The translations under genes and the position numbers were made by a program. Of a DNA stretch of 64,000 nucleotides, positions 1 through 64,000 are shown in pieces. The notes beneath the pieces are model-generated. The model saw nothing but the letters and a program-made list of their open reading frames with translations. It had not been told where the DNA came from and searched no databases. The number at the start of each line of letters is the position of its first letter. The first letter of the stretch is position 1. Source of the DNA: a virus (lineage: Duplodnaviria > Heunggongvirae > Uroviricota > Caudoviricetes); IMG/VR virus record IMGVR_UViG_3300033148_004507; one strand, written 5' to 3'.

Positions 1-3000
1 TATTTACAAGGGTGCGAACCAAGACGTGAACGGCTCTGACGGTTTCCGAGATAATTCATATATAACGGGCAGTGCGGGAGCCAGTACAGACCATTATCCG
101 TTCATGGACTGGCCGATTGTAGTTCAAAGAATAAACGCTGATGCGGGGACAGACGATATTGTATATCTAGGGATTCATACATTCGATGGCTCTGGCAGTA
201 ACATAGTAATTGGCAGTATCACAAACTATACCTGGACGTTCACGGACATCGTACCTCAGACTTTGTATGATGTCTCGCCAATATATGATTTTTCGAGCCT
301 TGGGGATTATAATATCATGCTTACAGTAACGGATGGGAATGGTAATTATTCCTTTGATAATGTGACAATTACGGTAGACGATATGATTACTAATGCGGGG
401 CCAGACCAAATTTCCAAGAGGCTTGTTACCTTTGACGGCTCTGGTTCGATGGACGATGGTTCTATACAGAACTATACATGGTCTTGTACAAACTATGTTG
501 GATTTACCGACCTTTGGGGCGTAAATCCATCCTTTGATTTCAATGTGTCTGGGATATATTATGTCATGCTAACATGTGAGGATGATATTGGAAATCTAGG
601 ATATGATAATATGACGGTTACTATTATTATCATATCGCCTGTAGCTGATATGGGCCTCGACCAATCGTGGCTTAGAGAAATACATACTCTCAATGGCTCT
701 AGCTCTTACGATTCAGATGGGGATATTATAAATTATACATGGACTTTCATAGATGTCATACCACAGATATTATATGGCATAAATCCTCAATATGATTTCA
801 CGAATTTAGGTAATTTTGAAATTACGCTGGAGATTACAGATAATGATTGGAGAGTGGATACTGATACGGCATGGTTCAATATAAGTAATCAATTACCTAT
901 GGCTGATGCTGGCCCAGACCAGAATACTAAAAGGCTTGTCACATTTGACGGTTCAGGCTCAGATGATTCGGATGGCTTGATAGCTAATTACACTTGGACT
1001 TTCACCTATGATAGTACTCCGCAGGAACTCTGGGGGGTTTCACCAGTATTCGATTTTAACGTGAGTGGTATATACGATGTGATGTTGACAGTTATGGATA
1101 ATGATGGAGCTATGGCTTTTGATAATGTGACCATTACAATATCCATCTCTCCACCTGTAGCCAATGCAGGCACAGACCAAGGAACCACGAAAGGAACCTA
1201 TGTATTTGATGGTTTGAGTTCAGACGACTCGGATGGTTCAATCGTTAACTACACTTGGACATTCAATTATGACGGCCCCATACAGGAGCTTTGGGGTGTC
1301 TCTCCATCATTCGATTTCGATATTGATGGTATTTATACGGTTATGTTAAAGGTGACGGATGATGATTGGAGGTCAGATTATGATAACATGTCGGTAATAA
1401 TAAATTACGTAAACCCGATAGCTAATGCTGGCATTGACCAGGATACAAAGAGGCTTGTGATATTTGACGGTTCAGGCTCAGACGACCCTGATGGATTGAT
1501 AGCCAATTATACATGGACATTTAATTATGACGGCACTCCACATGAGCTTTGGGGGGTTTCACCTATGTTCGACTTTAACATCAGTGGGGTTTATGGTGTG
1601 GTGTTAATGGTTACAGATGATAATAATCTTATAGATTTTGATGACGTGACAATCACGATAAATATCGTGGAACCCATAGCAAATGCAGGTCTTGACCAAT
1701 CTGGATTTAAGAGGCTGTATTCTCTTGATGGTTCAGGCTCTTCTGATTCGGATGGGTTAATAGTCAATTATACATGGTCATTCATATACGATGGAGTGCC
1801 ACGTACACTCTATGGAATAAATCCGTCCTTTGAATTCAATATAACAGGAGATTATGAGATTACTTTAAATGTAACTGATGATGATTGGAGATGTGATGAT
1901 GATGTTATGTGGGTTCATATAACGAATCTTAATCCAATCGCCGATGCAGGTATGGATTATACTACAAAGAGGCTTGTCACACTTGATGGCTCTGGTTCTT
2001 CAGACCCCGATGGCTGGATTACGAATTACACCTGGAATTTCACATATGATGGTTCATTTGTGGAATTGTGGGGTGAGAATCCTGTATTCGATTTCAATAT
2101 AGGTGGTCTGTACGTTATAGTGCTTACGGTCACAGACAACGATAATTCAACATCATTCCACATCATGAGGCTCACTATCGTGATTCAGACACCCGTTGCC
2201 GATGCAGGTTTAGACCAGGTAGGGTATAAAAGAGAGTATTGGTTGAGTGGTTCAAGCTCATATGACTCTGACGGAATAATTGCGAACTACACCTGGAATT
2301 TCACATACGATGGCTCTCCTGTTGTGCTTGTGGGTATGAGTCCATCTTTCATCTTTAATATAACAGGAACTTATGAAATCACTCTAAATGTAACAGATGA
2401 TGATGGTAGGTATGCTACTGATACTATATTGATTGGTGTTAATAACAAGCTACCTGTTGCTGATGCGGGGCCAGATAGAATTGCGAAGCGTTTTGTAGCA
2501 TTTGATGGTTCAGGCTCTTCCGATTCAGACGGTTCAATAGCAAACTATACTTGGATATTCACATTTGATGGTATGCAGAGGGTACTGTGGGGTATAAGCC
2601 CAATCTTTGATTTCAACATCGGTGGCGTGTATGCTATTACATTACAAGTCACAGATGATGATGGTGATATAAGTGTGGATAGTTCAAAGATAACAACTAA
2701 TATATTATTCCCTTCAGCCAATGCAGGAATTAATCAAACGGGATTCAGTGGCGTGTATTGCCTAAACGGTTCTCTATCGTCAGACCTTGACGGTGTTATT
2801 GTAAATTATACATGGACATTCGATGATGGTGGGGGCAGGGTTCTGTTTGGCATATATCCTCAATACGATTTCCATAACACAGGGAGTCATGAGATTACAT
2901 TAGTTGTCAGAGATGACGATGCCAGGATGTCTGTGGACACGGTATATGTAGATATAATCGATAGGGGATACCCAATTGCTGATGCAGGTCTTAATCAGAC

Positions 3001-3382
3001 AACGAATGGTGTTGCTGTACTGGATGGTACGGGGTCAATAGATTCGGATGGCTCGATAATAAATTATACTTGGGAATTCACATATAATGGAAGCCAGGTT
3101 AACTTATGGGGCATTGCACCTCAGTTCAATTTCGCTATTGACGGCACTTACGATGTTGTACTGACTGTCACAGACAATGATGAACTAATTGGAATTGGCA
3201 ACGTAACCATAACAGCCAATAGCATGATTCCCGATGGTGGTGGGGATGGTGGCGATGGGGATGGCAACACAACGAATACAATTGATAAAACAACCCTGTT
3301 GGCGATATTCGTAATAGTGGTATTGGGTATTCTGGTATTGTTCATAGCCATGAGGAGAAGTGAGGCACGAATGTTGGATTGA
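1..3382 (+). CDS. PKD-repeat cell-surface protein, 5' partial (frame open to window edge), C-terminal TM anchor
   Basis: 1118-aa ORF; ~12 tandem ~86-aa modules each with DGSGSxDxDGxIxNYTWxF...VTDxD signature (PKD/Ig-like); Gly/Asp-rich linker then hydrophobic helix LLAIFVIVVLGILVLFIAM + RR tail; no N-terminal signal peptide at GTG26 so true start likely upstream. Confidence 0.8.
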   Translation, partial: IYKGANQDVNGSDGFRDNSYITGSAGASTDHYPFMDWPIVVQRINADAGTDDIVYLGIHTFDGSGSNIVIGSITNYTWTFTDIVPQTLYDVSPIYDFSSLGDYNIMLTVTDGNGNYSFDNVTITVDDMITNAGPDQISKRLVTFDGSGSMDDGSIQNYTWSCTNYVGFTDLWGVNPSFDFNVSGIYYVMLTCEDDIGNLGYDNMTVTIIIISPVADMGLDQSWLREIHTLNGSSSYDSDGDIINYTWTFIDVIPQILYGINPQYDFTNLGNFEITLEITDNDWRVDTDTAWFNISNQLPMADAGPDQNTKRLVTFDGSGSDDSDGLIANYTWTFTYDSTPQELWGVSPVFDFNVSGIYDVMLTVMDNDGAMAFDNVTITISISPPVANAGTDQGTTKGTYVFDGLSSDDSDGSIVNYTWTFNYDGPIQELWGVSPSFDFDIDGIYTVMLKVTDDDWRSDYDNMSVIINYVNPIANAGIDQDTKRLVIFDGSGSDDPDGLIANYTWTFNYDGTPHELWGVSPMFDFNISGVYGVVLMVTDDNNLIDFDDVTITINIVEPIANAGLDQSGFKRLYSLDGSGSSDSDGLIVNYTWSFIYDGVPRTLYGINPSFEFNITGDYEITLNVTDDDWRCDDDVMWVHITNLNPIADAGMDYTTKRLVTLDGSGSSDPDGWITNYTWNFTYDGSFVELWGENPVFDFNIGGLYVIVLTVTDNDNSTSFHIMRLTIVIQTPVADAGLDQVGYKREYWLSGSSSYDSDGIIANYTWNFTYDGSPVVLVGMSPSFIFNITGTYEITLNVTDDDGRYATDTILIGVNNKLPVADAGPDRIAKRFVAFDGSGSSDSDGSIANYTWIFTFDGMQRVLWGISPIFDFNIGGVYAITLQVTDDDGDISVDSSKITTNILFPSANAGINQTGFSGVYCLNGSLSSDLDGVIVNYTWTFDDGGGRVLFGIYPQYDFHNTGSHEITLVVRDDDARMSVDTVYVDIIDRGYPIADAGLNQTTNGVAVLDGTGSIDSDGSIINYTWEFTYNGSQVNLWGIAPQFNFAIDGTYDVVLTVTDNDELIGIGNVTITANSMIPDGGGDGGDGDGNTTNTIDKTTLLAIFVIVVLGILVLFIAMRRSEARMLD
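390..3230 (+). repeat. in-frame tandem DNA repeats, period ~258 bp, ~11 full units (PKD modules)
   Basis: P[IV]A[DN]AGxDQ ... NYTW ... VTDDD blocks recur at ~258-bp spacing (approx. 397, 643, 900, 1156, 1417, 1675, 1935, 2195, 2455, 2713, 2975). Confidence 0.7.
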
Positions 3383-3388
3383 TAAAAT

Positions 3389-3415
3389 GAGCAAAAACTA
3401 TTTGAGTATAATGGA
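3389..3415 (+). promoter_or_regulatory. BRE/TATA-like promoter variant (GCAAAAACTATTTGAGTATAAT)
   Basis: resembles the recurring GCAAAACTATTTATACT cassette; ~15-40 nt upstream of ATG 3428. Confidence 0.4.
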
Positions 3416-3427
3416 GTATTGAGAAGT

Positions 3428-3760
3428 ATGAAATCTAAAATATTAATCTGGGCGACTGTGGTGGCATCTGTATTTATAATATCGGTGATGCTCCTTCCCG
3501 CAGTCTTAGCAGACCCTACAAATGAAACGGCTGATGTAAATATTACAGACGATGATGATGATTGGTATGATTCGCAATGGGGTGGTGACACTGGCAATGA
3601 TGAATATACGGAGCCGATTGTAGATAATGGGACAAGGAGTGAGCCTGGGTTTTTCGATGACATCTGCGGGTCAACCTTCTGCACTACTTCATTTTTAGGT
3701 GCAGTCTGTATTCCCACATACTATATTCAGAGGAAGAAAAAGAAGGAGAGTAAGCTGTGA
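3428..3760 (+). CDS. small secreted acidic protein (signal peptide)
   Basis: N-terminal hydrophobic signal KILIWATVVASVFIISVMLLPAVLA; ATG 3428 in-frame within track ORF 3419..3760. Confidence 0.55.
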   Translation: MKSKILIWATVVASVFIISVMLLPAVLADPTNETADVNITDDDDDWYDSQWGGDTGNDEYTEPIVDNGTRSEPGFFDDICGSTFCTTSFLGAVCIPTYYIQRKKKKESKL

Positions 3761-4905
3761 GAAAACTCGCCCTGGTCTTAGTAGTTCTTCTAACAATCAA
3801 TCTATTTGCAGGTTTCGCTATGGCCGAGGAGGTCACTGTTAAATCCATATCTCCAAGCCCTTATTATGATAGCCAACCAAAGGTCTGGGGGGATTATGTG
3901 GTTTGGAGGAGGGCAATCAATCAGAATGCTAATGAATACATTGAACTCAAAGAGCCAAGTTGGATAATGATTCATGATTTAACTACTGGTGATACGTGGA
4001 ACATCACTCCAGCAGACACTCAAATCAGTGGCGAGGTTTATCATCACGCTCAATCTCCTGACATATCTAATGGGAAGGTAGTGTACGAAGCCCAGACTGG
4101 TCTGAATTCATTCGACACGGCATTATTCATATACAACATATCTTCAAAGATGACTTGGGAATTGCCGATATTATCTACTGCTTATGCTCATGGGCATTTG
4201 CATTGCATATCTGGTGATTGGGTTGCTTACACCGACATCCAGAACGGTTCACGGCAAGCTTATCTTTATAATTATCAGGATAGAATTTACAGGACAATCA
4301 TGGGTGTAAATAGTGGCAACTCAACTTATGGGATGGTCATGTCAAACAACTATGTGGTGTTGACCGTGAAGAACGAATCGGGTGCGTATGGTATCATCAC
4401 ATACGGTATCGGTACAGGCAAGACTGGTTACATAACAATAGAGGGTGCAGGGGTGTTGATGGCAACCTCTGTCTATAACAGCAAGGTCGGTATAATATCC
4501 AAGCAGGTCGGCGAAGCGGAGTGGTCTGCACAAATATATGTCATCGGGACGGGGTTCATAGATTCTTTTAATGCAAATGGCATATTGGTATGGGATGAGC
4601 AAGTCGCATATTATAACGGTCACAACATATATCTCATGCAGGACGATGCTGATGGTTGGGTAATCATATACGGCCAAAATCAGAGATTAGGTGACTTATA
4701 TAAAAATACGGTTGTCTGGTCTGACAATGAGAATAGCGAGGCACTGTACGGGGATGCCAGAGATGACTACGACATATATATAAGGACAGTAATTACAGAC
4801 GAGGAGATATTTATCGATAGGATGACAATCGTGGGAGTTATTGTGGTAATAATACTTATCGCAATTTTATTAAGAGTAAAGATGTACTCTGGGAATGAGA
4901 AATGA
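3757..4905 (+). CDS. secreted protein with signal peptide and C-terminal TM anchor
   Basis: 382 aa; N-term LALVLVVLLTINLFAGFAMA, C-term IVGVIVVIILIAILLRV; start overlaps upstream stop. Confidence 0.6.
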   Translation: MRKLALVLVVLLTINLFAGFAMAEEVTVKSISPSPYYDSQPKVWGDYVVWRRAINQNANEYIELKEPSWIMIHDLTTGDTWNITPADTQISGEVYHHAQSPDISNGKVVYEAQTGLNSFDTALFIYNISSKMTWELPILSTAYAHGHLHCISGDWVAYTDIQNGSRQAYLYNYQDRIYRTIMGVNSGNSTYGMVMSNNYVVLTVKNESGAYGIITYGIGTGKTGYITIEGAGVLMATSVYNSKVGIISKQVGEAEWSAQIYVIGTGFIDSFNANGILVWDEQVAYYNGHNIYLMQDDADGWVIIYGQNQRLGDLYKNTVVWSDNENSEALYGDARDDYDIYIRTVITDEEIFIDRMTIVGVIVVIILIAILLRVKMYSGNEK

Positions 4906-5636
4906 GCATACTCCGAGATGATTCTAAAACTCATGTATACGAGGATGAGATTAAATACATCCCGAAGAGAATTATCATCAAGAAAGACGATTTATGGGCT
5001 GTAGATTACATCTGGACACGGCCAGAAACATTGAGCAAGAAGGCCACTCGTATTGATGTGGACAGGAGTGTATTGCAGAAGCTCATGGATGTGATGACTG
5101 TCGGTGAGAAGTTAGCTCCTCCAGTGATTTACTTTGACATTAATAAAGGTAGAATTAAAATCAAACACGGCCATCATAAAATAAGAGTTGCAAAATCTCT
5201 AAATATTAAACACATCCCGATTTTAATACTCAACATGAAAGATGGCAAGCCAATAAACCCGTCAGAGGTTGCTCCGAAAGATAGGTATTGGAAGTACGTT
5301 GCATTTGGCGATTATGAGATGGATACACCAGAGAACATATTATTGGATGAGCAGGTCGAGGAGTGGGAGTCCAAGCCAGACTTGATTACCATTAAACAAT
5401 TGATGGCTAATGATGAGTGGCAAAAGGTTATGGGGGTCATGCATGGTCGTTGGAAGATGCATCCTGGGAACAATATTCGAATTTTAAGAAAGTATCTTGA
5501 TGGTGGGCGAGATAGATTGAAGGTCTTGAGGGTGCATATTTATCTAACTGGCATTGGTTTCAAGAACGGTACAATTCAACATTGGAAGATTGATGAATTG
5601 GTGTCTGAGCTTGAGAAGGTAATCTCATCGAAATAG
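4902..5636 (+). CDS. ParB/Sulfiredoxin-like nuclease-domain protein
   Basis: PPVIYFDINKGRIKIKHGHHKIRVAKSLNIKHIPI matches ParBc/Srx core (DGHHR-type motif followed by IP). Confidence 0.55.
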   Translation: MSILRDDSKTHVYEDEIKYIPKRIIIKKDDLWAVDYIWTRPETLSKKATRIDVDRSVLQKLMDVMTVGEKLAPPVIYFDINKGRIKIKHGHHKIRVAKSLNIKHIPILILNMKDGKPINPSEVAPKDRYWKYVAFGDYEMDTPENILLDEQVEEWESKPDLITIKQLMANDEWQKVMGVMHGRWKMHPGNNIRILRKYLDGGRDRLKVLRVHIYLTGIGFKNGTIQHWKIDELVSELEKVISSK

Positions 5637-5666
5637 TTTTATATAAAGACTACATACATACCACCT

Positions 5667-5813
5667 ATGGTAGCAGAAGAGGGTGGCGTAAAACTAAAAT
5701 GTCCACGGAAATTGTGTTTGCACGTTTGGACGTTTCGGGGTAAAGCAAAGTTCTACACATCATGCCCAATTTGTAAGACATCAGTAAGGGTTAATCAGGA
5801 GAGGGTAGGATGA
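5667..5813 (+). CDS. 48-aa zinc-ribbon protein (not in ORF track)
   Basis: ATG 5667...TGA 5811-5813, frame-checked; CPRKLC ... CPICK; TTTTATATAAAG TATA-like box at 5637; stop overlaps HNH start (ATGA). Confidence 0.45.
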   Translation: MVAEEGGVKLKCPRKLCLHVWTFRGKAKFYTSCPICKTSVRVNQERVG

Positions 5814-6223
5814 AAAGGGGGTCGGCCCAATATAAAAAATGGCGAGAATCTGTGTTGATTAGGGATGAATATACTTGTCAACATTGTGGATTTAAACCTC
5901 ATATCTTAGATATTGGTATCGTTGCTCACCATATATTAAATTATAAAACTTACCCTCTATACAGGTATGACTTGAATAATGGGTTAACATTATGTCATAA
6001 ATGTCATAGGAGACAACACCCAACCTGTATGGGTTCTAAATTTATTCTATATAAAAAAGTTATTGAATTTAAGAATGGCAAATGTGGTGTAGATGTACCG
6101 TTGCATTGGGCGGGAAGAAAGATATTGGTGTATAAAGTAGGTAAATATGGTTTAACTCTACCTACAAAAGATGAATGTATAATGATAGATTGCGGAGATA
6201 GTTATCTGGAAGGTGTGGAATGA
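5810..6223 (+). CDS. HNH endonuclease
   Basis: CQHCG...VAHHI...NNGLTLCHKCH: CxxC-HH-N-CxxCH HNH signature. Confidence 0.8.
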   Translation: MKRGSAQYKKWRESVLIRDEYTCQHCGFKPHILDIGIVAHHILNYKTYPLYRYDLNNGLTLCHKCHRRQHPTCMGSKFILYKKVIEFKNGKCGVDVPLHWAGRKILVYKVGKYGLTLPTKDECIMIDCGDSYLEGVE

Positions 6224-6957
6224 TGAAAATCGATACCAAGATAACTAAAATCATCAAGGATTCTGAGGTCATCAGCATCACCAATGTCGGTAGCCACTTA
6301 TGGGGTATGAACCACGAAAACAGTGATGTAGATTATGGTCTTATCTACGTGGCCCCAAGTAGAAACATATTGCGTGGCAATGCCTTCACAGAATCTAAGC
6401 AGGTTGAAATAGGTAATAATGATTGGACAATCCATGAGCTTGGAAAGACTGTGAACATGCTAATGAAAGGCAATGTAAACTATGTCTGGATTGTAACATC
6501 GCCGTTGTCTTTACTATCTACTCTTTATATCGAAGAATTAAAAAAATTATATTTGAATAATATGTCTGCTAACATTTATCACAATATCAAAGGATTGGCA
6601 AAACACAATTACAAGAAATATTTGGTTGAGGGGAGGCTAGCTGATGGTGAACCATATTCGAATCTTGATAAGAAACGAAAGATAATCATTCGCACTCTTA
6701 AATTCGGTATTAATCTACTGGATGGTAATGGGATAATATATGAGCCAGTGGAGGGCGAAGTTAACGATAATCTAGTTAGACAATTCATGGATAATCTGGA
6801 AAATGCATATGAGCATACATCATTGCCAGAGAATCCAGACCGTGAAAAATATTATGATTATTTGGAAGATGTAAGAAGATACTTGTGTCAGCGACCACTC
6901 CGTGACTGGCATTGGTCAGGAGATGACTCTGAGAACTCAGACTCATGCGTTGATTAG
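6220..6957 (+). CDS. Pol-beta superfamily nucleotidyltransferase (minimal-NTase/KNTase-like, 245 aa); last ~25 codons lie inside the IscB-element left end
   Basis: GSHLWGMNHENSDVDYG = GSx9-11DxD NTase motif; size and helical C-terminal half resemble KNTase-type enzymes. Confidence 0.6.
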   Translation: MMKIDTKITKIIKDSEVISITNVGSHLWGMNHENSDVDYGLIYVAPSRNILRGNAFTESKQVEIGNNDWTIHELGKTVNMLMKGNVNYVWIVTSPLSLLSTLYIEELKKLYLNNMSANIYHNIKGLAKHNYKKYLVEGRLADGEPYSNLDKKRKIIIRTLKFGINLLDGNGIIYEPVEGEVNDNLVRQFMDNLENAYEHTSLPENPDREKYYDYLEDVRRYLCQRPLRDWHWSGDDSENSDSCVD

Positions 6958-8339
6958 GAGGCGACAAGAAACATGAAAACTATGCAAAAGTTAGAAGGGC
7001 GAGATACATACACACCTACGGATGCTCCACAAGTCCGTAGCCACTGTGATTCTGTGATTAAACATGACTGCGAGGTAGGTGAAGTGTTACAGGATTTAAA
7101 AACCCTTTCTAACAACTCCGATGTGGACTTACTCCAGCATACAGGAGGGCTTAAGGCCACTGTGTATGCATATGTGCTAAACAAGAACGGGAAACCACTG
7201 ATGCCCTGCAAGCCTGCCAAAGCAAGGCATTTGTTGAAGGAAGGCAGGGCAGAGGTGGTCAATAGGACTCCCTTCACGATTCGCTTATTATGGGATTGTG
7301 AAGATAATGTGAAACCAATAACACTTGGCATCGATGCTGGATATGGCAAAGTTGGTTTTAGTGCCGTATCTGATAAGAAAGAATTGGTGTCTGGGGAACT
7401 GACTTTAAGGAAAGGCATCTCCAAACTGATAGAGCAGAGAAGTAACTATAGAAGGACACGAAGGAACAAACTCTGGCATCGGCCACCTAGATTCCTTAAC
7501 AGAGCTAAACATAAAGGCTGGCTTGCACCTAGCATCCAACACAAGCTTGACAGCCATGTAAGACTTATCGAACAGATGAAATCAATCTTGCCGATAACAA
7601 ATGTTATTGTCGAGGTTGCGAATTTTGACATCCAGAAGATAAAGAATCCAGACATTAAAGGAGTCGAATACCAACAAGGGGAGCAGATGGGCTTTTGGAA
7701 TGTTGGAATGTTCGAGAGTATGTCTTACACAGAGACAACCATACTTGTCAGCACTGTAAGGGTAAAAAGAAAGATAAGATATTACAGGTGCATCACATCA
7801 ATAGCAAGAAAGAGGGTGCTACAGATAGGCCAGAAGAGTTATTGACAGTCTGTAAGACCTGCCATGATGGGCATCATGATGGTATCGATATAATACCAAT
7901 GAAGGAAATCAAGAACTTCAAGCCAGAGACTTTCATGACGATGGTTCACTGGAAGCTCACAGAATTATTGGATTGTGAACACACGTTTGGTTATATCACA
8001 AAAACCAATAGAATTAAGCAAGGTCTTGAAAAGAGCCATGTCAATGATGCATTTATCATTGCGGGTGGGGCAAAGCAGGAACGGTGCTTGCCACATGATG
8101 TCAAGCAAGTAAGACGAAACAATAGGTCAATACAGATGAATCGAAAGGGTTACAAGCTAGCAATAAGAAGAAAAAGATATAAATTACAACCAAATGATTT
8201 AGTAAGGTTTGAGAGGGTCAAACGCCGAGTCAAAGGAGTACACTGTTATGGTTCAAGAGCAATATTAGATAATAAGAAATCAGTTGCAATAACTAAAATA
8301 AAGTTGATATGCTATGGTAAGGGGATATGTTATGTGTAA
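6880..8339 (+). mobile_element. IS200/IS605-type non-autonomous element carrying iscB (copy 1); left boundary approximate
   Basis: ~95 nt upstream of ATG 6973 (TCAxCGACCAC ... TCTGAGxAxTCAGACTxxTGCGTTGATTAGGAGGC) plus the entire ORF are repeated at 13230..14553; homology ends exactly at the stop codons; no tnpA present. Confidence 0.7.
6973..8339 (+). pseudogene. iscB: IscB (OMEGA RNA-guided nuclease, Cas9 ancestor), frameshifted by an 8-bp tandem duplication
   Basis: PLMP domain (NGKPLMPCKPAKARHL); RuvC-I ITLGIDAGYGKVGFSAV; Arg-rich bridge helix RSNYRRTRRNKLWHRPPRF; RuvC-II ITNVIVEVANFD; HNH CQHCKGK...QVHHIN...CKTCHDGHH; RuvC-III HVNDAFIIAGG. TGGAATGT duplicated at 7696-7703/7704-7711 splits the ORF into 6973..7845 and 7695..8339; removing one copy restores ...FWNVREYVLHRDNHTCQHC... 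in frame. Confidence 0.85.
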
Positions 8340-8454
8340 TAATAAGAAAGAAAATATAGAATGCCAAATTCCTCTCTCACCTAACTCAAAAGAGTTCAGG
8401 TCAGAGTATCCTTTGGAGGAATTAGAAAACAAAGATAAATAGGAGATGAATTAA

Positions 8455-8961
8455 ATGTTGAATAGAACAATGAATTTTAATATACCGAACAGGGTGTGCG
8501 AGTATCTTGATGAGCCAAGAGACTGTATCTATAAGGGTAGAGAGAATATACACACCTGTTGCCAGGAAGAGTGTCCCTTGATGGTATTGTCTATGAGAGA
8601 AGGCAATTATATCCGAGAAGTTGGAGTTCTCGGCGGTAGGCTAAGAGAACAAGCTAATAAGATGGGGTTGAAAGAAACGGATTTGGTTTATATAGTGACA
8701 TCATCGACTTCAGGCAATCCGCTTCCTATATATGAATTGGAAAAGGTAGATGGTAGCCCATCAGAGTTTTTGGAGAAGAAGGTATTAGAAACATCGAAGG
8801 CAAAATTATCTCCAGAGGAGAAAAGAAAAAGGGCAATTGCCTTTACAAAAGTTATTGATGATATAATCAATGACCCTGATTTCGAGGATAAGCTTGACCA
8901 AATGCCAAGAGATATGTTCGAGATTTCAGAAGAAGAATTGAAAAGAAGATTTACAATGTAG
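8455..8961 (+). CDS. hypothetical protein (Cys-rich N-term)
   Basis: 168-aa ORF in same-strand array; CQEECPLM. Confidence 0.5.
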   Translation: MLNRTMNFNIPNRVCEYLDEPRDCIYKGRENIHTCCQEECPLMVLSMREGNYIREVGVLGGRLREQANKMGLKETDLVYIVTSSTSGNPLPIYELEKVDGSPSEFLEKKVLETSKAKLSPEEKRKRAIAFTKVIDDIINDPDFEDKLDQMPRDMFEISEEELKRRFTM

Positions 8962-8972
8962 GTGATGAAAAA

Positions 8973-9263
8973 ATGGGCAAGCCAAGTTTGAAGCAGATTG
9001 TGGTCAAAACAATCGGGGATTATGTTGAGATAGAGCAACACGTCAAGGAAAGCATGGCTAATGAGGTGGTTCAAGCTTGCCAGAAATTCCACAACTTCCC
9101 ACCAGTGGAACCATCGCCTAAAGAAGCTCCAGAGGGTGATGAGGATGTGAAAGTCTGTACTCGTTGCCAGGGTAGATTAAAAATGTCTGAAGCAATATTG
9201 GATGCCTATATATGCTCAGTCTGTGGGCAGTATTACAAGGCTGAAGATGTGGAGGATGTCTGA
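8973..9263 (+). CDS. zinc-ribbon protein
   Basis: CTRCQGRLK ... CSVCGQYY. Confidence 0.55.
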   Translation: MGKPSLKQIVVKTIGDYVEIEQHVKESMANEVVQACQKFHNFPPVEPSPKEAPEGDEDVKVCTRCQGRLKMSEAILDAYICSVCGQYYKAEDVEDV

Positions 9264-9264
9264 T

Positions 9265-9555
9265 ATGGATAAAATTAGCAAGAGAACGCAGGTATTGATG
9301 GCTATTAGAGAATTCGAGTTATCTGAGGGCCGTGGAATAGGATTTAATGAACTGGTTGAATATATGGACTTAGACAGAGCATCAATATCACTATCTTTGG
9401 ATTTTCTTGACGATATATGGCTCATTCATCAGATTGATTCAAAGTCTGAATTAATTGTTGGCACATGGGGGAAGTTAATATCGACAAGGGTGGACAAGCA
9501 GGCATTCATAGACGACAGCATAAGAAAGATTAAAGATGATGTGGGGGATGAATAA
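9265..9555 (+). CDS. putative winged-helix DNA-binding protein
   Basis: ATG 9265 in-frame in track ORF 9202..9555; QVLMAIREFELSEGRGIGFNELVEYMDL resembles MarR/ArsR-type wHTH. Confidence 0.45.
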   Translation: MDKISKRTQVLMAIREFELSEGRGIGFNELVEYMDLDRASISLSLDFLDDIWLIHQIDSKSELIVGTWGKLISTRVDKQAFIDDSIRKIKDDVGDE

Positions 9556-9556
9556 T

Positions 9557-10051
9557 ATGGAACATAAGATTACAAAAGACGATGTTGAAACATTGATGGG
9601 GCATGGCAAACTACATCTGCCAAATGACGATTGGTTGATATTCTATTATAATACTATCGAGTGTCCGACCTGCGAGGGTAAGGGTGAAGTTCGGGAAAGG
9701 GATGGCTCACGGTTTCGTGGTGACGGCCATTTACACATGAATAAGTGTAAGCCATGCAACGGCACAGGCCGAGTACCCAAGACCTATCGCATATCATGTC
9801 CCAAGTGCAAGGAAACCAGGGATATGGCCTTTGACGGGAACTGGCAATGTACTGTGTGTGGTTATGAGTTTTCAGGCAATCCTCCACACATGATAAAGGA
9901 AGTACCCAAGCCACATCAATGCGATAAATGTTATTGGATTAGGTCTGAAATAGAAACAATATTGGGCATGGGTTATAATGAGGAAGAGATGATAGAAAGA
10001 TTGAATGTTCTTAAGAATGATATAGCTCCCAAGCCACAGGGGGGGAAATGA
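9557..10051 (+). CDS. DnaJ-type CxxCxGxG zinc-finger protein (paralog 1 of 3)
   Basis: ECPTCEGKGEV ... CKPCNGTGRVPK plus further CxxC pairs; ATG 9557 after GGGGGAT SD; C-term ...APKPQGGK encoded by AAGCCACAGGGGGGG junction. Confidence 0.6.
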   Translation: MEHKITKDDVETLMGHGKLHLPNDDWLIFYYNTIECPTCEGKGEVRERDGSRFRGDGHLHMNKCKPCNGTGRVPKTYRISCPKCKETRDMAFDGNWQCTVCGYEFSGNPPHMIKEVPKPHQCDKCYWIRSEIETILGMGYNEEEMIERLNVLKNDIAPKPQGGK

Positions 10052-10284
10052 TGGACACAATCAGAATCTTCAAATGCTATAAAGAAGTCACGCCAGCAGT
10101 AAAGGTCGGAGATGATTTAGTTAAGGGTCGGGCCGTTCCAGTGAAATCATTGGGCAGGGCAACAATTTCAATGGCGAGAAAGGTTGGGTTGGGTGATAAA
10201 GATTTCGTGATTGTATCTATCAAGAAGCTTGAGAGCAGTCCGATAGATTTCGTCAAGGATAAGTTTCGTACAGGTGGTGAGTAG
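10048..10284 (+). CDS. hypothetical protein
   Basis: 78-aa ORF; ATGATG overlapping upstream stop. Confidence 0.5.
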   Translation: MMDTIRIFKCYKEVTPAVKVGDDLVKGRAVPVKSLGRATISMARKVGLGDKDFVIVSIKKLESSPIDFVKDKFRTGGE

Positions 10285-10474
10285 TATGATGATTGCAGGA
10301 TGTATATTGAGTGGTTGCGATAACATTGTGACTCATGAGTTAGGTGGCCGTGGGCTATGCTGTGAGTGTTATAAGAAGGTAATACTTGAAATGCTGGAGA
10401 AAGCGATGGAAACAACACACGATTATCTGAATCTGGGTAATGAGATTGATACTATTATGGAGGCGATGGAATGA
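10274..10474 (+). CDS. zinc-ribbon mini-protein
   Basis: CILSGC ... CCECY. Confidence 0.45.
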   Translation: MVSSMMIAGCILSGCDNIVTHELGGRGLCCECYKKVILEMLEKAMETTHDYLNLGNEIDTIMEAME

Positions 10475-10477
10475 GTT

Positions 10478-10498
10478 GGAAAGGTCAACGACCTTTCC
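10478..10498 (+). terminator. perfect hairpin GGAAAGGTC-aac-GACCTTTCC
   Basis: 9-bp inverted repeat with 3-nt loop immediately after stop of 10274..10474; no clear T-tract, so terminator/operator role is tentative. Confidence 0.35.
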
Positions 10499-10568
10499 TC
10501 GACCTTAATGGGGTCAAGGGATGTGTTATATATGAGGCAGATTAGATTACAAGCAGAGGTGATGAAAG

Positions 10569-10772
10569 ATGAGAATAGAAAGGCGAGATGATAAGGTGTA
10601 TTTGAAATTCGAGAGTCTGGAAGAGGCCGAATCCAAGATGTATGATGCATTGTCATTATTAATGAAGGTGGGTAAAAGCGGTTTAGATGACTCGCAATTA
10701 TCAGATGAGATTATCGATTTCCTTAACGAGAATGGCTGGCCTGAAGGGGATGTCGAGAGGGAATTAAAATGA
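10569..10772 (+). CDS. hypothetical acidic protein
   Basis: 67-aa ORF after AGAGGTGATGAAAG SD. Confidence 0.45.
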   Translation: MRIERRDDKVYLKFESLEEAESKMYDALSLLMKVGKSGLDDSQLSDEIIDFLNENGWPEGDVERELK

Positions 10773-11044
10773 TGCAATGTATATGTCGCAAAGCAATAGG
10801 CCAAAGTGGTGCTTATGGTTTTCATAAATGCGATGGATGTAATAGAGTATATGGCCTTTCTGAAGGTGGTTGGTCATATCACGGGTTCGATTATATTCCA
10901 AAGGAGATTGATTTACCCTATGTAATAAAAGGAGAAACTGAAACAACCTGTTTGCTAAAAGATGTAATTGGATTGATTAAAAATCACGAACTGGAAACGG
11001 CAATTATAAATTTAGAGAGTATAATAAAAGACATAGAGGTGTAA
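10769..11044 (+). CDS. zinc-ribbon mini-protein
   Basis: CICRK ... CDGCNRVY. Confidence 0.5.
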   Translation: MMQCICRKAIGQSGAYGFHKCDGCNRVYGLSEGGWSYHGFDYIPKEIDLPYVIKGETETTCLLKDVIGLIKNHELETAIINLESIIKDIEV

Positions 11045-11048
11045 TAAG

Positions 11049-11423
11049 ATGGATTGCGCAATAATGAACTGCACAGGCTGTAAGAAGCCGATGATTACAT
11101 TGAAAGGCTCCAATGCACAGTTAGAGGACGTTGAGTACAATGTTACAGAGCAATGGTGTAAGGAATGTTCAATCGATGAGTTAGCAATCAAAAGGAAAGC
11201 ACTCTCGCATTTCTCATGGGCGTTCAAAAGATTCATGGACGGTGGAGATTGTTGGGAGGATGCCTTTGGTAAAGCTGTTGATGAGGTTATGGGAGGCAAG
11301 GCAAAGAGCAAAGAAAAGTACATGACGTATTGTTATGATTGTAATAAGGATGTCGAGGTGGACGTTCCGATACACAGCCCTGTGATATGTGATGATTGTG
11401 CTAAGAAAGATAATGGAGAGTGA
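11049..11423 (+). CDS. multi-zinc-ribbon protein
   Basis: CTGCKK, CKECS, CYDCNK, CDDCAK. Confidence 0.55.
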   Translation: MDCAIMNCTGCKKPMITLKGSNAQLEDVEYNVTEQWCKECSIDELAIKRKALSHFSWAFKRFMDGGDCWEDAFGKAVDEVMGGKAKSKEKYMTYCYDCNKDVEVDVPIHSPVICDDCAKKDNGE

Positions 11424-11427
11424 TTAA

Positions 11428-11625
11428 GTGACTGTAGTGGAGAAGGTTAGAATAGTCAACACGGATGAGGTGTACTGCCCAGACGAGGATGGCTGTGTGT
11501 GGTTTGGTGATGGTACAGAATTGATAATGAGATTCGGCAGGGGTCATTGCCCTGATTGTGGCAAAGTCATATCAATATCTATGTCTGAATTGAACAAGAA
11601 ATATAATTACGGGGGTCTGGCATGA
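11428..11625 (+). CDS. zinc-ribbon mini-protein (GTG start)
   Basis: CPDEDGC ... HCPDCGK. Confidence 0.45.
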   Translation: MTVVEKVRIVNTDEVYCPDEDGCVWFGDGTELIMRFGRGHCPDCGKVISISMSELNKKYNYGGLA

Positions 11626-11768
11626 TGGATAGGGATGACATATGTATACATGCCAGTCTACCAGATATAGACGGGGCAAGGCTATGTGTAAATAATAAAT
11701 CAAACAAAGGCCAGAATAAAATATGTGTTGGCGTTCATGCCTGCTCAGATGGTGAGGTGTAAATATGT

Positions 11769-12230
11769 TTGTTGAAAGAATTCACATTGCGAAAGCGAAT
11801 TAGGTTCGGGACGACTAAGATTCCATATGAAAAAACGTATGGTGAGATACTGGCACTTCTCAGAAAGCATGGTTGTAACAGAATTGCGACCATGATGGAC
11901 GGCGATATGGAGATGATTGCCTTTGAGTTGGATGAAACTCCGTATATGATAAAGATTCCGATTGTTTATATCGGCGACCAACCTGAAGATAAGATAGGGA
12001 TACGATTGGTAAAATACTGGCTTGAGACAATCTTGGAATTATCTAAGCAGAGAATTATTGATATGGAATATCTGATGTTGGGTACAAGGATGGTCAAGGT
12101 TGATGGTAAGAGTATGACTGTCAAGGAAGCCTTTGATAATGTTCCGACCCAAAACCTTCTCGATAGCCTATCTGCGAGGACTAAACAACTTGAGGGTGAT
12201 AAGTTCATTGATGTGGGGGGTAATGAATGA
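11769..12230 (+). CDS. hypothetical protein
   Basis: 153-aa ORF, no recognisable motif. Confidence 0.45.
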   Translation: MLKEFTLRKRIRFGTTKIPYEKTYGEILALLRKHGCNRIATMMDGDMEMIAFELDETPYMIKIPIVYIGDQPEDKIGIRLVKYWLETILELSKQRIIDMEYLMLGTRMVKVDGKSMTVKEAFDNVPTQNLLDSLSARTKQLEGDKFIDVGGNE

Positions 12231-12496
12231 AAACACCAGGGGAGAGGAGAATCGAGGGGGCTACGCCAGTAGTTTTACCAGATGGTGATAGATGGTTCGT
12301 GTATGGTTGCCTTAATCTAACTCTGAAGAGCTTTTGCCCATGTACAAAATGTGGTTATTGGGAAGATGATGAATGTGTTCATCCAAATCCAGAAACACAT
12401 CTGGAGGATTCGATTATCAAGGGTAGGTGGGAGATAATGAAGTTCGACATACCAAAGGAGGAAATAATCTTGGATACCATTCCTGATGTCTGTTGA
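12227..12496 (+). CDS. zinc-binding mini-protein
   Basis: CPCTKCGYWEDDECVH. Confidence 0.5.
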   Translation: MKTPGERRIEGATPVVLPDGDRWFVYGCLNLTLKSFCPCTKCGYWEDDECVHPNPETHLEDSIIKGRWEIMKFDIPKEEIILDTIPDVC

Positions 12497-12663
12497 GAGG
12501 AAAGGCTTTTATGGAAATACAGTGTTATGCTATGTGAAGTGGTGGGTGGATTTTGTTAGACTCTCTTCCCCCCGATTAAGTTTTCTTCTTCGCCTTCCAC
12601 TTCTTCATCATTCTTATACTGGCCTCGCAGATTCCTTTGCGGGGCTTTCTTCTCAGGAATTAT

Positions 12664-12713
12664 GACCGCAAAACTATTTATACTCGGAACCCCTACGATG
12701 TGACGGTGATAAC
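12664..12713 (+). promoter_or_regulatory. recurring promoter/RBS cassette: GACCGCAAAACTATTTATACT...GTGACGGTGATAACATG
   Basis: BRE/TATA-like AAAACTATTTATA ~35 nt upstream of ATG; GGTGAT SD 4 nt before ATG; one of ~8 copies in the window. Confidence 0.6.
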
Positions 12714-12932
12714 ATGACAGAAAATGGAAATAAATGTGAAGAACGATGCCCAACTTGTAATGAACTTTGCGAGATTGCAGAGGACAACCATAAAGTCTGG
12801 GTTGAAAAATACGGCCATGCAAAAGGCAGAACTATGAAAGGCCATTATCATTGGAATGGGACAAAGTTACATGAATGGGTCACATTTCCAGGGTGTGAAA
12901 AGGTGAACCAACAATGCCAAGAAGAAAATTAA
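12714..12932 (+). CDS. zinc-ribbon mini-protein
   Basis: ATG at end of promoter cassette; CEERCPTCNELCE. Confidence 0.55.
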   Translation: MTENGNKCEERCPTCNELCEIAEDNHKVWVEKYGHAKGRTMKGHYHWNGTKLHEWVTFPGCEKVNQQCQEEN

Positions 12933-13120
12933 AGATAACTAAAAAAGAAGCTAAAATGCATGGCATCGACTATAATATTATTAATGGTTGCACTGCTTTT
13001 AGCCTCAAAGACGACACATGGGGTTGTAATCGTTGCTGTCAATTTTGTGGTTGTTATGAAGCAGATTACATAAACTATATGCATGAAACAAGCCAATTAC
13101 CAATGAAGGAGGGTAAATAA
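12914..13120 (+). CDS. Cys-rich mini-protein
   Basis: CNRCCQFCGC. Confidence 0.45.
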   Translation: MPRRKLKITKKEAKMHGIDYNIINGCTAFSLKDDTWGCNRCCQFCGCYEADYINYMHETSQLPMKEGK

Positions 13121-13229
13121 TGAGTTTTGCAGGGTATGGTGTACAACCAGAAGATTTCTGCTATTTATTCACACCGGATGAAGGGATGTATGAGGAGTTA
13201 AAATGAGTCGAGAATTGGTATACATCTGT

Positions 13230-14553
13230 GAGCTTGGTAAGGGTGAGTCAACGACCACACAGAACAGAAATGGTCTGGGGGCGAGTCTGAGCAATCAGAC
13301 TTGTGCGTTGATTAGGAGGCAATGAAAAGAATGAAAACCATGCAGAAGTTAGACGGGAGAGATACATACACACCTACGGATGCTCCACAAGTCCGTAGCA
13401 ACTGTGATTCTGTGATTAAACATGACTGCGAGGTAGGTCAAGTGTTACAGAGTTTGAAAACCCCGTCTAACAACTCCGATGTGGACTTACTCCAGCATAC
13501 AGGAGGGCATAATGCCACTATGTATGCATATGTTATAAATAAGAATGGAAAACCACTGATGCCCTGCAAACCTGCCAAAGCAAGGCATCTATTGAAGCAA
13601 GGTAGAGCCAAAGTAATCAACAGGAAGCCATTTACAATCCGACTATTATGGGATTGTGAAGATAATGTGCAACCGATTACGCTAGGCATCGATGCAGGCT
13701 ATAGCAAAGTTGGTTTCAGTGCCGTGTCTGAGAGTAAGGAATTGATGTCTGGGGAGCTAACATTACGAAAAGGCATCAATAAACTCATCGAGCAGAAAAG
13801 CAACTATAGAAGAACAAGACGGAATAAACTTTGGCATCGCCCACCGAGATTCCTGAACAGAGCCAAACCAAAAGGTCGCCTACCTCCGAGCATCCAACAT
13901 AAGCTCGACAGCCATATTAGGCTTGTCGAACAAATGAAAGCAATCCTGCCGATAACAAATGTTATTGTCGAGGTTGCGAATTTTGACATCCAGAAGATAA
14001 AGAATCCAGACATTAAAGGAGTCGAATACCAACAAGGGGAGCAGATGGGCTTTTGGAATGTAAAACCTGTCATGAAGAGCATCATGCGGGTATTGATATA
14101 ATCTCAGCAGTGGCAATCAAGAACTTCAAGCCAGAAACCTTTATGACGGTGGTTAATTGGAAGCTTACAGAACTATTAAATTGTGAGCATACCTTTGGCT
14201 ACATCACGAAGCATAATAGGATTAAGCAAGGTCTTGCAAAGAGTCATGTAAATGATGCGTTTATAATTGCAAGAGGTCATAGTCAGGGGCGATGCAAATA
14301 TTATGAAGTCAATCAAACGAGGAGAAATAATAGAAGCATACAATTGAATCGAAAAGGCTATAAACCATCTATCAGAAGAAAAAGATATAAGCTCCAATCC
14401 AATGACTTAATTAGAGATTCACAAAACAACACTGTTCTGAGAGCAAAGGGTGTATGCTCATATGGGCGGTCAATAAAATTGGAAGATGGGAGATATACAA
14501 ATGTTAAAAATATAAAATTAATATGTTATGGTAAAGGGATATGCTATATATGA
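13230..14553 (+). mobile_element. IS200/IS605-type iscB element (copy 2), left boundary approximate
   Basis: direct repeat of 6880..8339 (by-eye ~85% identity); preceded by a 200-nt noncoding stretch 13121..13321. Confidence 0.7.
13322..14553 (+). pseudogene. iscB: IscB copy 2, inactivated by ~139-bp out-of-frame deletion removing the N-terminal half of the HNH domain
   Basis: same PLMP/RuvC-I/bridge/RuvC-II as copy 1, then ...FWNV | KTCHEEHH...HVNDAFIIARG; CQHCKGK...QVHHIN segment absent; ORF split into 13322..14101 and 14053..14553 at the same TGGAATGT site as copy 1. Confidence 0.8.
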
Positions 14554-14632
14554 AAAAGACTAAAGTAGATAGAAATGACTGAATGGGAAGAGACTGGTGA
14601 TTTGAAGGTGGACAGATAAAGGAGGAATAAAT

Positions 14633-15052
14633 ATGGATGATTCAAATAATAAAAGTGAGTTAAGGGTTTCAGATAGGAAGTGGACAATTGTAGCCACATT
14701 ATTGGTGGTGATGTCATTGCTTATAATTAATTCATATTGGAATCCCAATCTGGAAGCGGAATACGAAGTGGAAATGGTCGAATATGAGCAAAAGCAGATT
14801 GAGATGGAAATAGAGTATGCAAATATAACCGATGCCTATGGTGAATATAGTTTTGAGGCAGTTACCTATAAGGAAATAATGGATGACGAATTGAATGTCA
14901 AGTCTTTACGTCTATTTATGCAATTGTTCGTGTGGATATTCATTGGTATATTTCTTATTATGATTGCCTATAAACAAGACATGTACTTGATTGATGATTG
15001 CGATGATGAGTTTGGCTTTGAAGATGACGATGATAGGTTGGTGGGGCCTTGA
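14633..15052 (+). CDS. membrane protein with acidic C-terminus
   Basis: two hydrophobic helices (WTIVATLLVVMSLLII; LFVWIFIGIFLIMIAY), DDCDDEFGFEDDDD tail. Confidence 0.5.
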   Translation: MDDSNNKSELRVSDRKWTIVATLLVVMSLLIINSYWNPNLEAEYEVEMVEYEQKQIEMEIEYANITDAYGEYSFEAVTYKEIMDDELNVKSLRLFMQLFVWIFIGIFLIMIAYKQDMYLIDDCDDEFGFEDDDDRLVGP

Positions 15053-15300
15053 AAGGTGTTGAAGCTGTAGTCAAATCCATGCTCTATGCACTGGTTGGTG
15101 TTATGGTAGTTATGGTTGTTATGTCATTCTACTTCATGTATTGCGCATATCGGGCATTTCAAATCGGAACCGATATTGGCAACTTTGTTGGTGGGGCATT
15201 GTTGGTACTGTCTGGGGCCATATTACTTGGGTCAATTGGAATCCAGCAATTTGTGTTCCCGTTGTTGGAGATTAAAACAGATGGTGGTGAAAAAGAATGA
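15049..15300 (+). CDS. small membrane protein
   Basis: 83 aa, 2-3 hydrophobic helices. Confidence 0.5.
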   Translation: MKGVEAVVKSMLYALVGVMVVMVVMSFYFMYCAYRAFQIGTDIGNFVGGALLVLSGAILLGSIGIQQFVFPLLEIKTDGGEKE

Positions 15301-15773
15301 AAATCCCAGATAGAATAAACTATAGTGCCTTGAACTTTCCGATATGTAATTTCGTGGTTCTTGAGGAGGCTGAGAGGTTGATAATACCTGATTACCAGAG
15401 AGATTATATCTGGTCTGATACTCAGAAGGGGTTGTTGATAGATAGCATCTTTAAAAGCATACCGATTGGCAATATATTCCTTAACGAGAGGGGTGGCAGT
15501 CCAGCCTATGAAATTATTGATGGTCAGCAAAGACTTACTACACTATTTAAGTTCATGAATGATGAGTTTGCTTACCAGGATGTGTACTACAGTGAATTGC
15601 CAGATAAGTACACTGCGAGGATAAGTCATTTCGTAGTCCAGACTTATATCACTTACTACACAGATGTTAAGGACATCCTCAGATTGTATTATGTATTGAA
15701 TTGGGCAGGGACACAACATAATGTGGAGGAGATGATTAAGCTTAAGAGGCAGGCGGGTGAAGAGGATGGATGA
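15297..15773 (+). CDS. DUF262 (ParB-like, GmrSD N-terminal-type) domain protein, stand-alone
   Basis: IIPDYQRDYIWSDTQKGLLIDSIFKSIPIGNIFL...EIIDGQQRLTTLFKF: canonical PxYQRxYxW and DGQQR motifs; no DUF1524/HNH nuclease partner domain. Confidence 0.8.
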   Translation: MKIPDRINYSALNFPICNFVVLEEAERLIIPDYQRDYIWSDTQKGLLIDSIFKSIPIGNIFLNERGGSPAYEIIDGQQRLTTLFKFMNDEFAYQDVYYSELPDKYTARISHFVVQTYITYYTDVKDILRLYYVLNWAGTQHNVEEMIKLKRQAGEEDG

Positions 15774-15920
15774 AAAAAGCTATGATGCGACAATTAGAAT
15801 TGTAAACGAAAAGTGCGGTGAAGTCTTTAATTGCCAGGGTGTTACAGGGATATTAGGATTTAACAGAGAGGCTGGAAGCTGTGGAACGTTACATTGATAG
15901 GGATGGCTGACTGAGATTAT

Positions 15921-15970
15921 GATAGCAAAACTATTTATACTGAGAACGCATACAAAGTGACGGTGATAAC
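15921..15970 (+). promoter_or_regulatory. promoter/RBS cassette copy (GATAGCAAAACTATTTATACT...GTGACGGTGATAACATG)
   Basis: same cassette as 12664, 24856, 36584, 42045. Confidence 0.6.
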
Positions 15971-16096
15971 ATGGCAGGAAACAACGAAACAATAAACATT
16001 GGCGACCTTCCCGTAATAATTACGGAGGAAGAGGCTGAAGCAATAATCGGACTGTATGAGCATCATATTAAGGTAGTTATGTCTGGAGGAGTTTGA
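15971..16096 (+). CDS. 41-aa leader ORF (not in ORF track)
   Basis: ATG 15971 at end of promoter cassette; MAGNNETINIGDLPVIITEEEAEAIIGLYEHHIKVVMSGGV; TGA 16094-16096 overlaps ATG 16097. Confidence 0.45.
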   Translation: MAGNNETINIGDLPVIITEEEAEAIIGLYEHHIKVVMSGGV

Positions 16097-18289
16097 ATGA
16101 GCATATATGATGAATTGGGCATTGAGCCAGAGCAGATAGACAAAGAGGCCAAGATTGGGCATCCAACAGAGACAATAGTGAACGGCGAGAGGGTGCTGGA
16201 CTTTCCAGTATCTTATTTCTATAAAGGGAAAGTAAAAAATTTCGAATTGCGAGTAGTTCCAGACAAGCAGATTTCCACAGTTACCGATAAGAAACCAGGG
16301 GACGATGACCTAATGGAAACGGAGATATTAGCTCTTGGTATGACTCATAATGAGATATTGGATTTTTTCCCACCGTACAATGCCAAATCACCATACCCAT
16401 TCACACTGAAAGCGATTATAAGGAGCATAATCTTCGAGGCATTTGTTAACCGAGATGTGAACCATCTGGCTGGCGGTATGGTGAGAGCATTCTGGTATAC
16501 TCATTTGATTCATGTTATAGAGAACATACTTGGTCTTGGAGAAACAGATGTTGTCAAATCGACCATCAACCAGGCTTGGGAGGACTTGATAACCAGTGGT
16601 TTGGTCACATACGATGGGATGAACATCAGGTCAGATAGCGAAGGTTCGACACACTATCGAGTCAAGGACAGTCCTTTCTCCAACTTGATAATTGCGGTTG
16701 AGAAGGATGATAAATTCGAATATATGAAGTGGATGCCTCGGTTGTTTAACTGCACACTGATGACTGCTGGCGGTCAACCTAGTAGAGCGAATGCCAGACG
16801 ATTCATCATGGATATTCGAGATAAGGCCAGGATAAATTTGAACCAAACATTCTATATGTGCGTAATATCTGACTTAGACCCTGCTGGATACTACATCCAG
16901 AGAAGCTTTAAGAACCAGTTGGAGAAGGCTATTCAATATTACGGCGGTACTGGCAAGATAGAAATCAAGAGGTTATTCGTTGGAAAAAACCAAGTCACAC
17001 AATCATTGTTGGAGCATGATGCGATTCCTTGCTATGATAAGGGTAAGTCAGATAAGGCAAAGAAGGCAGAGAATACTAAATGGGATTATTTCTGTGAGCA
17101 GACGAATGGTGGAATCTATAAGAATGTGCCGAGAAGTGTTGCACTGAGTCTTGGGGCTATTGGCCCGAATGAGCATGTTGATTCTGAAACTGTGAGGGTT
17201 CGTGCCAAATTGGAATTGAACGCATTCCCTGACCACATCATCAATGATAGGGTCATCAAGGAGCTTCTGAAAATCATCGAGGAGACATCTGATGAGAGCT
17301 TGATTATGATTCCAGAGATTATGCGAATCTTCGAAGAAGAGAGGGAAAATGCGATGCAGGAGATTTACGAGAGGGAGCATAAGGTCAAGATTGCACCTTT
17401 CATTAGGAATTTCTTAAGGGACATTGACATTGAGCAGATGAGGAAGAGAAATCTTACTAGGGATGAAAGCCAGAAGGTTGAGGATGAGTTTGAGGAACTA
17501 AAAGAAGAGGTCGAGGAGCCATTCAAGGAACGAATTGAGGAACTTGAGGAAGAGGCCGATGAGAGAGTTCCAGACGAGCTTGCAGAGAAGAAACGGTTAG
17601 AGGACTTGATTATAGGGCTTGCAGACAAGCTTGATGATGTTAAAGAGGACATCAGGGAAAAGACCCAAGACCTTCTTGACGACATTGAAGAGCAGGAACG
17701 TGAGATGGAAGCTGAGATGATGCCTCACGAAGCAGAACGGGATGAGAAACTGGAAGATATTCAGAATAAGGGGGAATATAGGCAGGAGGAGCTTGAGAAG
17801 TTCAAGCGAGAGAAGGAGACGTTGTTCAACCCGATAGAGAAAGCGTTGATGAAAACTATTAAGGACTTGGTTAAACAGGATAATCTTGAGTTCTTCTTTG
17901 ACGATTTGGAGGCTGATAGGAAAACCAGGGGTCACATATCCAAATTGATACACGACCCGACTGCTTTGCTGGATGAGGAGATGCCTTGTCTGGAGCATGT
18001 CTATCCAGTATTCAAGGAGAAGGATTTGTTGAGGAAGGCTAGTGACGAGCAGATGGAGAATGTGGAGGCACACAGGCGAGGCTTCACCACAGATTTCTTA
18101 GAGGATATGCGACAATTAGTTCACCAGGGGGTCGAAGATAGAGGTTTCGAATTCGAGGTTCGAGAGATTGGTGAGTTGGAGGACTTTTCTGATGAACTCA
18201 TAGAGCTTGTCGAGCAAATTGAAAAGGACATCGAGAACGGTCTGTATAAGGACGATGATGATGGTGACGAGGGGGCTGGCGAATGGTAA
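16097..18289 (+). CDS. Spo11/TopoVI-A-like (putative 5Y-CAP + Toprim, Mini-A/JetD-type) protein fused to a ~400-aa acidic coiled-coil
   Basis: LIIAVEKDDKFEYMKW...LMTAGGQPSRANARRFIMDI...FYMCVISDLDPAGYYI = VEKD / GxP..RRF / DxDPxGxxI Toprim signature of TopoVI-A/Spo11; upstream VRAFWYTHL is a candidate R-x-h-F/Y-Y catalytic-Tyr motif; residues ~330-730 are E/D/K-rich heptad-like. Confidence 0.6.
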   Translation: MSIYDELGIEPEQIDKEAKIGHPTETIVNGERVLDFPVSYFYKGKVKNFELRVVPDKQISTVTDKKPGDDDLMETEILALGMTHNEILDFFPPYNAKSPYPFTLKAIIRSIIFEAFVNRDVNHLAGGMVRAFWYTHLIHVIENILGLGETDVVKSTINQAWEDLITSGLVTYDGMNIRSDSEGSTHYRVKDSPFSNLIIAVEKDDKFEYMKWMPRLFNCTLMTAGGQPSRANARRFIMDIRDKARINLNQTFYMCVISDLDPAGYYIQRSFKNQLEKAIQYYGGTGKIEIKRLFVGKNQVTQSLLEHDAIPCYDKGKSDKAKKAENTKWDYFCEQTNGGIYKNVPRSVALSLGAIGPNEHVDSETVRVRAKLELNAFPDHIINDRVIKELLKIIEETSDESLIMIPEIMRIFEEERENAMQEIYEREHKVKIAPFIRNFLRDIDIEQMRKRNLTRDESQKVEDEFEELKEEVEEPFKERIEELEEEADERVPDELAEKKRLEDLIIGLADKLDDVKEDIREKTQDLLDDIEEQEREMEAEMMPHEAERDEKLEDIQNKGEYRQEELEKFKREKETLFNPIEKALMKTIKDLVKQDNLEFFFDDLEADRKTRGHISKLIHDPTALLDEEMPCLEHVYPVFKEKDLLRKASDEQMENVEAHRRGFTTDFLEDMRQLVHQGVEDRGFEFEVREIGELEDFSDELIELVEQIEKDIENGLYKDDDDGDEGAGEW

Positions 18290-18474
18290 TCAAGGAAGTT
18301 GATTTTGACGATTGCCCAGAATCTTCTCTGGGGCATGTCTGGTGTCCTGATGAAACTACAGTTAAGATGGATGAATCTCTTGAGTTCGTTGTCGTGGATG
18401 TCAAATGCGAAGCCTGCGGTATGAAAGCCAAGGAAAAGTACGAGCCTACGATACAGTTTGTGGAGGTGGAGTAA
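18283..18474 (+). CDS. zinc-ribbon mini-protein
   Basis: CPESS...HVWCPDE...CEACG. Confidence 0.5.
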   Translation: MVIKEVDFDDCPESSLGHVWCPDETTVKMDESLEFVVVDVKCEACGMKAKEKYEPTIQFVEVE

Positions 18475-18475
18475 T

Positions 18476-18778
18476 ATGGTGGGTGGTAAGGCCGAAATAT
18501 TCAAACACAAACATGCAGATGGAAATGAGCAATTCATAACAATGTCATATGAGAAGTATGGCATAGATAGAATTCTGGATGATATAATCGAGACTGATAA
18601 GCAGGAATTCAAATGTCATTACTGTGGTGATGCTCTGAAACGCAAGGATATTGGTGGAGTATTGCCAGGGGATGCTGATGAAATCATATATCTATGTAGC
18701 TCTTTAATGTGTCTAATTGAATATCATGAGGAATTTATTATAGAAGTGGAAGCTGACGAAGGAGTGGGTGAGTTATGA
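18476..18778 (+). CDS. hypothetical Cys-containing protein
   Basis: ATG 18476 (TAATATG) in-frame in track ORF 18458..18778; CHYCGD. Confidence 0.5.
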   Translation: MVGGKAEIFKHKHADGNEQFITMSYEKYGIDRILDDIIETDKQEFKCHYCGDALKRKDIGGVLPGDADEIIYLCSSLMCLIEYHEEFIIEVEADEGVGEL

Positions 18779-19116
18779 AAAAAATCCATATCCGATGTCC
18801 AGAATGTAGTAGGGGGGCAATAGGAATCATAATCAGAGATGGCGATAAAAGGGACGAATACGGGTTCTGCAATTACTGCTATATGATACCAAATCAAGAA
18901 TGGATTTCCATAGCTATTGAAGGCGGTATTGATTGCATAACAGAAGAAGATGCTCGTTCAGGTGGTAGAAAAGCCTACGAATATGACCGAGATGTAAGGC
19001 CACCTATGCCATATCTCTATAATGTTCAATTATGGCATGACCGATGTAAATATTGTGTAGATATGATGTTCAGAAGGTATAAGCACAATCAAAAATACGG
19101 GGGGGTAAGTGAATGA
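18775..19116 (+). CDS. zinc-ribbon protein
   Basis: CPECSRG, CNYCY, CKYC. Confidence 0.5.
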   Translation: MKKIHIRCPECSRGAIGIIIRDGDKRDEYGFCNYCYMIPNQEWISIAIEGGIDCITEEDARSGGRKAYEYDRDVRPPMPYLYNVQLWHDRCKYCVDMMFRRYKHNQKYGGVSE

Positions 19117-19358
19117 AGATAACAATGCTTGGCGACATAGGGTACGCAGAATCGCAATTAAGGGAGCTTGAGGGTGCATATAATCAAGGTAAGCTCGATA
19201 GAGATGAGTTTATTCGGGAACTCCGCTTGATGCAAGAGGAGGGGCTTATAGACATCAGGGATTTGGATGTCGATGATATGGGGACTATCTTACAAGCCGA
19301 TGGGGACGAGCAGGCATCCAAGATAATGCTAAGAATGAATGGAGATGATGGGCGATGA
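19113..19358 (+). CDS. hypothetical acidic protein
   Basis: 81 aa. Confidence 0.45.
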   Translation: MKITMLGDIGYAESQLRELEGAYNQGKLDRDEFIRELRLMQEEGLIDIRDLDVDDMGTILQADGDEQASKIMLRMNGDDGR

Positions 19359-19849
19359 ATAATGAAGAGAAAGACGGTATTGAGGCAGATGCGACATGGG
19401 ATGAAATTAAATCACATGTTGATACTCAAGCAAAAACGATAGCCAAAGAATTGAGAAACCATCCAGATAGAGGCACACACGAAATGCAACAAAGTGGTTT
19501 TTATCCATACAATTTAAGTGGTAAATTGTCGGCATATCAGGAGATGCAAGTATTTCTAAATCAATTTCAATTAGATACAATCGAGTGTCCGACCTGCAAG
19601 GGTAAGAGGGTGCATAAATCAGACGAACACCCCTTCATTTTTGCCTGTCTATATTGCAAAGGCACAGGCCGAGTACCCAAGCCACAGGGGTGCGAGTGCG
19701 GTTCAGAATCACCGAGCAAAGAATGTAAATGTACAGAGCCAATAGGTCATACTGGCCCACATTACGGATATAATGCCTGTGGTGGAAAGATAGGGTGGGC
19801 TGACAGTCCAGAGCCACCCACTACCGATGACGAGGGGGTGGACAAGTGA
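19355..19849 (+). CDS. DnaJ-type CxxCxGxG zinc-finger protein (paralog 2)
   Basis: ECPTCKGKRVH ... CLYCKGTGRVPKPQGCECG. Confidence 0.6.
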   Translation: MNNEEKDGIEADATWDEIKSHVDTQAKTIAKELRNHPDRGTHEMQQSGFYPYNLSGKLSAYQEMQVFLNQFQLDTIECPTCKGKRVHKSDEHPFIFACLYCKGTGRVPKPQGCECGSESPSKECKCTEPIGHTGPHYGYNACGGKIGWADSPEPPTTDDEGVDK

Positions 19850-20034
19850 ATCATCCAGACAAACCAGTATTTCCATGTACTGATTGTAAACATGATTACA
19901 AAGCACTTGATGAAGTGCCATGTGTAAATTGTAATAGACCAAGACATGATTGTTTCGAACTTGTTAAGGCAGAACCCAAGCCACCATTGAACACAGGGGT
20001 TATTATGGCCAAGCCACAGGAGGGGTCGGATTGA
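19846..20034 (+). CDS. zinc-ribbon mini-protein (GTG start)
   Basis: CTDCKH...CVNCNRPRHDC; ends ...KPQEGSD via AAGCCACAGGAGGGG junction. Confidence 0.5.
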   Translation: MNHPDKPVFPCTDCKHDYKALDEVPCVNCNRPRHDCFELVKAEPKPPLNTGVIMAKPQEGSD

Positions 20035-20441
20035 GCAAGAAAATAACTATCATAGTTTCAGAGAAAGTCGAAGCGACAGCATCACCTTGGTGGTCGATAA
20101 TAGACCCAAAGCAGAATTTCCGAACAGACAACCAGGCATTGCACGATATTGCAGGGATGATTACGGGGCCGTTCTTTTCTAGGGAAGAGGCAGAGGATTA
20201 TCTGAAGGCAACGAGATACAATTTTGGAAAGAACGCAAAGGTGTTCTGTCATTCGGGGCATCACTCAAGGCAATATCGCAATGCTTATGCCAAGCCGAAA
20301 TTGAGAACCTTATATTGTTATTGTGAGTTTTGCCATTGCCAAATAGAAAGGGTCGATGGGGATTTATTCCCAGATTATCCTCAATGTCCATTGGGTGCAT
20401 TGCCGAATTGGGATGAAAAGCCACAGGAGAGGATGGAATGA
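20031..20441 (+). CDS. hypothetical His/Cys-rich protein (TTG start)
   Basis: CHSGHH...CYCEFCHCQ; ends ...KPQERME. Confidence 0.45.
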   Translation: MSKKITIIVSEKVEATASPWWSIIDPKQNFRTDNQALHDIAGMITGPFFSREEAEDYLKATRYNFGKNAKVFCHSGHHSRQYRNAYAKPKLRTLYCYCEFCHCQIERVDGDLFPDYPQCPLGALPNWDEKPQERME

Positions 20442-20629
20442 AAGAATCATTCACAGTAAGAAACAACGAAGTGGACATAGCAATAGTTCTACACCAATAC
20501 AACGGGGTTCATTTCCCAGGATTAATTCTTTTCAAAGGTCATGTTACCTATGTGAACAAACTCCGTGATGGTCTTGGGGATTCAATAGTGACTATAAGAG
20601 ATAGAAAGCCACAGGAGGGGTTTGAATGA
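20438..20629 (+). CDS. hypothetical mini-protein
   Basis: 63 aa; ends ...RKPQEGFE via AAGCCACAGGAGGGG junction. Confidence 0.45.
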   Translation: MKESFTVRNNEVDIAIVLHQYNGVHFPGLILFKGHVTYVNKLRDGLGDSIVTIRDRKPQEGFE

Positions 20630-21033
20630 ACATCGAAGAGAGGCAACTGAGGGTCGATAAGGTCAACGAACTTCTGAAAACAATCGGGTCATGTGGTAGG
20701 AAGTTCTTTCACCACGATGGTAGATTCTCATACTTCACTCTTGGTAAAAAGGGCCGAATCTGGTTTGTGGATAAGTGGACAATGAAGAAGGTATACATGC
20801 ACATCCATCACACAGATAGTTGGTGCAATATAACTGAGGGTGGCACACTCAAATATCTATTGATTGCATTGAAGGACTACATCATGATAGGTAAGCCAGT
20901 AGGTAACAATCATTTCTACTTCCCATCGTGGATATGCGATGGCGACCCTTGGATGTATGGTGAGGACATGGTACAGGTTATAGGCAAGGCTGAATCTTTG
21001 GGTATCTGGATTCCTAGAAAGGAGGGGTCTTAA
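20626..21033 (+). CDS. hypothetical protein
   Basis: 135 aa. Confidence 0.5.
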   Translation: MNIEERQLRVDKVNELLKTIGSCGRKFFHHDGRFSYFTLGKKGRIWFVDKWTMKKVYMHIHHTDSWCNITEGGTLKYLLIALKDYIMIGKPVGNNHFYFPSWICDGDPWMYGEDMVQVIGKAESLGIWIPRKEGS

Positions 21034-21188
21034 TGGAGGGCGATTGCGATGGTTATTTAGATGGGCGATGCACGATACTGGATGTCAAATGCCCGATTCC
21101 GAAGTCTACTCGAACAATGTTTGGTAGAATTGAGATTTGCAAATGGGCTGAAGAGAGGCTGGAGTTGAGGGGGTCTAAGGGTGACTGA
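21033..21188 (+). CDS. 51-aa Cys-rich mini-protein (not in track)
   Basis: TAATG start overlap; CDGYLDGRC ... CPIP ... C; frame-checked to TGA 21186-21188. Confidence 0.35.
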   Translation: MEGDCDGYLDGRCTILDVKCPIPKSTRTMFGRIEICKWAEERLELRGSKGD

Positions 21189-21444
21189 GTTCAAATTTGA
21201 AAGTTATGAGGGTGCGAAACATCAATTGGCAGTATTGCTTCACAAATACAAATTTAGTGAAAGGGATGTTGAATTTGTTATGGATGCCACCAGTTACATT
21301 GGTAAACAGGCATTGAATAAAGAAATAAAAATGAGGCTTACAGAGTGTGAAAGTAACAACTTCTTCGGATATTACACTCATGATGAGGATAAGAACGAGG
21401 GCTGGATTGAAGCTCTGGAATGGCTTCAGGAGTTGACACAATGA
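21181..21444 (+). CDS. hypothetical protein (GTG start)
   Basis: 87-aa ORF; overlaps flanking ORFs by a few nt. Confidence 0.4.
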   Translation: MTEFKFESYEGAKHQLAVLLHKYKFSERDVEFVMDATSYIGKQALNKEIKMRLTECESNNFFGYYTHDEDKNEGWIEALEWLQELTQ

Positions 21445-22553
21445 TGGCTGGAACCAGGCACTCATCGAAATTCTTCAAGCCTACTGAGAAGTTCTTGCAT
21501 TGGTTCAAGGGCTATGTTGGTAACACTCCCGTTACAGATGCAGGCTGTGGTACGGGCCACTTCGCCAAGGCTCTGAATGAAATCGGAGTGATAAAGATTC
21601 TCGGTCTTGAGATTTGGCCGTGTTCGAATCCAGAATACGATACAATCATTGGGCAGGATGCGACAACGTTTGCCTATTCACCAGGCTCTATAGTTACTAT
21701 AGTGCGACCAAATAGGGGTGAATGGATTCATAAGACCATAGAACAAGCCCTCTACACTGCCGAGCAGGTTGTGTACATCGGCTTGCCAAAGCATTGGGAG
21801 GATGACATCAGACCTTTGATTGGCGAATACGACATGTGGGATATTGTCGATAAGTATCTTCATGAACCTGTGGGTGAGGATGGCGAGTATGCTTACATCA
21901 TCAAGAAGAAGTCTGGCAACCCTAAAGAACCGATTATGCAACCTGTTATTGTAGAAGAGCCTGAAGAAACCTATCTGCCTCCAGTGAGGGGGATGATGAG
22001 GAAGAAAGATGCCCCTCCCAAATACATCCGAAAGCCAGCCAGCAAGAAAGGCAAGCCGTGTACTAAGTGTGGTGGTGAAAAATATTACGATGACGATAAT
22101 CCAGACGGCATGTGGTGTTATAACTGTGGTCTTGTAAACGTAACTGGCCTGAATTACAATGAAAAGTTCGATTTCAGTGAATATGAAAACGATGATGACG
22201 ATGGGTATTATTTGATTGGTGGTCGGAAAATCCAAATCCAGACCCTACTTAATTATCTCAGATTCAGAAGAGGGTCTGGGGCAGAACGTGTACTGTATCA
22301 CAAACTTGTACTGCTGGAGGCTGGCTTTGGGGAAAGGCATGGCGATAGCGATTACGATGTAGAAATAAGACGTAATAATAATTGGGTAGATTACTTCGAG
22401 AAGTGGATTGAAGCTTATATGGGCGACCCTCTTGGGGATATTGCATGGGAAAAGGCGAATCTTGATTATTGCTCGAAGTGTAACAAGGAAATTAAATTCG
22501 GGGATGCTAGGATGAACTATCCTTCAGGTGTTGTATGCATGGAGTGTGGATAA
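21420..22553 (+). CDS. class-I SAM-dependent methyltransferase domain fused to Cys-rich zinc-ribbon regions
   Basis: VTDAGCGTGHFAKAL (motif I) ... ILGLEI (motif II acidic); CTKCGGEKYY...CYNCG and CSKCNKE...CMECG; no DPPY/NPPY DNA-MTase motif IV seen. Confidence 0.6.
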   Translation: MASGVDTMMAGTRHSSKFFKPTEKFLHWFKGYVGNTPVTDAGCGTGHFAKALNEIGVIKILGLEIWPCSNPEYDTIIGQDATTFAYSPGSIVTIVRPNRGEWIHKTIEQALYTAEQVVYIGLPKHWEDDIRPLIGEYDMWDIVDKYLHEPVGEDGEYAYIIKKKSGNPKEPIMQPVIVEEPEETYLPPVRGMMRKKDAPPKYIRKPASKKGKPCTKCGGEKYYDDDNPDGMWCYNCGLVNVTGLNYNEKFDFSEYENDDDDGYYLIGGRKIQIQTLLNYLRFRRGSGAERVLYHKLVLLEAGFGERHGDSDYDVEIRRNNNWVDYFEKWIEAYMGDPLGDIAWEKANLDYCSKCNKEIKFGDARMNYPSGVVCMECG

Positions 22554-23224
22554 TGCAGAAATACTCTAAACCTTTGAGGATAAAGCATCATAAAATAAAT
22601 CTCAATCCTAAGAAGAGATACCTGGGTGACTCAGACGTTAAGAAACTACTCTCTGGAAAGGTCTATGTTGAGGAGAAGCTAGATGGCTCTCAGTGTGGGA
22701 TTGCGTTCAAGGGTGGCAAGCCAATCGTGTATACGAGAAATAGTCACTTATCAGAGTATGATAAAAGGGTGGCCTTCAAGGGTCTTTGGGATTGGGTATG
22801 GTCTAACTTAGATAAGGTTGAGAGCATACCGAAGGGATGTAGGCTGTGTGGGGAGTGGCTGTATGTTCAGCATCATGTTGTCTACGATAAGCTCCCAGAC
22901 TACTTTATGGCATTTGATATTCTGGATGAGAGGACTGGTAAACTATTGCCGTATAAGTCTAAGGTTGCCATATTCGAGGCTCTTGGAATTTCATATGCTC
23001 CACTTGTTTTAGAAGGCATGGCTACTAAAGATGATATTTTTGAGGCATCTCAGGGGTTCAGCAATTTCAGTACGGTGGATGCCAGAGAGGGCGTGGTTGT
23101 CAAGTCCGACAAGTCTGATTTCACAGGAAAACTTGTAGCCCAAGAATTTCTGGACGGCATTGAGGATGTCGGGCATTGGACATCTATAGTCACTGCGAGA
23201 TTTAATAAATTAGGGGTGGTATAG
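22553..23224 (+). CDS. minimal nucleotidyltransferase of the ATP-dependent ligase/capping-enzyme superfamily (RNA-ligase-like)
   Basis: motif I EEKLDGSQ (KxDG), motif III/IV region CGEWLY...FMAFDI, motif V EGVVVKSDKS; TAATG start at 22553. Confidence 0.6.
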   Translation: MQKYSKPLRIKHHKINLNPKKRYLGDSDVKKLLSGKVYVEEKLDGSQCGIAFKGGKPIVYTRNSHLSEYDKRVAFKGLWDWVWSNLDKVESIPKGCRLCGEWLYVQHHVVYDKLPDYFMAFDILDERTGKLLPYKSKVAIFEALGISYAPLVLEGMATKDDIFEASQGFSNFSTVDAREGVVVKSDKSDFTGKLVAQEFLDGIEDVGHWTSIVTARFNKLGVV

Positions 23225-23890
23225 GTGGTTGAGCTATCATATCATTATAAGAGCCAGTGGTGGGCGTTTATGCCGATACTATTGATGCTATGGGCCTTTT
23301 CGCTGACGTATGATTCGAATCGCTCTGCTGATTTTATATTTTTATGGTGTGTGGTTGTATTTGGTGTTGCCGTATATGCATACACGGGTCTTAAGGATGC
23401 CATAGTAATAGATTGGACAGATAATGCATCTGAGGTGGTAAAAGAATATTATCACGACAGAAAGAAAGAGATTGATAAGCATTTCTTAAGCCGTAAGACG
23501 AGAGATAAGAATTGGAACCATTCATATGAAACTAAAGTGGGCGTGAGGTATTTAACATTCAGGATAGACAAAGAAGGTAGGATAGATGGTGTGACATCTT
23601 TCAAACGTAGAGAGGATTTCGATGAGGAACTAGAGAAGATGAAGCATAAGCGTGACGAAAAGCTCAATGAAGCATCTAAAAGAGTGGAAGAACTAGGGGT
23701 GGAGTTCGAGGAACGTCAGCAATGGATTATTGACAAGTATGAGACTCCTCTGGAGAAGGAATTGCGTATAAATAAAGAAAATCATAGAATTCGAGTAGAT
23801 TGTGTATCTGGTGAAGATAACAAAAAGATAAATGAGTTGGATAATGAGATTGATGAATTTGAGGAAGAATGGAGGGAAATAAATGGATGA
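23225..23890 (+). CDS. membrane-anchored coiled-coil protein (GTG start)
   Basis: two N-terminal TM helices then K/E-rich helical region. Confidence 0.45.
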   Translation: MVELSYHYKSQWWAFMPILLMLWAFSLTYDSNRSADFIFLWCVVVFGVAVYAYTGLKDAIVIDWTDNASEVVKEYYHDRKKEIDKHFLSRKTRDKNWNHSYETKVGVRYLTFRIDKEGRIDGVTSFKRREDFDEELEKMKHKRDEKLNEASKRVEELGVEFEERQQWIIDKYETPLEKELRINKENHRIRVDCVSGEDNKKINELDNEIDEFEEEWREING

Positions 23891-24653
23891 AGATAAGCAA
23901 GAGGAATTAAAGAGAAATCCTGTGGGCTGTCAGGAATGTCTTGACAGCGAGAGGATGAAAGGAGACTGCACGTTCAACGGACACACATGTTCAGAACTGA
24001 CGAGAGAAGAATGGTTGGATAGGCATGGTCAATTTTTCGAAGATATGGGTGAGGTCGAGTCGTATGTGGGAAGGAATGGTCGGATAAAAGAATACCACTG
24101 CCCTAATTTCAACATTAAGATACCTACACAAGATGATTTAGATAAATGCTATCATGGTTCATTCTGTGAGAATATGTGGGGGTGTCATACATTTAGGCAC
24201 ATCTATGGTTCGAGGATACATGCAAGACACTGCCAAGATAGTTCGGGTTGTCCTGACGGTAAGATGTTACTGCAAGGTGATGGTACGTGGGCGTGTAATT
24301 TATGCCATAGGAGGGAAGGTGACAATGGTGAGGAGGTATTGATGGATGAAGATAAATTAAAAGACAAGCTAATAGACGAGGTATTGGAGAAGATGTGTAA
24401 TGACATCAAAAGTGATGGCAAAGAAGAGATTGGGGAGCTATTGATATTCATTCCGACAAAGCATTTGGTGGCGTACTTACCAGAGGAGAATTGGAATGCG
24501 TTCAAAGCCTTGGTCGAGAGGGAAAATAAATACAAGGGACTGCCTGGTTGGATTGTCAATGGTGTCTGTGAAAAGCTCGAAGAGGCTGTATGCAATCTGG
24601 GGTATGCCTGTGATGGGTGTCCCTACAATCCAGATTATCAACAGAAAGAATAA
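23883..24653 (+). CDS. Cys/His-rich hypothetical protein
   Basis: 256 aa with many Cys/His. Confidence 0.5.
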   Translation: MDEDKQEELKRNPVGCQECLDSERMKGDCTFNGHTCSELTREEWLDRHGQFFEDMGEVESYVGRNGRIKEYHCPNFNIKIPTQDDLDKCYHGSFCENMWGCHTFRHIYGSRIHARHCQDSSGCPDGKMLLQGDGTWACNLCHRREGDNGEEVLMDEDKLKDKLIDEVLEKMCNDIKSDGKEEIGELLIFIPTKHLVAYLPEENWNAFKALVERENKYKGLPGWIVNGVCEKLEEAVCNLGYACDGCPYNPDYQQKE

Positions 24654-24709
24654 ATATAAAGAAAGCCATAATATTTGACTAAGGATGCACTCGCAAATTA
24701 ACATTTACC

Positions 24710-24777
24710 GCCCACAGACGGGGAACAGACTGTTGTGTTATCACCAAATTTCGTAACTTTTTGTTCAGTCTGTGGGC
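24710..24777 (+). terminator. inverted repeat GCCCACAGAC(GGGGAACAGACTG)...CAGTCTGTGGGC; terminator or regulator site
   Basis: 10-bp perfect IR, extendable through second CAGAC copy, 48-nt spacer containing TTTTTGTT; sits between gene-block end 24653 and promoter 24856. Confidence 0.4.
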
Positions 24778-24855
24778 AACCCATCATAGGCACGATGTAA
24801 TTATCCCAAATTCCATCCCATCTGTGCCTATGCGGGTTCCTTTCACTTTGTTTTT

Positions 24856-24905
24856 GACAGCAAAACTATATATACTTTGGATGTATACTATGTGATGGTG
24901 ATAAC
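24856..24905 (+). promoter_or_regulatory. promoter/RBS cassette copy (GACAGCAAAACTATATATACT...GTGATGGTGATAACATG)
   Basis: directly precedes ATG 24906 (MTGDK...). Confidence 0.6.
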
Positions 24906-26213
24906 ATGACAGGCGACAAATTATTTGAATCGGAAAAGACGGAGAACGGATACCTAATCCGCTTCCCGAAGCACAAGCTGGATGACTTTGTGGAAGGTAT
25001 AACTCCTATCCAGAACAAGGCCAAGAAGCTAGGTCTTGGCGAGATAACTTACGAAGTTATTGAAACTTATGATGTAGGCACACCAATTACCATACAGTCT
25101 TGGAAGAGAGATTATGAGATGACTGTCAGGGTCAGGTGGGTTGCAGTTAAAATTATAGGGGAACCGCCAGTTCTTGACGGTTGGAAATTCATCGCATCAA
25201 TGGATGCTTCTGATGAGTTTGGAGTTCTTATTAGGAAGATACCTGACGAGGATGAGGTCATACCTGTCAAATATCTTAAGGACGGTGGAAATCCACGACT
25301 CTGTGAGCAATGCAACAGGAACACGCCACGAAGCAAGTTATACATCGTCAAGAACGTTGAAACAGGGGAATGGAGGCAGGTTGGTTCGACCTGCTTGAAA
25401 GACTTCATAGGTAATGTCACCCCATCCGAGATTGCACAATACTGGCATCTCTTGTATTATGTGGCAGAGGGTTCAAGCGATATGTTTGGTGGCGGGGGAT
25501 TTAGGGAATACGCCAAGCACAATCTTGTGGAATATCTGACTTATGCAAATATGCAGATTCGAAATCACGGATACTTATCAGTCACAAGAGCCGAGGAGCT
25601 TTCAGATATGCTTCGCAGAATCTCGCCGACCTGCGAAATCATTGATTCCATATTACAAACGATACACACAAAGGATAATAATTATGACCATTCAGTGAAT
25701 CCAATCACGATGGACGACTATGTGAAAGCAGAGCAGGTCATCGATTGGGCAATGGAGCTTTCAGATGTGGTGTGCGAGAAGAGTACCTACATGGCAACAA
25801 TTAGGACGATTGCTCAATCTGGCAAAGTACCTTCAAGGCACATGGGGTATGTGGCATCTATGATAAATTCACACACCAAACACCTCTCAGACATGAAGAG
25901 GCTGGACAAAGTTTACGAATATCTGGATGTGGAAGTTGGTGTCAGGTTCGACATTGATGGGGCCGAGGTCATTGGAATCAGGTCATTTGAAAGTCGGTTC
26001 GGAACAACATTCATCTACGACATGGCAAAGGGGAATAACCTCTTTGTCTGGTTCACTGGCAATGAAGGCATGATGGCTCTGGGGGACACGGTATCATTCA
26101 GGGCGACATTGAAGAAGTTCGATGACTATAAGGGCTTGAAGCAGACTGTTGTGACCAGGGCCAAGGTCACGGTGACAAAGGAGGCATTCAAGCTATCTGG
26201 GGGTGAGTCTTAA
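24906..26213 (+). CDS. hypothetical protein, N-terminus MTGDK shared with 36635 and 42095 genes
   Basis: 435 aa; CEQCNRN...GSTC zinc-binding pair. Confidence 0.55.
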   Translation: MTGDKLFESEKTENGYLIRFPKHKLDDFVEGITPIQNKAKKLGLGEITYEVIETYDVGTPITIQSWKRDYEMTVRVRWVAVKIIGEPPVLDGWKFIASMDASDEFGVLIRKIPDEDEVIPVKYLKDGGNPRLCEQCNRNTPRSKLYIVKNVETGEWRQVGSTCLKDFIGNVTPSEIAQYWHLLYYVAEGSSDMFGGGGFREYAKHNLVEYLTYANMQIRNHGYLSVTRAEELSDMLRRISPTCEIIDSILQTIHTKDNNYDHSVNPITMDDYVKAEQVIDWAMELSDVVCEKSTYMATIRTIAQSGKVPSRHMGYVASMINSHTKHLSDMKRLDKVYEYLDVEVGVRFDIDGAEVIGIRSFESRFGTTFIYDMAKGNNLFVWFTGNEGMMALGDTVSFRATLKKFDDYKGLKQTVVTRAKVTVTKEAFKLSGGES

Positions 26214-26410
26214 TGGGGACTTGGAACGATTGTGCTGTATGTGGGAAGGAATTGAAGAAGAAATCCACACTATATGCTGTATCATGTGAGGATTTGGATT
26301 TTTGTCATGGGGATGACTGTGGTTGCTATCTCTATGTTGGTGGTGGATGTGCAAGGGTGTTGAGGAAGAAAGGTATAAAAGTAACTAAGGTGGAGGGGGA
26401 TTCTGCATGA
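26213..26410 (+). CDS. zinc-ribbon mini-protein
   Basis: CAVCGK ... CHGDDCGC. Confidence 0.5.
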   Translation: MGTWNDCAVCGKELKKKSTLYAVSCEDLDFCHGDDCGCYLYVGGGCARVLRKKGIKVTKVEGDSA

Positions 26411-27075
26411 ATGTGGCAATATTGATAACTAACAAGACTGTCTCACTCAATGATGTGTCGGCAGATGACCAACGAGCAATCGTGGAGGCTTATCTGCGAA
26501 CCAAAAGCCCGTTGGGGTGGTCAAGCATCGATGACATCATAAAGTCGAGTAAACTGCCTTCTGAAGCGGTTATACATTGCCTGTCGAACATGGTTCTGCA
26601 CGAAAGGACAGCCAAGGCGACTTGCAACAAGGGTGGAAAGTTCGCATTCATCAAAATTAAGAGGGGAGAGTGCGAGAGTGTCTGCCCAGAGGAGTTCAAG
26701 AAGATGTACTTGCAGGGTAAGGCGTTCTGGATTCCAAAGTCTAAGGAAAGCCATGAGAGGCACTATGGCAGTAATTTCTGCATACTGTACTTGCCGATAA
26801 ACAAGATTGGCTTAAAGGAGGTCAGCAGGAAAAAGACCTCATTTGACAACTCACATCAGACATGGGACGATGTGCTTTATTCTGTGATGGGTGGTGCAGG
26901 ATTCTTCTCGGAGAATCAGAACTACAGAAAATCTGTCCAGAACAAGAAGAATGAGGCAATTCACAAGCTCGTTAACGAGAGCCAATTCAAAAGCATCTCT
27001 TATGAGATTACTCGAAACTTTGACGAACTCAAGAAGCTCATGGATGAAATCCAGGCTATCAAGGGGGGCAAGTAG
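26407..27075 (+). CDS. hypothetical protein
   Basis: 222 aa. Confidence 0.5.
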   Translation: MNVAILITNKTVSLNDVSADDQRAIVEAYLRTKSPLGWSSIDDIIKSSKLPSEAVIHCLSNMVLHERTAKATCNKGGKFAFIKIKRGECESVCPEEFKKMYLQGKAFWIPKSKESHERHYGSNFCILYLPINKIGLKEVSRKKTSFDNSHQTWDDVLYSVMGGAGFFSENQNYRKSVQNKKNEAIHKLVNESQFKSISYEITRNFDELKKLMDEIQAIKGGK

Positions 27076-27465
27076 ATGTGTAATGTCATGAAGAGATATA
27101 TGGTATTTACAGACATTGGTGTAGCCAGGGGTATTACGAGGACATTCGAAGTCATGGCTACAGACATTGGTGATGCCTGGGCTAAAGCCAAAGAGTCTGA
27201 TGTGGTGGAACATGGTGATGTCACAAACGTCATGCTTCATTTTAGTCAGTCGCCAAGTAGGATTCATATTTCAGAAGCAATCGAGGTATCTCATGAGGGT
27301 CGCTGTGGTGAAAAGACGAGATTGGTATGTCCTGGCTGTGCAAGTCATGAGCAGGGCGAACCGTATGATGTGCATGATTGCAAAGTCGTGTTCTTTGACG
27401 ATGCAGGGGATACTCAGGGGCAATGTTGCTGTTATAGTCGAGAGCATGGGATGAGGGGTGACTAG
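27076..27465 (+). CDS. hypothetical Cys-containing protein
   Basis: 129 aa; CPGCASHE. Confidence 0.45.
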   Translation: MCNVMKRYMVFTDIGVARGITRTFEVMATDIGDAWAKAKESDVVEHGDVTNVMLHFSQSPSRIHISEAIEVSHEGRCGEKTRLVCPGCASHEQGEPYDVHDCKVVFFDDAGDTQGQCCCYSREHGMRGD

Positions 27466-27711
27466 ATGGAATTAAACTTAGATGGCAGTCAATATGATAA
27501 GGACGATGTTAAGATGGGGCAACCCCATACAAGACCTATATTGTGGGGTCAGGAGATAACTATAAAAGAGCTTCCAAAAGAAGTGGTTGATGCTCTTAAG
27601 CCATACCTCCCAGATATTGCAAAGCAAGTAGAGGAGATTTCAGGGATAGCTCCTACCATGCTTGACATAGTGCTAAAGATTGAAACTTTCGAGGGCAGGA
27701 GTGTTGATTAA
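27466..27711 (+). CDS. hypothetical protein
   Basis: 81 aa. Confidence 0.45.
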   Translation: MELNLDGSQYDKDDVKMGQPHTRPILWGQEITIKELPKEVVDALKPYLPDIAKQVEEISGIAPTMLDIVLKIETFEGRSVD

Positions 27712-27960
27712 ATGTACGATTACTTGGACTTGGACGGCTGTGTAAAGATGTACGCCCAAATCATCGCATCCGACCTTGATGAAGGTCGTGGAGCAATCCA
27801 TATGAGATTGTGCGAGTTGCTTGATGTTAAGAAAGAGGATTTCAAGCCATTCGAGTGGGATGTTGGCGGTGAGGCAATTGGCAATTATGAACACGCATAT
27901 TGGGTAATCAGAAGAGCAATCATGAGGTTAGAATCAGATAGGAGGAAGGCAGATGAGTAA
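27712..27960 (+). CDS. hypothetical protein
   Basis: 82 aa. Confidence 0.45.
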   Translation: MYDYLDLDGCVKMYAQIIASDLDEGRGAIHMRLCELLDVKKEDFKPFEWDVGGEAIGNYEHAYWVIRRAIMRLESDRRKADE

Positions 27961-28045
27961 AGAGAAATGGGCTAAGATGGAAAAGGAAGATATAGAGCCA
28001 GATAATAAGGAGAGTTTACTATGATTATGTTATCACCTAAGTTGG

Positions 28046-28085
28046 GGGGCAATTCTCGGAAGGGAGATAAAATGAGAATTGCCCC
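28046..28085 (+). terminator. 12-bp perfect inverted repeat GGGGCAATTCTC-16nt-GAGAATTGCCCC
   Basis: in 147-nt gap between 27960 and 28107; followed by ATTTAGC. Confidence 0.4.
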
Positions 28086-28106
28086 ATTTAGCGGGGGTGA
28101 AGCGGG

Positions 28107-28628
28107 ATGAAAACACTGAAGCGGATTCTATTCATCTCAGACGATTTCCCTGGGGATAGGTGGGAAGATAAAAAAGAGGACTGTGAGCCTGGTGATTACT
28201 TCTTTGGCGGTGGCGATGATGAGGCCAACTGGCTTAGATTTGAGTTCCATCTGATTGAGAGTTTTAAAGAACTCACACCAGAGGGGTTCGATGCGGTCTT
28301 AGTGGATTATGGTCTAGTCAATGATGCTAAGAATATGAAGGTATTAGAGAGGATGTGCAAGGATAATATCCCAATCGCCTGGGTCAGCGGTTTTGATAGT
28401 TGGTGCAATGCAGATGCCAAGGATAACTTCCCAGGATTTCCATTATTGTATAATTTGCCGACATCATGCATCGGAGATGATGACATACTGATACTACTAT
28501 ACGAAATATTCAGAGAAAATAAAGATAAAATAGGAGGAATAAAATATGTTGAAGAACGAAAATGGAATAGTGAGCAGGGAGATGAATGCAATGGCAATGG
28601 GGGGGTCAGGCCATGTTTGATGATATGA
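28107..28628 (+). CDS. hypothetical protein
   Basis: 173 aa. Confidence 0.5.
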   Translation: MKTLKRILFISDDFPGDRWEDKKEDCEPGDYFFGGGDDEANWLRFEFHLIESFKELTPEGFDAVLVDYGLVNDAKNMKVLERMCKDNIPIAWVSGFDSWCNADAKDNFPGFPLLYNLPTSCIGDDDILILLYEIFRENKDKIGGIKYVEERKWNSEQGDECNGNGGVRPCLMI

Positions 28629-29500
28629 GTGGCGAGAACAAGACCATCGTGATGATTGTGGCTTTGGTCGTGGTCGTGGCACTGGTCGTAACGTTCTTTA
28701 GCTCCATGATAGTGAACGTGGGGGCTGGACACAAGGCGATTGTCACAGACGGTTTCGATGTTGGTAGAACGTTTCATGAAGGCTGGAATGTGAAGAACCC
28801 GATGTCTGGAGTAACTAAGGTTCGTTATAACACTCAGGAAGTGACCGAGATTATCTCAGTCAGAGCCGAGGATGGCTATAACGTGGATGTTGACTGGACG
28901 ATTCGGTATCATCTACTTGAGTCCGAGGTATCAACTATACAGATTGAGAACCCTGATTATGTGTCTACTACGATTTCTCCAGAACTAAGGAGTATAGCTC
29001 GTAAGGTGGTATCCGATAATAACTGGACTGGTGAGATGCTAAACAGGGAGAAAACATTCTATGAGGATGCAGTCAGTGATATGCTTACAGATAGGCTACT
29101 TGATTACGGCATAGTGGCCGAGGCTATATTGATACGGAACTTGAATTTCCCTGCGACTGTGAATCAAGCATGGCAAGATAGAGCATCTGCTGAAGTTAGT
29201 GTAGAAACCGCAGAATTCAAGCTTACCGAGGCTGACTTGTTAGCACAGCAGGAGATTGTGATTGCCGAATCGGAGGCGAATGCGACTATCGTACTTGCGA
29301 TTGGTCAGGCAGAAGCACTGAGTATATTGGCTGGAGAAACAGACAGTCTCGACAACGGAACGATGAACTATATATTGAGTTTGAAGTACATCCAGATGTT
29401 GCGTGACCCAGAAACCAATGTCGAGTTCGTACTGGTGACGGATGGCACTACCAATCCATTTATACTGGACTTGCCAGAGTTGGGCGAGGAGGCTCCATAG
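28613..29500 (+). CDS. SPFH/band-7 (stomatin/prohibitin-like) membrane protein
   Basis: N-terminal TM (IVMIVALVVVVALVVTFF) then VNVGAGHKAIVTDGFDVG ... Ala/Glu-rich helical tail; ATG 28613 in-frame in track ORF 28586. Confidence 0.6.
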   Translation: MFDDMSGENKTIVMIVALVVVVALVVTFFSSMIVNVGAGHKAIVTDGFDVGRTFHEGWNVKNPMSGVTKVRYNTQEVTEIISVRAEDGYNVDVDWTIRYHLLESEVSTIQIENPDYVSTTISPELRSIARKVVSDNNWTGEMLNREKTFYEDAVSDMLTDRLLDYGIVAEAILIRNLNFPATVNQAWQDRASAEVSVETAEFKLTEADLLAQQEIVIAESEANATIVLAIGQAEALSILAGETDSLDNGTMNYILSLKYIQMLRDPETNVEFVLVTDGTTNPFILDLPELGEEAP

Positions 29501-29566
29501 GCTGAGCAATGAGAGGGTAGGTTTAAGTTCCTGTCCTCTCTCATTTTATTTCTGTGAGGGATTAAG

Positions 29567-29968
29567 TTGTCAGATAAATTCCATGAATACATGCAAGAGG
29601 GGCTGTGGTTCTATATCGGTGTAATCATAGTGGCAATTTCAGTCTTTGCGAATGCCATGTACGTTCCACATCATTGGCTGAAAACACCTGTGTACTTGAG
29701 TATAATTCTGATTATTCTATGGGTGATTATAATCGGACATTATAACGGTACATACCTTTTTGAGACTGCAAAGAAATGCATCAATGCATTGCTCGGAACG
29801 ATGTTGTTTGGCATTTGGTCTATCTCTGCCATCATTGGCACTGTATATTTTGTGTATGGTGGTGACAAACCGCCTCCAGAGGTGGCGATTATAATATTCA
29901 TTGTGGTAATCGGAATCTTCTTATTTTGTACACAATATATGCAGTACGTTTTTGACGGAGTTGATTGA
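29567..29968 (+). CDS. polytopic membrane protein (TTG start)
   Basis: 4 hydrophobic helices. Confidence 0.5.
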   Translation: MSDKFHEYMQEGLWFYIGVIIVAISVFANAMYVPHHWLKTPVYLSIILIILWVIIIGHYNGTYLFETAKKCINALLGTMLFGIWSISAIIGTVYFVYGGDKPPPEVAIIIFIVVIGIFLFCTQYMQYVFDGVD

Positions 29969-29969
29969 A

Positions 29970-30329
29970 ATGGGTGAGGATGATAAGATTGAGAGGGGCG
30001 AAGTGATTCATCTGGTGCTAACGATTGTAGTTGTGATAGTTATGGCATTGGTTACTTGGGGATTCTTCAATTTCATGGAAGATAGGATGGCAGAGCCAGA
30101 ATATACGGAATATGATTTCGCATTAGGTAATACGACAGTAAAATATAATGGCGAGACTCTGAAAATCAAAATCAGAGACGAAGGCTACTATAAGATTTCA
30201 AAAGTTTATGAGAAAACCAATTCTTCAGAACATTGGTCGGGATGGGATTTAGGGGAAGCTCCACTCGATGAAAGAATAAATGGGGTTAATGTCGTTGAGG
30301 GTTACCAACGAGAAGTTAATTGGTACTAA
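29970..30329 (+). CDS. membrane-anchored protein
   Basis: ATG 29970 right after upstream TGA; TM helix VIHLVLTIVVVIVMALVTWGFF. Confidence 0.5.
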   Translation: MGEDDKIERGEVIHLVLTIVVVIVMALVTWGFFNFMEDRMAEPEYTEYDFALGNTTVKYNGETLKIKIRDEGYYKISKVYEKTNSSEHWSGWDLGEAPLDERINGVNVVEGYQREVNWY

Positions 30330-30348
30330 TTAGCTAAAAACTAATTGG
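30317..30348 (+). promoter_or_regulatory. cluster of palindromic CTAATTAG-family sites (TTAATTGG, CTAATTAG, CTAATTGG)
   Basis: at the transition from + strand array to minus-strand island; same motif family at 35745-35865 and 60656-60735. Confidence 0.45.
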
Positions 30349-30355
30349 TAGATAT

Positions 30356-30775
30356 TTATTTTCCGCCCTTGTTTGTGACGATTCTCTTTTTTATGTATGG
30401 ACAGCCCCTATTGATGATATACAAATCATCTCTTCCCCAATAATCATTTTTACATTGAGTATTATACAAAGGTTTGTGTGTGAAAATCAAAAAATTTTCA
30501 ACATCTCTAATTAATAATTTGGTGATTCTTTGATAATCTGATTTCTCAATATACCCTAACCAGAAAGATAATCCTTGTGTATTCATATCAAAATCTCGTA
30601 GGTTATTTTTAATTTCAGCAACCACATCCATGTGGTAGGCAATACCCATGTAGATTATTCCTCGCCCTCTTTGAAAAGCATAGAAATATGCATCCTCATA
30701 TTCTCTCAATTTACTATATGGTACTTTCACCCAATTAAGTGTCATTCCCTTTTTTGGTTTCACTTTTATTTTCAT
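30356..30775 (-). CDS. hypothetical protein (minus strand)
   Basis: start chosen at MKIKVKPKK preceded (in minus sense) by GGTGAGAGGTGG SD; track ORF extends to 30871. Confidence 0.45.
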   Translation of the reverse strand: MKIKVKPKKGMTLNWVKVPYSKLREYEDAYFYAFQRGRGIIYMGIAYHMDVVAEIKNNLRDFDMNTQGLSFWLGYIEKSDYQRITKLLIRDVENFLIFTHKPLYNTQCKNDYWGRDDLYIINRGCPYIKKRIVTNKGGK

Positions 30776-30921
30776 ATTCCACCTCTCACCGATATATGGA
30801 TGAGAAGCGAAAGGCATTTGGGGAAAGAGAATGGCTTGAATAATTAACAATAATAATTCTCCGCCCCTCACTTCTCAACATATGCATAATTTCGCACAAT
30901 ATAAATGTTTTTGACCATTTA

Positions 30922-31680
30922 TTAAGGCAACTCTTTTCTACAGCTCCCACAGAAATTGTAACCATTTGGATTGGTATCTCCGCAATACGGGCAAAACTTG
31001 TCTATCTTATCGTCTCCAGGTACTAAATTATCATTGTCGTCTATCTTATCATCATCGTACTCTTCCTCTGGTAATCCATATTTTGCAATAAGCTCTGCAC
31101 CAACTGAAACAAGAATTCCACCTATGACACATAGCACCCATCCATATCTTAAGCCTAGTATACTCATTGCTTCGCCAAATGAAATGTCATTAGAAAGAGA
31201 AACAATGTAGAATCCATGTATTAAAACACCTTGGGAAATCAAAGCGATTAAGAATCCTCCAAGATATAGCAATCTACACACATAATATTCTCTTACGGAT
31301 AGAACAATCATGAATAGTATGGCACATAATCCTGCAATCATTGGTAAAAAGTCAAGATACCAGATGTCAAAATAAAGACCAATATTCCATCCAGTAATCC
31401 CACCATAAATTCCATTATAAAATGGCTCAGACATCCCTCTAAAGAATAATATGATTCCAAAGAAGCCAACAGCAGTGCCTATCACAAGAAAAATTGGAGT
31501 TTCTCTATCACCAAAAACTATAGTCTCTTCTTTGACAGACTCATCAGATACAATCATTAAAAACCCAAATATACATAAAAGAAATGATATAGGAAAACTA
31601 ATGTCTACCCACCAGAATAAAAGGCATATTACTGCTAATATAAACATGAATGACCCGATTATACCCAGTTTAATCCTCAT
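30922..31680 (-). CDS. polytopic membrane protein with C-terminal zinc ribbon
   Basis: 6-7 TM helices; C-term FCPYCGDTNPNGYNFCGSCRK; GGTGA SD upstream. Confidence 0.6.
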   Translation of the reverse strand: MRIKLGIIGSFMFILAVICLLFWWVDISFPISFLLCIFGFLMIVSDESVKEETIVFGDRETPIFLVIGTAVGFFGIILFFRGMSEPFYNGIYGGITGWNIGLYFDIWYLDFLPMIAGLCAILFMIVLSVREYYVCRLLYLGGFLIALISQGVLIHGFYIVSLSNDISFGEAMSILGLRYGWVLCVIGGILVSVGAELIAKYGLPEEEYDDDKIDDNDNLVPGDDKIDKFCPYCGDTNPNGYNFCGSCRKELP

Positions 31681-31694
31681 CTCTTCACCGTAAC

Positions 31695-32324
31695 CTAGTC
31701 ATCAAACCTCTTATTTCGTTTATTGACTGCATATAATGGAACTATAATTGCAGGTAATATCGCCATAGTACACACTTCCCCACCAGTATCTTCTCCACCA
31801 GTATCTCCACTAGAACCTCCTCCTGTGTCATCTCCTGTAATAACCACAGTATCATCACCGTTATCCACGACAGAATCCTTGATTATCTGGATAGTGTAGG
31901 TGTATTCCTTAGTGGTTGCAATATCCCATTCAGACCACACACCTTCTTCTGATGCAATTACTTCGATTGTAGCTATATGACTTCCAATATCTACTTGGAA
32001 TTCACTAGGCACAGTTACTTCCCAGGAGAAAGTATAGCTATTCCCTGCTTCTACAATAACACTCGTTTGACTGGATGTATAGCCAGTCATAGCTAAATTC
32101 CAATCAAAAAATAGGTGTACTCTCTCAACCCTCAATGATTCAGAATATGTGTTTGTCAGTACGTATTTAAAAGTATACGCATAATTATTCTTGATACCCT
32201 CTGTTGGCTCTAGTGTTCCAGATACTTCCCATTTATCATATCCCTCAACTGGAATGGCTATTATAATCATTCCTAGGATTATTAGCCAAACTACAATGAA
32301 TCCATATTTTCCCACGATTCTCAC
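31695..32324 (-). CDS. secreted/surface-anchored protein (signal peptide, Gly/Asp/Thr linker, C-terminal TM)
   Basis: N-term FIVVWLIILGMIIIAIPV, DTGGGSSGDTGGEDTGG linker, MAILPAIIVPLYAV + NKRNKR tail; GTG start. Confidence 0.55.
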   Translation of the reverse strand: MRIVGKYGFIVVWLIILGMIIIAIPVEGYDKWEVSGTLEPTEGIKNNYAYTFKYVLTNTYSESLRVERVHLFFDWNLAMTGYTSSQTSVIVEAGNSYTFSWEVTVPSEFQVDIGSHIATIEVIASEEGVWSEWDIATTKEYTYTIQIIKDSVVDNGDDTVVITGDDTGGGSSGDTGGEDTGGEVCTMAILPAIIVPLYAVNKRNKRFDD

Positions 32325-32348
32325 CTAATCGCCTAATGCTGGAAAACT

Positions 32349-32372
32349 ATTTTAAAGTATCCATACGGTACG
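32349..32372 (+). promoter_or_regulatory. promoter-cassette variant GGAAAACTATTTTAAAGTAT in divergent intergenic region
   Basis: resembles GCAAAACTATTTATACT; ~45 nt upstream of GTG/ATG 32415-32420. Confidence 0.4.
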
Positions 32373-32414
32373 CATACCACAGAATACCACATATAGAGAA
32401 AGGACAATCTGGAA

Positions 32415-32606
32415 GTGATGCCAAAGGAATCAAAACGCTATAAATACAAAACAGTAACACTTCCAGAGCCACTCATGGAAGAAATCAAACAATTCATTGA
32501 TGACCATCCCGAACTAGGATATGGTAGTGTTACTGAGTTCATTAAAGAGGCATCTCGTGGTCAAATGAAAGAGTATTATCTTATTATGAAGATGAAGATG
32601 AAGTAG
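32415..32606 (+). CDS. ribbon-helix-helix (CopG/Arc-like) DNA-binding protein
   Basis: KRYKYKTVTLPEPLMEEIKQFIDDHPELGYGSVTEFIKEA = beta-strand + two helices typical of RHH regulators. Confidence 0.55.
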   Translation: MMPKESKRYKYKTVTLPEPLMEEIKQFIDDHPELGYGSVTEFIKEASRGQMKEYYLIMKMKMK

Positions 32607-32655
32607 TTTTGACCACAAAATCGATATATAGTCGTAATCGTTTTAGCAAAGCTAT

Positions 32656-33417
32656 ATGGCTGAAGAAAATGAAGAATGGGAAGAAATGAATAATAAAATA
32701 AAAAGAAAATTAAGTAAAGAAAATGAAGCATTAAGAAGAGAGAATAATAATTTAACTAGAGAGAACATGCAATTGAAAAAAGATAATATTGCTTACAGAG
32801 GGCAGTATAATCTTATTGATGATAGATTTTATGAAATTAATAGTCCAGAGTTGGAAGAATCAGTTATTCATAAAATTTCTGAAGAATTGATAGATGCTTT
32901 AATAAAATGCGATAAATTAGATAATGATGAATATCTATCAAGATATATGCAGATGTATATGGATAAGCCAGATGGGGATTATTATGTGTTCAATTGGGAT
33001 AAGGCAAAGAAACCAGAAAGGTTACATCGGGGAGCTTATAAATTTCTTTTATCACAACTGCCAGAGCAATTACATTTCAAGCAAGAGAGAGAATCTTCAT
33101 TGTCACATTTAGGTAAAGGTGAAAGTCCGAATGAAAGTGACATAATAGGAATTTTAACTTATTTAGATGTAGATATTGCAAAGGGAGAAAGGGGAGCATG
33201 GAATGATTTTTGGATTGATATTATATATGCAAATATAGACAATAAATTAGGATTAAAACAATCTGATATGGTTCAGAAAAGCAAAGATAATTCTCATTCA
33301 TGGGGAAAAGAACCTATTAGGCTCGCTGTAAAAACCTTAAAAGAAAATGGCCTGTTGAAGAAAAAAGGAAGTCGTTATATTATTGATAAAACAAATCTAA
33401 AGATAATCTGTAAATAA
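32656..33417 (+). CDS. hypothetical protein with N-terminal coiled coil
   Basis: 253 aa; KENEALRRENNNLTRENMQLKKDN. Confidence 0.5.
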   Translation: MAEENEEWEEMNNKIKRKLSKENEALRRENNNLTRENMQLKKDNIAYRGQYNLIDDRFYEINSPELEESVIHKISEELIDALIKCDKLDNDEYLSRYMQMYMDKPDGDYYVFNWDKAKKPERLHRGAYKFLLSQLPEQLHFKQERESSLSHLGKGESPNESDIIGILTYLDVDIAKGERGAWNDFWIDIIYANIDNKLGLKQSDMVQKSKDNSHSWGKEPIRLAVKTLKENGLLKKKGSRYIIDKTNLKIICK

Positions 33418-33419
33418 GT

Positions 33420-35200
33420 TGGACTCCTCTTCTGAAGTTGGAAAAAAGTTGTTATTTTGTTGGAAAAAAGTTGTTTTTTACACCATAATTTTGAATTATA
33501 TGGAAATAATCTGTAAATTCACATCCAGTTTAAATGCTATAAGTTTCATAAGATTATATCGCAGTCAAGAAGATTGGTGGCCTCTCGGTGAATGTCGTAT
33601 ACTATATCGAGGCTTCTTGACTGCTCTAAATCATTAAGGTGATTCCTGTAAACGAAGATGATGATGATTATGACAGCAAAACCATAAACGGCAAATGGCT
33701 ACGAAAATGTTATGCTTTACCTATTCAAACTCAACGAAAGTTGACAGATTACCAGAATGACTTAAATAATGTCAATCTGCATAGAATTAAAGTGAGGCCA
33801 GATTATTTGCGTAACCTGACCTCTGGAGCTGATAAGATGTGTTCAACAAAGTTATCAACCCCGAAGAAAGCTATGGATGAAGAGACAAATAAAAGTTTCC
33901 ATACGTTAGTCTATATGAATCCAACAGGCTTCGCTGAGGGGGAAAGTGAGCCAGGTATAAGAATGACAGTTGTAGGGAGTGAATACCCTACCTTTTATCA
34001 AAGTTTTTGGACTGAGCCAGACTTTAGTAACCCGACCAATGACAATCCGATGAGAGCATCCGAATTCTTGAGTAAACTGAATTTGGATAACGTATTAGAT
34101 GCCATTGGTCAGAAATATGGAAATAAAAAATGGCATTTCAGGTATCCTCCTGAAGCCATGATTAAGGCTTTGGTGTTCAAGTACATCAAAGGTTTGAGGC
34201 ACGATACACGCCTAGTAAGATACTTAAAAGCCCATCCCGAAGAGGCGAAATTACTAGGATTCATTGAAGTAAAAGGTGAATTGAAAATACCGAGCCAACA
34301 GACATTCAATCATTTTGTCTTGGCGAGGTTGAGGAATGAAGGATTATATGACATATTTGATAGCCTTGTATTAGAACTCAAGGATAAGATGAGTATGCTC
34401 GGTCTGCAACTGGGTAAAACTGTGTCTGTTGATTCAACGCCTTTATCGAGTATGAAGAATGACAAAGATGCTAAATACAATCCGCATTATGACATTAAAG
34501 GATATAAAGTACATAATGTGATAGATGCAGATTTCTTCCTTCCACTTGCCTTAAATTTCACTACTGCGATAGATGGGGATTCGCCACAGTATCTCCCATT
34601 GTTAGACAGATTACACACGATGGGATTTGATTTTGGGACGATTCTTGCAGATGGAGCTTATGCTTCTCTTGAACATTTTGCAATTGTACATCGGTATTAC
34701 AGAGCCAAAGCCATTTTCAAATTGAAGAAAAATAATCGTATAAGAAAAGAAGGAACATTGAAAGGAATTAAGAAGAGATATGAATCATTATGGAAAAAAG
34801 ATGGATACAAGCCAGATGCAGGAATAGATTACATGCTAGCATTCCTTTATTTTCAAGGTGATATTAAAGCGGTTGGAAGCTATTATCATAACAAGCATTT
34901 TGTGGACTGGACAAATAATTACGATGAGAAAAAGAAGGAATTTAATCAAAGGGCAGGAATAGAGGCGTTTCATGGGCATTTAAAGTATCAGATGAACCTT
35001 GAGATATTTCTTGATAAGAAAGGCATTAGAAACGCTGAAATGCACGTTCAATTGACGTATATCTCATTACTGTGCGTGGCTCTGTGCAGAGTTCAGCATG
35101 GAGTTACTGAGGGTCTTGTGAATGTGAAGTGTCTTGTTTAGGCACTTCTTCTTTATTTTTTTAAAAAATGCAAAGATTAAAGAATAGATTAAGTATTTCC
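33420..35200 (+). mobile_element. IS4/IS5-superfamily insertion sequence (boundaries approximate, terminal IRs not confidently identified)
   Basis: single DDE transposase ORF; upstream tandem TTGGAAAAAAGTTGTT x2 at 33447-33485. Confidence 0.5.
33639..35141 (+). CDS. DDE transposase, IS4/IS5 superfamily
   Basis: N-term FRYPPEAMIKALVFKYIKGL; catalytic VSVDSTP (D), ILADGAYAS (D), NQRAGIEAFHGHLK (R-x3-E-x6-K). Confidence 0.8.
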   Translation: MIPVNEDDDDYDSKTINGKWLRKCYALPIQTQRKLTDYQNDLNNVNLHRIKVRPDYLRNLTSGADKMCSTKLSTPKKAMDEETNKSFHTLVYMNPTGFAEGESEPGIRMTVVGSEYPTFYQSFWTEPDFSNPTNDNPMRASEFLSKLNLDNVLDAIGQKYGNKKWHFRYPPEAMIKALVFKYIKGLRHDTRLVRYLKAHPEEAKLLGFIEVKGELKIPSQQTFNHFVLARLRNEGLYDIFDSLVLELKDKMSMLGLQLGKTVSVDSTPLSSMKNDKDAKYNPHYDIKGYKVHNVIDADFFLPLALNFTTAIDGDSPQYLPLLDRLHTMGFDFGTILADGAYASLEHFAIVHRYYRAKAIFKLKKNNRIRKEGTLKGIKKRYESLWKKDGYKPDAGIDYMLAFLYFQGDIKAVGSYYHNKHFVDWTNNYDEKKKEFNQRAGIEAFHGHLKYQMNLEIFLDKKGIRNAEMHVQLTYISLLCVALCRVQHGVTEGLVNVKCLV

Positions 35201-35208
35201 TAATTTCT

Positions 35209-35724
35209 ATGTGCGAAAGAAAGAAAAGGCAATTATTAAATTTAATAGAAGTTCTTCTCGAAGATATTGAGAAAAATAAAGATGAATGGAACTTACCTAC
35301 CGATGATTCAGATACGCGTGAAGTGGAAGCATGGAATAGTGTACTCGCAATCCAAACAAAACAGCTTAATGATATTGTGAATAACGTTAGAAAGATGTAT
35401 GAAAATGATGAAACTTATGAATTATTAGGAGGGGTCAGGGTGCAGGAGATGATGTCATTTACACAACTATATCTCCCTGCACGAAAACTCTATGCTTTTG
35501 TGAAACATGATATTGAATATGAAGAAAACATTGAATTAAAATGGTTAAAAAATAGATATGAAGAATTAGGCATGTGGCAGAAGAAATTAGAGAAAGACAT
35601 CAAAGGTGTGCCAAATCGAGAAGAATGGGATGATTTTACACAGATGATGGAAGCCACCCTTGAGAATATCCAGACAAAAATTAATGAATTGGAAGAACTA
35701 TCTAAGAGAGGACTTGATTTGTAG
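35209..35724 (+). CDS. hypothetical coiled-coil protein
   Basis: 171 aa, helical/acidic. Confidence 0.45.
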   Translation: MCERKKRQLLNLIEVLLEDIEKNKDEWNLPTDDSDTREVEAWNSVLAIQTKQLNDIVNNVRKMYENDETYELLGGVRVQEMMSFTQLYLPARKLYAFVKHDIEYEENIELKWLKNRYEELGMWQKKLEKDIKGVPNREEWDDFTQMMEATLENIQTKINELEELSKRGLDL

Positions 35725-35744
35725 TGTAATTGAAGGTTACTAAT

Positions 35745-35865
35745 TAGCACTGAAATTTCAAGACAAATTCATAAGTTTTATATAGGTTACTAATTAGAGT
35801 CAAATCTATATTGAAATTGATACCTTTTTATAGGCTACTAATTAAAATCTACTAATTGGTAACCC
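35745..35865 (+). promoter_or_regulatory. four CTAATTAG-family sites (GGTTACTAATTAG x2, GGCTACTAATTAA, CTACTAATTGGTAACC) with TTTTATATA boxes
   Basis: CTAATTAG is itself an 8-bp palindrome; sites at 35750, 35790, 35838, 35852; upstream of phosphatase gene. Confidence 0.5.
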
Positions 35866-35958
35866 TCGTCGTTGATGACTATATTGGAAGGTCAATGATA
35901 TATCTAAGATTAGATAGGGTTGACACAGGGGAAGTTGAGTATGTGAGGGTGAATTAAT

Positions 35959-36345
35959 ATGGCAGATGAAATAATACACAATCTCTGGCTAGGAGATTTG
36001 GATGATGCCAACGAGGTTTGCAGGGCCGAGTATGACCATGTAATCAACGTGCTTGGAATCATAGAGCCAGATGACGAGACAGGAAAGGTGGATGTGGATG
36101 TTGTAAATGCAATATCATTCTTAATAAAGAAGATGCTGGACGTGGACAAGAGAATACTTGTGCATTGCGGTGCTGGCATGGAGAGAAGCCCATTGGCTGT
36201 TGCCTGGTATCTCTGGAAGCATGAGGATTTTAAGAGCCTGGACGATGCGTACAGGTTCATAAAATCCAAGAGGCAGTTAATTATGCATTGTGGTCATTGG
36301 GTATCGTGGGGGGATGTGCATGGCAAAATGTTGTCCGAACTGTAA
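35959..36345 (+). CDS. dual-specificity protein phosphatase
   Basis: VHCGAGMERSPLAVAWYL = HCx5R(S) P-loop; N-term NLWLGDL like DUSP. Confidence 0.8.
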   Translation: MADEIIHNLWLGDLDDANEVCRAEYDHVINVLGIIEPDDETGKVDVDVVNAISFLIKKMLDVDKRILVHCGAGMERSPLAVAWYLWKHEDFKSLDDAYRFIKSKRQLIMHCGHWVSWGDVHGKMLSEL

Positions 36346-36583
36346 GGTGTGCTTGACATCTGCTGACGAACCATTTGATGAGAAATGCCCGTATTGCGGT
36401 GGCGATTTAGATGGGTAAGGGCAGGCGTAACGGTAGCCGACACTTGCCAGACATGATGGGCTGTCGTACCAGGGGTCACAGGCCACAGTTGTATTGTGCA
36501 GATTGCGGTGAGAAGGTTGGGTATGATGATAAGCCTTGTTCAGTGTGTCATTCGTCCAGGGTGAAGTGGTGAGATTTAGTTTT

Positions 36584-36634
36584 GATAGCAAAACCATTAT
36601 ATACTGTTGGAGCATACTAAGTGACGGTGATAAC
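36584..36634 (+). promoter_or_regulatory. promoter/RBS cassette copy
   Basis: GATAGCAAAACCATTATATACT...GTGACGGTGATAACATG; 60 nt from ATACTAAGTGACGG through GGAGCAGGC identical to 42045 copy. Confidence 0.6.
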
Positions 36635-36856
36635 ATGACAGGCGACAAGGATTCAACTGGAAATGGAGCAGGCAAGGCGAAGGCAATAAACCATGAAACA
36701 CAGAGAAAGGGCGACCCGAAATTCAAAGTATCTTTTTATGTACATGATGCAGGTGAGGACATGTTGAGAGAATGGATTGCTTCACTACTTGATAAAGAAT
36801 CATCTTTTAGACCAGGGGATACGATGGACAGAATAGAGATAGAAGAGGTGGTCTAA
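36635..36856 (+). CDS. hypothetical protein MTGDKDSTGNGAG..., ends EEVV
   Basis: ATG 36635 at cassette end (track ORF 36536 is an upstream extension). Confidence 0.55.
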   Translation: MTGDKDSTGNGAGKAKAINHETQRKGDPKFKVSFYVHDAGEDMLREWIASLLDKESSFRPGDTMDRIEIEEVV

Positions 36857-37299
36857 TGAGTCCTGAGAAATCAACCGAGAGACTGAACCCGCAACTCGCA
36901 GTCTGCCCACACTGCGAAGCAGAGACATCTGATGAGGTCATTGCGATGTACGAGGGGGTAATAGATGGGATGCCCGTCCAGACGAGGGTTGTTGCAGTTA
37001 TCTGTCCGTTCTGCGGTTACTTGGACAGTTGGGCCGAGACTCCAGAGGACGTGGGATTCAAGACGAAGTATGATGGCTACAGGCCAAACCCTGTGAAGTT
37101 CGTAAACCCAATCCCTCCAGGCAAAGGTAGCCTGAAGTATTACAAGTATTGGGTGATTGGCTTGAGGCCGTTCACCACTAAGAAACAGGTTCTACAGGCA
37201 TTAGAGCTTGAGCAGGTTGTTTACAGGAAGGACAAGCTCCTGAACACAACAGAATCATTCAATTTCAAGACAAACAGGTTCGAGGAGGTGGATGCATGA
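36856..37299 (+). CDS. zinc-ribbon protein
   Basis: CPHCEAE ... CPFCGY. Confidence 0.55.
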   Translation: MSPEKSTERLNPQLAVCPHCEAETSDEVIAMYEGVIDGMPVQTRVVAVICPFCGYLDSWAETPEDVGFKTKYDGYRPNPVKFVNPIPPGKGSLKYYKYWVIGLRPFTTKKQVLQALELEQVVYRKDKLLNTTESFNFKTNRFEEVDA

Positions 37300-37508
37300 G
37301 ACAGCATGGATATATCTCCAAGAAGGATGCAATGGTCATGCTCGATACCATTCGCACCAGATACTTCACAGCAGAGAACCCGCATGATGCAGGGTACTAT
37401 CTGGGTCAGTTGCATATGATTGGGTATTGGTTCTTTTCCAATTCCGATTTCTTCCTGTCTGATGAGTTCATAGAGGCTCACGGCAAGTATGTGGAGGTGG
37501 GTGCATGA
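37296..37508 (+). CDS. hypothetical protein
   Basis: 70 aa. Confidence 0.45.
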   Translation: MRQHGYISKKDAMVMLDTIRTRYFTAENPHDAGYYLGQLHMIGYWFFSNSDFFLSDEFIEAHGKYVEVGA

Positions 37509-37786
37509 GTGACCACAGCGTAGCAGAAGAGATAGTCGCAAGGGTGGAAGCCAGCCAACAGACAGGCTTAGAAGGGGTGGTTATGAAAGCCATTACTGAC
37601 TACATGGAGGAGCTTGACGACAATGGCTACCGAAAGAATATGATGCCTACAAGATGGGAAGCCTCCCTAATGATGTTCTTTGCTAAGAAGAACAACGAGC
37701 ATTGCAGGTCTTGGGGCGAGGCTGGCGATGGTGGTATAGTGACAGAGATGCATTTCAAGACAGGGTGTGTGGAGGCGATAGAATGA
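37505..37786 (+). CDS. hypothetical protein
   Basis: 93 aa. Confidence 0.45.
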   Translation: MSDHSVAEEIVARVEASQQTGLEGVVMKAITDYMEELDDNGYRKNMMPTRWEASLMMFFAKKNNEHCRSWGEAGDGGIVTEMHFKTGCVEAIE

Positions 37787-38082
37787 ATACGCATAAAATA
37801 GAAGCTCTCGAAGGAGCTATGGCCGATGCCTGGGAAACACCAGACAACAAGTGGAGTGGCTTCCTAGACCCAGATAACGTGAAGAAGCAGTATAATTTCG
37901 GCCAGTACGTAAGGCTATCAGTCTTGAATGAGCCGACTAAGGAGGGCTACAAGTTCATAGTCTACTATGGGCCTACAGGCGTTTCCTTCGGCTTCAAGAC
38001 CTACATGGATGCAGAGGCATTCGCAAAGGGTAGGAACTCACATACAAATGCATTCAATGACTTGACGGGGTGGAAAGCATGA
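37783..38082 (+). CDS. hypothetical protein
   Basis: ATGA overlap start at 37783 within track ORF 37702. Confidence 0.45.
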   Translation: MNTHKIEALEGAMADAWETPDNKWSGFLDPDNVKKQYNFGQYVRLSVLNEPTKEGYKFIVYYGPTGVSFGFKTYMDAEAFAKGRNSHTNAFNDLTGWKA

Positions 38083-38444
38083 GCCAGATTGAGTTCATCC
38101 AGACATCTAAGGATAGGGATTACGAATACCAAAGCACATCGTATGAATTTGATGTGCTAATAGATGGCAAATCAATTGGTATGACATTCGATGCGGAATC
38201 GTCTGAGGGTAGGGTCTATGGTGATGTCTACTATATGGGTTCGGGCTACACAATAGATGTGCCAGGGACAATCACCACTGCCAAGAAGTACATCAAGGAG
38301 AATTGGCAAGAAATAATGAAGTTCTTTTCCGAGGAACTGGCACATGATGAATGGTCTGCCAGAGTAAAACTCACGGAAGCCAAGACCAAACTGGCCGAGG
38401 TCAGAGAAGATATGAGAATAATCAAAGAACTCAGGAGGTCATAA
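38070..38444 (+). CDS. hypothetical protein
   Basis: 124 aa. Confidence 0.45.
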   Translation: MESMSQIEFIQTSKDRDYEYQSTSYEFDVLIDGKSIGMTFDAESSEGRVYGDVYYMGSGYTIDVPGTITTAKKYIKENWQEIMKFFSEELAHDEWSARVKLTEAKTKLAEVREDMRIIKELRRS

Positions 38445-38446
38445 TT

Positions 38447-38620
38447 ATGGTAGAATGTCATGATAAAGAATGTACATACAATAGTCGCAATGTCCTGAAT
38501 CATTGCAAACTGGTTTCAGAAGAGGGCGGGACATTGATAATAGATGAGTCTGGGAAGTGCAAGATGAAACTGACAGATGAGAATCTTGCGAAGCTCATGG
38601 GGGGAACACATGATAACTGA
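38447..38620 (+). CDS. Cys-containing mini-protein
   Basis: ATG 38447; CHDKEC...; in-frame in track ORF 38351. Confidence 0.4.
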   Translation: MVECHDKECTYNSRNVLNHCKLVSEEGGTLIIDESGKCKMKLTDENLAKLMGGTHDN

Positions 38621-38909
38621 AGGGATAACTAATGTTGAGGATGCTACGGTCTTGCCGTGTAAGTATCCAGAGAACCCTGACCCGAAATACCTTCGTGCAT
38701 GGGCCGTAGAGGGTCATGGCGGGTACAACGGAGTCAAGACCATAGTGAAGGCTTACTTCGCCACAGACATCACGCAGGAGCTTGTTAAGATGTTCAGAGT
38801 GGGCATGATGCAATGCCCCATTGAAGAAGGGCTGTTCGAGGTCAGAAAAGACACTGAGGATGGCGAGAAGCTATTCACACTCAGAGTCATGGGGGAGGTG
38901 TCGGCATGA
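38610..38909 (+). CDS. hypothetical protein
   Basis: ATG 38610 overlapping upstream stop. Confidence 0.45.
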   Translation: MITEGITNVEDATVLPCKYPENPDPKYLRAWAVEGHGGYNGVKTIVKAYFATDITQELVKMFRVGMMQCPIEEGLFEVRKDTEDGEKLFTLRVMGEVSA

Positions 38910-39076
38910 ATGGCACAGATGATGGCGTGGTGGGGAAGAGAATAAGCTGTATGCTTGCACACCACCAATTGAAGATGAATGCAATAAATAAGGTCAGGGA
39001 TGAATTGCTGTATGAGAGGATAACTCCAGAGAAGGCAATGTTCAAGCTTGACATGATAGCACAGGGGGTAATATAA
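38906..39076 (+). CDS. 56-aa hypothetical (not in track)
   Basis: ATGA start; TAATG end overlap with 39076. Confidence 0.4.
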   Translation: MNGTDDGVVGKRISCMLAHHQLKMNAINKVRDELLYERITPEKAMFKLDMIAQGVI

Positions 39077-39309
39077 TGAAAATAGATTATGATACATCAG
39101 GGAATGAGTTATTTGGGGTTAGATTTGTGACTGAAAGTGAGCTAGATAGGGAAATTCTTGCGAGATTGTTGGAGGGCAACATGTTCCAGAACCATCCCAA
39201 TCTAATAATCGATGGCGAAGATTATGGCTTTTTAAGATTTGAAGGTAAGCCAATTATCGTCAAATCTACGGTTGAAAGACTATCGGTAAGTCGTGAGGAG
39301 GTGGTCTAA
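39076..39309 (+). CDS. hypothetical protein ending EEVV
   Basis: 77 aa; junction GAGGAGGTGGTCTAATG. Confidence 0.45.
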   Translation: MKIDYDTSGNELFGVRFVTESELDREILARLLEGNMFQNHPNLIIDGEDYGFLRFEGKPIIVKSTVERLSVSREEVV

Positions 39310-39656
39310 TGGTTGAACAATATGAGAACTACTGCATATGTCGGGACTGCGGGTATTTGGCGAGAGGTGGTAAATTCCCATCAAAGCCAACCTACGAGTC
39401 AGATGAGACAGCAGACCCCTATTGCCCGAAATGTAATTCTGACATGATATTCGCATCATCTACGAAAGAGGTCATGGATGTCGCACTTCAGAACAGTGAT
39501 ATTGAAGGTTATTATAAACAGAAATACAAGTGTGTTGTCTGTGGCAGAATCCAGATAAAGGCTGAGATGTATAAAGACCCTCTGAGCATGGGGGCGAATA
39601 AGGACACATGTGCAAATCTTACATGTGGGGCTTCAATGTTTGAGGAGGTGGTCTAA
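39309..39656 (+). CDS. multi-zinc-ribbon protein ending EEVV
   Basis: CICRDCGY, CPKCNSD, CVVCGR, CANLTCG. Confidence 0.55.
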   Translation: MVEQYENYCICRDCGYLARGGKFPSKPTYESDETADPYCPKCNSDMIFASSTKEVMDVALQNSDIEGYYKQKYKCVVCGRIQIKAEMYKDPLSMGANKDTCANLTCGASMFEEVV

Positions 39657-39745
39657 TTTCCACTCATAAGCTGACAGTACAACAGTCTGGGACTAATGGG
39701 CTTACTGCCTTTTCCATCCATCTAAAGACGGCAGAGGGCCGTGAG

Positions 39746-40330
39746 ATGGAAGCTGGAATCAATGTGTTCCACGATGGCAAGATGGCTCTATTCGGGATGA
39801 AAGGCAAATCCCACATTTCTCACGATAACCACAATTCAAAGAAGAGAGTAATATCGGCATTCGGTATGCTCGATGAGATTGTCAGGTATGCGGAGGAAGA
39901 AATGGCAACGAGGTATAGTTTCGATGACGAAGAGAGAAGGGAGCTTCAGGTTGCAATGGAAAGAAAGAGGGATGCTCTGATGACGGAGTTCTCTAAGCAG
40001 TCGGCATCTATGCATATCAATGCGGTCAAGTACAAAGCTAAAGAGGTCAAACACGGTGATTGTCCGAGATGTGGAGGGGGCTTATTACCATCAATCTCAG
40101 ACAATAAACGGTTGGGATGTGCTAACTGTGGGTTGTTCCTAGATGAGATGGACAAGCCATTACCTCCCCCGCCACCGATGATTGATTGTCCAACTTGCGG
40201 TGGTACTGGTGAAGAATACTTGGATGATGAGGCCGATTCGTTAATAGTCTGCCCACACCCGCTATGCAAAGGTACGGGGAGAATACCGAAGCCAATTACC
40301 ATTGCAGGCAAGAAGGGGGAGTCGGCATGA
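39746..40330 (+). CDS. DnaJ-type CxxCxGxG zinc-finger protein (paralog 3)
   Basis: DCPTCGGTGEE ... CPHPLCKGTGRIPKPITIAG; also CPRCGGG...CANCG. Confidence 0.6.
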   Translation: MEAGINVFHDGKMALFGMKGKSHISHDNHNSKKRVISAFGMLDEIVRYAEEEMATRYSFDDEERRELQVAMERKRDALMTEFSKQSASMHINAVKYKAKEVKHGDCPRCGGGLLPSISDNKRLGCANCGLFLDEMDKPLPPPPPMIDCPTCGGTGEEYLDDEADSLIVCPHPLCKGTGRIPKPITIAGKKGESA

Positions 40331-40635
40331 ACGAGATAATCCCACTTCAATTCCTTGGTCGGATTTGGCACTTCGGGGATACAACCGAGGTCTACGTTGA
40401 CATGGAAACTGGAAAGACGTACAAGCCTGTGAGCAGTCAGGGACTTTCGATTGAGGAGCTAGAGGCGTTCCGAGATGGCAAGGGTGGTAATAACCACATC
40501 ATCGGTCAGATGGGCGACCACAGGGGGAATAAAATGGTCTATCAACAATACACACTTGCAGACTTCACAAATCAGATATATGAAGCATTGAGGGAAGGCA
40601 TGAACGTCTTTGAGAATATCAAGGGGGTGGCTTGA
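40327..40635 (+). CDS. hypothetical protein
   Basis: ATGA start 40327 in-frame in track ORF 40264. Confidence 0.45.
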   Translation: MNEIIPLQFLGRIWHFGDTTEVYVDMETGKTYKPVSSQGLSIEELEAFRDGKGGNNHIIGQMGDHRGNKMVYQQYTLADFTNQIYEALREGMNVFENIKGVA

Positions 40636-41045
40636 TGAATGACTGCAATAATTCGAAGCAGAATGGTTTAGTATCATTAGGTCGAGGCATGATTATCGGG
40701 GTTATTCTAGCACTTATATTCATCCCTATGATTGGATTACTATTAGAGTATTTATTGACTACATTCAACATTTCTAGAGATGGGATTAGTTTCGGTCTGT
40801 TATTGGTAGGATTATTTGTAATTATAATTTGTAGAACTTCATTTGTATTTATATTAAAGTTGATTGTACCGCCAGATTCAGTAGTTTTTGAGTGTAATAG
40901 ATGTGGTAAAACAATAGAATTCGAGAATAGAAAAGATAGCCATACATTCAGCTATTGGAATTGGAGAAAGATTCTTAAACAGAAAGGATGGAAGATTGAA
41001 TTCGGGAAGCATTTTTGTCAAACATGCAAGAGGGGTGATGCTTGA
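40632..41045 (+). CDS. membrane protein with C-terminal zinc ribbon
   Basis: 2-3 TM helices; CNRCGK...CQTCK. Confidence 0.5.
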   Translation: MMNDCNNSKQNGLVSLGRGMIIGVILALIFIPMIGLLLEYLLTTFNISRDGISFGLLLVGLFVIIICRTSFVFILKLIVPPDSVVFECNRCGKTIEFENRKDSHTFSYWNWRKILKQKGWKIEFGKHFCQTCKRGDA

Positions 41046-41197
41046 TGGAATGCCTCGACCCAGAATGCAAAGGCAAGGCATATATTGAAAGAAGAGAGGG
41101 TGGCAATCCATTCGAAGTCCAGTGTAGGAAATGTAAGAAGTGGTTTACGATGGAGACGAAATTGATGCCATTGGATATAGGGGAGGTTAAAGAATGA
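41045..41197 (+). CDS. 50-aa zinc-ribbon mini-protein (not in track)
   Basis: CLDPEC...CRKCKK; TGATG / ATGA overlaps both sides. Confidence 0.4.
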   Translation: MECLDPECKGKAYIERREGGNPFEVQCRKCKKWFTMETKLMPLDIGEVKE

Positions 41198-41508
41198 TAG
41201 CGAAGAAAGAACTAACAGGGACAGTAATCAAGAAGGAGCTTGGGGCTAGGAGGTGTGTCCAGAGGTGGCACAATAAGAACAAGAGTGGTGGGAATTTCGG
41301 TTTCAACATCTACTTTAGCGAAGAGTTTGACCGAGCCACAGACAAGGAGATAACGGGAGAGTACAATCGGGATGGTGATATAATTAATCTCAGGTTCGGC
41401 ACTCTTTGGCAGTTGGGTGGCTCAGTGCCAGCAGATGCTATTGAGAGCAAGACTGCACTGTTCGATTATATCAGAAAGTACATTGAATCTGAGCAGGGGG
41501 TGAAGTGA
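41194..41508 (+). CDS. hypothetical protein
   Basis: 104 aa. Confidence 0.45.
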   Translation: MIAKKELTGTVIKKELGARRCVQRWHNKNKSGGNFGFNIYFSEEFDRATDKEITGEYNRDGDIINLRFGTLWQLGGSVPADAIESKTALFDYIRKYIESEQGVK

Positions 41509-41847
41509 ATGGAATGTCAAAGAGAAGGATGCGGTGACGAAGCTCTTTATGCGGTTCAACTAATGTCTGCCAGAGGCTATCGTGTAGGTCTATGTAGGGC
41601 TTGTGCTGTGGATGAATTGGCAGAAATAGGGATTGAATCTTCTTTAGATTTATTGGGTTCTACATATTCTCATATTATAATTGATGCAGATTGGTGGAAA
41701 CCACATTTCCATTATGATAGAATAGATGCCGATGTCCTTGACATGTTGCAGAGGGAAGAGGTTGCGAAATTAGTGCCACTTGTCGGTGAAGAGAAGGCGA
41801 TGAAAATATTGAAAGAGATGCAGAAATGGAAAAAGGAGGGTGCATAA
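41509..41847 (+). CDS. Cys-containing hypothetical protein
   Basis: CQREGCGD...CRAC. Confidence 0.45.
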   Translation: MECQREGCGDEALYAVQLMSARGYRVGLCRACAVDELAEIGIESSLDLLGSTYSHIIIDADWWKPHFHYDRIDADVLDMLQREEVAKLVPLVGEEKAMKILKEMQKWKKEGA

Positions 41848-42044
41848 TGCCTACGGTAATATGCGGATACTGTATGTATGTCGGTCAGGGCGAATGTGAA
41901 ACTACAATGTGGCAAGATGCTCAAGTACATGAGTTAGAACACCACATGGAAGAACTTATAGATGAGTATGGGCAAGACCACATTGATTACCTCAAAGAAG
42001 TCTATGAAGAAGAGCTTAAGGTGAAGGCCGACACTAAAGGTTAG
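41847..42044 (+). CDS. hypothetical mini-protein
   Basis: TAATG start 41847; CGYCMYVGQGEC. Confidence 0.45.
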   Translation: MPTVICGYCMYVGQGECETTMWQDAQVHELEHHMEELIDEYGQDHIDYLKEVYEEELKVKADTKG

Positions 42045-42094
42045 GACAGCATAACTATATATACTGCTGATGTATACTAAGTGACGGTGATAAC
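42045..42094 (+). promoter_or_regulatory. promoter/RBS cassette copy
   Basis: GACAGCATAACTATATATACT...GTGACGGTGATAACATG. Confidence 0.6.
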
Positions 42095-43033
42095 ATGACA
42101 GGCGACAAGGATTCAACTGGAAATGGAGCAGGCGAAGGGATAGAAATCAACCCTATAGACATAGTGCCAGGGAAGGCATTCGAGATAATCTCGATAGGCT
42201 GTACTATGGCTACAGTGGACGGCAGTCTTATTGAATTGAGGGTTGGGACGATAATAAAGGCATTGAATAAGACGGTATACCGCATCGTTCACAATATATC
42301 GTGGCCGTCATTTAAGATAAAGGCAACGATGCCTGATGGGAATGTAATATATGGTATGTATTTTGTAAACTATACATCCCCATTTTCAAGATTCTTAAAA
42401 GAGATAGACGACCCAGACTTTGACGATTCGGGGCGTGTTAAATGCCATATATGCTCTCTCATTCCATTACCAGAGCTTGCCTACAAAGTCAAGGGCGGGA
42501 TTGTATGTAATGAATGTATGCACAAGCATACAGAATACGATTATGATAAGAAGGTGGAAATGCTCATCATTCCAGAGCTTAAAGTCAACAAAGAAGCATT
42601 CAATAAAGATGGGGAATACATATTTTCGACTGTGCATGAGCATGCCAATCACTTTGTTGAAGAGTACAAGGGAATTGAGATTCACCTTAAGAGGGATTTC
42701 CTGCCAGAGCAGAGAGTTCGAGGATACGTGGGCGTAAAGGGCAGTTGCAACGTTATGCCTGGTGCTGTTTGGTACAAGAGCATCACGCAGATTAAAGAGG
42801 GTATAGACACCTTCTTGCAAGCTGGCGGTCTTACAGAACACTATGATAACAAGTATTTCTGGGACTTGACCCATAAGGAGTACGCTAAGTACGAAATATG
42901 TGAGGGTTGTGGCAAGATGGTCTACAGAGACAGTCTGGGGCATATCAAAGAGGACATCACAACAGCAGTTCAGAAGAACGTGCATCACACAAAACACCTG
43001 GGTGAGCATAAATGCAAGGGGAAGGTGGCCTAA
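42095..43033 (+). CDS. Cys-rich protein, N-terminus MTGDKDSTGNGAG identical to 36635 gene
   Basis: 312 aa; CHICS...CNECMHKH, CEGCGK. Confidence 0.55.
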   Translation: MTGDKDSTGNGAGEGIEINPIDIVPGKAFEIISIGCTMATVDGSLIELRVGTIIKALNKTVYRIVHNISWPSFKIKATMPDGNVIYGMYFVNYTSPFSRFLKEIDDPDFDDSGRVKCHICSLIPLPELAYKVKGGIVCNECMHKHTEYDYDKKVEMLIIPELKVNKEAFNKDGEYIFSTVHEHANHFVEEYKGIEIHLKRDFLPEQRVRGYVGVKGSCNVMPGAVWYKSITQIKEGIDTFLQAGGLTEHYDNKYFWDLTHKEYAKYEICEGCGKMVYRDSLGHIKEDITTAVQKNVHHTKHLGEHKCKGKVA

Positions 43034-43779
43034 TGACTGACAACCTAGCACATTACACATTGAATGGCGACCTGAATCAGATGAGCATCATGAGACAACG
43101 GCTCAGAGAAGCAGGATTTCCTGTAGTGATGAACGATGTTTACCATGGCTTCAGGTTGGCAGACAAGGATGAATACATCAAGGCACTGCAATTTCTGTTT
43201 GATAACAGGGTGTCTGGGTGGTGGAATCAGAAGGAGAGGCTGTTCAAAGAGGGCATATGCACTTTGGATGAATACGCTATGGCTATTGGCCGAGGGTTTG
43301 ATGCCCATCTTCCAGATTTGAAGCCAACTCTTCAAGAATGTCTTGATGACATCAAGGAATGGACTCATCTCGATGAGTACCGTCATGGTAATAAGATTGT
43401 AGTGAAGAATGCCAGGGTGGAAATCATGACTCAGAACCTCGACCCCAAAGAGACGGATGAGGAGTACAAGAAGATATGGGGACACTATGACTATTGGTAC
43501 AACTATTTCACAGGCGACCTTTCTACGAGGCGGTTTGAATACCTGCTAAAATTATCTGGGAGATGGGACTGTTTTATAACGGTCACACATGAGAGGGGTA
43601 TGCTTGCTTTCAAAATATCTGACGGCACACACGCTGGAGAGAACTTCGAGGGATACCATAAATTATGTGGGAATCCAGTTATGGAAGAAGAAGATGCCTC
43701 TGGGCAGTACACATGTCACAGATGTGGCCGTGTAAACACCAAAGACATTATGCCTTTCAGGGGTGATTGTGATGAATGA
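43033..43779 (+). CDS. hypothetical protein
   Basis: TAATG start 43033; 248 aa. Confidence 0.5.
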   Translation: MTDNLAHYTLNGDLNQMSIMRQRLREAGFPVVMNDVYHGFRLADKDEYIKALQFLFDNRVSGWWNQKERLFKEGICTLDEYAMAIGRGFDAHLPDLKPTLQECLDDIKEWTHLDEYRHGNKIVVKNARVEIMTQNLDPKETDEEYKKIWGHYDYWYNYFTGDLSTRRFEYLLKLSGRWDCFITVTHERGMLAFKISDGTHAGENFEGYHKLCGNPVMEEEDASGQYTCHRCGRVNTKDIMPFRGDCDE

Positions 43780-43999
43780 TAATGAAGCCGATTATGTTGA
43801 CTTCGGAGATGTGTGCAGAGGTCAGCTAGGTATGCAATGCCAGTATGGTATGTATTATGTCGTAGGGCTTGCAGGCTATCCGAATTTGAGCGAGGGAATA
43901 AGACTCGTAGGCAATCCAGATGATTGGCACAGGTTGAAGATTCATAAAGACGATGTTGATGAGTTTGTCAAGCGAGTCAATGAATGGAGGGGGAAATAA
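43772..43999 (+). CDS. hypothetical mini-protein
   Basis: ATG 43772. Confidence 0.4.
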   Translation: MNDNEADYVDFGDVCRGQLGMQCQYGMYYVVGLAGYPNLSEGIRLVGNPDDWHRLKIHKDDVDEFVKRVNEWRGK

Positions 44000-44307
44000 T
44001 GGCTGACAATCTAAGAGAAACATTAACTTGTGAGTATCAAGAATTTAATGATAAATACGCAGTCAAGAACAATGGACTTATACTCAGAACCTTTGATGAT
44101 GAGAGGGATGCAGAAGATTACATGGATGGTCTTGTCAAGAACCATGATTCTCAAGCATCTAAGGGTGCATGTACATTCTGTGGCAGTAATGACCGTGAAG
44201 AGCTTCCTGGCTATTATTCTGGTGGCGATAAAGATTCTGGAGACATGGGTATTTGGAATCCCGACCAATATAAGTGCATGGAGTGTGGCAACATTGACTA
44301 CTGGTGA
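43999..44307 (+). CDS. zinc-ribbon protein
   Basis: CTFCGSND...CMECGN. Confidence 0.5.
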   Translation: MADNLRETLTCEYQEFNDKYAVKNNGLILRTFDDERDAEDYMDGLVKNHDSQASKGACTFCGSNDREELPGYYSGGDKDSGDMGIWNPDQYKCMECGNIDYW

Positions 44308-44403
44308 ATTAGATAGGGTAGAAGAGATGGGCATCCACAGGATATACTGGCGATACGGTATCTGGTTGGGCGATGATGACCGCTTTAGAAGAGGTGAGTC
44401 ACA

Positions 44404-44658
44404 ATGATTGATATAAGCCAGGAACCGTACTGTCACGGTAGCTATGGTTCAAAACATGGATGCAATATAAATTGTTTTCATGTCACCACTTGCCGAAGTA
44501 AAACTACGGGATTGAAGATTCACATGGAGAGTGCAATTAGCAACAAGACTGAGGTTCTATGTGGTATGCCACGAACCGAGGACTCGATATTGGTTTCGAA
44601 TCCATCAGGCAAACCGACTTGTAAGAGATGCTTGAAGATAATTGGGGGTGAGGTATAA
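44404..44658 (+). CDS. Cys-rich mini-protein
   Basis: CHGSYGSKHGCNINCFH...CKRC. Confidence 0.5.
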   Translation: MIDISQEPYCHGSYGSKHGCNINCFHVTTCRSKTTGLKIHMESAISNKTEVLCGMPRTEDSILVSNPSGKPTCKRCLKIIGGEV

Positions 44659-44795
44659 TGACCCGCACTATCGTATCAGAGAGGGAAATCACCAAGATTC
44701 TCAGGGAGTATTTTGGTTGCTCTAACGGGGAGCTTCAGCACATAGATGGTAGCAACGGGGATTTCGTTGAGTTTGTGTGGCGGGAGGAATCCTAA
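44658..44795 (+). CDS. 45-aa hypothetical (not in track)
   Basis: TAATG overlaps at both ends. Confidence 0.35.
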   Translation: MTRTIVSEREITKILREYFGCSNGELQHIDGSNGDFVEFVWREES

Positions 44796-45124
44796 TGACT
44801 GTCATGAAAATACCGATAATCCAATTGGATGAATATTCTCATATTGCGGAATATTTCAGGAGTTTAGGTTGGGAGGAATCTGTTGAAGATACTACTGATG
44901 ACCCAATAAATACTGGCAAATATTGGATATTCAAAGGGAGTATAACAGAGATGTCTAATCTAAGTAATGAGATGACAGACCACCAGAAAGAGAGCATAGA
45001 TAAGGTCAGTGAATTTATGAATCGTGATGATGTGCCAGAGGACATCAAACACGCATACCATCACGGTGTCAGGAGTTGGATGGTCACACTTAGCTATATG
45101 CTTATAAAGAAGGAGGGGGAATAA
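44795..45124 (+). CDS. hypothetical protein
   Basis: ATG 44795 in-frame in track ORF 44777. Confidence 0.45.
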   Translation: MTVMKIPIIQLDEYSHIAEYFRSLGWEESVEDTTDDPINTGKYWIFKGSITEMSNLSNEMTDHQKESIDKVSEFMNRDDVPEDIKHAYHHGVRSWMVTLSYMLIKKEGE

Positions 45125-45606
45125 TGGAAATATTACAGAGGCTATCGAAGGCAAGAAGAATGGTCAGGGAAGGGAAAGACGTATCTGCACTTGCAGAGCT
45201 TGATAAACTGGACGATGAGTTGGAGAAATATATCGTTTATATGGAGAAGCACTGTACTACCTGGGAACCATTCAACGATTATTATCGGCATTTCCCACGC
45301 GGGCCTTGTGAGAATAATTTCCAATGCGGTGGAGCATATGTATGTTCTCTAACCAATGGGCTATGCAACAGTAAATATACGGATATGAGGTGTAAGGATT
45401 ATACCGAGAGGTACGTCACTGACAAGGCGGTATTTGACAAGGTTCACTATTTGCAAATAAAGTCTCCAGAAATAGTTAAGAAATTCGAGAGATGGATAGC
45501 CAAAGAAGGCCATGCAAACACAGTAAAGAACTTTGTGGCATGGCTTGTCACTGTCGAAGTCAAGGAACAGATTCTAGAAAGGGGTGGGGGCAAACAAGAT
45601 GAATAA
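45124..45606 (+). CDS. hypothetical Cys-containing protein
   Basis: 160 aa. Confidence 0.5.
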   Translation: MEILQRLSKARRMVREGKDVSALAELDKLDDELEKYIVYMEKHCTTWEPFNDYYRHFPRGPCENNFQCGGAYVCSLTNGLCNSKYTDMRCKDYTERYVTDKAVFDKVHYLQIKSPEIVKKFERWIAKEGHANTVKNFVAWLVTVEVKEQILERGGGKQDE

Positions 45607-45766
45607 AGTGATTGTGTGTAGTGTCTGCTCATATGGGTTGAGAATATTCTTCGATGAGCAGGGGCGATTGAAAGTCGGGTGCGGGGCTACCAAAGAGGAT
45701 AAACCTGCAATTATGGATGAGGATGATTGTGATAGATTCAAACTATGGGGGGGATGTAAAGAATGA
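45599..45766 (+). CDS. zinc-ribbon mini-protein
   Basis: CSVCSYG...CG...GGCKE. Confidence 0.4.
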   Translation: MNKVIVCSVCSYGLRIFFDEQGRLKVGCGATKEDKPAIMDEDDCDRFKLWGGCKE

Positions 45767-45948
45767 AGGTGTTCAATCTTGACGAACTTATGGATTTCCT
45801 TGCCGATGGCAAGACGATGGTATATCGTGATTGTCAGGATAAAGCCGACAGATGAGAACATCCAAAAACTCACAGAAATGGGCAAGGTTCTCCATACTCG
45901 CCAGATAACTGACCAGATGATACTCGACACTATAGGGGAGAGGGTATA

Positions 45949-46494
45949 ATGGGCAAGAGGTCGCTGAAATTCTTCAGAAAGCATGAGGCGAGGTTGAAAA
46001 AGCATGGGATTCATGTCCAAACGGATGAAGAGATAGTAATGTACAAATTAAAGCGAAAGATGGACTGGAAAGATAAAAAGCCTGTAATTATACACAAAAT
46101 CCTATTAATTGTGATAACTATTGCATTATTTGGTGGGGCTTTGGGAATTAGAGAGCATATGGCAATGGATTTAAGGAATGAATTGGAAGAGCAGAAAGAA
46201 CTAGCTTTGTTAGAATTACCTGTGTACTCTGGGAAAGTAGTAGATGTTGATTATGGTCGGTATAATCTCATTTATCTATATGCAATAATTAGGCTTGAAG
46301 ATGGTCGGTCATTTGCTTTAGAATTTAATTACGATACAAACAAACTCCCAGAAATCATTCATAATAGGACTTATAATTTCTGGCTAATACCTACTGACTC
46401 TGGATTTCTATTAAGAGATGGAGAACAGGATATTGTTAGTCCTGAGAATTTGCCAATGTGGGATGATGCTAAGATTGAGGAGGTCATACCATGA
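45949..46494 (+). CDS. membrane-anchored protein
   Basis: TM helix VIIHKILLIVITIALFGGALGI. Confidence 0.5.
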   Translation: MGKRSLKFFRKHEARLKKHGIHVQTDEEIVMYKLKRKMDWKDKKPVIIHKILLIVITIALFGGALGIREHMAMDLRNELEEQKELALLELPVYSGKVVDVDYGRYNLIYLYAIIRLEDGRSFALEFNYDTNKLPEIIHNRTYNFWLIPTDSGFLLRDGEQDIVSPENLPMWDDAKIEEVIP

Positions 46495-46660
46495 AGAAAA
46501 GCAAGACTCGTAAGGTGATTGACGACATAGACAAGAATCCTGAAAAATATGGCACGACTAAGAAGCACATCAACCAAGTCAACGGATGGGTTGCAGAGGC
46601 AGACGGCTTTAAGAAGCCTAGGAAGAAGAGGGCCAAGAAAGTTGAATCGGGGGACGATTA
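46490..46660 (+). CDS. 56-aa basic protein (not in track)
   Basis: KKPRKKRAKK tail; ATGA start overlap; frame-checked. Confidence 0.4.
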
Positions 46661-46712
46661 GTCTGACACAATTAAGACAGCATAATGTTTATAAGGAAAG
46701 AGGTGATTAGGT

Positions 46713-46973
46713 ATGATTATGTGTATAGAGGACGTAGATTGGGAAAGGCAGGCGAAGCATTTCTTAGAGAAGCATGGTTGGGAATTTGACGAGCATGGAT
46801 TGGGAACGCATGAGTTGTTTCCACTGGCCGAGGACTTCAGTATGGGTCGCTACGTCAGATTTTGTAAATCAATGTATGAGGGGGTTTGGAATTCATACAG
46901 GGCATACATTCATGGCACAGTCATATTAAACGAAATTGAAGAGGTGGACTCAGATGGCGACAGTGATAATTGA
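46713..46973 (+). CDS. hypothetical protein
   Basis: 86 aa. Confidence 0.45.
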   Translation: MIMCIEDVDWERQAKHFLEKHGWEFDEHGLGTHELFPLAEDFSMGRYVRFCKSMYEGVWNSYRAYIHGTVILNEIEEVDSDGDSDN

Positions 46974-47154
46974 GCAAGGAGACGGCAAATCTCTGAACGA
47001 GGGTGTGGTGACATTGCATCCAGGTTGGTTTATAGGCAATGTCTTTACTGAGAAAGCAATAAGTGAGATATTGGACGACCATTTCAAAGATGGTTATGTG
47101 GTGAAGCATGGAACTCCGAATCATTATGTTCTTTACAAGGGTGTGTCTGAATGA
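46954..47154 (+). CDS. hypothetical protein
   Basis: ATG 46954 in-frame in track ORF 46936. Confidence 0.4.
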   Translation: MATVIIEQGDGKSLNEGVVTLHPGWFIGNVFTEKAISEILDDHFKDGYVVKHGTPNHYVLYKGVSE

Positions 47155-47540
47155 TTGAAATTAGATTCAGGATTAGAGGCAAGATGCCAAACGAAGAAGA
47201 TATTGATACATACTATTACACACTTGAGGAGATGATGAACTATGCGATTCCGAGGGGCTTTATTGTTGAAACCGTTGACCAATTTACAGGTAGAAAATAC
47301 GATGACGGTCAGGACATGTATGATAATGACATTGTAAAGGCCATAGAGGAGATTCATCGTTGCAGAGAGTGTGATGATAAGATTTATTATCACATTCTTA
47401 AGATAGAATGGTTTGATGGCGGTAATTGGTGGGCGAGAACCAAGCATGACACAGTGTACGAACTGTATAGGCTGAAGAAGCCAGTGTTCATAGGAACTAT
47501 GCACGACAATCCCGAATTATTTAAGGAGGAATCTGAATGA
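47151..47540 (+). CDS. hypothetical protein
   Basis: 129 aa. Confidence 0.45.
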   Translation: MIEIRFRIRGKMPNEEDIDTYYYTLEEMMNYAIPRGFIVETVDQFTGRKYDDGQDMYDNDIVKAIEEIHRCRECDDKIYYHILKIEWFDGGNWWARTKHDTVYELYRLKKPVFIGTMHDNPELFKEESE

Positions 47541-47737
47541 ATAAATGGATAATCATGTTTATATTAATACTAGCGGTCAACACTATAGAGGAGATTGCAT
47601 TAATGATGGTTGGTATTGATATGCCTTGGTGGTTAGATTTTACATTGGGTGGGATTTATGGGCTAATAATCTATACTTTAGTTACAGCATATTACGATAA
47701 GAAAGTTGAGCAAGTTGAGCAGGAGGAATCAGAATGA
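47537..47737 (+). CDS. small membrane protein
   Basis: 2 TM helices. Confidence 0.45.
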   Translation: MNKWIIMFILILAVNTIEEIALMMVGIDMPWWLDFTLGGIYGLIIYTLVTAYYDKKVEQVEQEESE

Positions 47738-48900
47738 CTGGAAATGAAGAAAGAGAACAGAGAATAGACGATATACTAGATGCGATTGCAAGGGTGAGGG
47801 TGGTCAGGCAGTTTGCCGTTAAGGAGCAGTATAAAAGCATTGCTCAAAGGCTTAAGCTGGACATGGAGACTCTATTGGGTACAGACAGTGTGGTGGAGGC
47901 TACGTACTCTGACTGGAGGAACACAAATATTATAAGGACAGATTACAGGGATGGCCTTAATCTCAATATGGTGGATATTCCAGATATTGACAGGGACAAT
48001 CTCAGAAAGTGTCTAAACGAGATTCTTGACGAAAAGAAGATTACCTTACTGTCTGGCATGAGCTATAGGATTAAAGGCACGTTGCCTGATTCTAATAGGT
48101 TCTTCATCAATGACTTTATAAAGTGGGGCATCAAAAAGCCGACTAACCTAAAAGAGAATAAGGAGATGGCTTTGAACCACATAGCCGAAATCATAGTGGC
48201 GATTTCAATGTGCGAATCACATTACAGGATGCATAATTATCGTTGGGACAAGGAAATCACGGACAGGCTATTTGATTCGATATTCCATCAGATAAAGGCG
48301 TATGTTCTCACTGGTGAACTGAAGCTTGTCAAGCCAGATAAGGTAGACCCAAAGAAGGCTAACGATTTGCCGAAACCGATGGCATTCCTGTCTGATGAGA
48401 GGAATGATTTAGTATGGAAATACTCAAAGTTCTGTTACATATGCGGGTCAAGAACCAATTCTTGTTGGTGTGAGGATGTCGCTGAAACAGTTACAAAAGA
48501 CGATATGTTGGATTGTGTATGCTATGGGTGCTATGAGGAGTCGGTAAAGAGAGCATGGACTGGCAATTTTGATGACAAGTTTATCAAGGCCAACTGTGAT
48601 GACAAGTTATCTGAGTTCATTCAGTATTACATCGAAGAGCTAACGCCAGACATGTACGATGTGAAAGACAGAGAGGGTGCGATGGCTATTATCTTTGATT
48701 GGACAAAGAAGCATGGCGAATATTTCCAGATAGAACTTGTTCAGGAAGAGTATGAGGGTGAGGACATGTTCTCAACCAATATTGGTCATAAAGTAATCTC
48801 TGAGAAGCAGTTCGATAAGATTTACAAGGAGATATACGAGTGGACAGACTTTGACGAGGGAGAAATGCCAGAGAACATGTGTAATTGTCCGACATGGTGA
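47734..48900 (+). CDS. Cys-rich hypothetical protein
   Basis: 388 aa; CYICGSRTNSCWCED...CVCYGC. Confidence 0.5.
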   Translation: MTGNEEREQRIDDILDAIARVRVVRQFAVKEQYKSIAQRLKLDMETLLGTDSVVEATYSDWRNTNIIRTDYRDGLNLNMVDIPDIDRDNLRKCLNEILDEKKITLLSGMSYRIKGTLPDSNRFFINDFIKWGIKKPTNLKENKEMALNHIAEIIVAISMCESHYRMHNYRWDKEITDRLFDSIFHQIKAYVLTGELKLVKPDKVDPKKANDLPKPMAFLSDERNDLVWKYSKFCYICGSRTNSCWCEDVAETVTKDDMLDCVCYGCYEESVKRAWTGNFDDKFIKANCDDKLSEFIQYYIEELTPDMYDVKDREGAMAIIFDWTKKHGEYFQIELVQEEYEGEDMFSTNIGHKVISEKQFDKIYKEIYEWTDFDEGEMPENMCNCPTW

Positions 48901-48911
48901 GGTGGAATGGT

Positions 48912-49403
48912 ATGGGTAATACAGACTTTCAGAAAATCAATATAGGCAACCCGAAGGTATTGCGATGTTACATGAATGGGAAGAATCACACATTGGTGTC
49001 AGAGGCTTTAGGCGATTATATTGGGGTCGGTAAGTGGGGCTTGCACTTCTTATTCAGATTGCCAGGATACACGAAAGATACAAAGCAACATGCGATTGGC
49101 ATTGCAGTGCCAAGGGGTTGTGAAGATATTGAACGGATAAAAGAAGAGCTATTAGCTATAGCCCCTCATCTCTTCTTAACAGAAGATGGATTTGGCCGTA
49201 TAAGAATATCTCATCACACTCGAAATGAATACGGGACTTACACGATACTCTATTATAGAAAAGAAAAGAAGTGGGCAATACAGAAGCATGTGCATTATGT
49301 CGAATCAAAAGAATTCATGTCATTTGATGATTTAGTGGAATTGCTAAGAACAAAACACTATCAATTCGAATGGGACGATGAAGAAGATTCTGAGGGTGGG
49401 TAG
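48912..49403 (+). CDS. hypothetical protein
   Basis: ATG 48912 after GGTGAGGTGG SD; in-frame in track ORF 48885. Confidence 0.45.
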   Translation: MGNTDFQKINIGNPKVLRCYMNGKNHTLVSEALGDYIGVGKWGLHFLFRLPGYTKDTKQHAIGIAVPRGCEDIERIKEELLAIAPHLFLTEDGFGRIRISHHTRNEYGTYTILYYRKEKKWAIQKHVHYVESKEFMSFDDLVELLRTKHYQFEWDDEEDSEGG

Positions 49404-49405
49404 GC

Positions 49406-49735
49406 ATGGGTAATGAAAGGCATAGTGATGAGGAACTGAGGGAGCAGTTCGGGGTGAGGCGTACAGGTACACCAGTGTTTGAACCTCAAGAATGGGGTTA
49501 TCGCTGTCCGAAAGGCCACTCTCATATTGCATGGAGTGAGTTCAAAAAGCATATTTGGTGCTATGTGTGTGAGCTTGATTATCATTATGCAAAAGATTGT
49601 GTATTGATTAAGGACAAATACAATCCGAAAGATTTATCCGAACAACCGAGAATTATAATTGGAATAAGCAATTATACAGAAGATGGGAATGATTTTAATG
49701 ACATTCCGAAAGAGTTATTGGAGGTAAAGACATGA
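49406..49735 (+). CDS. Cys/His-containing hypothetical protein
   Basis: CPKGHSH...CYVCELDYHYAKDC. Confidence 0.45.
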   Translation: MGNERHSDEELREQFGVRRTGTPVFEPQEWGYRCPKGHSHIAWSEFKKHIWCYVCELDYHYAKDCVLIKDKYNPKDLSEQPRIIIGISNYTEDGNDFNDIPKELLEVKT

Positions 49736-50175
49736 TAGACTTGAAAGAAAAATGGAATGACGTGATGGGCCTTTGGGCCAAGATTGAGGCGATGTACAAT
49801 AACAAGGCATTCGTCAAGAAGCTGTCTATAGCGTTCCTCTTCATGGGTTTTACATTACTTGGCATTTCTATAGTGGCATCAACCGTTCCGTTCCTTAGTG
49901 TGCTTTTAAAGGGCATTGCTTACGGCTTTATCGGGCTATTTATGGTGGGCTACCTGATTATGTACTTCGTACACAAGGAGGACTTGCTTGAGGCAATCTT
50001 CAAGATGTTCGATAAGAAGGATAAAAAGAAGAAAAAGGAAATGGAGAAGAAGGATACTGTACAGGTGCATAGATGGTGTTCCAGATGCCATAGAGATAAA
50101 TTAGCTCCATACAAGGACTGGACTTATGATGACGGAGACATCTGCCCAGAATGTCAATTAAAGGAGGGGGCGTAA
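49732..50175 (+). CDS. membrane protein with C-terminal zinc ribbon
   Basis: 2 TM; KKDKKKKKEMEKK linker; CSRCHRD...CPECQ. Confidence 0.5.
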   Translation: MIDLKEKWNDVMGLWAKIEAMYNNKAFVKKLSIAFLFMGFTLLGISIVASTVPFLSVLLKGIAYGFIGLFMVGYLIMYFVHKEDLLEAIFKMFDKKDKKKKKEMEKKDTVQVHRWCSRCHRDKLAPYKDWTYDDGDICPECQLKEGA

Positions 50176-50348
50176 TGACGATTGAAAAAAGCAAAGTAAT
50201 ATTTTGCAACCATGTAGGGTGTCATGAACATTTAGTTTATAGTATAGAATCTTCTGACGAAGCGGTATTAATAGATTCTATAATATTTAATTGGACGAGG
50301 TATTTTGAATTGTCTTGGTGTCCAAAACATTCAAAGGGGGGTGATTAA
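50175..50348 (+). CDS. mini-protein
   Basis: TAATG start; CNHVGCHEH. Confidence 0.4.
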   Translation: MTIEKSKVIFCNHVGCHEHLVYSIESSDEAVLIDSIIFNWTRYFELSWCPKHSKGGD

Positions 50349-50350
50349 AA

Positions 50351-50500
50351 ATGGTCATAATAAAAAGAACATACAGTAGAACTGTGCATGAAGTTCGAGC
50401 AACTGCCAATGGCAGAATACTTGAGATTGAGAATGAAATAGAACTCTGGAATGGTAATAAATTAGAAATCATTATTATAAATAGGGGTGTTGGCAAATGA
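50351..50500 (+). CDS. 49-aa hypothetical (not in track)
   Basis: ATG 50351, TGA overlaps ATG 50497. Confidence 0.35.
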   Translation: MVIIKRTYSRTVHEVRATANGRILEIENEIELWNGNKLEIIIINRGVGK

Positions 50501-50739
50501 GTAATTGTAGGCACTATAATGCTCGACACATCTGGGGAAAGGGGGATGCTGTCCCTTTGGATGTGAAAGGCATTGGGGAATTTGATATAATTCCAACTGC
50601 AAGGCACAGGGCATTAGTGGGTCGTCCGACACCAAGAAAGAAGGTTGCCGAGGTCTATAAGTGGTGTCCTGAATGTGGGGCATTGAAGATAGGTGGCAAA
50701 TGGTTGAAACCGAGTAATAATTCTGGTGAGGTTTTCTAA
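50497..50739 (+). CDS. hypothetical mini-protein
   Basis: 80 aa; CPECG. Confidence 0.45.
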   Translation: MSNCRHYNARHIWGKGDAVPLDVKGIGEFDIIPTARHRALVGRPTPRKKVAEVYKWCPECGALKIGGKWLKPSNNSGEVF

Positions 50740-51122
50740 TGTCACTCCAGAGTAAAATAACAGCATATATTCATAAGAGGCTTGAGAAGGAAATCACGAC
50801 CACTGAGAAATATCTGGAAGATTTGCGTGATTGCTCTGATAACTTGGAAACAAGGCCATTGAGGTTCCATGTATATATCCATAATGCTTGGGGTTCTTAT
50901 CCAAACACATATGATGCAGAAAGTAAAGGGAAGGACTTGTTAAAGACATTGAAAAGGGCGATTGCGAAATTCAAGGAATTGAATAGAAGGTCTGATGTCC
51001 AGGGAGATTTACGCATATCTGCCATAATGAGTAAAGGAGTCAAGTTTTACGTGCCTAATGAATTGCATGATGAGATAACCCGTGAGATGAAAAAGTATAT
51101 TCCAGAGGAGGATTCAGAATGA
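50739..51122 (+). CDS. hypothetical protein
   Basis: 127 aa. Confidence 0.45.
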   Translation: MSLQSKITAYIHKRLEKEITTTEKYLEDLRDCSDNLETRPLRFHVYIHNAWGSYPNTYDAESKGKDLLKTLKRAIAKFKELNRRSDVQGDLRISAIMSKGVKFYVPNELHDEITREMKKYIPEEDSE

Positions 51123-51152
51123 TAATCGAGTTCGAAGATGGGGGGGAATAAT

Positions 51153-51608
51153 ATGGGTAAGGTTGACCCTGGCATGATTGTCCAATGTATGCTGTGTGGC
51201 GATAAGAAATATTATCGTCAGAAGAACAAGAGAAGATGCCCGTACAGGCACACTCATGATTGGGTGGCCGTCTGGGTCAAGGACGGAGATATTCAAATAG
51301 GGGATAATAATATGGATGAATTTGAAATAAAATTAAGCGAGAGCAAACGAGATGGGTGGAAAGAACAAATATCAAAGACTGGTGAGAAAGATTTCATAGG
51401 ACAGCTTGATAAGATAATCGAATCTCATGGGTTCGATACTCATGGTAGTTACAGGGCATCATACATGATAAACGGCGGGTATGGTCGGAACCCTGAGAAT
51501 AGGGCGACATTGAAGATAACCTTTACAGGGAAATTGGGGTCGCTATATGGGATTCTAAAAATACCGACTGATAAGAAAGTTGATAATGCAAAGATAGGAG
51601 TGTTTTGA
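51153..51608 (+). CDS. hypothetical protein with N-terminal zinc ribbon
   Basis: CMLCGDKKYYRQKNKRRCPYRH. Confidence 0.45.
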   Translation: MGKVDPGMIVQCMLCGDKKYYRQKNKRRCPYRHTHDWVAVWVKDGDIQIGDNNMDEFEIKLSESKRDGWKEQISKTGEKDFIGQLDKIIESHGFDTHGSYRASYMINGGYGRNPENRATLKITFTGKLGSLYGILKIPTDKKVDNAKIGVF

Positions 51609-51671
51609 TATGGACAAAGATATTGTAGCGAGGAGTGAAATAATGGATGTAGAAATCACGGGGAGCAAACA

Positions 51672-52016
51672 ATGAAGCATTACACAGCGACACACCCTGG
51701 CAGGGTTGGTATGAAACGTTCTGCACCATTATGTGACCCCGACTTGGATGAAAGCCACATAAACAGCGTTAGTAAAACAGATTGCCCCGCTTGTCTTAAA
51801 ATCATAGCCGAGAACCCTATAATCTGCGAGAGTTGTGGCTGGCCTAATCATGTGCCTCATAAGAAAGATAAAGCTTCAGAAAAGAAGGAATGGTGGTTCT
51901 GTAATAAGAATAGCATGATGGTCTATGACCAGATGTGCTATGATTGTTGCTTCATTGATGAGATTTGGGAGTGCCTTGATGTTCGTGATAAGCCAGAGAA
52001 GAGGGGGGGATTGTGA
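51672..52016 (+). CDS. zinc-ribbon protein
   Basis: CPACLK, CESCGW, CYDCC. Confidence 0.5.
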   Translation: MKHYTATHPGRVGMKRSAPLCDPDLDESHINSVSKTDCPACLKIIAENPIICESCGWPNHVPHKKDKASEKKEWWFCNKNSMMVYDQMCYDCCFIDEIWECLDVRDKPEKRGGL

Positions 52017-52168
52017 TGTACGAGTGTGATTTTTGCGACCATAGGGAAGAGGACATCGACATGATGAAGGAGCATATCAAGGAAAACCACATTGAAGAAT
52101 TCTATGACTATTGCTTTGATGAATGGGCTGACGACTTCATAGCAGAAATTAATGAGGTGGTTGATTAA
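52016..52168 (+). CDS. 50-aa C2H2-type zinc-finger mini-protein (not in track)
   Basis: CDFCDHREEDIDMMKEHIKENH = C-x2-C-x12-H-x5-H. Confidence 0.45.
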   Translation: MYECDFCDHREEDIDMMKEHIKENHIEEFYDYCFDEWADDFIAEINEVVD

Positions 52169-52668
52169 TGTGCCAGTGTCTAGTATGTGGTAAGACATTT
52201 CCCTGCAACGAAGGGGATGGGACACATTGGGATAGGAGGGCCGAATGCTGTGAGAAGCCCATTGTAGTGGGGGAAATAAAGCATTGTGAATGGTGCAATG
52301 TGGAATTAAAAGGTGAGGAAATAGATGCACCGATGATATACAAAGGCGATAAAATATGCGATAGTTGCTATGCTGAGAAATCATTCTCATGCATCCTTTG
52401 TGAAGAGACAATGGATGACCAAAATATAACTCATATAATGGTGAACATAGGGGATGTTGGTGTGAGTAAAGGATATTACGAGGTAATAAATCGGCCATTC
52501 ATAAGCGGGGACTGTTTGGGTATCGACATCAAAGTAATACCGTCATCTGTTAAAAAAGTGAAAGAATTAAATGGAAATGAATCTGAAGGTGCAGATTGTA
52601 TATGTCCAGAATGTTCAAACACGGTGTCGCATACTGGCGTAGGAAACGAGGTGAGGCAGGATGGGTAA
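52168..52668 (+). CDS. multi-zinc-ribbon protein
   Basis: CQCLVCGK, CEWCN, CDSCY, CILCEE, CICPECS. Confidence 0.55.
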   Translation: MCQCLVCGKTFPCNEGDGTHWDRRAECCEKPIVVGEIKHCEWCNVELKGEEIDAPMIYKGDKICDSCYAEKSFSCILCEETMDDQNITHIMVNIGDVGVSKGYYEVINRPFISGDCLGIDIKVIPSSVKKVKELNGNESEGADCICPECSNTVSHTGVGNEVRQDG

Positions 52669-52867
52669 TGAATTTGAGATAAACATTAAGATAATAAAGA
52701 ATAGACGGGATGAATATATTCGTGATGCCTTAGTTTGGATTAAAAAGCCAAAAACACCATATAATGAAGTTGCTGTTGAACTTTACAGGGCAAGGGTGGA
52801 GGAATTAGATTGGGTGTTGGATGTATTGTTAGAGAATGGCGTAGGAACTGAAAAGGGGAGTGATTAA
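52661..52867 (+). CDS. hypothetical mini-protein
   Basis: 68 aa. Confidence 0.45.
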   Translation: MGNEFEINIKIIKNRRDEYIRDALVWIKKPKTPYNEVAVELYRARVEELDWVLDVLLENGVGTEKGSD

Positions 52868-52953
52868 ATGTCAAAAGGTGGATGGAAAATAGATGTGCCA
52901 GGATATATTATATTGTGCGTATGTGCTACAATAATAATATGTGTGTATATCGT

Positions 52954-53691
52954 ATGGGGTTGAATGATTTGAAAGATGAAATATATGAGTGCGAATGCAC
53001 AGTTGATTACTCTGAAAAGGGAATCAGTGGCAGTCCAACATCGTGTCATTATCACGGTTCTGGGGTCTGGCAATGTCCAGAGTGCGGAGAACTCAGGGAT
53101 TTCTCTGACAGAACGCATCTATTAACTCTGGAGTATTTCAAGGAGGGCGATGATGCCGATTATGCCACGCCAGAGGATAACATCCATGTGAGGGCCATAG
53201 ATTTCGAGGATAGATTGAATGATGGAACTAGGGATTCCAATGGTTTGCCAGTCGGGGTAAAATCAATAATGGATGACATTCGTGATGGGGGCGGTTGGGC
53301 CTATGAAGGCATCGGAGGTCATGAGCTTGGTTTTTTCAAGACTGAAGTATATTGGTACTGGTATAGATGCTCGTATGAGTATCAAGAGTACGAGTTGGAT
53401 ATGATGATAATCACTGAGGATAAATTAGATGAAGCCTATTTGAAACTACGCCTTTCAAATATCGAACCAGGGGATTTGGTATTATATTCTGAAAATGAGG
53501 ACACTTGGTTTAATTTCAAGTGCAGGGATGAGGTAAAGCGTGTGCTGTGTCCATTTATACAAGATGGCGAAAGAGCAGACTGTGTTAGCGTATCTCCAAG
53601 GGGTACATTTCAATACTGCCCATCTCTTGTAATTGTTGTTTCTGAGGACACGGTTAAAAATCACATGAGTAAATCGAAGGAGTTGAAATAA
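52954..53691 (+). CDS. hypothetical Cys-containing protein
   Basis: ATG 52954 in-frame in track ORF 52882; a 31-aa TM mini-ORF 52868..52963 may precede it. Confidence 0.45.
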   Translation: MGLNDLKDEIYECECTVDYSEKGISGSPTSCHYHGSGVWQCPECGELRDFSDRTHLLTLEYFKEGDDADYATPEDNIHVRAIDFEDRLNDGTRDSNGLPVGVKSIMDDIRDGGGWAYEGIGGHELGFFKTEVYWYWYRCSYEYQEYELDMMIITEDKLDEAYLKLRLSNIEPGDLVLYSENEDTWFNFKCRDEVKRVLCPFIQDGERADCVSVSPRGTFQYCPSLVIVVSEDTVKNHMSKSKELK

Positions 53692-53963
53692 TGGATATAG
53701 ATAATGTAATCAAAGATATAAACAAGCAACTAATTAATACAGAGGTGAGGGATTCTATATTATTGGGGATGCGATTGAAAGATATTGAGGGGGCAACGGA
53801 AGAGGACATCGAGGTATTGATTAACCACTATACTAATAAAAAATATATGAATATAGAGGTGCAGATAAACAAGGCATTGCACAGCAACATTCCAGCATTC
53901 AGGAGGCTGTGTTGGTGTGAGCATTGCGAGGGTGTATTAGATTGCAAGAGTGACCATAAGTGA
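53691..53963 (+). CDS. hypothetical protein
   Basis: 90 aa; CWCEHCEG. Confidence 0.45.
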   Translation: MDIDNVIKDINKQLINTEVRDSILLGMRLKDIEGATEEDIEVLINHYTNKKYMNIEVQINKALHSNIPAFRRLCWCEHCEGVLDCKSDHK

Positions 53964-53972
53964 GGCGATTAG

Positions 53973-54299
53973 ATGACAACGACATACTATGAGGATATAG
54001 ACGAATTGATTGAGAGCTTGCAGAGGATTAAAGACGAATATGATGGTTGCCATGTGTTGATGACAAACAGTTGGCATGGGGCTTGGAATGTTCCCACGGA
54101 GAAGCATCCCTTCTACAAGATGTCTTTCGGGATGAATGGCGAATTGCTCAAGAAAGATGATGTTAGAAACTTTAGCTGTAATGAATCTGGGGTTATAGTC
54201 TTGGCCTTTGTTCCAAAGGAATTGTTCGATGAGTCACGAATCGAGGATATGCATAAGAGGGATAAGGCAGAGGTCGAAAGGAGACTATCTAATGATTGA
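53973..54299 (+). CDS. hypothetical protein
   Basis: 108 aa. Confidence 0.45.
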   Translation: MTTTYYEDIDELIESLQRIKDEYDGCHVLMTNSWHGAWNVPTEKHPFYKMSFGMNGELLKKDDVRNFSCNESGVIVLAFVPKELFDESRIEDMHKRDKAEVERRLSND

Positions 54300-54504
54300 T
54301 TATGATGACATCTGCGAATGTGTAATAGTTCATACATCTCCATCGGAGGATGCTCTATTAAAGAGTAAGGAATCAGATGGAGGTGTCTATCTGATGGCAT
54401 ATGTGAAGATGCTTTTCACTGATGGCAGACCACATTGCTCTGATGTGGATTGCATTAAATGTGATGGCACAGGAGATAAGAATAACAGAAGGAGGAATAA
54501 TTAA
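54292..54504 (+). CDS. Cys-rich mini-protein
   Basis: ATG 54292; CECVIVH...CSDVDCIKCDGTG. Confidence 0.4.
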   Translation: MIDYDDICECVIVHTSPSEDALLKSKESDGGVYLMAYVKMLFTDGRPHCSDVDCIKCDGTGDKNNRRRNN

Positions 54505-54764
54505 TGATACCAAAATCGGAAGATATGGAACGTCAGTTCGAATGGAGTCGGTGTGCGTGTGGTTGCCACACAACATATGCAGAAAAGAAAGGGGCATTGC
54601 CTTTGAGGTTGCAGGATTTTCAGGATATTCAAGAATGGGCGACAGAGAACATCAATGATATAATCGAGGGGGCAATTAAACATGCCGTCTGTCTTGAGGA
54701 GTTCCCCGATAGTGAGGAATGGGATGAATGCTCATGCGATGAAGAGCCAGAGGAGGGTGATTGA
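54504..54764 (+). CDS. hypothetical acidic protein
   Basis: 86 aa. Confidence 0.45.
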   Translation: MIPKSEDMERQFEWSRCACGCHTTYAEKKGALPLRLQDFQDIQEWATENINDIIEGAIKHAVCLEEFPDSEEWDECSCDEEPEEGD

Positions 54765-54938
54765 ATGGTTGAAATAGACAACGAGGTATTTACCAGGATA
54801 GTATTTTTAGTTGGTGCAGAAACGATACGGCAGATTACACAACAGAAATTTATAAGTTCTGAGATGGAGATGATAAATCAACTATTATCAAAAACACTCG
54901 ATGATTTGCCAGATGAGGGAGATAAAGGAGATGATTAA
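54765..54938 (+). CDS. 57-aa hypothetical (not in track)
   Basis: ATG right after upstream TGA; TAA 54936-54938 then ATG 54939. Confidence 0.35.
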   Translation: MVEIDNEVFTRIVFLVGAETIRQITQQKFISSEMEMINQLLSKTLDDLPDEGDKGDD

Positions 54939-55445
54939 ATGGTGTACAGCGATTATCAGAAGATAGATAGCAGTAAAGAGGATAAGAAATATTGGAAGCA
55001 TCATGAAACCAGGCTTTTAAAGGAAGTCAAGGAATTAGGTCTAAAAGAGGACTTCGACCACAACCAACCGATGAAGAAAGAAGAAAGGATAGGTAGGGAT
55101 GGAAAGATGAGGATTGTAGAAGTCCCATCACCTCACGGGCGGGGTACGAATCCAAATAAGTGGTGGATAGGAAAGACTACATGTTCATTGTACACTCCTG
55201 CCGAGTTCAAGAAAATGAAGGGGTACAGGATAAGACATCCTGGCGATGGAACGAATATGTTTAAGCCCGAAAGTAAGGGTATATCGACATGCTCCCATCT
55301 TGACCATTACAATAAGTTGAAGGGTCGAGTGATAGCACTTGAGAGGGCAATCTGGGACTATTTGAGATGCCCAGAGTGCGAGGTGGAGCATCTTGAAAAG
55401 GGCCACAGTGAAGCACATCTTCCATATATTCTCATGGAGGATTAA
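54939..55445 (+). CDS. hypothetical protein
   Basis: 168 aa; C-terminal CPECEVEH. Confidence 0.5.
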   Translation: MVYSDYQKIDSSKEDKKYWKHHETRLLKEVKELGLKEDFDHNQPMKKEERIGRDGKMRIVEVPSPHGRGTNPNKWWIGKTTCSLYTPAEFKKMKGYRIRHPGDGTNMFKPESKGISTCSHLDHYNKLKGRVIALERAIWDYLRCPECEVEHLEKGHSEAHLPYILMED

Positions 55446-55447
55446 GA

Positions 55448-55579
55448 ATGGGTGAGATATTTAGAACAAGCGAGTATGAGTGTAATAAGTGTGGTTATAA
55501 GTTTTTAGCACAGGAACCGCACCCATGTCCAAAGTGCCAGAAGGAAGAATTTGAGCAATGGAAATCGAAGGAGGAATAA
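55448..55579 (+). CDS. 43-aa zinc-ribbon mini-protein (not in track)
   Basis: CNKCGY...CPKCQ. Confidence 0.4.
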   Translation: MGEIFRTSEYECNKCGYKFLAQEPHPCPKCQKEEFEQWKSKEE

Positions 55580-55581
55580 TC

Positions 55582-56028
55582 ATGGTAGACAAGATTGGAT
55601 TTTATATCAGAAAGAAAGAGTATGGGTTCTTATCGAACTTTCATAGGGCCGAGCAGACGATTGACGGCATTACATATCCTACCAACGAGCATTATTATCA
55701 GTCCATGAAGGCCAAGGATGGGGATGTCAGAAAGTGGATAGCATCCTCTCCGAAGGCGTTCCAGGCTATGAAAGCAGGTCGTTCATTGAGGGACAAAGAG
55801 ATGGTGGATGATTGGGACGGCTACAAGCTCGAAATCATGCAGAAGGGTCTTATGGCTAAGTTCGCTCAGAACTCTGGCTTGGCTCGGATGCTCATAGAGA
55901 CTGGTGATGCGGATTTATTTGAGGATAGTCCAACAGATATGTTTTGGGGTGGTCGGCTTGAGGGTAGTAAAAACTACCTGGGGCATCTGCTCATGATTGT
56001 CCGTGAAGAACTCATGCGTGGTGAGTAA
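55582..56028 (+). CDS. NADAR (YbiA/DUF1768-like) domain protein
   Basis: FYIRKKEYGFLSNFHRAEQTIDGITYPTNEHYYQSMKA closely matches YbiA/NADAR core (GFLSNF ... YPTxEHYFQAxKF). Confidence 0.8.
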   Translation: MVDKIGFYIRKKEYGFLSNFHRAEQTIDGITYPTNEHYYQSMKAKDGDVRKWIASSPKAFQAMKAGRSLRDKEMVDDWDGYKLEIMQKGLMAKFAQNSGLARMLIETGDADLFEDSPTDMFWGGRLEGSKNYLGHLLMIVREELMRGE

Positions 56029-56030
56029 TC

Positions 56031-56153
56031 ATGGAAAGAAACTGGACTGTGGTTTTCGAAGTTATAGAAGCATACAACTGCGAAACTAAAGAAGAGGCTA
56101 TCCAGAAGGTAATCGACCAATATGGTGATGTTGACATAGTGATGGTGTCGTGA
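56031..56153 (+). CDS. 40-aa hypothetical (not in track)
   Basis: ATG 56031 right after TAA; TGA 56151-56153 overlaps next start. Confidence 0.3.
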   Translation: MERNWTVVFEVIEAYNCETKEEAIQKVIDQYGDVDIVMVS

Positions 56154-56770
56154 TGGTGGGTTGTAAATCATCCAACGACTCAATTCGAGAACAGAGATTG
56201 AAGCAACGCAAAAGAGTGGAAATCTACTTGATAATCACGGTTATTATAGTTGCTGTAGTTAGGTATGTAATGAGGGTAGATGATGGATATATGTTCGGCC
56301 TGGTGGATGGGGTGGTAGTCGGGGCAATCTTGGCATTTATATTATCATATCACTCGGATACAAAGAAAGAGATTGAGAACTGTTCAGATGGAGATAAAGA
56401 GGTCGAGAATAAAAGAAAAGATGAAGAGTGGGCTAAAAAATCGTTGGTGAAAAAGGAATATGGTTTCAAAGATTCTCTTTGGGCAATAGGATACTTAAGC
56501 AAAATGCTGATAACCACTAGCTTAGTAGTGATTTTAATATTTGCCCCTATTATTCTTTGGGGTAGTGCCAAACCGCCAAATTCGATATATTATTCAATTA
56601 TAATATTGGTGTTCGCTATTTTAGGGTGCATCCTTATTATCGGTAATTATGTAGTAATGCCAATATGGGAATCCATTGAGAACTGTTGGGGTCAAGAGAG
56701 ATTGGAGATGATTTGGAAAGAGAATCCAATCAAACAAATACGAATGTATGTGCTGGAGTGTAAAACATGA
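56153..56770 (+). CDS. polytopic membrane protein
   Basis: 4 hydrophobic helices; ATG 56153 in-frame in track ORF 56150. Confidence 0.5.
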   Translation: MVGCKSSNDSIREQRLKQRKRVEIYLIITVIIVAVVRYVMRVDDGYMFGLVDGVVVGAILAFILSYHSDTKKEIENCSDGDKEVENKRKDEEWAKKSLVKKEYGFKDSLWAIGYLSKMLITTSLVVILIFAPIILWGSAKPPNSIYYSIIILVFAILGCILIIGNYVVMPIWESIENCWGQERLEMIWKENPIKQIRMYVLECKT

Positions 56771-57168
56771 ATGAGGTGATTATAGCAGGCAAGCGAGGTG
56801 GTAAAATGAACGAAATTATGGAAAAGGCTCTGGAGGAGAAAGAAAAAGGCAATGATGTAACCTTGATATGGGACGAGGCTGGAGTATCTTCTAAGGTAGC
56901 GGGGATAGAGAAACCAATCTTGATAACTAAGGATGATTGCCTGAACTGTGACTTTGTGAAGAAGAAAGTAGCTGACAAGCTTGATGGTGTTGAGGTTGTT
57001 AATGCCGATGAAGTTCAAGGAAAAGTTTACATGGCATATTATCAAATTTATGGTAAGATGGAGATGGACAGCAAGCTTCAATTCCCGTTCCTGATAACTG
57101 AGAAAGAGGACGTGGTTCATGGGACAATTGCCATCAAGAATCACATACTAAAAAGGAGTGATAGGTAA
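56767..57168 (+). CDS. possible thioredoxin/glutaredoxin-fold CxxC protein
   Basis: KPILITKDDCLNCDFVKKKV ... FPFLI resembles Grx/NrdH-like CxxC in beta-alpha context; tentative. Confidence 0.35.
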   Translation: MNEVIIAGKRGGKMNEIMEKALEEKEKGNDVTLIWDEAGVSSKVAGIEKPILITKDDCLNCDFVKKKVADKLDGVEVVNADEVQGKVYMAYYQIYGKMEMDSKLQFPFLITEKEDVVHGTIAIKNHILKRSDR

Positions 57169-57362
57169 TGACAGAATACAATACAATATGCGATTATTGC
57201 GGAGATGAGATAGAAGAAGGTGGCGAGATAGTGACTGTTGAGTGCGGTGTTGCAGAGTTCAACTATATTGGTGGTGATAAGGTACTGCTCAATCAAGGCT
57301 CCGAGATTGATAAAGTGTATCATCTTAACTGTGCCAAGAGGATTACACTGTTAAAACATTAG
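57168..57362 (+). CDS. zinc-ribbon mini-protein
   Basis: CDYCGDE...ECG...CAK. Confidence 0.45.
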   Translation: MTEYNTICDYCGDEIEEGGEIVTVECGVAEFNYIGGDKVLLNQGSEIDKVYHLNCAKRITLLKH

Positions 57363-57420
57363 GATAGCAAAAATTATATATGCTAAAAATGAATATAGGG
57401 TGACGGTGGTGACAATTACT
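57363..57420 (+). promoter_or_regulatory. degenerate promoter-cassette copy (GATAGCAAAAATTATATATGCT...GTGACGGTGGTGACAAT)
   Basis: lacks the ATG fusion; ~80 nt upstream of ATG 57499. Confidence 0.4.
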
Positions 57421-57498
57421 GACAACAAGAAAAGTGAGGTAATGACAGCAAAACCTATTTAAATAAAAACAGTATTATAGATGGTGGAGATATAAAAC

Positions 57499-57786
57499 AT
57501 GAACAAATCAAAACTTGAGGAAAATCTAACAGTCGATATGGGGTATACGAAGTACCTGAAAATCCCAATGCAAATCAAGAAGCATTTTGGGAACCCTGTT
57601 TCTGATGTAAATCCTGATTGGGATTTCGAAGAGATGCCTGATGGTAAATTGAAAATCATCTACATATTTGACAAGTCAGATTTCACCAAAGTTCAAAAGG
57701 CCAAAACGAAGGCCAAGTCCAAGAAGTCCCCGCCAAAGAAGAAAACAAAGAAGCAGGGGACTAAAGATGGGAAAAAAGATAATTGA
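57499..57786 (+). CDS. small protein with strongly basic Lys-rich tail
   Basis: KAKTKAKSKKSPPKKKTKKQGTKDGKKDN; candidate nucleic-acid binder. Confidence 0.5.
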   Translation: MNKSKLEENLTVDMGYTKYLKIPMQIKKHFGNPVSDVNPDWDFEEMPDGKLKIIYIFDKSDFTKVQKAKTKAKSKKSPPKKKTKKQGTKDGKKDN

Positions 57787-58591
57787 GGCAGTGGTATCAC
57801 ATTTTCAGATAGACCTGCCATTTCTAAGGCCAGAGTATGAAGGCTTGTCCAGACTAGGCTCACATGAGAAAGTTACAGAGGGGCTATACAGGTGGACATT
57901 CAAGACTGATAAATTAGGGGATGTTCAGAACATTCTTGGTGGTAAGATAATCCAATACAATAAAGACAATCTTTTAATGGATATTCTACCGCACTGTGAA
58001 CCATTGATGGAAGAGCTTGAAACCAGTGTGCATAAGAAGGGCAAGGGGACGATAGCTGTTGCAGTAGAGGGTGAAGGGTACTATGTAACATGGTATCAAG
58101 CAGGTAAGCCTGTAACACACCTTGTAGCGAAGAGTCTTGTGGAATTAATTTGGAATGAAGTCATCTCAAAGCAACCATATGGTGAGAGGATTCCAACCAG
58201 GGATGTATGTGCAAACATAGTCAAGGCTCTGGAGCTAAATCATTGGAATTATCCTATGTTTGTAGAGGATAAGCAAAATAATTATATGAGGGAGTGTATC
58301 AAGGTCGGCAAATGGAATCATGCCAGGTCGAAGGACTTTAATTTCGCCTATTTCTTTGGTAAGAGAGGCGATTATTTCAAGTTGTTCTACACTCCAATTA
58401 AATGTTTGAAAGGACTTGACTGGATTGACCATACTAAGGACGGAACCATCATCAGACTAAAAGAATCTGACGACTTCTATAAGGGTGTCAGGTTCGATGA
58501 GATTGTCATGATTCAAAAGGAATGTGAAGAAGAACTATGTCGGCCAGAAAACCCTGACGACATATTACAATGGTCGGAGGGGTTCAAGTAA
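57767..58591 (+). CDS. hypothetical protein
   Basis: ATG 57767 in-frame in track ORF 57668 (track N-term reads through basic tail of upstream gene in another frame). Confidence 0.5.
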   Translation: MGKKIIEAVVSHFQIDLPFLRPEYEGLSRLGSHEKVTEGLYRWTFKTDKLGDVQNILGGKIIQYNKDNLLMDILPHCEPLMEELETSVHKKGKGTIAVAVEGEGYYVTWYQAGKPVTHLVAKSLVELIWNEVISKQPYGERIPTRDVCANIVKALELNHWNYPMFVEDKQNNYMRECIKVGKWNHARSKDFNFAYFFGKRGDYFKLFYTPIKCLKGLDWIDHTKDGTIIRLKESDDFYKGVRFDEIVMIQKECEEELCRPENPDDILQWSEGFK

Positions 58592-58692
58592 TACGAAAAT
58601 GCAGGGATAATCAAATCCCCATCCCTGCACTAAATAATATAAGTCATGAAACCTATACCCCTACCACGACATGAAACCAATGAGGAATATAT

Positions 58693-59544
58693 ATGACACA
58701 AGAGAATTTAAATAAGCAAAAGCGAATCGCACTTTTATTCATGGAAAATCCATTGACAAAATTACGGTTTTCAGATGTAAAAAGAATGACTGGATTTAAA
58801 GACAGTGCAATTAAATCATCATTGAGGAGACTATCTAACAAATTAATAATTATGAGGATTCAAGTAGGAAAAAACCATTCTTATGCTTTAAGGGATATGC
58901 ATAAAGCCAAAAGATACATAAATGGGGCTGAAGGTGGGGAGATAGTTGAAAAACAGGGTATGGATTTTTTGGATGGTATTATAAGGCAAGAAAAGCATCA
59001 TAGGTTTTTTCAAATTAAATTAACAGATGAAGAATGGAAAAAGAATGAAATATATTACACAAAACCTAGTGAAAACGACAGAGCTAAAAATTCTATACAT
59101 GAATTAGGCAGTTTTAAAATAATCATAAGCAGAAAGAGTTTAAATGGGACTATATATTTACTAGCTGAAGATTGGGAATCTGAATTGAAGTCCTTATATC
59201 CGAGACTTTATTTCGATGTGAAAAGATTAGAAGAATCGGAATCTGGTCATTTAGGTGTATCTATTGATATGGATGCATGGTCGAAGATTAGATTAAACGC
59301 AGACGATTTAAGGGTAGTATTTGCGAAATCACATTTCTGGAAAGAGATAGATGCCGAAGGTAGCGAGATTTTAGTGAATTCTTTTTTACAAAACATTATA
59401 AAGACATCTTTTGATAAAACTACTACAGAGGTTGTGATTGCAAAATCATTAGAAAGGTTAAATCAGACATTATCAGAGCAGAATTTGTTACTCAATCAAC
59501 TACTTACAAGTATACGTGATTTATCGGAAAAGGAGGATAAATGA
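58693..59544 (+). CDS. wHTH protein, paralog A
   Basis: N-term wHTH-like; central block HHRFFQIKLTDEEW...LNGTIYLL..DW...GHLGVSID...HFWKEID..G.E..VNS.LQNI.KTS shared with 59612 gene. Confidence 0.55.
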   Translation: MTQENLNKQKRIALLFMENPLTKLRFSDVKRMTGFKDSAIKSSLRRLSNKLIIMRIQVGKNHSYALRDMHKAKRYINGAEGGEIVEKQGMDFLDGIIRQEKHHRFFQIKLTDEEWKKNEIYYTKPSENDRAKNSIHELGSFKIIISRKSLNGTIYLLAEDWESELKSLYPRLYFDVKRLEESESGHLGVSIDMDAWSKIRLNADDLRVVFAKSHFWKEIDAEGSEILVNSFLQNIIKTSFDKTTTEVVIAKSLERLNQTLSEQNLLLNQLLTSIRDLSEKEDK

Positions 59545-59557
59545 AGAGTATATCGGT

Positions 59558-59580
59558 GGTTCCCGCATGATACGGGAACC
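59558..59580 (+). terminator. hairpin GGTTCCCG-catgata-CGGGAACC
   Basis: perfect 8-bp IR between the two paralog genes. Confidence 0.4.
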
Positions 59581-59611
59581 ATACAACGAGGGAACTATGG
59601 AGTAATGTTTG

Positions 59612-60613
59612 ATGGCAGATGATGATGTAAAAGATAGGTATAGGAGGCTAGTAGCTATATTCCTAAATTTTCCAACAGATAGTTATCGCCAGAGAGATTT
59701 AATTAAGAACACAGGATTCCCCGATGGGACGATAAAATCATTTTGTCATAAATTTAAAAAGAAAGGAATTATAAGGGGCTTTAGACCAGAAGGCAAGAGA
59801 TATTTTAGATATATGCTAAAAGACCACGACTTAGCTTATAGATATTTGAAAGAGCCATCATTCAACTGTACGAATAAGCGAGGGTATACACCTAGCCCAC
59901 ACCCTAGAGATTATTTGGCGACCATGATTCCGCAGGAAGAGCATCACAAATTTTATCAAATCAAACTTACAGAGCAAGAGTTTGCGAGGACGGAGCATTT
60001 ATTCTCTAAATCAAAACCGAATGATAGGGGGAAGAATAGAACTTATGAGGCGAGAAGTTATAAAATTAACGTTAGCCAGAACACATTAAATGGTGTAATC
60101 TATCTTCTTGACACAGATTGGAAGCAGAGGTTGATGGACACCTACCCAGACCTATGCGATGCTCTTTGTAAAAAGATTGAATTAGAGAATGGTCATCTCG
60201 GCGTATCAATTGATGCTGAGAGTTGGGCAGGCTTTAAATTATCTGATGAATTCTTGACTACAATCTTTGCCTCTTCTCATTATTGGAAGGAGCTTGATTT
60301 CGAGGGCAAAGAAAAGTATGTTAATTCAATGTTGCAAAACATTGTTAAGACCTCGCAAGAAAAGACTACTTTTGAGGCTACAATAAGTATATTGATGAAA
60401 GAGCTTTTAACGAGAACAGACAGGAGCAATGAGCAGTCTGTTGGTATGCTGGCTATCCTTCAACAACTGAGTGACAGGCTCGATAAAGGTAATGACCTAC
60501 AAGAGAGGTCGATTGTGATATTGGAAACTCTTGTGAATGGTAAGAAGAAAGAGGACGAGCCAGACAAGCCAGTTAAGGAACTGGATGAGCATGATTTGAT
60601 AATGTTTGCTTGA
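59612..60613 (+). CDS. wHTH protein, paralog B
   Basis: EHHKFYQIKLTEQEF...LNGVIYLL.TDW...GHLGVSID...HYWKELD.EGKEKYVNSMLQNIVKTS. Confidence 0.55.
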   Translation: MADDDVKDRYRRLVAIFLNFPTDSYRQRDLIKNTGFPDGTIKSFCHKFKKKGIIRGFRPEGKRYFRYMLKDHDLAYRYLKEPSFNCTNKRGYTPSPHPRDYLATMIPQEEHHKFYQIKLTEQEFARTEHLFSKSKPNDRGKNRTYEARSYKINVSQNTLNGVIYLLDTDWKQRLMDTYPDLCDALCKKIELENGHLGVSIDAESWAGFKLSDEFLTTIFASSHYWKELDFEGKEKYVNSMLQNIVKTSQEKTTFEATISILMKELLTRTDRSNEQSVGMLAILQQLSDRLDKGNDLQERSIVILETLVNGKKKEDEPDKPVKELDEHDLIMFA

Positions 60614-60637
60614 AATTGATTATTACTCTATTTCAAT

Positions 60638-60755
60638 ACACTGGCTCTATATTTATGTACAACTAATTAATGGAATATTGAATTAGTTGTACATAAAATT
60701 AGAAATTCAAGCAATTACCTGTACAACCAATTAATCTAAGGTCAAGAGCCAGTGT
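60638..60755 (+). promoter_or_regulatory. nested palindromic array: ACACTGGCTCT ...[TGTACAACTAATTAATGG / AATTAGTTGTACA / TGTACAACCAATTAATC]... AGAGCCAGTGT
   Basis: 11-bp outer IR (60638-60648 / 60745-60755) enclosing a 13-bp IR of the CTAATT family; followed by A-rich iteron-like AAAAAGTCA x2, AAAAAACAGA/AAAAAATCAGA. Confidence 0.5.
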
Positions 60756-60897
60756 TAATAAAAAGTCAAAAAACAGAATAAAAAATCAGAATTGGGAATA
60801 AAAAGTCACAAATTAATTTAAGGGCAACGTTCTTAACGATGGTTTGGCTGTGTGCCACGTCTAGCATACATTATGCATACAACGTTAAACACATTAG

Positions 60898-60920
60898 GAC
60901 AGCAAAAACATTTATATACA
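60898..60920 (+). promoter_or_regulatory. promoter-cassette-like GACAGCAAAAACATTTATATAC without attached ORF
   Basis: same BRE/TATA-like core as the recurring cassette; nearest ORF start 61084 (~160 nt away). Confidence 0.4.
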
Positions 60921-61083
60921 ACAAGGACTTATGCTTTGATTATGTTAAATATGAAAAAAGACCACGACATAAACTGGTGTGATTAGGTTGTGGATGAATT
61001 GTGTAGAAAGTAGTGATACAATTGAGGCTGAGGGCAGTTACAAGCCCCTTCCTGAAAACAATAATGTTTTAGGGGGGGAGTAA

Positions 61084-61752
61084 TTGACGTTAGAAGAGAA
61101 CGAGCAGGGGAGCCAGGATTCTATATTCGCAGAATTGTGGAAATCATTCAAAGATTCGAGTAAGGAGGACAAGAAACTTCTAATTATGGTTATGTATATG
61201 GCATGTATAATTGTTACGTATCTATATCTAATGGATGGATTTAGTTTTAGCACATTCATCATGGTGTCTGCATTCTACGCTGTGGTGGTCTGGGGCATTG
61301 CGATATTCTTATCAATAGAAACTTTTTTAGAACGGCCAGACATTCTAGAATACTGCATAGCTCTTACAATCGCATCATTCGTTCTCTTCTTGATAATATT
61401 AGGTACACCATTGCGTATTGAAAATGCAGAGCTTTACAACTCAGAGGTTAGATTTACATATCTTGAAAGCGTGGATGTTAATTTGGAATTCAATGAATCA
61501 TACTTTGAAATTACATTCTTGAATGAGGGGAATTATAGTATCGAATACAAGAACAGTACGATGAGTGGGGATTTATTGGTTCGGCAATATAGTTCTTTGG
61601 GTATCGAGGAAGCGGTGTTTCATAAGGATGTTAGTGAATTGATATACGCCTCATACAGTAGGCCAGGGTTGTATCTCAAAATTATGGATGAAGATACTGG
61701 CAGTTACAGCGAATTCGATTTTATATTCCATAGGGCGTGGTTCAGTGAATAG
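61084..61752 (+). CDS. polytopic membrane protein (TTG start)
   Basis: 4 TM helices in N-terminal half. Confidence 0.5.
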   Translation: MTLEENEQGSQDSIFAELWKSFKDSSKEDKKLLIMVMYMACIIVTYLYLMDGFSFSTFIMVSAFYAVVVWGIAIFLSIETFLERPDILEYCIALTIASFVLFLIILGTPLRIENAELYNSEVRFTYLESVDVNLEFNESYFEITFLNEGNYSIEYKNSTMSGDLLVRQYSSLGIEEAVFHKDVSELIYASYSRPGLYLKIMDEDTGSYSEFDFIFHRAWFSE

Positions 61753-61908
61753 GTTCAGAAAGTTTGTCAGATGCGGTGATTACCCCCAATCTCAGCCGTG
61801 TCTTTCAAGCCTGAAAAGGCAAATGGTACTCATGGCATCTTTTTATCGAGATGTACTTGTTGGTCGCAAGCAGTTGCCATTTGTCTCTATTTTTTTGGGG
61901 GGAATATA

Positions 61909-62175
61909 ATGCCTACGGATTTCAATGAGATAACAAATCTTGTGTTAAACCCCTATATGTTGTTGGCTCTGGGTTTGTGTATTGCATACTTCATACATGA
62001 ACGGTATAAAAGAGCCATAGATACTGCGACAATGATGGCATCGATTGAGAAGCACAGGGTAGAGAACCACCCGTCAGAGTCATTGAATTACAATCACATG
62101 AAAGAGTGGGCAGTAGAAAACGATAGTGGCTTTAACGAGTTTCTTGAGGGGTTAGAGGAGGAATGCCCCATATGA
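61909..62175 (+). CDS. small membrane protein
   Basis: ATG 61909 in-frame in track ORF 61798; TM LVLNPYMLLALGLCIAYFI. Confidence 0.45.
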   Translation: MPTDFNEITNLVLNPYMLLALGLCIAYFIHERYKRAIDTATMMASIEKHRVENHPSESLNYNHMKEWAVENDSGFNEFLEGLEEECPI

Positions 62176-62232
62176 TAGTTCATAAAGTCATAGAATTAAA
62201 TTCAGAGTCAGATGAGATGGAGGGAATAAATA

Positions 62233-62511
62233 ATGTGTGAATGTTTCGAAGAGATTGGAGAAGAGATGAAGAAGAGAACGGGTGCTGTCGATGTCAAGAT
62301 AATGGGCAAGGGCAGTACCAGTGTGGACTTGCGAGGGTACACGCAGAAGGGAGAACTCAGCAAGGTGTGGAAGCATGAGAGTGTACGATGGAACTTCTGC
62401 CCCATATGTGGTGAAGGTTGGCCCTCAGATGACAGTGATTGGTACAGGCGATTCGCCAAGCTGAAGAATGGCATCAAATACTATTTCTCAGATTATTATC
62501 GGAGGCGGTGA
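62233..62511 (+). CDS. zinc-ribbon mini-protein
   Basis: CECFEE...CPICGE. Confidence 0.5.
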   Translation: MCECFEEIGEEMKKRTGAVDVKIMGKGSTSVDLRGYTQKGELSKVWKHESVRWNFCPICGEGWPSDDSDWYRRFAKLKNGIKYYFSDYYRRR

Positions 62512-62517
62512 TTGGGG

Positions 62518-62925
62518 ATGGGTCATGAGCAAGATTTATTGAAAGAAGGCGACATCATCATGTTACAGATTGGTGATACTGTATTATTTGAGATTCCAGC
62601 CCATTTTCTATATGGTAATAGGGTGGGGGTATTCAACGAGGTTAGCAAGGATGCTGTCGTGATAGGAAACCACAAGGGTCTTAACACAGAGTTCTTAGCG
62701 GGAGAATATGTGGTCATCAAGACTGCTATGGATGGCGGTGGAACTGGACACGGTGACAGTGATTCATATCCAGATGGTCATCATGTGTGGTGTGAAAAGA
62801 TGTTTGATTGGGGTATCGGACACCCTGGCATACTGGTGGATTTCTTTCAGACTGGTTGCTTTACGGCTATGCTGAAGGATAGAAAACCAACAGGAAAAGC
62901 CGAATTGACATGGAAGAAGGTGTAA
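62518..62925 (+). CDS. hypothetical protein
   Basis: ATG 62518 in-frame in track ORF 62512. Confidence 0.5.
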   Translation: MGHEQDLLKEGDIIMLQIGDTVLFEIPAHFLYGNRVGVFNEVSKDAVVIGNHKGLNTEFLAGEYVVIKTAMDGGGTGHGDSDSYPDGHHVWCEKMFDWGIGHPGILVDFFQTGCFTAMLKDRKPTGKAELTWKKV

Positions 62926-62928
62926 TCA

Positions 62929-63153
62929 ATGCCTGAACACATTAAGTCATGCCCCTTCTGTGGGGCGAAAGAAGTCGAGATTGCGAGAACGAATGAGAAT
63001 GCTTGTTGGGTGGAATGTGCTTCATGCGGAGCTTCATCACCATCAACGAAGAAGAGGGAAGATGCGATAGCGATATGGAATGAGAGGCATTTGCCAAGTG
63101 GAATATCTGCGACAATCGTTTATGACATGGATGCAGAGCAAAGGAGTCGATAG
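62929..63153 (+). CDS. zinc-ribbon mini-protein
   Basis: CPFCGAKE...CWVECASCGA. Confidence 0.5.
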   Translation: MPEHIKSCPFCGAKEVEIARTNENACWVECASCGASSPSTKKREDAIAIWNERHLPSGISATIVYDMDAEQRSR

Positions 63154-63154
63154 T

Positions 63155-63331
63155 ATGGATATGAAACGTAAAGTACGTGTGTCAAGAACATACACATACA
63201 CCAGGGAGGAATTAGAAGAAAAATTAGGGCTGGAAGGTAAGGTTGAGCATGTATCTGATAATAACAGACGACACCTACATCGTTCACCGAAGCCTCCATT
63301 CGAGATTACAATAAGAACGACAGGAGAGTGA
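63155..63331 (+). CDS. 58-aa hypothetical
   Basis: ATG 63155 in-frame in track ORF 63080. Confidence 0.35.
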   Translation: MDMKRKVRVSRTYTYTREELEEKLGLEGKVEHVSDNNRRHLHRSPKPPFEITIRTTGE

Positions 63332-63505
63332 ATGGGCATGGGTAAGGAAAGAGAGAGCAAGATGTTCAGAGATTTCAGTACAGACAAATTGAAGGGCATG
63401 TCTGAGAATGCAGGTATTGAGCTAGAGAGAATACAGGCCAATTACGACCACACCAAGAACTACAAGAAGAATCTTGACAAATTGATTGAAAAGAGGTTGA
63501 TTTGA
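63332..63505 (+). CDS. 57-aa hypothetical (not in track)
   Basis: TGAATG junction; TGA 63503-63505 then ATG 63506. Confidence 0.35.
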   Translation: MGMGKERESKMFRDFSTDKLKGMSENAGIELERIQANYDHTKNYKKNLDKLIEKRLI

Positions 63506-63676
63506 ATGCCAACTGCCAATTTCAAGTGTACAGTATGTGGACAAAAAATGGAATGGGAAGTTGATGACCTAAATTTCAAAGAGACTGATGTTCCAGAAGA
63601 TATGTTGGATTGCTCAGTTGTTTCTTGCCAACGTCTTGGGGGAAGAATGAAACTGCTAAATGTTGAGGATGATTAA
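63506..63676 (+). CDS. 56-aa zinc-ribbon mini-protein (not in track)
   Basis: CTVCGQ...CSVVSCQ. Confidence 0.35.
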   Translation: MPTANFKCTVCGQKMEWEVDDLNFKETDVPEDMLDCSVVSCQRLGGRMKLLNVEDD

Positions 63677-63808
63677 ATGGCATTGTGCGAGTGCGGTGGG
63701 ACATATTCAGTGTTAGATGATAAGTGCAATAAGTGTGGTAAGAGAAAGATGGTATGCACGAAGGCTGTGGATGTAGTAAATGAAGTAGGAGATTTCTTAG
63801 GGTTCTAA
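63677..63808 (+). CDS. 43-aa zinc-ribbon mini-protein (not in track)
   Basis: CECGG...CNKCGK. Confidence 0.35.
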   Translation: MALCECGGTYSVLDDKCNKCGKRKMVCTKAVDVVNEVGDFLGF

Positions 63809-63815
63809 AGGAGGT

Positions 63816-64000
63816 ATGAAAATGGGTTGCGGAGCATTAATTGGAAAAGAGATACACGATTATATTGAGAATGGAGAGCCGATGCATAAGTATCGCTGTG
63901 AACACTGTGGTATAGAAGTATTGGTCGAGGGTGAGGATGCCAGAGTGCATTGTGTCCAGTGCAAGGCGAAGTTAGAGTATTGCCCAAGAATGATGAAAGT
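63816..64000 (+). CDS. zinc-ribbon protein, 3' partial at window end
   Basis: GGAGGTATG start; CEHCG...CVQCK; runs off window. Confidence 0.4.
   Translation, partial: MKMGCGALIGKEIHDYIENGEPMHKYRCEHCGIEVLVEGEDARVHCVQCKAKLEYCPRMMK

Follow-up and report, generated by a model that had tools for sequence, protein, structure and literature searches.

A large uncultivated virus encodes a stand-alone protein of 148 residues that, by family profiles and residue alignment, is a genuine NADAR of the YbiA type, consisting of the core domain only and with its catalytic residues intact. We analysed the gene in a 64,000-nucleotide stretch of viral DNA, which we call the window. The initial annotation of this DNA had described a NADAR-domain gene on a mobile element, and had ascribed to its product, as probable, the reversal of DNA or RNA ADP-ribosylation in anti-defence. 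The family assignment and the viral setting withstand closer analysis. The enzyme may also act in counter-defence, and several other functions have to be weighed against this role.

Family and Active-Site Residues

The gene, its ribosome binding motif, and the codons for the residues discussed below are located as follows.

55582..56028, + strand: NADAR gene (YbiA-type, core domain only), 148 aa, ATG at 55582, TAA at 56026-56028
55570..55575, + strand: Shine-Dalgarno-like GGAGGA, read from the sequence, 6 nt 5' of the ATG at 55582
55687..55689, + strand: codon of Glu36, equivalent to PnNADAR E43, E. coli C7 E88, and T4 AdfN E36, invariant in alignment A3
55708..55710, + strand: codon of Lys43, equivalent to PnNADAR K50, C7 K95, and T4 AdfN K43, invariant in A3
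55921..55923, + strand: codon of Glu114, at the position that is diagnostic of the YbiA subfamily (PnNADAR E125)
55936..55947, + strand: codons of Asp119-Trp122 (D-M-F-W), in which Asp119 and Trp122 correspond to the pyrophosphate-contacting PnNADAR residues D130 and W133

An alternative, longer in-frame open reading frame (ORF) begins at 55558, and this position is unlikely to be the true start. We prefer 55582 because GGAGGA is found 6 nt upstream, because the public gene call gives the same 148-aa product, and because homologues share this start position.

The protein matches the Pfam family NADAR (PF08719) with an E-value of 4.3e-30 and 105.6 bits, compared to a gathering score of 35.1, over profile positions 2-162 of 163. 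The same protein matches phrog_1017 (function: unknown) with an E-value of 6e-34. Among proteins of known structure it matches E. coli YbiA (2B3W, 88.7 bits) and a Phytophthora NADAR (8BAU, 42.6 bits). As family matches, these scores are far above chance. Both motifs quoted in the initial annotation as evidence for a YbiA/NADAR core are present (GFLSNF at residues 15-20 and YPTNEHYYQ at residues 32-40), and the profile search for the NADAR domain, proposed there as a check, bears out the strong match over nearly the whole profile. The domain covers residues 5-144 of 148. This is a single-domain protein and, since the domain occupies nearly all of it, one without an N-terminal extension. Its calculated pI of 6.3 is near neutral. 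The end-to-end alignment with 2B3W suggests that the protein adopts the YbiA fold, in which an alpha-helical core is flanked by two small beta-hairpins.

We mapped functional residues by alignment with 8BAU and by a nine-sequence alignment (A3) with E. coli YbiA, T4 gp30.3/AdfN, and a Tequintavirus NADAR among its members. For the roles of individual residues we relied on Schuller et al. 2023 (PMC11543638) and on PMC11257639. In these alignments, PnNADAR residues E43, K50, R79, W89, R93, E125, D130, and W133 correspond to E36, K43, R67, W78, K82, E114, D119, and W122 of the viral protein. Lys82 is a conservative change from PnNADAR R93, and E. coli YbiA likewise has a lysine at this position. 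According to this mapping, every residue that is known to bind ADP-ribose or to participate in catalysis in solved NADARs is kept in the viral protein. Mutation of the residue equivalent to Lys43 abolishes the function of AdfN (PMC11257639).

Members of the NADAR superfamily can be sorted by the residue that corresponds to position 125 of PnNADAR, which is Glu in the YbiA family, Asp in the DarT1-linked BC4488 family, and His in T4-like phage NADARs (PMC11543638). The viral protein has Glu114 at this position and scores 104.2 bits with the NCBIfam equivalog-domain model TIGR02464 ("riboflavin biosynthesis intermediates N-glycosidase"), above its cut-off of 73.7. For reference, E. coli YbiA scores 169.5 bits, the Tequintavirus NADAR scores 69.6 bits, and T4 AdfN gives no match. 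The sequence identities of the viral protein follow the same order, with 39% to E. coli YbiA over 141 aa, about 35% to the Tequintavirus NADAR, and 23% to T4 AdfN. By these comparisons, the viral protein belongs to the YbiA subfamily and falls outside the AdfN (PF08010) and DarG1 (BC4488) families.

Assignments to other families were tried and rejected. The AdfN/gp30.3 profile PF08010 gives 14.2 bits against a cut-off of 36, and T4 has a histidine in place of Glu114. A DarG1-type antitoxin of the BC4488 group would be expected to look different, since the viral protein has no basic N-terminal extension, has L112-F113-E114 instead of the catalytic Asp, and is not encoded next to a darT1 gene. 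The anti-phage NADAR of DS32_2 (NCBIfam NF053876) is matched with 63.4 bits against a cut-off of 240. A match of 58 bits to the PADLOC model PDC-M42C reflects the shared domain only and does not identify a defence system.

Comparison with characterized proteins places the viral NADAR closest to E. coli YbiA (2B3W; COG3236/TIGR02464). Both proteins are core-only without an N-terminal extension, and both contain the same catalytic set including the subfamily glutamate. In contrast to the viral gene, ybiA is chromosomal and resides in a LexA-controlled neighbourhood with dinG, rhlE, and ybiB. The viral protein also scores far lower than YbiA against TIGR02464 (104 vs 169.5 bits). T4 AdfN (gp30.3; PF08010) shares with the viral NADAR that it is a viral orphan encoded in an early region, with Glu36 and Lys43 at the same positions. 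However, the 23% overall identity comes with a local match of just 52 aa, AdfN has His where the virus has Glu114, and AdfN appears adapted to hydroxymethylated DNA. The DarG1/DarT1-associated NADARs (BC4488; E. coli C7 and Geobacter lovleyi) are related by superfamily, by chemistry, and by the Glu and Lys of the first helix (E-x6-K). They differ by an N-terminal beta1-beta2-alpha1 extension, by an adjacent DarT1 gene, and by the catalytic Asp (D171 in E. coli C7), which in the viral protein is replaced by Leu112, two residues before Glu114.

The Viral Element

The G+C content of the window is about 40%, the GC skew is strongly positive, and almost every ORF is on the + strand. The following genes outside the immediate surroundings of the NADAR gene could be assigned.

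26..3382: PKD-repeat protein, 1118 aa
6220..6957: RlaP nucleotidyltransferase
15297..15773: GmrSD_N-only protein
22535..23224: RNA ligase
33639..35141: DDE transposase, part of a low-GC island that also contains three - strand ORFs
62929..63153: Lar-like restriction-alleviation gene, 7 kb downstream of the NADAR gene in the same gene array
Elsewhere in the window: RRXRR and other HNH endonucleases; a SPFH/Band 7 protein, a small-terminase PHROG match, and YopX

JGI metagenome contigs with lengths of 84,152 and 126,219 bp encode the identical NADAR protein. The element must be at least about 126 kb long, because by its coordinates the 84-kb contig extends some 62 kb past the end of the window. 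The first 10 kb of this extension again contain small ORFs without known function, together with a DUF5131 gene. The near one-strand arrangement of ORFs, the HNH endonucleases, the small-terminase PHROG match, YopX, Lar, DUF5131, and the fact that the nearest NADAR relatives reside on phage-like contigs let us conclude with good confidence that the element is virus-like. In this respect the mobile-element reading of the initial annotation is confirmed. A megablast search with 12 kb around the NADAR gene against 50,697 phage records returned no match, and no tRNA genes were found.

Clues to the host were sought by several routes. The transposase has no relative in GTDB genomes, and no convincing terminal inverted repeats mark the ends of the insertion sequence. 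A genome scan for related NADARs gave a sole match on a 2-kb contig binned to a WOR-3 metagenome-assembled genome (MAG), and IMG/VR contains only a relative with 47% identity. Relatives of the element hint at an archaeal host. Independent of the NADAR gene, the surrounding element of at least 126 kb, almost wholly unannotatable and with its single-strand gene order, may merit more attention than this gene itself.

Proposed Function

NADARs cleave by hydrolysis the N-glycosidic linkage that joins ADP-ribose to N2 of guanine (PMC11543638). The premise of the initial annotation that these enzymes remove ADP-ribose from DarT-modified guanine agrees with this report and with PMC11125620. All assayed NADARs, including YbiA and a phage enzyme, strip guanine-linked ADP-ribose off DNA and RNA in vitro (PMC11125620, PMC11833690), and YbiA-type enzymes also remove ADP-ribose from cytidine (PMC12945103). 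Thymine-linked or phosphate-linked ADP-ribose is not removed by NADARs (PMC11125620, PMC11833690). Because the full set of residues is conserved, we predict with considerable confidence that the viral NADAR can hydrolyse base-linked ADP-ribose in vitro.

How such an activity may serve the virus can be described as follows. From a long operon of small genes lacking known function, the virus would produce a soluble, single-domain N-glycohydrolase. Residues Arg67, Trp78, Lys82, Asp119, and Trp122 would bind the ADP-ribose moiety, while Glu36, Lys43, and Glu114 would hydrolyse the N-glycosidic bond between ADP-ribose and the nucleobase (N2 of guanine, possibly cytosine) in single-stranded DNA or RNA. 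Marks introduced by a host ADP-ribosyltransferase (ART) defence of the DarT1 type would be removed from viral nucleic acid in this manner, and replication and expression could continue. Enzymatic activity, physiological substrate, and anti-defence role are all features that we infer, and to this last step, counter-defence by erasure of DarT1-type marks, we assign about an even chance.

The precedent for this function is strong. T4 AdfN, NADAR-Bas32, and NADAR-Bas60 neutralise DarTG1 in vivo, which accounts for three of the three phage NADARs tested, and AdfN takes ADP-ribose off DNA (Johannesman, Carlson and LeRoux 2024, PMC11257639). The Bas32 and Bas60 proteins are core-only, about 150 aa long, and unrelated to T4 AdfN, and they neutralise DarT1 even in uninfected cells (PMC11257639). 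Like NADAR-Bas32 (Markadamsvirinae) and NADAR-Bas60 (Vequintavirinae), the viral protein is stand-alone, about 150 aa long, and virus-borne with conserved catalytic residues; it thus displays the structural hallmarks of the orphan NADARs that counter DarT1. The relationship to the Bas32 type is distant, at about 35% identity to the Tequintavirus NADAR, a proxy that may differ from NADAR-Bas32. The Lar-like anti-restriction gene 7 kb downstream also speaks for counter-defence. Other observations speak against this function. As TIGR02464 scores indicate, the viral NADAR is nearer to E. coli YbiA than to any validated anti-DarT1 phage NADAR. It also lacks the basic N-terminal extension that has been proposed to bind single-stranded DNA in DarT1-linked NADARs. 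In cells, YbiA and the T4 NADAR did not rescue DarT1 toxicity despite their in vitro activity (PMC11125620). The counter-defence function suggested in the initial annotation therefore stands as plausible by analogy with AdfN, Bas32, and Bas60, and is qualified by the failure of YbiA against DarT1 in cells and by the lack of an ART context nearby. This suggestion is also not new, because published orphan phage NADARs have already been found to counter DarTG1 (PMC11257639).

The proximity to YbiA raises the question as to whether the substrate is a nucleic acid at all. The viral NADAR could instead hydrolyse low-molecular-weight ADP-ribose derivatives, such as signals or toxic products of TIR, sirtuin, or ART effectors, or, in a YbiA-like manner, reactive riboflavin intermediates. 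The protein passes TIGR02464 well above the cut-off, its best solved relative is E. coli YbiA, and a neutral pI without a nucleic-acid-binding extension would suit a small-molecule enzyme. Iyer et al. 2022 inferred from host-immunity contexts that diffusible ADP-ribose derivatives are the main targets of phage NADARs, and argued that these enzymes act mostly on such small derivatives and not on macromolecules (PMC9503650). On the other hand, all tested NADARs, YbiA included, hydrolyse base-linked ADP-ribose (PMC11125620, PMC12945103, PMC11833690), and degradation of an immune signal has so far been shown for no NADAR. A search of the 76 window ORFs turned up no genes for riboflavin, NAD-salvage, Macro, SLOG, or Nudix proteins. 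Fusion or linkage to RibA or RibD, which is the basis for the functional name of TIGR02464, was not found among these ORFs or the neighbours of the gene, and control of riboflavin damage is of no evident use to a virus. We regard a small-molecule substrate as a tentative and rather unlikely alternative to the removal of DarT1-type marks.

Gene Neighbourhood

The NADAR gene is embedded in a tight array of genes.

54504..57362, + strand: nine consecutive ORFs of the same orientation at distances of -4 to +2 nt, the NADAR gene among them
54939..55445, + strand: 168-aa ORF upstream of the NADAR gene, a co-transcribed neighbour, neither an ART nor a conserved partner
55448..55579, + strand: 43-aa CxxC...CxxC zinc-ribbon ORF with weak matches to zinc-ribbon Pfam families, its stop 2 nt before the NADAR start

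Because adjacent ORFs of this block overlap by up to 4 nt or are at most 2 nt apart, the NADAR gene is almost certainly translated from a polycistronic message. Shine-Dalgarno-like motifs precede 80 of the 110 + strand ORFs, including most genes of this block. A scan for consensus promoters and terminators performed at chance level and so sets no limits to the NADAR operon. Two NADAR relatives bear a Cys-rich C-terminal tail instead of a separate zinc-ribbon ORF. The adjacency of zinc ribbon and NADAR could also be due to chance, since 19 of 110 genes contain at least two CxxC motifs.

This neighbourhood bears on the possibility that the NADAR protects the virus from an ADP-ribosyltransferase of its own, in the manner of a YarT-YbiA or DarT1-NADAR pair. 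YbiA-type NADARs are indeed antitoxins to the ART YarT in myxobacteria (PMC11125620). Most ORFs that neighbour the NADAR gene lack a recognisable family, and a very divergent ART is conceivable among them. However, searches of all neighbours with Pfam, PHROGs, NCBIfam, and PADLOC found no ART or DarT family, and the model of the 168-aa protein has no ART fold. In addition, no neighbour is conserved, as judged by BLASTP against the related locus L003 and by the gene tables of six related loci (L003-L006, L014, and L015). Self-immunity of this kind appears highly improbable.

The initial annotation had singled out the 168-aa ORF as unannotated, as a possible partner of the NADAR, and as a candidate for an ART-like fold. 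The ORF is indeed without a family in Pfam, PHROG, NCBIfam, or PADLOC. Homologues are rare, with three in a collection of 5.8 billion proteins and ten when 1.84 billion representatives were searched in full with HMMER. Structure prediction from a 12-sequence alignment (A4) gave a model with a pLDDT of 77.8 and a pTM of 0.69, whereas an AF2 model from the sequence alone reached a pLDDT of 40.7, too low to be of use. No ART family match and no ART fold emerged, and we reject the assignment as an ADP-ribosyltransferase. Relatives of the 168-aa protein are encoded in replication or early regions of three other viral loci (L007, L018, and L019) in which no NADAR gene is present, and the pair is kept only in near-identical variants of the same virus (L002 and L008). 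Because relatives occur in regions without a NADAR gene, the idea of an ART partner is not supported, and we reject an obligate partnership of the two genes.

The model of the 168-aa protein has a weak likeness to Acb4, a phage sponge, and to dsRBD folds. Acb4 is a member of Pfam PF13876 (PMC11722364), and the conserved core of the 168-aa family, G-x-S-x-C-S-x-L-D-x-F-N-K-x-x-G-R-V-I-A-x-E-R-A-I, recalls both PF13876 and PF08962. A few members of this family give sub-threshold Pfam E-values of 0.01-0.05. With PF13876 (Acb4/Phage_gp49_66), one of the 12 members gives a below-threshold E-value of 0.053, and the consensus gives no match. The family profile showed no sequence match to 9E4W, and a Foldseek search of the model against BFVD returned nothing significant. 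Membership in PF13876/Acb4 is not established by these sub-threshold sequence matches, and an Acb4-like sponge or RNA-binding role for the protein is a weak lead.

A neighbour that sequesters cyclic nucleotides would suit an anti-signalling neighbourhood, and the weak match of the model thus adds to the case for a small-molecule substrate of the NADAR. In its most elaborate form, this idea would make 54939..56028 a three-gene anti-immunity cassette of a virus that is at least 126 kb long and may be archaeal. The cassette would combine a very divergent Acb4-like sponge, extended at its N terminus, with the zinc ribbon and the YbiA-type NADAR, and the three proteins would jointly blunt NAD+/nucleotide-based host immunity. 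DarT1-modified DNA would then not be the substrate of the NADAR. We consider this scenario very unlikely. If true, the 168-aa protein would represent a new sponge branch.

NADAR Relatives in Viruses

A search of a large protein collection returned 255 NADAR homologues at E-values of 1e-10 or lower, the best of which, other than the protein itself, is 69% identical. The closest relatives (53-69% identity) are carried on virus-like contigs, which argues that this NADAR clade is maintained in viruses. Among annotated phage genomes, tblastn detected NADAR homologues in 485 records, all with less than 60% identity, including phages of Streptomyces, Vibrio, Salmonella, Escherichia, Bacillus, and others. 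The domain has been reported in 48% of medium and jumbo phages (Iyer et al. 2022, PMC9503650). Given these numbers, a stand-alone NADAR on a large virus is common.

The genes around the relatives vary, and those relatives that reside on long contigs have phage-like surroundings. In L003, L004, and L015, the NADAR gene adjoins genes for UDG-fused DNA polymerase III alpha, HNH endonucleases, or DHH phosphoesterases, and the contig of L006 carries another GmrSD_N gene. In a BLASTP comparison of the window ORFs with L003, the NADAR gene was the only match. The gene tables of L003-L006, L014, and L015 have no flanking Pfam family in common and contain no ART.

A peptidyl-tRNA hydrolase (PTH2) gene is found within about 0.7-1.1 kb 3' of the NADAR gene in L004, L014, and L015 (53-57% identity), and the L014 locus also contains Ro60/TROVE, an eRF1/acVLRF1-like gene, and a TFIIB gene. 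The association with PTH2, Ro60/TROVE, and eRF1/acVLRF1 would be consistent with a role in RNA or translation damage control, in which the NADAR clears base-linked ADP-ribose from tRNA, rRNA, or mRNA, or processes a by-product of RNA repair. NADARs can reverse guanosine ADP-ribosylation on RNA (PMC11833690), the superfamily was first linked to RNA-repair contexts (PMC11543638, PMC9503650), and the window encodes an RNA ligase and RlaP. However, these two genes lie 32-49 kb from the NADAR gene and therefore do not form a unit with it, and PTH2 was not detected in the window. In addition, NADARs are inactive on RNA that was ADP-ribosylated at phosphate ends by Tpt1/KptA-type enzymes (PMC11833690). 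An RNA-directed function seems unlikely to us, and less so than either the complete cassette or self-immunity.

Conclusions

The concept of orphan viral NADARs, their chemistry, and their wide distribution in phages are already documented, and the present gene opens no new question in this regard. If its anti-defence role is real, the protein would represent one more divergent lineage of orphan viral NADARs that erase ADP-ribose marks, in this case a YbiA-like lineage on large uncultivated viruses. Such a role would also bear on the question as to whether YbiA-type NADARs, the physiological substrate of which is debated, can act in counter-defence.

Neighbors of the NADAR gene in the window and in relatives

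The start of the NADAR gene adjoins a short zinc-ribbon ORF; two NADAR relatives (protein P0004 and the product of locus L013 10001..10585; 66% and 47% identity) instead end in a fused, cysteine-rich CxxC...CxxC tail. This adjacency and the fused tails may reflect a functional link. Since 19 of the 110 window genes contain at least two CxxC motifs, the adjacency may also be due to chance.

Three other relatives (53–57% identity) encode a PTH2 peptidyl-tRNA hydrolase on the downstream side of NADAR, at a distance of about 0.7–1.1 kb. In one of them, L014, a Ro60/TROVE gene and an eRF1/acVLRF1-like gene lie upstream. An association of NADAR with translation rescue looks like a recurring theme among the relatives; this association is absent from the window.

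Features near NADAR genes
window 55448..55579, 43-residue CxxC...CxxC zinc-ribbon ORF
L004 7107..7475, PTH2 peptidyl-tRNA hydrolase
L014 7143..7490, PTH2 peptidyl-tRNA hydrolase
L015 7512..7886, PTH2 peptidyl-tRNA hydrolase

Lar-like, GmrSD_N and RNA-repair genes

The Lar-like gene and the NADAR gene belong to one co-directional array, the former 7 kb downstream of the latter. The region containing these two genes is consistent with an early region rich in anti-defense genes. GmrSD_N-only genes occur both in the window and in L006, on the same contig as a 66%-identical NADAR relative. The window also encodes two RNA-repair proteins; their genes are not next to one another and are found 32–49 kb away from the NADAR gene.

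Lar-like, GmrSD_N and RNA-repair genes
window 62929..63153, Lar-like restriction-alleviation protein, 74 residues (PF14354)
window 15297..15773, short GmrSD_N (DUF262)-only ORF without the C-terminal nuclease domain
L006 896..1408, GmrSD_N-only type gene
window 6220..6957, RlaP nucleotidyltransferase (PF10127, 52 bits)
window 22535..23224, RNA ligase (PF09414, 92 bits)

Composition of the element

Contigs of 84,152 and 126,219 bp that encode the exact NADAR protein extend the element about 62 kb past the window end, to a size of at least ~126 kb. Nearly all of its genes are carried on one strand, and very few of its ORFs belong to a recognizable family. No tRNAs were found in the element, and no capsid, portal or large-terminase genes were seen in the examined part. 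A megablast search with 12 kb around the NADAR gene returned no nucleotide match among 50,697 phage records.

The only run of minus-strand ORFs in the window (30356..32324) falls inside a low-GC island that also encodes a transposase. The island probably arose by insertion. A search for terminal inverted repeats gave no clear candidates, and the transposase has no relatives in GTDB genomes. Several HNH homing-type endonuclease genes, two of them RRXRR-family copies, are dispersed between other genes; a PHROG scan detected at least four HNH-family ORFs in the window. A PKD-repeat protein at the extreme start of the window, possibly cut off by the contig end, is a candidate adhesin or fiber.

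Other features of the window
26..3382, 1118-residue protein with ~12 PKD repeats
5810..6223, 6973..7845 and 13322..14101, HNH homing-type endonucleases
30356..36800, low-GC island (34–36% GC versus about 42% elsewhere)
33639..35141, DDE_Tnp_1/DUF772 transposase

Possible hosts

TATA-like AAAACTATATATAC-type motifs occur ahead of some window genes; two examples lie before 24906 and 57499. The window also gives several weak matches to DUF7xxx families. The L014 contig, which carries a 57%-identical NADAR, encodes a TFIIB-type transcription factor (7841..8827), and the L018 contig, which carries a relative of the 168-residue ORF upstream of the NADAR gene, encodes a PCNA-type clamp (7696..8553). 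These two proteins hint that archaea may be hosts of this virus group.

Follow-up and report, generated by a model that had tools for sequence, protein, structure and literature searches.

Background

In ori-lambda, four phased dyad-symmetric repeats are bound by the winged-helix O protein, and an AT-rich tract adjoins them. Archaeal promoters are built from a BRE and a TATA box, the latter lying ≈25-30 nt before the transcription start, and they can give rise to leaderless mRNAs. In archaea oligo-T serves the polymerase as a termination signal, and in Methanosarcina several U-tracts in a row are used. In uncultivated archaeal viruses the cis-acting sites, i.e. origins, centromeres and regulatory platforms, are almost entirely unmapped.

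We report on a small, well-delimited candidate for such a site in a 64,000-nt (64 kb) stretch of viral DNA, referred to as the window (the whole stretch that was analysed); it comprises two repeat cores and two adjoining wHTH proteins, and natural variants exist that have or lack the repeats. The 470-bp gap downstream of the wHTH genes consists of two separable and independent elements, a promoter (60830-60945) and a repeat module (60638-60816). An earlier note had read the gap as a candidate replication origin or ncRNA locus with iteron-like repeats and an orphan promoter; the iteron-like repeats stand, the orphan promoter and the ncRNA do not, and the origin is neither shown nor excluded.

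The promoter resembles archaeal BRE/TATA leaderless promoters in its TATA box, its purine-rich BRE-like element and, in relatives, a TATA-to-ATG distance of 31 nt, and the same cassette is reused across this viral genome. It differs in its BRE-like element, an extended GAYAGCAAAA motif that is used virus-wide, and the gene that it serves differs from leaderless archaeal genes in that an insertion has here converted a leaderless gene to a leadered one. The repeat module, in turn, shares with iteron origins and ori-lambda several 20-32-bp repeats with conserved cores and fixed spacing, of which one family is dyad-symmetric, an A/T-rich tract with A-runs and a winged-helix gene next door, whereas it differs from them in being without initiator homology, nearby replication genes and a skew signal, and in being missing at the orthologous site of a relative (L002). 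Origins of replication are one of several kinds of element against which the module has to be weighed; the others are oligo-T termination zones, miniature transposable elements (MITEs) and operator arrays.

The viral genome and its relatives

The window DNA is one-strand-dominated, has a GC content of ≈40% and is crowded with small ORFs of no assigned function. Recognisable genes encode HNH endonucleases, an RNA ligase, a terminase-small-subunit-like protein, YopX and GmrSD_N; a transposase of the DDE type is present as well, and so are two IscB/HEARO elements. The window matches two JGI contigs from sample 3300033153 (84,152 and 42,548 bp) that adjoin at window position ≈42,097, and the protein encoded next downstream of the locus is found on a 126,219-bp contig too. 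The local genes have relatives in South China Sea cold-seep metagenomes. Three lines indicate that the source is an uncultivated archaeal virus with a genome of ≈126 kb: the BRE/TATA promoters, the best structural match to a viral protein, which comes from an uncultured archaeal virus, and the matches of the wHTH domains to Sta1 and Lrs14, both regulators from archaea. Predicted bacterial sigma-70 promoters and intrinsic terminators were present at the level of shuffled sequence, with none in the module.

The locus was compared with those of the relatives L002, L003, L107, L108, L110, L111, L113 and L126, and with L001, an independent assembly of the same sequence in which the orientation of the module is unchanged. 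No relatives of the wHTH family or of the transposase were detected among 185,579 reference genomes, the wHTH family had no members in IMG/VR, and neither the region 58000-62000 nor the L126 module gave any match in cultured-phage databases.

Two paralogous wHTH proteins had been proposed directly upstream of the gap, and this was borne out by BLASTP (38% identity, E = 2e-62), which identifies them as true paralogs (A and B; Table 1). Both have a confidently modelled N-terminal winged helix and share the conserved C-terminal tail DLxMF(G/A). The family matches are to transcription regulators (MarR, Fur, PadR, Sta1 and Lrs14), while matches to DnaD-like or O-like initiators were isolated and weak, covered the winged helix alone and involved single members. 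The rest of the protein (the beta-rich domain, the long helix and the tail) had no match to anything known, and no adjacent initiator homologous to known Rep/initiator families was found, the wHTH family leading to generic winged-helix regulators. In L002 paralog A is missing from the orthologous position, where a single wHTH gene, an 83% identical ortholog of paralog B, is found together with an intact tRNA-Phe at the position of paralog A; the window retains just a remnant of this tRNA gene.

Table 1. Positions of the features at the locus (window coordinates)
Feature	Position	Strand	Remarks
wHTH paralog A, 283 aa	58693..59544	+	compared with paralog B by BLASTP
wHTH paralog B, 334 aa	59609..60613	+	N-terminal winged helix, beta-rich middle domain, long helix, C-terminal tail
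Composite palindrome	60638..60755		11-bp perfect outer inverted repeat around three 32-bp units
Inner hairpin/cruciform (predicted)	60646..60703		arms 60646-60668 and 60681-60703, 12-nt loop
Three TGTACA centres	60656..60725		at 60656, 60688 and 60720; exact 32-bp steps
Three 20-bp direct repeats	60757..60816		core AATAAAAA(G/A)TCA, exact 20-bp spacing
Conserved block upstream of promoter	60830..60897	+	CTTAACGATGGTTTGG and direct repeat GCATACAT..GCATAC, 11 nt apart
Archaeal-type core promoter	60898..60918	+	BRE-like GACAGCAAAA, then TTTATATA at 60911-60918
Ancestral leaderless start codon (GATTATG)	60942..60986	+	now heads a 14-codon ORF
Lineage-specific insertion, ≈142 nt	60945..61086	+	flanked by (G)TTA direct repeat; absent from L126 and L002
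Membrane-protein gene, 222 aa	61084..61752	+	served by the 60898 promoter; TTG start

Anatomy of the repeat module

The outer inverted repeat, reported earlier as an 11-bp repeat enclosing nested palindromes, was confirmed at ACACTGGCTCT (60638-60648) and AGAGCCAGTGT (60745-60755), with 11/11 positions complementary, and the arrangement lies far beyond chance. Specifically, perfect 11-mer inverted repeats with a spacer of up to 120 nt gave 15 matches at six places in the 64 kb where 2.2 were expected, and two of these six places, one of them with a perfect repeat of 17 bp, are nested in the locus. The three enclosed 32-bp units occupy 60649-60680, 60681-60712 and 60713-60744. The sequences flanking their TGTACA centres are oriented +, - and +, as is TGTACAACYAATTAAT, which occurs three times (60656, plus strand; 60678-60693, minus strand; 60720, plus strand); TGTACA as such has 19 occurrences in the 64 kb, three of them in the module. 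The arms of the inner hairpin are 23 nt long and 91% complementary with a 17-bp perfect core, and the hairpin is present in the minimum-energy folds of both RNA and DNA.

The A-rich array sits outside the outer inverted repeat. The description of these repeats as iteron-like holds: AATAAAAAGTCA occurs twice, 40 nt apart, with AATAAAAAATCA in between, which makes it a tandem array with exact 20-bp spacing (period 20, 2.8 copies according to TRF), and the related array in L126 keeps the spacing and differs in copy number. AAAAGTCA has merely three occurrences in the 64 kb. On the minus strand the 20-bp units read as T5-T6 tracts. A further inverted repeat in the gap, proposed as GTTAACG…CGTTAAC, is present in the shorter form TTAACG/CGTTAA, with 16-nt arms that are 75% complementary; the full motif is absent (GTTAAC has no occurrence in the region), and the second arm of the shorter repeat is not conserved in L002.

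With respect to folding, the segment 60631-60760 ranks first among 4258 sliding segments of 130 nt in GC-corrected folding energy (z = -4.8), the DNA fold of 60630-60765 has z = -7.1 relative to shuffled sequences, and the RNA fold of 60614-60830 has z = -3.8. The GC content of 60621-60820 is 0.25, the third lowest of all 200-nt segments, and 60610-60709 is the fifth least stable 100-bp duplex in the window, which has no unique minimum there. Rfam returned nothing at the gathering score for the locus; in E-value mode there were sub-threshold matches to generic miRNA hairpins (≈15-22 bits, with thresholds of 67-195 bits), and a known RNA family was rejected on these scores, which all fall below threshold. 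An inverton, i.e. an invertible promoter switch, was rejected as well, on the basis that no recombinase is adjacent and that the orientation is the same in L001 and L126.

Conservation of the module

From L002, L003, L107, L108, L110, L111 and L113 the palindromes had appeared to be unique to this genome, a view that was overturned by L126. This relative, the one genome besides the window that carries the module, retains the left flank and an 8-bp core of the inverted repeat (CACTGGCT/AGCCAGTG), and it has four TGTACA centres (509, 541, 573 and 605) with a period of 32 nt, where the unit 566-597 is identical to window 60681-60712 at 32/32 positions. It also carries four AATAAAAAGTCA units (646, 666, 686 and 706) and a partial fifth, at 20-bp spacing. 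When the seven 20-bp units of the two genomes are taken together, identity is 90% in the 12-nt core compared to 46% in the 8-nt spacer, and units at the same position in the two genomes are more alike than units inside one genome; this contrast and this resemblance suggest that the array is old and that its cores are under selection. Based on these two sequences, window and L126, the identity of the module (86%) exceeds that of the flanking genes, both at 4-fold degenerate sites (73%; Fisher p = 0.012) and at third codon positions (66%; p = 6e-8). The same pair shows one compensatory change in the inner hairpin, TTTATGTACA/TGTACATAAA to TTTCTGTACA/TGTACAGAAA, in which TTTA.../...TAAA in the window corresponds to TTTC.../...GAAA in L126, and this would imply that base pairing is required, be it in RNA or in a cruciform. 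Taken together, the comparison of these two genomes shows that selection has preserved the cores of the repeats as well as the spacing and the hairpin, whereas the unit number and the spacer sequence drift.

L002 is without the module at the orthologous site, which indicates that it is dispensable there. Moreover, since L002 carries the 83% identical ortholog of paralog B, this protein needs no module at this site. Paralog A and the module are found together in the window and are both missing in L002; this association is based on two informative genomes, as L126 is too short to tell. Both L126 and L002 have a small antisense gene (36-40 aa, Gly/Arg-rich) between the wHTH gene and the promoter block, whereas in the window this gene has been deleted along with its promoter. 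In L126 the wHTH gene and the antisense gene converge, with the module between their stop codons, and in L002 the convergent stop codons are 6 nt apart with no module. Given the deletion of the antisense gene and the differences among the genomes in the presence of the module, in paralog A and in the tRNA remnant, the locus is a hot spot of rearrangement.

Candidate functions of the module

We tentatively favour the reading of 60638-60816 as a putative cis-acting DNA module that would be bound by sequence-specific proteins; this reading ranks before an origin, a boundary element, a selfish insertion and an operator, in that order. The conservation of the cores, the fixed spacing, a copy number that varies and the occurrence of the module as a single copy argue for sequence-specific recognition of duplex DNA. 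Two exactly spaced families, the 32-bp TGTACA units clamped by the inverted repeat and the 20-bp AATAAAAAGTCA units, would be read by proteins, and the first two 32-bp units could extrude as a hairpin or cruciform. The adjoining wHTH proteins are probably the candidate binders, given that the window has both paralog A and the module and L002 has neither. A protein-binding reading is weakened by the fact that tandem duplication alone would also yield exact spacing. The compensatory change likewise counts against simple duplex recognition and argues for pairing in RNA or in extruded DNA.

The layout in L126, which is taken as the ancestral one, places the module between convergent 3' ends and away from promoters, and we infer that a genome-maintenance site (origin-like or partition-like) or a boundary/insulator is more likely than a classical operator. 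An operator array would have the wHTH proteins bind the TGTACA units and thereby repress or activate either the promoter at 60898 or the operon that encodes them, in the manner of a switch between lysis and lysogeny or between early and late expression. Three dyad-centred sites beside regulator-like wHTH genes would suit this, and relatives have other small repeats upstream of their wHTH genes, e.g. TTCCACTGGAA in L003 and L108. However, in the window 190-290 bp separate the TGTACA sites from the TATA box downstream of them, and in L126 a whole antisense gene separates sites and promoter, and the sites are downstream of both neighbours. Sites of the TGTACAAC type are missing at the other promoter cassettes, and the conserved candidates near the promoter are different motifs (two copies of GCATAC, and CTTAACGATGGTTTGG). 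We therefore regard an operator as very improbable.

The same layout in L126 bears on a boundary between transcription units that acts through RNA and RNA polymerase, with the hairpin as a structure in the 3'-UTR of the wHTH mRNA and the minus-strand T5-T6 tracts as stacked terminators for the antisense transcript. Here the module is positioned exactly between convergent stop codons, the first minus-strand T6 tract starts 19 nt past the antisense stop, and the compensatory change keeps the hairpin, for which the RNA folding score of 60614-60830 (see above) also speaks; the absence of a module in L002 fits an accessory insulator. The likeness to the oligo-T termination zones of Methanosarcina lies in four minus-strand T5-T6 tracts, in L126 directly past the convergent antisense stop. 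In contrast to such zones, the tracts of the module are embedded in 20-bp units whose conserved core contains GTCA, the plus strand of the window is free of T-tracts, and the gene to be terminated is missing in this genome: the window lost the antisense gene yet kept the array. Downstream of wHTH B the plus strand has no T run of at least 5 in the window and one T5 in L126, compared to the four tracts on the minus strand, and since between 60614 and 60900 the window lacks any run of 4 or more T on its plus strand, the module does not terminate the wHTH transcript. A scan that models bacterial-type terminators (stem plus T-run) found no terminator-like site in the region, and the perfect stem of 17-23 bp far exceeds the length of a terminator hairpin. 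The boundary reading also leaves unexplained why GTCA is present in every unit, why the cores are 90% and the spacers 46% identical, and why TGTACA recurs every 32 bp. Overall we consider it unlikely. That the minus strand of the A-rich units provides good archaeal oligo-T terminators just past the L126 antisense stop counts, on the other hand, against the protein-binding reading.

The presence of the module in the window and in L126 and its absence in L002 could also reflect selfish or decayed mobile DNA, in which case the palindrome of 118 bp, bounded by its terminal inverted repeats, would have inserted in the way of a MITE and be tolerated between genes, without function for the virus. As in MITEs, the inverted repeats are terminal, the size is small, the sequence is AT-rich and the presence among relatives varies; the perfect 11-bp repeats surround an internally repetitive core, and their 8-bp core is kept in L126. 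The locus is prone to rearrangement (tRNA remnant, paralog A insertion, antisense-gene deletion and 142-nt insertion), and the genome carries the DDE transposase and the two IscB/HEARO elements. Unlike MITEs, the module is single-copy in the sequence searched (≈70 kb of available sequence; no second copy in the window, L001 or IMG/VR), no target-site duplication is evident around the palindrome, and the module is conserved above the neutral proxy, i.e. the synonymous sites. Moreover, the A-rich array is outside the inverted repeat yet has been gained or lost along with the palindrome. Kinship with the DDE element of the window was ruled out, as the ends of this element have no similar inverted repeat. 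In IMG/VR the outer inverted-repeat pattern had one match, in unrelated coding DNA, and neither the inner hairpin pattern nor the promoter 22-mer had any; the 16-/17-mers TGTACAACYAATTAAT, CTTAACGATGGTTTGG and AGAAATTCAAGCAATTA gave single matches only. The matches to CTTAACGATGGTTTGG and AGAAATTCAAGCAATTA showed no or ≈25-nt BLAST similarity to the window or the module, and that to TGTACAACYAATTAAT was judged to be due to chance, from single matches alone. A selfish insertion thus appears quite improbable. If the module were a boundary/terminator element or a selfish insertion it would be ordinary, and the promoter part of the gap is already explained.

With regard to a replication origin, one of the wHTH paralogs would be the initiator and the 20-bp and 32-bp repeats its iterons, the AT-rich tract would be where the duplex unwinds, and melting or loading would be assisted by the palindrome. 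Three to five direct repeats with a conserved 12-bp core and fixed spacing stand beside dyad-symmetric units in DNA of 25-26% GC, and the array has the make-up expected of iterons (at least three direct repeats of ≈17-22 bp with regular spacing), with three units in the window and 4-5 in L126. The copy number varies between the genomes while the cores are conserved, the module is single-copy in the available sequence, it adjoins genes for DNA-binding proteins, in L126 it is away from the promoter, and 60610-60709 is among the five least stable 100-bp duplexes of the window. If a 126,219-bp contig is the source, the locus is roughly mid-way along the ≈126 kb genome.

Against an origin, the inflection in GC skew that the earlier note had asked for was not seen: the cumulative skew climbs monotonically through the locus and 6.6 kb past the window end, and a fine profile has no inflection at the locus or in its flanks (≈11 kb upstream, 9.5 kb downstream). 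The skew is positive on both sides (0.16-0.46), and all genes are on one strand, which possibly masks a replication signal. As an iteron origin the array is conserved at the orthologous site in L126 and absent from that of L002 despite the 83% identical wHTH gene. The 111 window ORFs scanned include no Orc1/Cdc6, MCM, primase, polymerase or Rep family, and an archaeal oriC of the ORB and orc1/cdc6 type likewise found no counterpart among them, neither Orc1/Cdc6 nor MCM nor another replication family being present. The wHTH family resembles regulators, its matches to initiator families are isolated and weak, and the locus is neither the most AT-rich nor the least stable site of the window. An origin is accordingly a minor possibility in our view. 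A bolder version is doubtful: an origin or centromere-like site of an ≈126-kb methane-seep archaeal virus with two iteron families, one for each wHTH paralog. The paralogs would then be a previously undescribed initiator family (wHTH, novel beta-rich domain, coiled coil and DLxMF tail), and the module and its cognate paralog A would travel as one cassette between genomes.

The promoter and the membrane-protein gene

A promoter-cassette copy at 60898 had been listed before, and it is real. An archaeal BRE/TATA arrangement, i.e. a TTTAWATA box and an upstream purine-rich BRE, is found there, and GAYAGCA(A/T)AA together with a TATA box occurs at 15921, 24856, 36584, 42045, 57363, 57444 and 60898 in the window. 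Every one of these ≈7 cassettes precedes a gene start, and an extended leader is common to four of them. The block upstream (Table 1) aligns with L002 2057-2130 and with L126 ≈888-960, with an identity of 85% to L126. Overall ≈115 bp are conserved in L002 and L126, including CTTAACGATGGTTTGG, two copies of GCATAC, CAAAAACATTTATATACA and GATTATG; CAAAAACATTTATATACA is identical in L002, its L126 counterpart is GATAGCAAAAACATTTATATACA, and the same kind of motif is present in L113.

An ATG lies 31 nt past the start of the TATA box in the window and likewise in L002 and L126, and in the latter two this ATG is the start codon of the membrane-protein gene, which indicates a leaderless mRNA in these two relatives. 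In the window transcription probably starts at ≈60942. It follows that 60830-60945 is very probably an ordinary conserved archaeal BRE/TATA promoter for the downstream membrane-protein operon. Its description as an orphan does not hold, since it is conserved, along with ≈70 bp on its upstream side, in L002 and L126 directly ahead of the orthologous membrane-protein gene, and neither does an ncRNA locus find support, because the promoter is explained without an ncRNA and the ≈160-nt gap that follows it is a lineage-specific insertion or leader.

The L126 ortholog of the 222-aa membrane protein is 73% identical and begins at the leaderless ATG, and the L002 ortholog is highly diverged. In L126 the coding sequence (TCAGAAGAGAACGAG...) joins the ATG directly, which identifies the stretch 60942-61083 in the window as an insertion and rules it out as decayed N-terminal coding sequence. 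The window holds no second copy of the ≈142-nt insertion. That no ORF is present for ≈160 nt is loosely correct, apart from the 14-codon ORF from 60942 and a 34-codon ORF (60979-61083) that shares its frame with the 61084 gene. Folded as RNA, 60920-61100 gives z = -3.7, consistent with a structured 5' leader, and as a lineage-specific leader the seemingly empty stretch gives no evidence for an ncRNA gene. The 3' hairpin of the insertion pairs CCCCUUCC with the ribosome-binding site GGGGGGAG of the 61084 gene. The insertion would thus equip a once-leaderless gene with a leader that is structured, with a ribosome-binding site and with TTG as its start codon, and the locus documents an insertion that turned a leaderless archaeal gene into a leadered one.

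Sequences surrounding the wHTH genes

In the window, paralog A, the first of the two wHTH genes, is flanked on one side by a tRNA-Phe remnant and on the other by the conserved region that precedes paralog B (wHTH B). Specifically, GCAGGGATAATCAAATCCCCATCCCTGCA at 58601-58632 represents a tRNA-Phe(GAA) remnant with an internal deletion that has spared both acceptor stem and T arm, and in L002, a relative having the orthologous locus, an intact tRNA-Phe(GAA) is present at the matching position (722-799). The hairpin preceding wHTH B (see the table) is kept in L002 as AGTTCCT...GGGAACT (~815-840), where it is followed by GGAACTATGG repeats, and might function either as a leader structure or as a site for autoregulation. 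Moreover, the last codons of wHTH B together with its stop codon (TTGCTTGAAATT; 60606-60617) are complementary at 11 of 12 positions to the AAATTCAAGCAA part (60703-60714) of the 32-bp unit, the TGTACA-centred repeat of the module at 60638-60816, and a weaker form of this complementarity was detected in L126, a second relative with the orthologous locus (448-469 vs 546-567). Judged from the base complementarity, the wHTH B stop codon could engage in long-range pairing with the 32-bp unit.

Features predicted in the window and in relatives having the orthologous locus (L002, L126); positions refer to the window unless stated
Feature	Position	Strand	Details
HEARO (IscB omega-RNA)	6887-7132	+	90 bits, exceeds Rfam gathering score; ORF 6973-7845
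HEARO (IscB omega-RNA)	13247-13490	+	105 bits, exceeds Rfam gathering score; ORF 13322-14101
Low-GC island	~30,300-36,000		GC 0.34-0.36
Promoter cassette copies with common repeated unit	15921, 24856, 36584, 42045
Other promoter cassette copies	57363, 57444, 60898
Hairpin GGTTCCCG...CGGGAACC	59556-59581		just upstream of wHTH B
Antisense small ORF	L002 1887-2009; L126 740-850	-	conserved

The membrane-protein gene starting at 61084 is preceded by a lineage-specific inserted leader, which in its predicted fold (61046-61080) has CCCCUUCCUG paired with the GGGGGGAG ribosome-binding site of this gene. An ORF (60979-61083) is in frame with the gene and separated from it solely by one TAA codon. The antisense small ORF of L002 and L126, for which the predicted product is basic, Gly/Arg-rich and 36-40 aa long (MT.K.KPK..G..G...GRGRG), has its own TATA box, divergent from the 60898-type promoter; it is gone from the window by deletion.

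wHTH genes in other family members

Upstream of the wHTH gene, and before the TATA box, TTCCACTGGAA is present once in L003 (1140-1175) and twice in L108 (4030-4073). It has the CACTGG core in common with the outer inverted repeat of the window, which may reflect chance or a family-specific operator. Directly 3' of the wHTH gene, the more distant relatives L003 (2388 onward) and L107 (2107 onward) both carry a long ORF that, on the basis of cysteine motifs identified by eye, looks like a candidate Cas4/RecB-type nuclease. Other neighbours of wHTH-family genes include a serine recombinase (L109) and an HNH gene together with a TnpB-like ORF (L108).

Mobile elements and repeated promoter cassettes

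Each of the two HEARO matches in the window overlaps the start of one RRXRR/IscB-like ORF, and we therefore infer that this archaeal-virus-like genome has two IscB elements. The low-GC island, which is responsible for the sole GC-skew dip in the window, harbours the window's only minus-strand genes (30356-32324) as well as a DDE_Tnp_1 transposase (33639-35141); this island probably represents a mobile region that has been inserted. Finally, four of the promoter cassette copies have GAYAGCA(A/T)AAC-TATATATAC...AAGTGACGGTGATAACATG(A/G)CAGG in common, such that the repeated unit extends from the promoter through the leader to the initial codons (MTGD...). In the JGI assembly, the genome is split into two contigs, with the break (~42,097) adjoining one of these cassette copies.
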